DNA of 20,000 bases from an uncultured virus (IMG/VR IMGVR_UViG_3300001528_000811) (lineage: Duplodnaviria; Heunggongvirae; Uroviricota; Caudoviricetes). Location of the stretch: IMG/VR virus record IMGVR_UViG_3300001528_000811; one strand, given 5' to 3'. Shown piece after piece: positions 1 to 20,000 of the stretch; within the stretch, counting starts at the first letter, position 1, and each line of letters opens with the position of its first letter. The notes beneath the pieces are model-generated. The model saw nothing but the letters and a program-made list of their open reading frames with translations, was not told the origin of the DNA and did not search any database. Made by a program: the position numbers and the translations under genes.

Positions 1-2
1 TT

Positions 3-2279
3 TATATATTGCAGCAATTTATAACAAATACATTTACCATAAAAAATGAATTAAAAGAAAATTATTACAATGATAATTTCTTAAATTCAGATTTAATAAT
101 TATGAATCAAGCATTTGATATTTTAAGAAATAGTAGAAAGAAAAATCCCAAAATATCAAATATTAGATATTCTTTAGTAAATACTTTTAACAATATTACA
201 TCATCTCAAATAACATCAAGTGATATATTATCTATAAGAATACCAGATATTGATATGTTACGAAATTATAAAAATAAATTAAAAAATGCAAAAATAAAGA
301 ATATAGAAAATTACGATTTAATAGAAAACAGAATTTTTGAATTAATAAATGATTATATTACAGATTTTGTTTATGAATTAAAAAGTAATGATTTACAGAG
401 ATTAGGTATTAGGCAATCTTCGGACAAATCTAATTATGAGTCTACAGAGTGTGAAGTTATTGGAAATGATGTTAATGACCATTTATCAATTTTTATAAAT
501 GAAAAATCTTTTTATGATGCTTTAAAAAATTTTATAATAGAATATATAAAAATATTCTCTGAAGATGAATTTGATAAGAACTTAATATTATCTAATTTAT
601 ATACATCAGACAATAGATTTATGAAACCTTTAATAATATTAATAAATGGTTATATATCTTTGGGTATCTATGAAAACTGGGCATTCATTAGAAATATGTC
701 AGAAGATGAAAGAGCATTTGTTTATAAGAGTAAACAAACAATGTTAACTTATAATGATGACGATAATGAGGAAGAAGAAAATAATGATGTATATTATGGT
801 ATAACAGAGAAACAGCTTTTAAGACAATTTGAAGAACAATATTTAGATATAGCAAAAGTATGCAATAATATAGGTTCAAATTCTCAATATTACTATCTGG
901 ATAAAATAAAAACATTTATGTTAACAAATGATTGTTCAACATTAGCCGTATTGGAATTAATTATAAAGCTTTTTAGGTGGGGTAATAGAAAACCTAGAAA
1001 TATCTATCTTGAATGGGGAGAGATGCATTATAGTTTAAGAAATAGTTATTTGGATTTATTGGAAATGGACACAATATTTACAGGAAATAGTTTAGCACAA
1101 AAACCAGTAGATTTCACAGATGAATATCAATATAATTTTATTGGCTTTGGAATATCTGAATATAAAGAATTGGTAGAAGGTGTAGAAGCACCGACAAGAC
1201 CTTTATCTAAAGCGGATATCTTATATATGGAACAATTTTTAAATATAGAAATACCTGAAGGATTAAAAAATGGTATTAGATTAAATTCCATAATAACAAG
1301 TTTTCTCTTTAATGAATATTATACTGAATTTGACAAATTAAAAAGTCGATTAATAGCAGTAGACTTATTTGATATAAAACAATTTTTAAATGAACATACA
1401 GCAGCAGGAATTAGGCTAGATAGTTCAAATAATATAGAATTATTTAATTATGAAGATGAAGAAACAGGTATCAATGGAATAAATTATAACAATTTAATTT
1501 TTATTGATACTTTTAATCTTTCTTATTTTTATAAAAGAAATTCTCTGCAAATGTGTAAAATATTTTTTGATAAGACTTTATATAAAACTTATTCAAATGT
1601 TAAAACGGCAGATGAGCAATTTAATTTTACAGCAATAAATTTAATTGATAAAATATTTAATAAAAATTTAATAGTTAATATTTTAATGCCAAAAGAAAAG
1701 ACAAATGAGAATGATTATTTAATATATAAAGAGTTTGGTTATAAAATATTACATTATATAGAACTTTGTAATGATTTAAATATTATTACTAATAATACTA
1801 TAGATACGGCAGAGTCCTATACAAAAATTTATCACAATTTAAAATCATCTATAAAAAATATAGAAGATGAAATAAAATTAAGAATTGAATTAATAAATGA
1901 TGTTTTAAATACCAATTATAAAATAAAGATTAATAAAGAATTAAAAATAGAAGATAATGTGTTACTTGAAAAAATGGAAATTTCGGAAAAAGCAATTTTT
2001 TATTTTACAATTGAAAATGGAGTACACCATTTATATGTAAATTCAGAATTTCCTGATTTACCACAATCTTCAGAATATAAATATTTTACAAATGCAAATG
2101 CAGGGTATAGATTATTAGTAGATAAAGTAAAAAGATTTGAAGAGACCAAACAAACCTTAAAATTATCTAGAGCTTGTTTACAGGGAGTACAGCAAATAAT
2201 AAGTTTTTATGCTAAAATAATAAAAACAGGAGATGTAAAAACTGTTTATGCTGTTCTAGAAAAAAATTATAAGTGTTAG
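3..2279 (+). CDS. Large hypothetical protein (>=756 aa), probably 5'-truncated by the window edge
   Basis: The frame is open from the window start (TAT ATA TTG...) and no RBS precedes the TTG at 9. It ends at TAG 2277-2279 and has an acidic patch (NDDDNEEEENND). No motif recognised. Confidence 0.85.
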   Translation, partial: YILQQFITNTFTIKNELKENYYNDNFLNSDLIIMNQAFDILRNSRKKNPKISNIRYSLVNTFNNITSSQITSSDILSIRIPDIDMLRNYKNKLKNAKIKNIENYDLIENRIFELINDYITDFVYELKSNDLQRLGIRQSSDKSNYESTECEVIGNDVNDHLSIFINEKSFYDALKNFIIEYIKIFSEDEFDKNLILSNLYTSDNRFMKPLIILINGYISLGIYENWAFIRNMSEDERAFVYKSKQTMLTYNDDDNEEEENNDVYYGITEKQLLRQFEEQYLDIAKVCNNIGSNSQYYYLDKIKTFMLTNDCSTLAVLELIIKLFRWGNRKPRNIYLEWGEMHYSLRNSYLDLLEMDTIFTGNSLAQKPVDFTDEYQYNFIGFGISEYKELVEGVEAPTRPLSKADILYMEQFLNIEIPEGLKNGIRLNSIITSFLFNEYYTEFDKLKSRLIAVDLFDIKQFLNEHTAAGIRLDSSNNIELFNYEDEETGINGINYNNLIFIDTFNLSYFYKRNSLQMCKIFFDKTLYKTYSNVKTADEQFNFTAINLIDKIFNKNLIVNILMPKEKTNENDYLIYKEFGYKILHYIELCNDLNIITNNTIDTAESYTKIYHNLKSSIKNIEDEIKLRIELINDVLNTNYKIKINKELKIEDNVLLEKMEISEKAIFYFTIENGVHHLYVNSEFPDLPQSSEYKYFTNANAGYRLLVDKVKRFEETKQTLKLSRACLQGVQQIISFYAKIIKTGDVKTVYAVLEKNYKC

Positions 2280-2342
2280 GTAAACATTTTCAATATTTAA
2301 TATTTAATGTTAAGATTAACTAACTAAACCCTACTATTTTTA

Positions 2343-2433
2343 TTTTTAATATTTAATATTTTTGATATTAGTATTCTTTTTTAATATTTAATATTTTTGA
2401 TATTAGTATTCTTTTTAATATTTAATATTTTGA
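2343..2433 (+). repeat. Tandem repeat, ~2.6 copies of a 34-35 bp unit (TTTTTAATATTTAATATTTTTGATATTAGTATTC)
   Basis: Units at 2343-2376, 2377-2411 and a partial one at 2412-2433. They abut directly with no spacers. Confidence 0.9.
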
Positions 2434-2466
2434 ATCTTTAATTTTTTTAATAGGGAGGTGGATTTA

Positions 2467-4809
2467 TTGATTTTAAATTACGATAAATTAGCAATTAAAG
2501 AATTAGCCATATCAGCATCTAAGTTTTATCAACATGAATTAGATAAAACTTTAAATTTAGAAGATTATATTGAAATTCTTTTAAAAAATGCACAAAAAGG
2601 TGATACTAACTTTATGGGTACCAATACTTTATATAAAAAAGTTGGTAGAAATAGAACAGTGAAAATAGCACCTAATATAAAAGAAATTTCAGATATAATA
2701 GATAGTATATCTGATAAACTAGATGATATAAAAGAGTCTAATTTAAGTTTAGGTAAAAAAATACAAAAGAGAAAAGAATTATTACAAGAAAATATAAAAC
2801 CTATAAAAATAGTAGAATTAAAAGATACAGATAAAATTTGGTGGGGAGATACAATCGATGGTATTAACATTCGATTTGGTTTATTAAATAATGATAGGTC
2901 AAAACCAGCTCTTGTAAATTTTGATAACAATTGTGTACATGGTAATGCAGGAGGAGAAACAGGACAAGGAAAATCTGTAATGGATGATTGTATTTTAATG
3001 TCTTGGATTTATGAATATCCACCTTGGGAATTGAAGATTTATTTTATAGATGCTAAAATGGCGGAGGGTTCTAAATACAATGGAATGTATAAAGTTCCAA
3101 CTATTAAAGATATAGGTATGACAGGTACAGGTAGTTATGCTTCAACTATATATAATTACGTATCAAAAGAAATGACTTTATTATATAGCATAAATTCAAA
3201 ATTAGAAATAAATAGTTTAAAAGCTTTAAGAGGTATGCTTGATATGGCAATACCTCGAACTATTATATTACATGATGAGATGACAGAAACTACTAATAGA
3301 TGTACAAATAAAGAATTAGAAGTTTTAATGAATTCTTTAACAACAATTGTAAATCAAGGTCGAGCAGTAGGAAATCATTTATTTTTAACAACACAAACTT
3401 TCGCAGGAGTATTAAGTAATAAAATACAAGGACAATTTGCTTTAGGTTTAAGTGTAGGAGCTAACCCAGATATTAGTGATAATTTAATAGGTAATGATAG
3501 AGCTACTGGATTAAAAAAGAAAAGAGGTTACTGTATTGTAAATAATAAAAGAAATATTAAAAATAATATAGATTTTAATCTAGAAGCAAAAGTAGCTTTT
3601 TGTCCAACAGGGGATGAAGCTGGTCAGAAGATATTTCTTAATCTCCTAAAAGTTGTGTCTGATTTTGCTGATGAAAAAGGAATTACAGAAAGGTCTACTG
3701 CTTTTAGCGAAGAGTCTTCAACTAACATAAAAAATTTTGATGAAGATTTAAAAGAAGTACAATTAAAAGCTGAAGAACAAATACAGCAATTTAATTTTAA
3801 TAATTTAACCACTTTGTTATTGGGAGATGGTATGGTTTATACAGGTTCTGTAAAAACCTATAAAGAATATTTAATATGGAATTATGAAAAAAAATCTAAC
3901 TTATTTATACATACTTCTAATATATCAAATTTAATTTATATGACAAGAATGGTAGGTAAAGCAATAGATAATTTAAATAAAGATATAACGCACTATGCTA
4001 TAATAGACAAAGCTATGCTATTTAAAGATAATATTATAAATAGTTCTATAAGCAAAGATTATACCGGAGATTTTAATGTTAATAGTTATTTAAAAGATAT
4101 AGAAGTAAGAAAAACTTTTTTACGATATGGGAATATATGCAGAGGAGAAAATAAGAAGTGGAACTTTTTTGATTTTATAGATTATTTAATATCCAAAAAT
4201 TTATTTGAATTTAAGATAGAATTTATAGAATTTAAAAAAACAATTTCAAGTTTAATTCTATTTGAAAAAGCAATCCCAGCTTTAATAGAACTTTGTCAAT
4301 CGAGAAATGTTTTTGAATATAATTTAAATAATAAGTCTTTAAAATATTTTAAAGAACATATAGAATTTTACACTTTAACAATGAGATGGATGATTAGATA
4401 TAATTTAATAAAATCTCGCATAACAAAAGATTATTTAAAACCCGAAGATTTACCTGTAAAAATCTTTTGGTTTTTTGGACCAAGTAATAATGATGGTATA
4501 AAAAATAAATGGGGAGAAATATCAAATGAATTTAATCAATTTTTAATTGAAGGTTCAGAAGTAGGTTTATTTAGTATTTTAATTGTAGATGAATTGGAGA
4601 ACGCTGCTGCAACAGTTAAATGTTGTAAACACTTAATAGCTTCAACTTTACACCCATCTATAGATAAATATAATTTAATTAATTTTAAAGAAAATGAAAA
4701 AATAAAAGGTAAGTTATTTTCTTATACTCAATGTGAGAATACAAATACACCTACAGTATATTTTAAACGTTATTATACCGGAAAAGATTTAACTGTTTTA
4801 AATTTTTAA
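2467..4809 (+). CDS. FtsK/SpoIIIE (EssC/EccC-like) P-loop ATPase with a degenerate second ATPase-like domain
   Basis: Walker A GETGQGKS (2953-2976), FtsK-type 'YPPWELKIYFIDAK' segment, Walker B IILHDE (3262-3279) and arginine-finger motif QGRAVGNHLFLTTQ (~3355-3396). Start reassigned from GTG 2458 to TTG 2467 because GGAGGTG (2454-2460) is a well-spaced RBS for it. Confidence 0.85.
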   Translation: MILNYDKLAIKELAISASKFYQHELDKTLNLEDYIEILLKNAQKGDTNFMGTNTLYKKVGRNRTVKIAPNIKEISDIIDSISDKLDDIKESNLSLGKKIQKRKELLQENIKPIKIVELKDTDKIWWGDTIDGINIRFGLLNNDRSKPALVNFDNNCVHGNAGGETGQGKSVMDDCILMSWIYEYPPWELKIYFIDAKMAEGSKYNGMYKVPTIKDIGMTGTGSYASTIYNYVSKEMTLLYSINSKLEINSLKALRGMLDMAIPRTIILHDEMTETTNRCTNKELEVLMNSLTTIVNQGRAVGNHLFLTTQTFAGVLSNKIQGQFALGLSVGANPDISDNLIGNDRATGLKKKRGYCIVNNKRNIKNNIDFNLEAKVAFCPTGDEAGQKIFLNLLKVVSDFADEKGITERSTAFSEESSTNIKNFDEDLKEVQLKAEEQIQQFNFNNLTTLLLGDGMVYTGSVKTYKEYLIWNYEKKSNLFIHTSNISNLIYMTRMVGKAIDNLNKDITHYAIIDKAMLFKDNIINSSISKDYTGDFNVNSYLKDIEVRKTFLRYGNICRGENKKWNFFDFIDYLISKNLFEFKIEFIEFKKTISSLILFEKAIPALIELCQSRNVFEYNLNNKSLKYFKEHIEFYTLTMRWMIRYNLIKSRITKDYLKPEDLPVKIFWFFGPSNNDGIKNKWGEISNEFNQFLIEGSEVGLFSILIVDELENAAATVKCCKHLIASTLHPSIDKYNLINFKENEKIKGKLFSYTQCENTNTPTVYFKRYYTGKDLTVLNF

Positions 4810-4926
4810 AAGTCGGTATATAAAACTAGATATTTTTAATAATTGTATGTATATAAGATTAGTCAAGAGATATGGGCTATCTTGATTTAATATATTAAAT
4901 TTTAATAAATGAAAGGAGTGCTAAAT

Positions 4927-5622
4927 ATGGCACAGATTTTAGCTTCAGGAAAGAAAATTGATTTTGTAAAAAATGTCACAGAGGAAACACTTAAATTACA
5001 AAGAATATTGCAAGAAGGTATTCTAGATGTAAAGAAAACAGCAAATGAGATTAATCAATCTACATTTGTTAAAACTTACAATGCTTTAGTTGATGGCATA
5101 AATGCTTTCAATGAAGTAACAAATGAGATTTCCACATTACTTGTAAATTCAGCGGATAATTGGAGTTCAGTACCGGGAATAGCACAAGTAGCCAAAGTTG
5201 GGTTTGAAGAAGCATCAGCAGAAGCAAAGAAAATTAAATCAAATATAATTGAGGCAAAAATTATGGAATTGCCAGATGATTTGCATGAGAATGTAACAGA
5301 CGATTTAACAAGAAAATTTACAGATGTTTTAAATGATGTCATGGTACAACCACGTGAATACATTAAAAGAGTGGCAGAAGTTATAAATGATACTTCAACA
5401 GATGATACAAGAAATTTGTACGTTTCTATAGGTGCAGGTATCGAAAGAGTAACAAATGCATTTGTACGCGCATACAATGAGAATAAAGCAGAATTGCAGA
5501 AATGGAATATTGCTTTAGAGAATATTCAGTCTGATACTCAGACTAAAGCAAATACAAGAATTTCTTCTGTAGATAATACAACTTCAGTATTAGAGAAAAA
5601 AGTAAAAGCAGATATACTTTAA
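4927..5622 (+). CDS. Alpha-helical hypothetical protein (~231 aa), possible tandem WXG100-like fold
   Basis: RBS AAGGAG (4913-4918) favours ATG 4927. Amphipathic, Ala-rich and Cys-free, and lies next to the FtsK-like ATPase. No canonical WxG motif, so the fold is an inference. Confidence 0.6.
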   Translation: MAQILASGKKIDFVKNVTEETLKLQRILQEGILDVKKTANEINQSTFVKTYNALVDGINAFNEVTNEISTLLVNSADNWSSVPGIAQVAKVGFEEASAEAKKIKSNIIEAKIMELPDDLHENVTDDLTRKFTDVLNDVMVQPREYIKRVAEVINDTSTDDTRNLYVSIGAGIERVTNAFVRAYNENKAELQKWNIALENIQSDTQTKANTRISSVDNTTSVLEKKVKADIL

Positions 5623-5768
5623 TAAATTTATTATAATACAAATTTAAGTTTATTCTAATATTTAATATTTTCCAATACTCATATTTGCAGTAATCTTATT
5701 TTAATTAAAAAATTAATATTTAAATATTTAATATTTTTGAATATCATATATAGAATTAAATATTTGAA

Positions 5769-5867
5769 TATTTAATATTTTTAATTATTTAATATTTTTA
5801 ATTATTTAATATTTTAATTATTTAATATTTTAATTATTTAAATATTTTAATTATTTAAATATTAAAT
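5769..5867 (+). repeat. Tandem array of ~6 copies of a 16-17 bp unit (TATTTAATATTTT(T)AAT)
   Basis: Units at 5769-5785, 5786-5802, 5803-5818, 5819-5834, 5835-5851 and a degenerate one at 5852-5867. Confidence 0.9.
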
Positions 5868-5913
5868 AAAAAAATTATTCTATTTCAAATAATTTTTTTA
5901 TTTAATATTTAAA
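5854..5913. repeat. Perfect 26-bp inverted repeat with 8-nt loop
   Basis: TTTAAATATTAAATAAAAAAATTATT (5854-5879) pairs with AATAATTTTTTTATTTAATATTTAAA (5888-5913) around the loop CTATTTCA. It ends just before the RBS GAGGAG (5916-5921). Confidence 0.9.
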
Positions 5914-5927
5914 GTGAGGAGATTTAT

Positions 5928-6341
5928 ATGAATAATAAGACATTTAAAAATAAGACATTTTTAAATAAAGTCGCAATGTTAAGGGATAACTTATTTAAGC
6001 GTGGTATTGAATTAACTGATCATCAATTAAATATAATTATTAATACATTGAATTTAACTAAACATTATTATTTATTTGTATATATTAATGAAGAAGATTT
6101 TAACAATAAAATAAATGAGATATGCGAAAAATCAGGAACTGTGATAAAGCAAAATGATTTTAATAAAAGTTTAGAAGATAATTGTTTAGTATATTTATAT
6201 AATAAAACTAGAGGAAATTTTAAAATTATAATTGCTTTACATTTAAATTTTACGACAGAACAAAATTATGATATTTTAAAAGATACGCAATATGCATCTT
6301 TAATAATCGGTAAATGGAGTGAGAATAGTGAAACTTTATAG
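5928..6341 (+). CDS. Hypothetical protein (137 aa), first gene of the replication cluster
   Basis: RBS GAGGAG 5916-5921 and ATG start. It overlaps the next gene. Confidence 0.8.
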   Translation: MNNKTFKNKTFLNKVAMLRDNLFKRGIELTDHQLNIIINTLNLTKHYYLFVYINEEDFNNKINEICEKSGTVIKQNDFNKSLEDNCLVYLYNKTRGNFKIIIALHLNFTTEQNYDILKDTQYASLIIGKWSENSETL

Positions 6342-6981
6342 TGAAGATATAATATTAATAAAAGATTATCTGCAAAAGAATAAAGATGCTAATATAAAAA
6401 TAATTATTTTTGGAGATATAATTATTTCTAAATATAAAGAGATAGATACAATAAAACCTGAATTAAAAACATTTTTTAATTCTGAATTGGAGCTATCTTC
6501 TAAAGATAATTTTTTAATAAAGAAAGAACCTTTATGTTCAGAGATTTTTAATTTTATAGAAGAAATTCCTGATGTATATAATATTTCTAGACTTATAGAG
6601 TATTCTGAGATTTCTTTAATTATTAACGACAATTTAATAAATAGTAGAATAGAATTATTAAGAATAATTATAGAAGATTTTAAAGAAGGTTTAGATGTTA
6701 ATGTATTTAATGTTTATTATAAAATAAATAATATTTATTATAAAGCTTATCTTATTTTAAACACTAATACTTTAGTAAAAGATTATTACTATAGAGATAA
6801 TCAAAATAAAATATTATTATTAATGTCAGATTTAAAAATATTCTTAAGTAAATTTGAAGTTAGATTTATAAAAATAGAACCAAATTTAATTTTTAAAACT
6901 TTAAATGATTTAATAGATACATTTAAAATGTTTGAGAATGAAAATACAATTTTAAAAATAAAAAAAAATAAATACACGTAA
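6328..6981 (+). CDS. Hypothetical protein (~217 aa)
   Basis: The ORF track gives GTG 6319, but GGAGTGA (6316-6322) is better spaced for GTG 6328. No motif recognised. Confidence 0.75.
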   Translation: MKLYSEDIILIKDYLQKNKDANIKIIIFGDIIISKYKEIDTIKPELKTFFNSELELSSKDNFLIKKEPLCSEIFNFIEEIPDVYNISRLIEYSEISLIINDNLINSRIELLRIIIEDFKEGLDVNVFNVYYKINNIYYKAYLILNTNTLVKDYYYRDNQNKILLLMSDLKIFLSKFEVRFIKIEPNLIFKTLNDLIDTFKMFENENTILKIKKNKYT

Positions 6982-6993
6982 AAGAGGTGTCCT

Positions 6994-8766
6994 ATGTTAA
7001 AATATACAAAAACAGATTATGTTCCATCTTTGGAATTTAAAGCTTTAATGAGACGCCATTTAAATTTATATATGGATTATAATAAATTAAAATATGATAT
7101 AATGTATGACAATGGTATCTTAAATAATTTGTTTAAACAGATAAGCAATTATATTGAATTTTTTTCAGATTATAAGATAGAAAAATATACAGCTAATGAG
7201 ATATGTCCATTTTTAGTAAAGTATGAAAAAGTACCAGAAAATTTAATAATGAAGATAGGTAAAAAAGGTCCAATATATTCTTTAGATAAAACAATTAGAG
7301 AAAAATTAAATTCATATAATTATGTACCTGAATTGATGGATTTAATTAATGCTTATACTGAAATAGATACATCTGTGGATATTGGTAGAAGTCTTTTAAG
7401 GGCATTAATAAAAACAGATTTAATTTCAAACTGCGGTGATGAGATTTATTCTGCACCCTTTTCTTATAAAGAGTCTGATACCTTTAGAGTATATACTTCG
7501 GATATATCTGCAACAACTATTCCAATAAAATATGTAAAGCATATAACATCTCCAAAAGATTATTTGTTACTTTGGTGTGATTTTGCACAAATAGATTTGA
7601 GATGTGCTTGGAATATGATTTTACGTTATAATAATGAACAATCTGCAAATATAGATATAAATTCTGACACAATAGATTTTTATAAATTAGTAGCACAAGA
7701 TGTATCATTAACAAATAAAAGAAATTTTTCGGAAGAGAAATTTAAAGAGGATAGACATAAATATAAAAGAATTATATTATCAACTATAAATGGTGCTTCA
7801 GTACAAGCTTTAATAAATGATATAAAAGATAAAGTATTTTCTGAAAATTTATATAATTATATAAATACACAAAATAAAGCATATGTAGAATATAAAGAAA
7901 CAATAAATAATAATATAGCTTCAAAAGTTAATTTTTATATGCAAACTTATTTTGGAACAAAAATGTATATACCTTTTGATGGTTTAGATAAAGATATATG
8001 CACAGCATCTTTAAATAGACCTTTACAGGGAACATCAGCAGATATACAAAAATTAGTAACAGTAGATATTTATAATAAGATGCAATCTTTAATAAATGAC
8101 CCTACTAAATTTTTTCCTATTTTAAATAGGCATGATGAAACTTTATGGTATATACATAAAGAATGTTTGCCTTTTTTAAATGAGTTTAATAGCATGTGTA
8201 AAATACAAATAGATGATTGGGATTTAATTGAATTAGAGTGGGAGATAGGGTATAATTATAAAACACCTATAACTGATATAAAAAATAAGTATATAAATAA
8301 TTCAGAAGAAAAATTTATAAAATCTAATGAAATATTGCCTAAACCTTTTTTACAACCAATACCTTTAGTAACCTTTTATTGTCAAGAAAAAATTGAAGAT
8401 TATAATTTATATATAATTTCTTTAGATTGGGATAATTTAATTTTTGATGTTTACAAAGGTGATACAAATAAAGCAACTGAAAAATTTTTAAATAATTTAT
8501 TCAATAAACATCTTAAAAATAAAGAATTCACTAGATTAATTTTACATGGAAATCGTGAAGGTTATTTAAATTTTAATGATAAAGAAATTATATTCTCTAC
8601 AGAAAATAATAATACAAAATTCTTATATTCATGTAGATATATTATGAATAGATATATAGAAAGAGTACTTAAATTAAAAAAAACATTAGATTTAATCACT
8701 TCAGAAGTTTTTAAATTTACTCACCAGAATAAATATTATTATGAGGAGGGTATACCTTGGAAATAA
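6994..8766 (+). CDS. polA: Divergent family A DNA polymerase (polymerase domain plus C-terminal extension; no N-terminal exonuclease domains)
   Basis: Motif 2 DTFRVYT (cf. TGRLSS), motif A LLWCDFAQIDLR (7567-7602), motif B RHKYKRIILSTING (7753-7794), SLNRPLQGTSADIQK (cf. A.N.PIQG.AADI.K) and motif C NRHDE (HDE at 8131-8139). RBS GAGGTG 6984-6989. Confidence 0.88.
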   Translation: MLKYTKTDYVPSLEFKALMRRHLNLYMDYNKLKYDIMYDNGILNNLFKQISNYIEFFSDYKIEKYTANEICPFLVKYEKVPENLIMKIGKKGPIYSLDKTIREKLNSYNYVPELMDLINAYTEIDTSVDIGRSLLRALIKTDLISNCGDEIYSAPFSYKESDTFRVYTSDISATTIPIKYVKHITSPKDYLLLWCDFAQIDLRCAWNMILRYNNEQSANIDINSDTIDFYKLVAQDVSLTNKRNFSEEKFKEDRHKYKRIILSTINGASVQALINDIKDKVFSENLYNYINTQNKAYVEYKETINNNIASKVNFYMQTYFGTKMYIPFDGLDKDICTASLNRPLQGTSADIQKLVTVDIYNKMQSLINDPTKFFPILNRHDETLWYIHKECLPFLNEFNSMCKIQIDDWDLIELEWEIGYNYKTPITDIKNKYINNSEEKFIKSNEILPKPFLQPIPLVTFYCQEKIEDYNLYIISLDWDNLIFDVYKGDTNKATEKFLNNLFNKHLKNKEFTRLILHGNREGYLNFNDKEIIFSTENNNTKFLYSCRYIMNRYIERVLKLKKTLDLITSEVFKFTHQNKYYYEEGIPWK

Positions 8767-9497
8767 AAGAATTGATAGATTTTAAGGATAATTTAAGAAA
8801 AGTATTTATGAATATTTATATTAAATCTAATTATAATTGGTATTATTTTTTAAAATCTGCAGAACATTTAAGAAATGATGCTTTAAAGCAAAGTAAAGCT
8901 TTAAATGATACATCTTTGGCAGGACAAATAAGAGGTGAGATTGCAGAAATAATTTTAGAAGTAAAGATAATAGATTTTATCAAAAAAAACAGATTACCTT
9001 GGTTTATAGTAAAGTCTTTAACAATTCCTCGTACAGATAAGAAACAAAAAAAGACAACGGAATTGGATTTAACTTTATTCACACCAACACATATAATTCT
9101 TTTTGAAATAAAATCAAGAAAAGGAAAATATATTTTAAAAGATGAATGTAATTTAATCTCTAGTGGTTTTGATTATAATTCAAACGTATATAAACAAAAT
9201 ATAATGCATTTAGATAATTTAAGATATTTTCTGGGAGATGCAATCTTAACTATGAACAAAGAAAAACCTTTTAAGTTTGTTTTGTTTCTTGATGATATTT
9301 GTGATTGTGTTGATAAAAGAGATTTTAATAATAAACAAAAATATCAGCTTTTAAGATTAAATGATATAGATAAATATTTAGCAAATGAGTTAAAATATAC
9401 ATCACAAATTTGGGATATGCAAAAAATAAAAAATATTTTAATAAAGTTAAATAATGAGTCAGAAAATAATTTTTTAAAACATATGAATGTTAAATAA
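8757..9497 (+). CDS. NERD-domain / PD-(D/E)xK nuclease
   Basis: GEIAE ... TELDLTLFTPTHIILFEIKSRKG matches the NERD pattern (GE..E; EiD.l......i.viEvK...G), followed by a downstream Q...H (KQNIMH). TTG start with RBS GAGGAGG 8743-8749, overlapping the polymerase stop. Confidence 0.8.
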   Translation: MEIKELIDFKDNLRKVFMNIYIKSNYNWYYFLKSAEHLRNDALKQSKALNDTSLAGQIRGEIAEIILEVKIIDFIKKNRLPWFIVKSLTIPRTDKKQKKTTELDLTLFTPTHIILFEIKSRKGKYILKDECNLISSGFDYNSNVYKQNIMHLDNLRYFLGDAILTMNKEKPFKFVLFLDDICDCVDKRDFNNKQKYQLLRLNDIDKYLANELKYTSQIWDMQKIKNILIKLNNESENNFLKHMNVK

Positions 9498-9549
9498 TTG
9501 AGAATTGTTTAATATTTAATATTTTAATTTTTAAGGAGGTGTTTTTAAA

Positions 9550-9984
9550 ATGATAAAAATTGATTTAAATAAATTTAAGAAAGGTATGGAAATAATATTA
9601 GATGCTTCATTTCAACGAGTAACAGTTGAAACACTATATAAAAAATTATTTATTGAAAATACAGAAATAAATAATTTAATAATACAAGAATTAGAAAGTA
9701 TGAAAGATATACCTGAAGATTTAATTGTGAATTATAAAAAATTAGTTGATTTTTTATCAAATTGTAAAAAATTTAATTTTGATTTAAAATTTAATAATAT
9801 AAAAATAAAAAATATAATAAAAAAAGATATATCTACATTTGTAGAAAATAATTTTAATTTAGATATAAATAATATAGAAATTAAATATGCCATATGTGAA
9901 AATACAAAAATAGATTTGCCTATGAATACCTTACTAGTTGATTTAGAAAAAGGAGATAATTATGTATTCACAAATATTAACTAA
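9550..9984 (+). CDS. Hypothetical protein (144 aa)
   Basis: RBS AAGGAGGT 9533-9540. It overlaps the primase start. Confidence 0.8.
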   Translation: MIKIDLNKFKKGMEIILDASFQRVTVETLYKKLFIENTEINNLIIQELESMKDIPEDLIVNYKKLVDFLSNCKKFNFDLKFNNIKIKNIIKKDISTFVENNFNLDINNIEIKYAICENTKIDLPMNTLLVDLEKGDNYVFTNIN

Positions 9985-10723
9985 ATTAGTTAATAATATA
10001 TATGCAAGTGATTATTTAAAACAAAAAAATTTATTGGAATATTTTTGTAATAATATAAGAAAAATAGATTTAAATATTTTATTAGATTGTAAAGCTTTTA
10101 TAGTAATATCTGATAGATATTTATTAAATTTTGATAAGGATTTAGATATTTATCCTGAGTTAAATATATATCAAAATGGTAAGTGTAAATTTTATTCTCG
10201 TTTAATATTACCCATTTGGGGATTTGATAATCTGGTACATTCTTTCGTTATATATGATGATGGGCATAGAGATGGTGGGATAATATTAGATAGGTCAAAT
10301 TATACGGCATATGAAACTTTAAATAATTCTGGATTTGAAAAAGGTAGATTTTGGTTTTCACCTCCTAATACTTTTAGAAAAGCATATGAAGAAAAATATA
10401 TTGCAATAACAGATGGAGTTTTTGATGCTTTGGCTTTAAATGCTATTGATATTCCAACAGTTTCTTTATTATCAAGTAATTTAACAAAATACCATAGAGA
10501 ATATTTAAAGTTTATTAAAAATTGGGTAGTGTTTGCTGATAATGACAGAGCAGGGACAGAATTATTTAATTATTGTAAAGATTTTAATAATCATTGTATA
10601 CGTTATAAGTTTAATAAAGAATTTAAAGATATTGATGAGTATATAAAACTAAATGGGTTTAATAAAATAAAATCTAATATAAATAAAGCCAAATCTCAGG
10701 GATTTATGTTAGATATAAATTAG
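9962..10723 (+). CDS. DnaG-like TOPRIM primase catalytic core lacking the zinc-binding domain
   Basis: FYSRLILPI (cf. F..RimfPI), IAITDGVFDALAL (cf. iivEG.fD.l), DxD motif FADNDRAG (10538-10546) and KDIDEY (cf. KDpde). No CxxC/CHC2 motif at the N-terminus. Confidence 0.85.
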   Translation: MYSQILTKLVNNIYASDYLKQKNLLEYFCNNIRKIDLNILLDCKAFIVISDRYLLNFDKDLDIYPELNIYQNGKCKFYSRLILPIWGFDNLVHSFVIYDDGHRDGGIILDRSNYTAYETLNNSGFEKGRFWFSPPNTFRKAYEEKYIAITDGVFDALALNAIDIPTVSLLSSNLTKYHREYLKFIKNWVVFADNDRAGTELFNYCKDFNNHCIRYKFNKEFKDIDEYIKLNGFNKIKSNINKAKSQGFMLDIN

Positions 10724-10731
10724 GTGAATAT

Positions 10732-11007
10732 ATGAATATATATGATTATTTAAATGAAATAAAAGAAAAAGAATTAACACCAAATATAGTGGAAGATTTT
10801 TGTAATTATTTAAAAACATGTAATATTAAATTAGATTTATCTAAATTTAATAATACTGAATTAGAAATATTAAAAAGTAATTTATTGGATTTAATATGTA
10901 GAATAGAGATTGGTAATAATCTTTTTAAAAAAAATTCTGTAAATATTATAAAAAAGTATTGTACAGAAATTTATTTTGAAATAATTTTAATATTAGAAAA
11001 ACTATAA
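10732..11007 (+). CDS. Hypothetical protein (91 aa)
   Basis: RBS AGGTG 10722-10726 and ATG start, packed tightly after the primase. Confidence 0.7.
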   Translation: MNIYDYLNEIKEKELTPNIVEDFCNYLKTCNIKLDLSKFNNTELEILKSNLLDLICRIEIGNNLFKKNSVNIIKKYCTEIYFEIILILEKL

Positions 11008-11128
11008 ATGTTTAAGTGTTTTTAATATATAAATTTGGTATTGAATAGTCAAAGAATGAAATTATATATTTATTATTTTTTGATTATTTTAATATAAATA
11101 TTTTTATTATATTTAGGAGGCAAAGAGT

Positions 11129-12814
11129 ATGGATTTATTAAGTATTATCAACAGTATTACAGAAACAATTGAAAATGTAAAGAATGGAAACAAAGACAGC
11201 ACTATGTTTAATCAAGATGAGTTTTTTAATGCCGCAGATGTACAATTGAAAAAACATGCAGGTGAACCATTGGCAAAATTTTGTTGGATTTCTCCTGTAA
11301 TGTTAAATTTTCCTTTTAATCCAATTGATGCAAAGGATACAACATTTAATTCTAGAAACAAGTTTTTATTAAAAACTGATGCACTGTCTGGTTGGTTAGC
11401 TATAAAAGAAATAATGAGAACTAATAAAGAATTGCATGAAATGTATGCAAAATTACTTGGAGTATCTGTAGAAGAATATAGTCTTGAACCTGTTATAGAA
11501 TATTTACCTGATGGTACTTCTTATGAATACGTTTCAAAAGAAGATATGCAGTTAATTAATCTTTTTAAGATACCTGTACAATTATCTTTATTTACACAAA
11601 AAATGACAACTGTAGCAACAGGAAAATATGGAAGAGAATTTAGAACACCTTTAAGATTAGATGGTGAAGGTCAGATTTTGGAAGAAGATACAAATACAGT
11701 AGCCTATATGATATTAAAATTAGAACAACAAATACGTGCAGAAAAGTTAGGTTATTTTAATTTAAATCATGAAGGAATAACTTTAACATCAGATGATAAA
11801 GATAATAAAGAAGCTATAAGAAAATCAATGCAAATCAGCTATCCAAGACTATCAGGAGTTACATTGATGCAGGAACTAGTAATAGATAAATCGACAAACA
11901 AGTTAGCAACTTTAGCTCCAGAGGAAGCATCTTTTGATAAGACTTTAGTATATTCAAATTGTGCTAAAAAATTCCTTGAACAGCTTCAACGATTAATAGG
12001 AAAGAAAGATGATTATTATCCTAACTATCTTTTAATAAAGGTATCATATGGTAATGTAACTGATAAAAATTCTCCAGAATATTATATAAAGTTACATGAC
12101 TCTAGAGAGATAGTTCTGAATGATTTACCTAACTGGAGACATTACACAAAAAAATATATAGATTATTTTATGGAGAAAGAGAGTATAAAAAGTGTAGATA
12201 AAGCCATAAATGCACTTGCTAAAGCGATAAAATTTTCAGACCCAAGAGCAATGATAGGACAAACAACTTTAAGTGTAGGGGATACTTTTCATGACCCTTT
12301 AACCGGAGAAGAAAGGGAAGCTAATGAGTTAGATGTTCAAATAGCTAGAATACAGGATTTTGATAGAAATTATATGGAATATAATGCAAAAGGTATGGAA
12401 GGTAAATATGAGACAATAATAAAATCTAATGTAATGAAATATAGATATTTAGCTGACTCAGCAATGTTTGCAGCTTATGCACCTAGAGTAGCAGAAATAA
12501 GACAATTTATAACTCCTCAAATTTTTGAAGAGTTTGGTAAATTATTATCTAAAGCCTCACCTGCAACTTATGCAGAATTGAAAGATGGTTACAATAATAA
12601 TCGTTTAGCTATATCTTTTGCTAATACAATTGCAGGAACTGGAAAAGAAGCAACCAAAGAAGAAACAATGAAAGCTTTGGAAGAAATGAATAAATTAGAT
12701 GTTCAGGAAGCTCTTGAAGGAGATTTACCTGAAGAGGATACTAATGATGCTATGTCAGAAAATATTAATAATATTCCTGAAGGAATTGAAGTTAAGACTG
12801 TAGATTTAGCTTAA
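11129..12814 (+). CDS. Hypothetical protein (561 aa) with a strongly acidic C-terminal tail; possible ssDNA-binding or recombination protein
   Basis: RBS AGGAGG 11115-11120. Tail EEMNKLDVQEALEGDLPEEDTNDAMSE...DLA. It lies between the primase and SbcCD. The ORF is certain; the function is inferred. Confidence 0.6.
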   Translation: MDLLSIINSITETIENVKNGNKDSTMFNQDEFFNAADVQLKKHAGEPLAKFCWISPVMLNFPFNPIDAKDTTFNSRNKFLLKTDALSGWLAIKEIMRTNKELHEMYAKLLGVSVEEYSLEPVIEYLPDGTSYEYVSKEDMQLINLFKIPVQLSLFTQKMTTVATGKYGREFRTPLRLDGEGQILEEDTNTVAYMILKLEQQIRAEKLGYFNLNHEGITLTSDDKDNKEAIRKSMQISYPRLSGVTLMQELVIDKSTNKLATLAPEEASFDKTLVYSNCAKKFLEQLQRLIGKKDDYYPNYLLIKVSYGNVTDKNSPEYYIKLHDSREIVLNDLPNWRHYTKKYIDYFMEKESIKSVDKAINALAKAIKFSDPRAMIGQTTLSVGDTFHDPLTGEEREANELDVQIARIQDFDRNYMEYNAKGMEGKYETIIKSNVMKYRYLADSAMFAAYAPRVAEIRQFITPQIFEEFGKLLSKASPATYAELKDGYNNNRLAISFANTIAGTGKEATKEETMKALEEMNKLDVQEALEGDLPEEDTNDAMSENINNIPEGIEVKTVDLA

Positions 12815-12835
12815 TATAGTATAAATTTAATAAAT

Positions 12836-12883
12836 ATTAGAAGGAAATATTAAATATAGATTTATTTAATAAATCCTTCTAAT
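12836..12883 (+). terminator. Stem-loop after the 561-aa gene, probable terminator or 3' stabilising hairpin
   Basis: ATTAGAAGGA-aa-TATTAAATA / loop TAGATT / TATTTAATA-aa-TCCTTCTAAT, starting 22 nt after the stop. There is no immediate U-tract, so intrinsic termination is uncertain. Confidence 0.55.
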
Positions 12884-13018
12884 TCCATGATATTTATTTT
12901 TTAAATCTAATTTCTTTATTTAATATTTTATATTTTTCTTTATGGTAATTTTTATTTTACTCCAATATTAAATATTTTGTTGTATTTTTTTATTTTACTT
13001 AAATATTTAATATATTGA

Positions 13019-13084
13019 TTTTTAACTTATAAAAATATTAAATTAAATATATTATTTAGATTTAATATTTTTATAAGTTAAAAA
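13019..13084. repeat. Perfect 25-bp inverted repeat, extendable to a near-complete hairpin
   Basis: TTTTTAACTTATAAAAATATTAAAT (13019-13043) pairs with ATTTAATATTTTTATAAGTTAAAAA (13060-13084). The inner TAAATA/TATTTA also pair, with one bulged G. Confidence 0.9.
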
Positions 13085-13188
13085 ATTTTAATATTTAATA
13101 TTTTATTTTTTACTTAAGAATTAATGGGGAATAAACTTTAAGTATAATAAATATATTTAAAAAATTCCCCCATAAAAGGAGGTAAAAG

Positions 13189-14583
13189 ATGAAGTGGAAA
13201 AAAATAATATTATCTAATTGTCAATCTATAAAATATGCAGAATATGAATTATCTTCAAATTTAACAATAGTAGAAGCTCCTTCAGAAACCGGTAAAAGTA
13301 TTTATATAAAAATGTTAAGGCTTTTATGTAATTGGAATAGCATAAGCAAAGAAGAGCGATTATCTATTATACGTAGAGATATAAAGGGAGATTATATTGA
13401 AAATTGTGCATCAATGAGGATAGTATTAGAAAATGAACAGTCTTGTTTATTTTATGTTTATAAACAAGATTTATTAGATTGGAGATTACTCGACGAAAGT
13501 GATAATATAATTAAAAATGGTTTTGGGGAAGTACCTGAATTAGTAAGAAATTTTTTAGGTATAAAAAAAATAGAAAGTTTTAATAGAGTTATTTCTATAA
13601 TAGATAATGAAGAAAAAATTGCTTATGATAGCACAGACCCAGTTCAAAATTCTGAACTAGTTAAAATGTATACAACTCATGTTGAATTAGAAAATAGATT
13701 AAAAAATGCTGAGGAAGCATTAAAAGAACTTCAGAATAAAAAAACAAATGTTAGAAAACAAATAGATTATTTGGAAGAAGATTTGAGGTTAAATTACGGA
13801 AATTTTAATTTGGATTTTTTAGAAAATAGAATATCTTATTTAAAAGAAACAAATAATAAATTAAATATATTTTATAATTTAAAAAATATATTATTAAATA
13901 TAGCTAACAAGAAAATGCCAAATGTTATAGAGTTTAATAGTTTGGAAGAGCGAATAGTAAATTTAAAAAATAAAAAAAATATAATTTTGGCATTGCTTCC
14001 TTTATATTCTTTAAATCATAAAGTTCCAAATATTATACAGGTAAATGATTTAGAGAATATAAACACTACATTTAATAATTTAAGCGTTCAAGAAAAAATA
14101 TTAAATAATTTTTTAATTTTAAGAAAATGTTTAAATGATTTAATTAATAAAAAAATTATAGTTGAAGATTTAAATTTCTTAAATTTAAAATTTATAAATA
14201 ATATTTCATTATTCTTGAATAATTTAAGTGTCGAATTAAATAGAAAAAATAATTTAAATATAGTAGAAGAACCGAAATTAAATTTAGATAATTTGATGCA
14301 AATAATAAATATTCTATTTTATTTGTATACTGAAATGTCTAATAAAATTGACATAAATATAATAGGTGAAAATATTTTATTAGAAAATCTAAATACTTTA
14401 ACGATAAAAAGAAAATTATTATTTAGTCTAAATACGTTAAGATATAAATTAAAAACATTAGAAGATTTAGATTTAACTAAAACTGAAATTGATTATTTAT
14501 ATTCGGAGTATCTAAGAAACAATCCAACATGTCCAACATGTGGACAATTATTACAGTCTGAAATTGGAGAGTGTTGTATATGA
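13189..14583 (+). CDS. sbcC: SbcC/Rad50-like ATPase, N-terminal half (Walker A to zinc hook)
   Basis: N-terminus MKWKKIILSNCQSIK (cf. i.l.NF.S), Walker A APSETGKS (13276-13299), a coiled coil, and a CPTC zinc hook (14530-14541) 14 residues before the stop. This ORF has no Walker B. Confidence 0.85.
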   Translation: MKWKKIILSNCQSIKYAEYELSSNLTIVEAPSETGKSIYIKMLRLLCNWNSISKEERLSIIRRDIKGDYIENCASMRIVLENEQSCLFYVYKQDLLDWRLLDESDNIIKNGFGEVPELVRNFLGIKKIESFNRVISIIDNEEKIAYDSTDPVQNSELVKMYTTHVELENRLKNAEEALKELQNKKTNVRKQIDYLEEDLRLNYGNFNLDFLENRISYLKETNNKLNIFYNLKNILLNIANKKMPNVIEFNSLEERIVNLKNKKNIILALLPLYSLNHKVPNIIQVNDLENINTTFNNLSVQEKILNNFLILRKCLNDLINKKIIVEDLNFLNLKFINNISLFLNNLSVELNRKNNLNIVEEPKLNLDNLMQIINILFYLYTEMSNKIDINIIGENILLENLNTLTIKRKLLFSLNTLRYKLKTLEDLDLTKTEIDYLYSEYLRNNPTCPTCGQLLQSEIGECCI

Positions 14584-15686
14584 TATTTAATAATGTAAAA
14601 AATAAAACAACACATTTTCACATAGTAGGGGATTTACATTTATGGGATAAAAATATAAGGTCACATGTAAATTATATAAAAGAATGTGTAATAACTTTAA
14701 AAAAAATAATAAGTCATATAAAAGAAGCTAAAGAAAAATATCCCAATGATTTGCATTATATTATATTATTGGGTGATATTTTTAATAGAGAATTTTCCAA
14801 CAATGAACGAATTTATTTTAATTTATACTATCAATATTTTTTAATAATACGTGGAATAGTTAATGATATTTTTTGTGTAGTAGGTAATCATGAACAAAAT
14901 TATCCTAGAAATAATCCATTTTGGAATTTAATATCTCAAATAGAAGAAAATGTTGAACTTCATAATTCTCATTCAGTATTCGGATTATTACCTATATTAA
15001 GAGTAGTTGATAATATAGAAATTAATAATTGTCTATTACAATTTCAGCATTTTGGGGAGCAGGCAAAGCTAGATATCAATTTTAATAAATATAGATCTAA
15101 ATTTTTATTTGCTCATGAGATATATATGAATAGTCAATTATTATCTGTAATAGAAAATGAATTAGGTGAAAATCAAAAATACAAATATATAAAATGGATG
15201 GAAATATTGGAAGATGATTATAGAATATGTAATTATGATGAATGTTTTATGGGACATATTCATTCAATAATAGGGGATTGGAGAATAAGATGGAATAATG
15301 GAGAATTGACAGGACTTCATTATCTTGGTTCTCAAATACCTGTTAGTAAAGATGAATATATTCATACACCTAATTATAGATATATAAAAGATTTAATAAT
15401 TGCGCCGAATGGTGAGTTTAATATTCAAACAGATAAATATTTAATAACTCCTATAAATGAAGCTTTAAAAATAAATCAAATCAAAAAAGATGAAGTAGCT
15501 TATGAAAAAGTCAAAGAGAAGAAACAGCTGTTTCAAAAACATAAAGATATAAAGTTTAATGGACAAGACCCTATAGAAATTTTAACTAAAGAATATGAAA
15601 ATGATATAGAAAAGTTAGAAGTTTTTAATAAACTTGAAACAGGAATAATACCTGATAAATTAAAATCTAGAATGATTTTATATTAA
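14580..15686 (+). CDS. sbcD: SbcD/Mre11-like metallophosphoesterase nuclease
   Basis: Motifs GDLH, LGDIF, VGNHE, AHE, GHIH and YLGS in canonical order. ATG 14580 forms an ATGA overlap with the upstream stop (ORF track start is GTG 14571). Confidence 0.9.
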   Translation: MIFNNVKNKTTHFHIVGDLHLWDKNIRSHVNYIKECVITLKKIISHIKEAKEKYPNDLHYIILLGDIFNREFSNNERIYFNLYYQYFLIIRGIVNDIFCVVGNHEQNYPRNNPFWNLISQIEENVELHNSHSVFGLLPILRVVDNIEINNCLLQFQHFGEQAKLDINFNKYRSKFLFAHEIYMNSQLLSVIENELGENQKYKYIKWMEILEDDYRICNYDECFMGHIHSIIGDWRIRWNNGELTGLHYLGSQIPVSKDEYIHTPNYRYIKDLIIAPNGEFNIQTDKYLITPINEALKINQIKKDEVAYEKVKEKKQLFQKHKDIKFNGQDPIEILTKEYENDIEKLEVFNKLETGIIPDKLKSRMILY

Positions 15687-15731
15687 TTTAAAACATTTAA
15701 TGTGTTTATTAAGAAGTGAGAGGATGATATA

Positions 15732-16046
15732 ATGAATAATAATGATATAATGAAAACTTTGAATATAAATAAAGAAGAGGAGATTTTGAAAGAAATTCAA
15801 ACTTTAAATCAGAAAAATAGAGAAGAACGAGCAGTATTAAACTCAACGATAGCACAGACAACAAATCAAATACAAGCATTGTTAAATGCTAATCCAGAAT
15901 ATGCTAATATGATTGACGTAAATAAATTATCTGATTTAGAATATGTTAATACTATTTTTAATAATTTTTTATTGATGTTTGAACGAGAGAAACAGGATTT
16001 TAATAAAAAGGCAACTGAAGCTTTAAATTTATTAAAGAATATTTAA
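15732..16046 (+). CDS. Small coiled-coil protein (104 aa), possible third piece of the split SbcC
   Basis: Two heptad-like helices separated by a Pro-containing turn (NANPEY). RBS GAGAGGA ~15718-15724. It lies between the SbcC halves. Confidence 0.65.
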   Translation: MNNNDIMKTLNINKEEEILKEIQTLNQKNREERAVLNSTIAQTTNQIQALLNANPEYANMIDVNKLSDLEYVNTIFNNFLLMFEREKQDFNKKATEALNLLKNI

Positions 16047-16060
16047 AAGGGTGTGAGAAC

Positions 16061-17143
16061 TTGAAATTTACTATAAATATAAAAAAAGAAACTTTAAGTT
16101 ATTTCAAATCTTTAATTTCAAGTGAAGGCATAAATTTAGTATTAGCTAGAAAAGATAAGGTTTTATTTTTAAGTGAAGATAAAAATGGAATTATAAAAAT
16201 TGTAAATTTTCATACCTCTTGTGATGAAGAGTTTAATTTTAAAATTTCAGCTTTAACATTAGAAAGTTTAGCAATGATAGGATATTTAACTTTTAAAAAT
16301 GATGAGTCATCTAACGAACTTTGTATAGGATATACATCAGATGAAAAATCTTCAAAAGTAGAAAAATTTAGACAGGTAGTGAGAGAGCCTTTAGAGATTA
16401 TGAGTTATGATGCTTATTCAGTTTATTTAAATATTTTTACATCTAATGAGACTATAACTGATAGTGAGAATTTTTCGCAATATTTTAATATAATGTTAAA
16501 AATGTGTGCTATAAATGAAGAAGGAATTCAATTCAAAAATAATTTAATATATAATATTTCAAACAATAAATATATCTATGTAGATGTACCAAATATGAAT
16601 GCGAATTTTGCTGTAACCAATAGCCATTTAAAGGAATTAATAAAAATAAAAGATACTCAAACTTTTACAAAATTTAATAATTATTTAATAGCAAAAACTA
16701 AAGGTATATATACTTTAGCTATAAGTACAGCATATATAAAAGAAGATTTTTATATACCGGAAGTCTTTAATAATGATAGTATGGCATCATTGCATTATAC
16801 AGCAAATTTAATAACTGTAAATGAATTTTTAAGAAGCATGTCAAAAACTACTATAAATAAATTAACAACAGTTAAATCTTATATAGATATAAAGAAGTCA
16901 ACTTTAAATTTAATTTTAGGGCAAATAAATTTCATTTTTAAATTACAAGATGGTAATTTAGATTTTAATAAAATTGATTTAGATATTTTGAATATTAAGT
17001 TATTTGATTTAATTGATTTATGTAAATTTTTAAATGGTTGTAAAATGGATAATGCAATAATACATTTTTTTGTTTATAAGAAAAATTTAAGATTAAATAT
17101 AAATGGAATAAATATTCTTTTAAGATTGGAAGATATTAAATAA
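16061..17143 (+). CDS. Probable divergent DNA sliding clamp (DnaN/beta-clamp-like), 360 aa
   Basis: Length typical of beta clamps, DnaN-like start MKFTINIKKETL, alternating helix and beta-strand pattern, hydrophobic terminal strand (INILLRL) and replication/repair context. Clamps have no diagnostic catalytic motif, so this is tentative. Confidence 0.5.
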   Translation: MKFTINIKKETLSYFKSLISSEGINLVLARKDKVLFLSEDKNGIIKIVNFHTSCDEEFNFKISALTLESLAMIGYLTFKNDESSNELCIGYTSDEKSSKVEKFRQVVREPLEIMSYDAYSVYLNIFTSNETITDSENFSQYFNIMLKMCAINEEGIQFKNNLIYNISNNKYIYVDVPNMNANFAVTNSHLKELIKIKDTQTFTKFNNYLIAKTKGIYTLAISTAYIKEDFYIPEVFNNDSMASLHYTANLITVNEFLRSMSKTTINKLTTVKSYIDIKKSTLNLILGQINFIFKLQDGNLDFNKIDLDILNIKLFDLIDLCKFLNGCKMDNAIIHFFVYKKNLRLNINGINILLRLEDIK

Positions 17144-17799
17144 TGAAGGATTTTTTGAGTAGAAATGATTTAATGAATAATATTTTAAATTTATATGAAA
17201 ATAAAAAAAATCGTATAGTTGAATACCAAATAAAAACAAGAAGATTAGCTGAATTAAAAAATGATTTAGATTTATTTAATAAATATGATTTAATTTATAC
17301 TAATTTAAGAGCTAGACTCCAATTAGCAATTTCATCTTATGAAAATGAAAGATTGGAAATACTAGTCTCTGAGGTTGAAAATGATTTAAGTTTAGTATTC
17401 CCAAATGATGACTTTACAGTTAAATTTGTTCCCGGAACTTTCAGAAATACACCTATTTTAAAATTATATTCTGGGCATAAAGGTGGAGTTTTACAACCAA
17501 CAAAATATCAACATGGAAGAATGTGTAGACAAGTTATAGGATTATCTATAACTTCAAATATACAATTATTACTTGGTTGTGAGATATTATTTTTAGATGA
17601 ACCTTTAAATAGCGGTGACTCAGAGTCTGAGAGACAAGCATCAGAAATAATAAAAAAATTGGTAGAAAATAATTATCAAATAATTTATACGGAACATAAA
17701 CATGAAGCATATAATGAATTGCCTCGTAGAGAAATTCATTTAAAAAGAGATACAGATACAAATGTAACTGTAGTGGATAAAGTTCTTGATTTTGAATAA
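17143..17799 (+). CDS. sbcC: SbcC/Rad50-like ATPase, C-terminal half (signature, Walker B, D-loop, H-loop)
   Basis: Short N-terminal coil, signature-position QHGRMCRQVIGLSI (from 17509), Walker B/D-loop ILFLDEPLNSGD (17584-17619) and H-loop IIYTEH (17680-17697). TAATG coupling with the upstream gene. Confidence 0.85.
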   Translation: MKDFLSRNDLMNNILNLYENKKNRIVEYQIKTRRLAELKNDLDLFNKYDLIYTNLRARLQLAISSYENERLEILVSEVENDLSLVFPNDDFTVKFVPGTFRNTPILKLYSGHKGGVLQPTKYQHGRMCRQVIGLSITSNIQLLLGCEILFLDEPLNSGDSESERQASEIIKKLVENNYQIIYTEHKHEAYNELPRREIHLKRDTDTNVTVVDKVLDFE

Positions 17800-17815
17800 T
17801 GAGGAGGTGATAATT

Positions 17816-19906
17816 TTGAATATAATAAACTCAATTAATAAAACAATAAAATCAAATTATTTTAATAAATTATTTAATAATTTTTATTTTAATAATATAC
17901 TATCAGATAAAAATATAAATGAATTTGAATTTAATATTGATGAGTTAAATGAAAATTTGTGTATATTTAAACAAGATATTTTAAAAGGTTATGAGAATTA
18001 TTTAAATTACAAAATAAATAGTAATTTAAATATTTTTAATATAGAAAATCAAGATTATATAACTTTAACTTTTAATACTATTGGTTTGTCAATATTACAA
18101 AAAATATTTAAATGTGATGATATGCCTAAAAAAATAAAAGTTATACTAATGTGTAATTCTATATATTTTTCACAGCAAGAAAAGGGTAGGGTATTATTAA
18201 AAAAATTTTTTGATACAGCTGAAATATTAAAATCCAAATTTAATATTACCATTATTTTTGTAGATATAAAAAATGTAATTTTAAATGAGTATTTTCTCGA
18301 AGATATAGACATATTATTTTTTGGAGAACGCAAAGCAGACTCAGGGTTTAGAACTTTTATTTTTAATACAAAAACATCTAAAGCAGATATTTTATTAGAT
18401 ATGAACGAAGATTTATTTAATAAATTTTTAGAAGATGCCAGCAACATATATAATATAAAAAAAATAAAATATAAAGATGTTTATTTTTTAACTTTACAAT
18501 TGTACAGAAATATAGACAGGATTATTCAAATATTCAAGGATAAAACTAAAATAATATGTAAAGTTGAATTGACAATAGAAGGAACAATGTATGATTTATC
18601 TTGGGCTTTAATATGTTTAATATTACATCTTACTAATTTAAAATTAGATTGTAAAATAAAATATTTGTTGCCTGATAATTTAAAATTAACTTATTATTTA
18701 ATAGCTAATAATATTTATTTTTATAATAGACCTATAGGTTATTATTTGAATAATTTTAGATATGTTTATAAGAATAAAAATAAATTAGATATATTTTATG
18801 ATAATGAAAATTTTAATAATATGAATTTTAAAGAGTTATTTAAAGACATACATTTTTATACAATTGAATTAGATAATATATTCTATTTAAGAGATTTACG
18901 AGAAAATTCAGAGTTAAATATTTTTAATATTGAAAATTTATTAAATAGTGATATTAATATTTTGGATGTAGAGGAGTTATTATTGGATTATGTTTCTGAT
19001 ATTATAACATTAAAAAAACACATACCTTTATACAAGACAAATAATAAATCAATATTACAGGAGCAAATAAGTAGTTATATAGATTTAAATACTATAAAAT
19101 CTTTAGAAACGTTTAGAAATATTGATATTTTATTTTTAATGTATTATTTTGATTTTATAGAAAATAAAAGAGATGGAGCTACAGAGTTACCTACATTAGA
19201 ACAAGTAATAAATAATATTATGAATAGCTTTAAACAAATTTTTGTACAAAAAGGATTATTCGTGGAACAAGATGATATATTTTTTATAAAAGATAGAAAT
19301 GAAAAATTGTATTTAACAGCAATTGATAAAGATTTAATATCTTTAACATCTAGATTAAAATTAAAGCAAGACTTTAAGATAGATTTTGATATAATAGATT
19401 TCATAGGAATACTTTGTTCAGTATTTAATTTAAATTTAAATTGTAATGATATATCTCAATTAGAAGAACAGAATTTAAAATCTTTAAATAATTCTTTAAA
19501 TACAATCTTTAAAAATTATAACAATATAAATACTCTTTTTCATAAATTTACTTCAGAAGCTGGAAAAGGGGGAAATGTAGATGATATATCTTACAATATA
19601 ATAGGTGAATTATCTCCTAAAAATAAACATCTCAATGAGGTTAAATGGTTTAATAATACAGTTTTAGAATACAAAGCAATAATAAAATATAGTAATTGTA
19701 TTGAAACTTTAGAACAATATAATAGATATCTATATGAAATATATTTAACATTATTATATATTAGGAGAAAAAATTGTACTAAAAAGTTACAACAACCTTT
19801 TATGAAATATAAATCATTATTGAAAGATTTAATATCTCCTTCATTGGAACTGAATTCTACAAATAATTATTTAACTGTAAACTTAGGATTAAAATATAAA
19901 CTTTAA
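17816..19906 (+). CDS. Large hypothetical protein (~696 aa)
   Basis: RBS GAGGAGGTGA (17801-17810) points to the in-frame TTG 17816 rather than 17786. Asn/Ile/Lys-rich, no motif recognised. Confidence 0.8.
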   Translation: MNIINSINKTIKSNYFNKLFNNFYFNNILSDKNINEFEFNIDELNENLCIFKQDILKGYENYLNYKINSNLNIFNIENQDYITLTFNTIGLSILQKIFKCDDMPKKIKVILMCNSIYFSQQEKGRVLLKKFFDTAEILKSKFNITIIFVDIKNVILNEYFLEDIDILFFGERKADSGFRTFIFNTKTSKADILLDMNEDLFNKFLEDASNIYNIKKIKYKDVYFLTLQLYRNIDRIIQIFKDKTKIICKVELTIEGTMYDLSWALICLILHLTNLKLDCKIKYLLPDNLKLTYYLIANNIYFYNRPIGYYLNNFRYVYKNKNKLDIFYDNENFNNMNFKELFKDIHFYTIELDNIFYLRDLRENSELNIFNIENLLNSDINILDVEELLLDYVSDIITLKKHIPLYKTNNKSILQEQISSYIDLNTIKSLETFRNIDILFLMYYFDFIENKRDGATELPTLEQVINNIMNSFKQIFVQKGLFVEQDDIFFIKDRNEKLYLTAIDKDLISLTSRLKLKQDFKIDFDIIDFIGILCSVFNLNLNCNDISQLEEQNLKSLNNSLNTIFKNYNNINTLFHKFTSEAGKGGNVDDISYNIIGELSPKNKHLNEVKWFNNTVLEYKAIIKYSNCIETLEQYNRYLYEIYLTLLYIRRKNCTKKLQQPFMKYKSLLKDLISPSLELNSTNNYLTVNLGLKYKL

Positions 19907-20000
19907 TATTTTTATTAGATTTTAATTATTTTAATCCTTAAATATTTTATATTTTAATATTTAATAAATTTAACTCTTGTTAGTATTCTAATATATTAAA

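Follow-up and report, generated by a model that had tools for sequence, protein, structure and literature searches.

An exonuclease-less family A DNA polymerase, probably from a tailed phage, with aspartate at the steric gate and asparagine at the position of Tyr766

Described family A polymerases and the nucleotide-selection pocket

In Klenow fragment, Glu710 forms the steric gate; this residue and Tyr766 are described as universally conserved among A-family polymerases, and accounts of how the sugar and the correct base are selected rely on these two above all (PMC3715850, in its accessible text). A natural subfamily with Asp at the gate, including a subclade that lacks Tyr766, tests whether these residues are truly required or whether the pocket can be built otherwise. 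Here we describe such a polymerase (P0001), encoded in a 20,000-nucleotide stretch of DNA referred to below as the window. The same positions have been altered by engineering in Taq (E615G, E615D), Klenow (E710A, E710Q, Y766A, Y766S) and Bst (Y714S), and, in the excerpts available, mutants of this kind make more use of rNTPs or 2'-modified nucleotides or have a mutator phenotype. These are single laboratory changes in a Pol I background, whereas those of the subfamily are natural, combined and long conserved. Taq E615D is said, in work by Patel and Loeb in J Biol Chem in 2000, to incorporate rNTPs more readily; our literature search returned no polymerase paper on E615D/E710D.

Among natural viral enzymes Leu762 is a common variant (PMC6302109 and PMC9069017, in the parts available), and the first-pass annotation of this DNA had named it as a known variant of phage PolA. 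The Leu762 groups of viral PolA, from virioplankton and from the SPO2-like, KPP25-like and phiJL001-like clusters, resemble P0001 in this residue and in being viral and metagenome-rich. In their accessible text, the papers on these groups (Nasko 2018; Keown 2022; Czernecki 2023) describe variation at 762 only, and Czernecki 2023 places the gate (A2) with the positions that are highly conserved and treats Phe at B4 in DpoZ as a unique substitution. The published Leu762 clusters carry an exonuclease domain, as far as those texts describe them, whereas P0001 does not. Of the helicases that mark the neighborhood of the Leu762 groups (SNF2, RecB, UvrD; Nasko 2018), none was recognised beside P0001 by Pfam, PHROGs and NCBIfam in the window, in which several large ORFs are unannotated.

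Family A polymerases without a functional exonuclease, belonging like P0001 to apparent mobile or viral replication modules, include CCPol-MP of SCCmec and the Pol-SSB pairs of Bacillota. According to the portions of these reports at hand, CCPol retains E710 and F762 (PMC7581432), where P0001 has Asp and Leu, and keeps three MP-binding exonuclease helices, whereas the N-terminus of P0001 is the start of the thumb, with no remnant exonuclease segment. Downstream of CCPol lie genes for a small OB-fold protein and the Cch2 helicase, whereas the gene next to that of P0001 encodes a NERD protein; P0001 differs further in its added C-terminal domain. Two divergent family A polymerases of Caudoviricetes phages, divPolA1 and divPolA2, are also akin, their exonuclease being lost or inactivated (Virol J 2024, PMC11348598). 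The thumb of divPolA1 is truncated and its inactivated exonuclease domain is still present, and divPolA2, which occurs alongside a replicative PolB, has no homologous thumb (PMC11348598). P0001, by comparison, has a full thumb, which aligns with Klenow from residue 5.

The polymerase gene, its active site and its C-terminal domain

The gene and its polymerase domain lie as follows:

6994–8766, plus strand: exonuclease-less family A DNA polymerase gene, 590 aa (ORF list, translation, PF00476, AF2 model)
7006–8289, plus strand: polymerase domain, complete with thumb, palm and fingers, at about residues 5–432 (VIA-align, Foldseek)

The ORF translates without a stop into 590 aa. PF00476 matches residues 88–392 with 55.3 bits against a cut-off of 34.3 (Pfam), and the AF2 model has a pLDDT of 94.5. 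By VIA-align, residues 5–425 of the model superpose on residues 520–927 of Pol I (Klenow 1d9d_A; Z 25.3, rmsd 3.5, 372 aligned), and Foldseek matches the model to Bst large fragment (E 1.7e-18, 434 columns). Pol theta (Z 23.8) and T7 DNA polymerase (Z 20.2) are further VIA-align matches, whereas the RNA polymerase folds score far lower (T7 RNA polymerase, Z 8.4; mitochondrial RNA polymerase, Z 9.1). RNA polymerases of the T7-like single-subunit type, to which P0001 is thus not a match, have N-terminal and specificity-loop domains and a small residue at the gate; the gate of P0001 is Asp.

P0001 has the thumb-palm-fingers fold of bacterial Pol I (Klenow, Bst and Taq large fragments) at 16–18% identity, and differs in having neither a 3'-5' exonuclease, active or vestigial, nor a 5' nuclease domain, and in its additional C-terminal domain, about 135 aa long. 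Neither a 3'-5' nor a 5'-3' exonuclease domain was found in the protein, in which the Klenow match begins at residue 5 (Pol I 520), and no exonuclease Pfam family occurs among 76 subfamily members; PF00476 is the sole Pfam family across these and matches 66 of them. The upstream 220-aa ORF, considered as a possible split exonuclease, has no family match, and no DxE-type motif was seen in it by eye. Reading the DNA in genetic code 4 left the main ORFs upstream of 13 kb unaltered.

Residue equivalences were taken from a phmmer alignment to Klenow fragment chains, in which chain index plus 323 gives the Pol I residue. Counts refer to 152 subfamily sequences, that is, the 150 matches listed together with P0001 and P0002; all positions are on the plus strand:

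7486–7488: R165, Klenow R668 (TGR motif; family-profile alignment); R 150/152, gap 2
7579–7581 (gat): D196, Klenow D705, motif A catalytic Asp; D 151/152, gap 1
7594–7596 (gat): D201, Klenow E710, steric gate, Asp for Glu; D 148/152, E 3, gap 1
7681–7683 (tat): Y230, Klenow H734, Tyr for His (phmmer alignment); Y 152/152
7753–7794: motif B / O-helix, R254-x3-K258-x3-L262-x3-N266-G267 (alignment, codons)
7753–7755 (aga): R254, Klenow R754; R 152/152
7765–7767 (aaa): K258, Klenow K758; K 152/152
7777–7779 (tta): L262, Klenow F762; L 152/152
7789–7791 (aat): N266, Klenow Y766; Y 146, N 4, F 2 of 152
7792–7794 (ggt): G267 of motif B (codon read)
8026–8028: Q345, Klenow Q849; Q 152/152
8131–8139: H380-D381-E382, motif C, Klenow H881-D882-E883; H380 148/152, D381 152/152, E382 151/152

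Codons and Klenow alignment agree with the motif A and motif B residues read in the first-pass annotation, and the alignment bears out its statement that the catalytic Asp of motifs A and C, the O-helix Arg and Lys, and the R668 and Q849 equivalents are intact. P0001 shares D705, D882, E883, R754, K758, R668 and Q849 with bacterial Pol I, and differs in having Asp for E710, Leu for F762, Tyr for H734, Asn for Y766 and Thr for R841. Two of these changes had gone unremarked: Tyr230 for H734, and Thr337 for R841 (phmmer alignment). Both residues called universally conserved in the accessible part of PMC3715850, Glu at the gate and Tyr766, are absent, being Asp201 and Asn266. Membership of family A stands nonetheless, because Glu710 and Tyr766 are conserved features and not membership criteria; P0001 is a family A DNA polymerase with a right-hand fold and intact catalytic residues.

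The remainder of the protein forms one further domain:

8362–8763, plus strand: C-terminal domain, residues 457–590, beta3-alpha-beta3-alpha-beta (predicted models)

Its model has a pLDDT of 90.7. The best VIA-align match is Argonaute PIWI (Z 6.4), followed by integrase cores, IscB, the UvrC RNase H-like domain and Prp8 RH; Foldseek returned no match at E<=0.001. When 144 C-terminal regions were aligned, anchored on the DDW motif, only one column past P451 had D+E at 50% or more, a loop position occupied by Trp in the query. An exonuclease, or a nuclease of RNase H-like or DEDD type, was rejected for this domain, the conserved carboxylates being absent. On the predicted models, the domain has a weak RNase H-like fold and looks non-catalytic. 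A polymerase domain joined to a C-terminal RNase H-like fold is an architecture absent from the accessible text of the 2023 PolA reclassification.

A metagenomic subfamily with an altered pocket

A HMMER scan of 1.84 billion representatives found 223 proteins at E<=1e-3, 169 of them at <=1e-10; the median length among the 152 examined is 596 aa. In these alignments the Asp gate and Leu762 are near-invariant and characterise an entire subfamily, metagenome-only and numbering about 220 cluster representatives; only Y766N is specific to the small clade of the query (N in 4 of 152). The first-pass annotation had proposed an altered pocket in this enzyme and had asked whether QIDLR and N766 are kept in a clade. 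The substitutions are real, but Glu to Asp and Phe to Leu are subfamily-wide and not peculiar to P0001; Asp and Asn are both kept in the close homologues, and distant relatives have Tyr766. Thus P0002 (61% identity) and P0003 (54%) both read DFAQIDLR and LSTINGAS, while relatives at 30–37% identity combine the Asp gate with the ordinary Tyr766. Position 200, equivalent to Ile709, also varies (S 61, I 56, A 27 of 152), so that Ser or Ala stands before the gate in 88 of 152.

We built a tree, with FastTree only, from 143 members of at least 500 aa, rooted on two ordinary PolAs as outgroup. The subfamily has a support of 100. The three members that bear Glu form a basal trio (99), and the Asp clade comprises 140 tips (93). 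P0004 and P0007, which bear Tyr, are the members with which the clade of the query (100) is nested (99).

These data bear on whether the unusual residues could be damage in a copy that is non-functional or mis-sequenced. Decay or error could be supposed from the change of two positions called universally conserved (PMC3715850, in part), and close homologues with Glu and Tyr had been proposed as its mark. The close homologues have neither; since the substitutions are conserved in homologues, they are not due to chance or error. The reading frame is intact, the catalytic residues are invariant or nearly so across the 152 sequences, and the model is confident, and we therefore consider this explanation very improbable.

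The reading that we favor, at a probability of roughly 0.6, is that P0001 is a working, primer-dependent, replicative polymerase, probably of a phage, in a distinct subfamily, and that it is expected to exclude ribonucleotides and mispairs less well than Pol I-type enzymes do. The pocket of the subfamily would have been remodelled once, early, and then kept, by Glu710 to Asp, Phe762 to Leu and His734 to Tyr, with Ile709 also going to Ser or Ala in many members; Tyr766 to Asn would have been added later in the small clade of the query and since retained. From side-chain length, the shorter Asp201 should leave extra space at the sugar's 2' position, and without Tyr766 the template base would lose a stacking partner, and residue 710 the side chain with which it pairs. 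Given the shorter Asp and the lost Tyr766, weaker discrimination against ribonucleotides and mispairs would be expected, with no built-in proofreading. P0001 may accordingly be permissive by nature, and it is plausible that its selection of sugar and base is relaxed, although the backbone or nearby residues may offset the extra space at C2'.

How far the pocket can change without loss of selectivity is the point on which this reading and its main competitor divide. A divergent, exonuclease-less phage replicase could have a pocket that is built differently and is functionally equivalent: Asp201 would still gate the 2' position, the backbone together with Tyr230 and Leu262 would have co-adapted, and Asn266 would replace Tyr766 at little cost. 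That the changes are ancient and have become fixed in some 150 diverse representatives fits a stable, adapted function, and fixation throughout a large, old family points to good adaptation and need not mean an imprecise enzyme. That positions 710, 734 and 762 changed together suggests co-adaptation. In the available parts of the literature, moreover, Y766F is wild-type-like and the E710-Y766 hydrogen bond is minor for closed-complex stability (PMC3715850), and virome Leu762 enzymes extend primers (PMC9069017). Against this, the same partial source reports Klenow E710A, E710Q and Y766A as mutators and holds that both the size and the shape of residue 766 are important (PMC3715850); Tyr is far larger than Asn, and P0001 has no exonuclease domain for error correction. 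Ordinary selectivity is thus a possible but distinctly less probable outcome than the permissive polymerase that we favor.

If the enzymes of the subfamily are permissive, they would offer natural starting points for the synthesis of RNA or modified nucleic acids at moderate temperature, and would raise the question of how a phage copes with a low-fidelity, non-proofreading replicase; if they are not, they would show that a steric gate can be built structurally in a second way. A stronger form of the favored reading, which we regard as doubtful, is that the subfamily, with a gate widened by Asp710 and often by Ser or Ala at 709 and with no proofreading, incorporates ribonucleotides or 2'-modified nucleotides in normal genome replication. 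If so, the clade of the query, without Glu710 and Tyr766, would be the extreme permissive case, members of the subfamily would be natural counterparts of the engineered RNA- and XNA-synthesising Taq variants, and the phage genomes would tolerate or exploit embedded ribonucleotides.

Priming, probable viral origin and neighboring genes

Two genes downstream of the polymerase have recognisable domains:

8757–9497, plus strand: NERD nuclease-related domain protein, 246 aa (PF08378, 1.6e-10)
9962–10723, plus strand: DnaG-type Toprim (primase-like) protein, 253 aa (PF13155, 2.9e-8; phrog_849 DNA primase, 5.5e-12)

TIGR01391 (dnaG) also matches the Toprim protein at 3.9e-11, far below its cut-off, and no zinc-binding domain was recognisable in it. 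By these family matches it is a candidate primase and most likely the source of primers for P0001, and the neighbors of the polymerase read as a replication module that includes it. Primers would then be supplied by the Toprim protein rather than by the polymerase.

A priming role for the polymerase itself, which the first-pass annotation had put forward, fares poorly, as a DnaG-type Toprim gene lies 1.2 kb downstream and the primase-polymerase CCPol keeps E710 and F762 in the accessible text of PMC7581432. With such a neighbor, de novo priming by the polymerase is unlikely. More broadly, P0001 might be specialised, not as a main replicase but as a primase-polymerase of the CCPol-MP kind, as an RNA polymerase, or for synthesis with nucleotides modified in sugar or base. 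Exonuclease-less family A polymerases of mobile elements can prime de novo with a small partner (PMC7581432, PMC10061031, both in part), the gate is smaller than Glu and often preceded by Ser or Ala, and the C-terminal domain has no assigned role. However, retention of E710 and F762 by CCPol implies that the pocket changes are not a priming signature; no MP-like small ORF follows the polymerase gene, the next encoding the NERD protein; and the fold, with a full thumb in the AF2 model, is nearer to Pol I than to the T7 and mitochondrial RNA polymerases. We judge such a specialised role improbable.

The source is probably an uncultured, AT-rich tailed-phage genome, on the basis of Atlas labels and gene content. 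The nearest Atlas clusters are labelled Viruses/Uroviricota at 75–100%, though a record is attached to few members; the window shows neither a capsid nor a terminase gene. No named member of the subfamily was found, none of 20 clusters looked up having a name or accession, and the literature searched yielded no description of it, although one may be in print. A word-index search with the family alignment found only the three close proteins and ordinary Pol I. Relatives were not found in GTDB genome contigs, IMG/VR or JGI metagenome contigs (queries P0001, P0007, P0016 and an alignment), nor in INPHARED phages or PLSDB plasmids, and tblastn of P0001, P0016 and P0045 against 50,697 phage records found no member. 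Neither P0045 nor P0016 had a match in phages, and P0045 had none in plasmids. When IMG/VR was scanned with two degenerate DNA patterns built on the motif A consensus, they gave 0 and 2 stretches. Both stretches were rejected as chance: one lies in an unrelated ORF, the other in a T7-like primase-helicase gene whose neighboring PolA has a Glu gate. With P0001, tblastn against phages and plasmids matched only ordinary PolAs at 22–27% identity, of which the two inspected (H21, H25) read DYSQIELR and DFSQIELR, and a BFVD structure search gave only general phage PolAs at 11–17% identity.

After the polymerase gene come, in order, those for the NERD protein, a 144-aa ORF and the Toprim protein. An FtsK-like protein is encoded upstream, and the FtsK-like, NERD and Toprim genes are all on one strand. 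The NERD ORF as listed, with a TTG start, overlaps the stop codon of the polymerase.

Active-site residues and predicted fold

Translation of the ORF at 6994-8766 (+) yields P0001, a 590-aa protein whose residues 88-392 match Pfam PF00476 (DNA_pol_A; 55.3 bits against a cut-off of 34.3) and which also matches the DNA polymerase family phrog_17 (PHROGs). Active-site residues were assigned by phmmer alignment to Klenow fragment chains and, for R165, by family-profile alignment.

Active-site residues of P0001 and their Klenow equivalents
R165: R668, TGR motif, invariant
D196: D705
D201: E710, codon gat 7594-7596
Tyr230: H734 position, window 7681-7683
R254: R754
K258: K758
L262: F762
N266: Y766, codon aat 7789-7791
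Thr337: R841 position
Q345: Q849
H380-D381-E382: H881-D882-E883

The Klenow alignment bears out the altered gate (D201 at E710) and the O-helix residues L262 and N266 of the first-pass annotation, with the gat codon at the gate as it had read it; together with the family-profile alignment, it confirms that the equivalents of the catalytic Asp, the O-helix Arg and Lys, R668 and Q849 are intact. Missed at that stage were Thr337 and Tyr230, the latter a third pocket change found family-wide. His734 in Pol I contacts the dNTP phosphates.

An AlphaFold2 model of P0001 built on a 76-sequence alignment (pLDDT 94.5, pTM 0.91) superposes through residues 5-425 on Klenow 520-927 (Z 25.3, rmsd 3.5, 372 aligned), and Foldseek agrees (Bst large fragment, E 1.7e-18). 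The model also matches Pol theta, Pol nu, the apicoplast polymerase and T7 DNA polymerase; the T7 and mitochondrial RNA polymerases reach a Z of only 8.4-9.1. Since the superposition runs from residue 5 onto Klenow 520, P0001 is predicted to start at the thumb, without an exonuclease domain. Pfam families other than PF00476 were found in none of the 76 members. Its residues and its model show P0001 to be a family A polymerase with a complete catalytic core and no exonuclease domain.

Conservation and history of the pocket changes

A word-index search of 5.8 billion proteins returned only two relatives, P0002 (61%) and P0003 (54%), both of which carry DFAQIDLR and LSTINGAS. The first-pass annotation had named E and Y in close homologues as grounds against its reading; these two show D and N instead. 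Conservation in homologues excludes decay or sequencing error as the source of the odd residues. HMMER, run exhaustively over 1.84 billion cluster representatives, gave 223 proteins at E<=1e-3 (169 at E<=1e-10), and residues were counted across 152 aligned sequences (median length 596 aa).

Pocket residues among 152 sequences (the best 150 of 223 HMMER matches, P0001 and P0002)
Position 200 (I709): S 61, I 56, A 27, V 4, F 2, M 1, gap 1
Position 201 (E710): D 148, E 3, gap 1
Position 230 (H734): Y 152/152
Position 262 (F762): L 152/152
Position 266 (Y766): Y 146, N 4 (P0001-3 and the subfamily member P0043), F 2

R254, K258, Q345 and D381 are invariant among the same 152, and a separate MAFFT alignment, of 76 members, recovered the identical set.

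In a quick FastTree phylogeny of every aligned member that reaches 500 aa (143, with nine shorter rows left out), whose root depends on two ordinary PolAs from the loci L001 and L002, the subfamily is monophyletic at the end of a long stem (support 100). Three Glu-bearing members make up a basal trio (99), next to which stands an Asp clade of 140 tips (93); the query clade (100) nests with the Tyr-bearing members P0004 and P0007 (99), and P0043 is a separate, second Asn lineage. From the near-fixed D, L and Y residues and this topology, the sequences mark Glu->Asp, Phe->Leu and His->Tyr as old hallmarks of a large subfamily that conserves Asp710, Leu762 and Tyr734 and to which one subclade adds Asn766; Tyr->Asn is read as a later change in the query lineage, retained over 54-61% divergence. 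The residue changes proposed at first pass are thus real, but only Y766N belongs to the query lineage, E->D and F->L being subfamily-wide: two of the three define a whole PolA subfamily, apparently undescribed. Ser and Ala at position 200, which precedes the gate, cluster mainly in one large tree branch. Hydrophilic changes at Taq I614 favour rNTP use.

Leu762 was correctly recognized at first pass as a known phage variant, being a common natural variant among viral PolAs (PMC6302109 and PMC9069017). The 2023 PolA reclassification counts the gate (A2) and B4 as highly conserved; within that set of positions B3 varies most, and the Phe that DpoZ has at B4 is described as a unique substitution (PMC10201439). 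According to Hohlbein et al., conservation of E710 and Y766 is universal across A-family polymerases; E710A, E710Q and Y766A are mutators, and Y766F is like wild type (PMC3715850). The subfamily thus breaks a stated invariance within a heavily studied enzyme family. Literature searches turned up no description of it, and at the sensitivity applied it is absent from 50,697 GenBank phage records. The thumb and exonuclease features of divPolA1 and divPolA2 are different (PMC11348598).

Genomic setting and role of the enzyme

The window has a G+C of about 22%, and its cumulative GC skew climbs along its entire length. Every 1-kb segment has positive skew and all 17 large ORFs lie on the + strand (window 1-20000), which fits one direction of replication and transcription across the whole 20 kb. 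Use of code 4 rather than code 11 leaves every main ORF before 13 kb unaltered.

Genes around the polymerase
2458-4809, +: FtsK/SpoIIIE/EssC-like ATPase, 783 aa, upstream (phrog_1358, E 6.5e-25)
8757-9497, +: NERD-domain protein, downstream (Pfam)
9550-9984, +: 144-aa ORF between the NERD and Toprim genes, ending 23 bases inside the Toprim ORF start
9962-10723, +: DnaG-type Toprim protein, 253 aa (PF13155, 2.9e-8; phrog_849, primase, 5.5e-12; TIGR01391, 3.9e-11, under its cut-off)
13189-14583, +: putative Rad50/SbcC half (Walker A PSETGKS, long coiled-coil-like middle, C-terminal CPTCG)
14571-15686, +: putative Mre11/SbcD phosphoesterase (GDLH, GDIF, GNHE; phrog_547, E 0.0053)
17143-17799, +: putative other Rad50/SbcC half (Walker B-like FLDEP; weak ABC/SbcC profile matches)

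The polymerase gene stands among replication genes, with a separate primase-like gene. The 253-aa protein lacks the zinc-finger region, and the 144-aa and Toprim ORFs may together encode a single primase or represent one frameshifted gene. By motif reading and a weak profile match (phrog_77, E 0.052, for the Rad50/SbcC-like halves), the last three genes look like Mre11/SbcD and a split Rad50/SbcC. Two unrelated ORFs, 15732-16046 and 16061-17143, separate the Mre11/SbcD-like gene from the second half; the 360-aa product of 16061-17143, within this replication/recombination block, is of sliding-clamp size and has no family match. Tblastn relatives of the ATPase are mostly large Bacillus phages (85/105 phage records) and plasmid EssC genes. 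The 561-aa orphan at 11129-12814 has a strongly acidic C-terminal tail, a feature of many single-stranded-DNA-binding proteins, and only two homologues (59%, 52%). One of these lies on the longest contig that carries P0002 (194,667 bases), so at least one related element keeps the module.

The nearest Atlas clusters, which include one of 593 aa that aligns with residues 1-585, carry Viruses/Uroviricota labels at 75-100%, and subfamily members lie on metagenome contigs of roughly 60-310 kb, one of 612 kb; structural genes were not found within the 20-kb window. We put the probability that this locus represents an uncultured phage's replication module at roughly three in four, and infer that the enzyme is a phage replicase.

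Judged from side-chain sizes, the pocket would leave the sugar 2' position more room and would offer no Tyr to stack against the template base, so that sugar discrimination and base selection would probably be weaker, without proofreading. The age and fixation of the changes match the main rival, a co-adapted pocket with normal selectivity, equally well. Patel and Loeb are said to have reported, in J Biol Chem in 2000, greater rNTP use by Taq E615D itself. E615G is the steric-gate change carried by Taq variants that synthesise RNA and XNA (PMC9738464). With a separate primase-like gene nearby, the priming role that the first-pass annotation thought possible is unlikely; an RNA-polymerase role is unlikely too. 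Among family A polymerases, CCPol is the only one known to prime (with MP), and it retains E710 and F762 (PMC7581432).

The C-terminal domain

Residues 457-590 (window 8362-8763) are predicted to form a separate beta3-alpha-beta3-alpha-beta domain, which reached pLDDT 90.7 when folded alone. Foldseek gave no match for it at E<=0.001, and across the 144 C-terminal regions that were aligned (8/152 left out for length) there is no conserved acidic column of catalytic type; the domain is probably a non-catalytic module. Its best structural matches are all RNase H-like (Argonaute PIWI, Z 6.4; retroviral integrase cores; IscB; the UvrC C-terminal domain; Prp8 RH), a weak fold match with all scores in a range common for the structure-comparison tool. 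The usual N-terminal exonuclease of PolA is itself RNase H-like, and such a fold at the C-terminus of a PolA without that exonuclease is curious.
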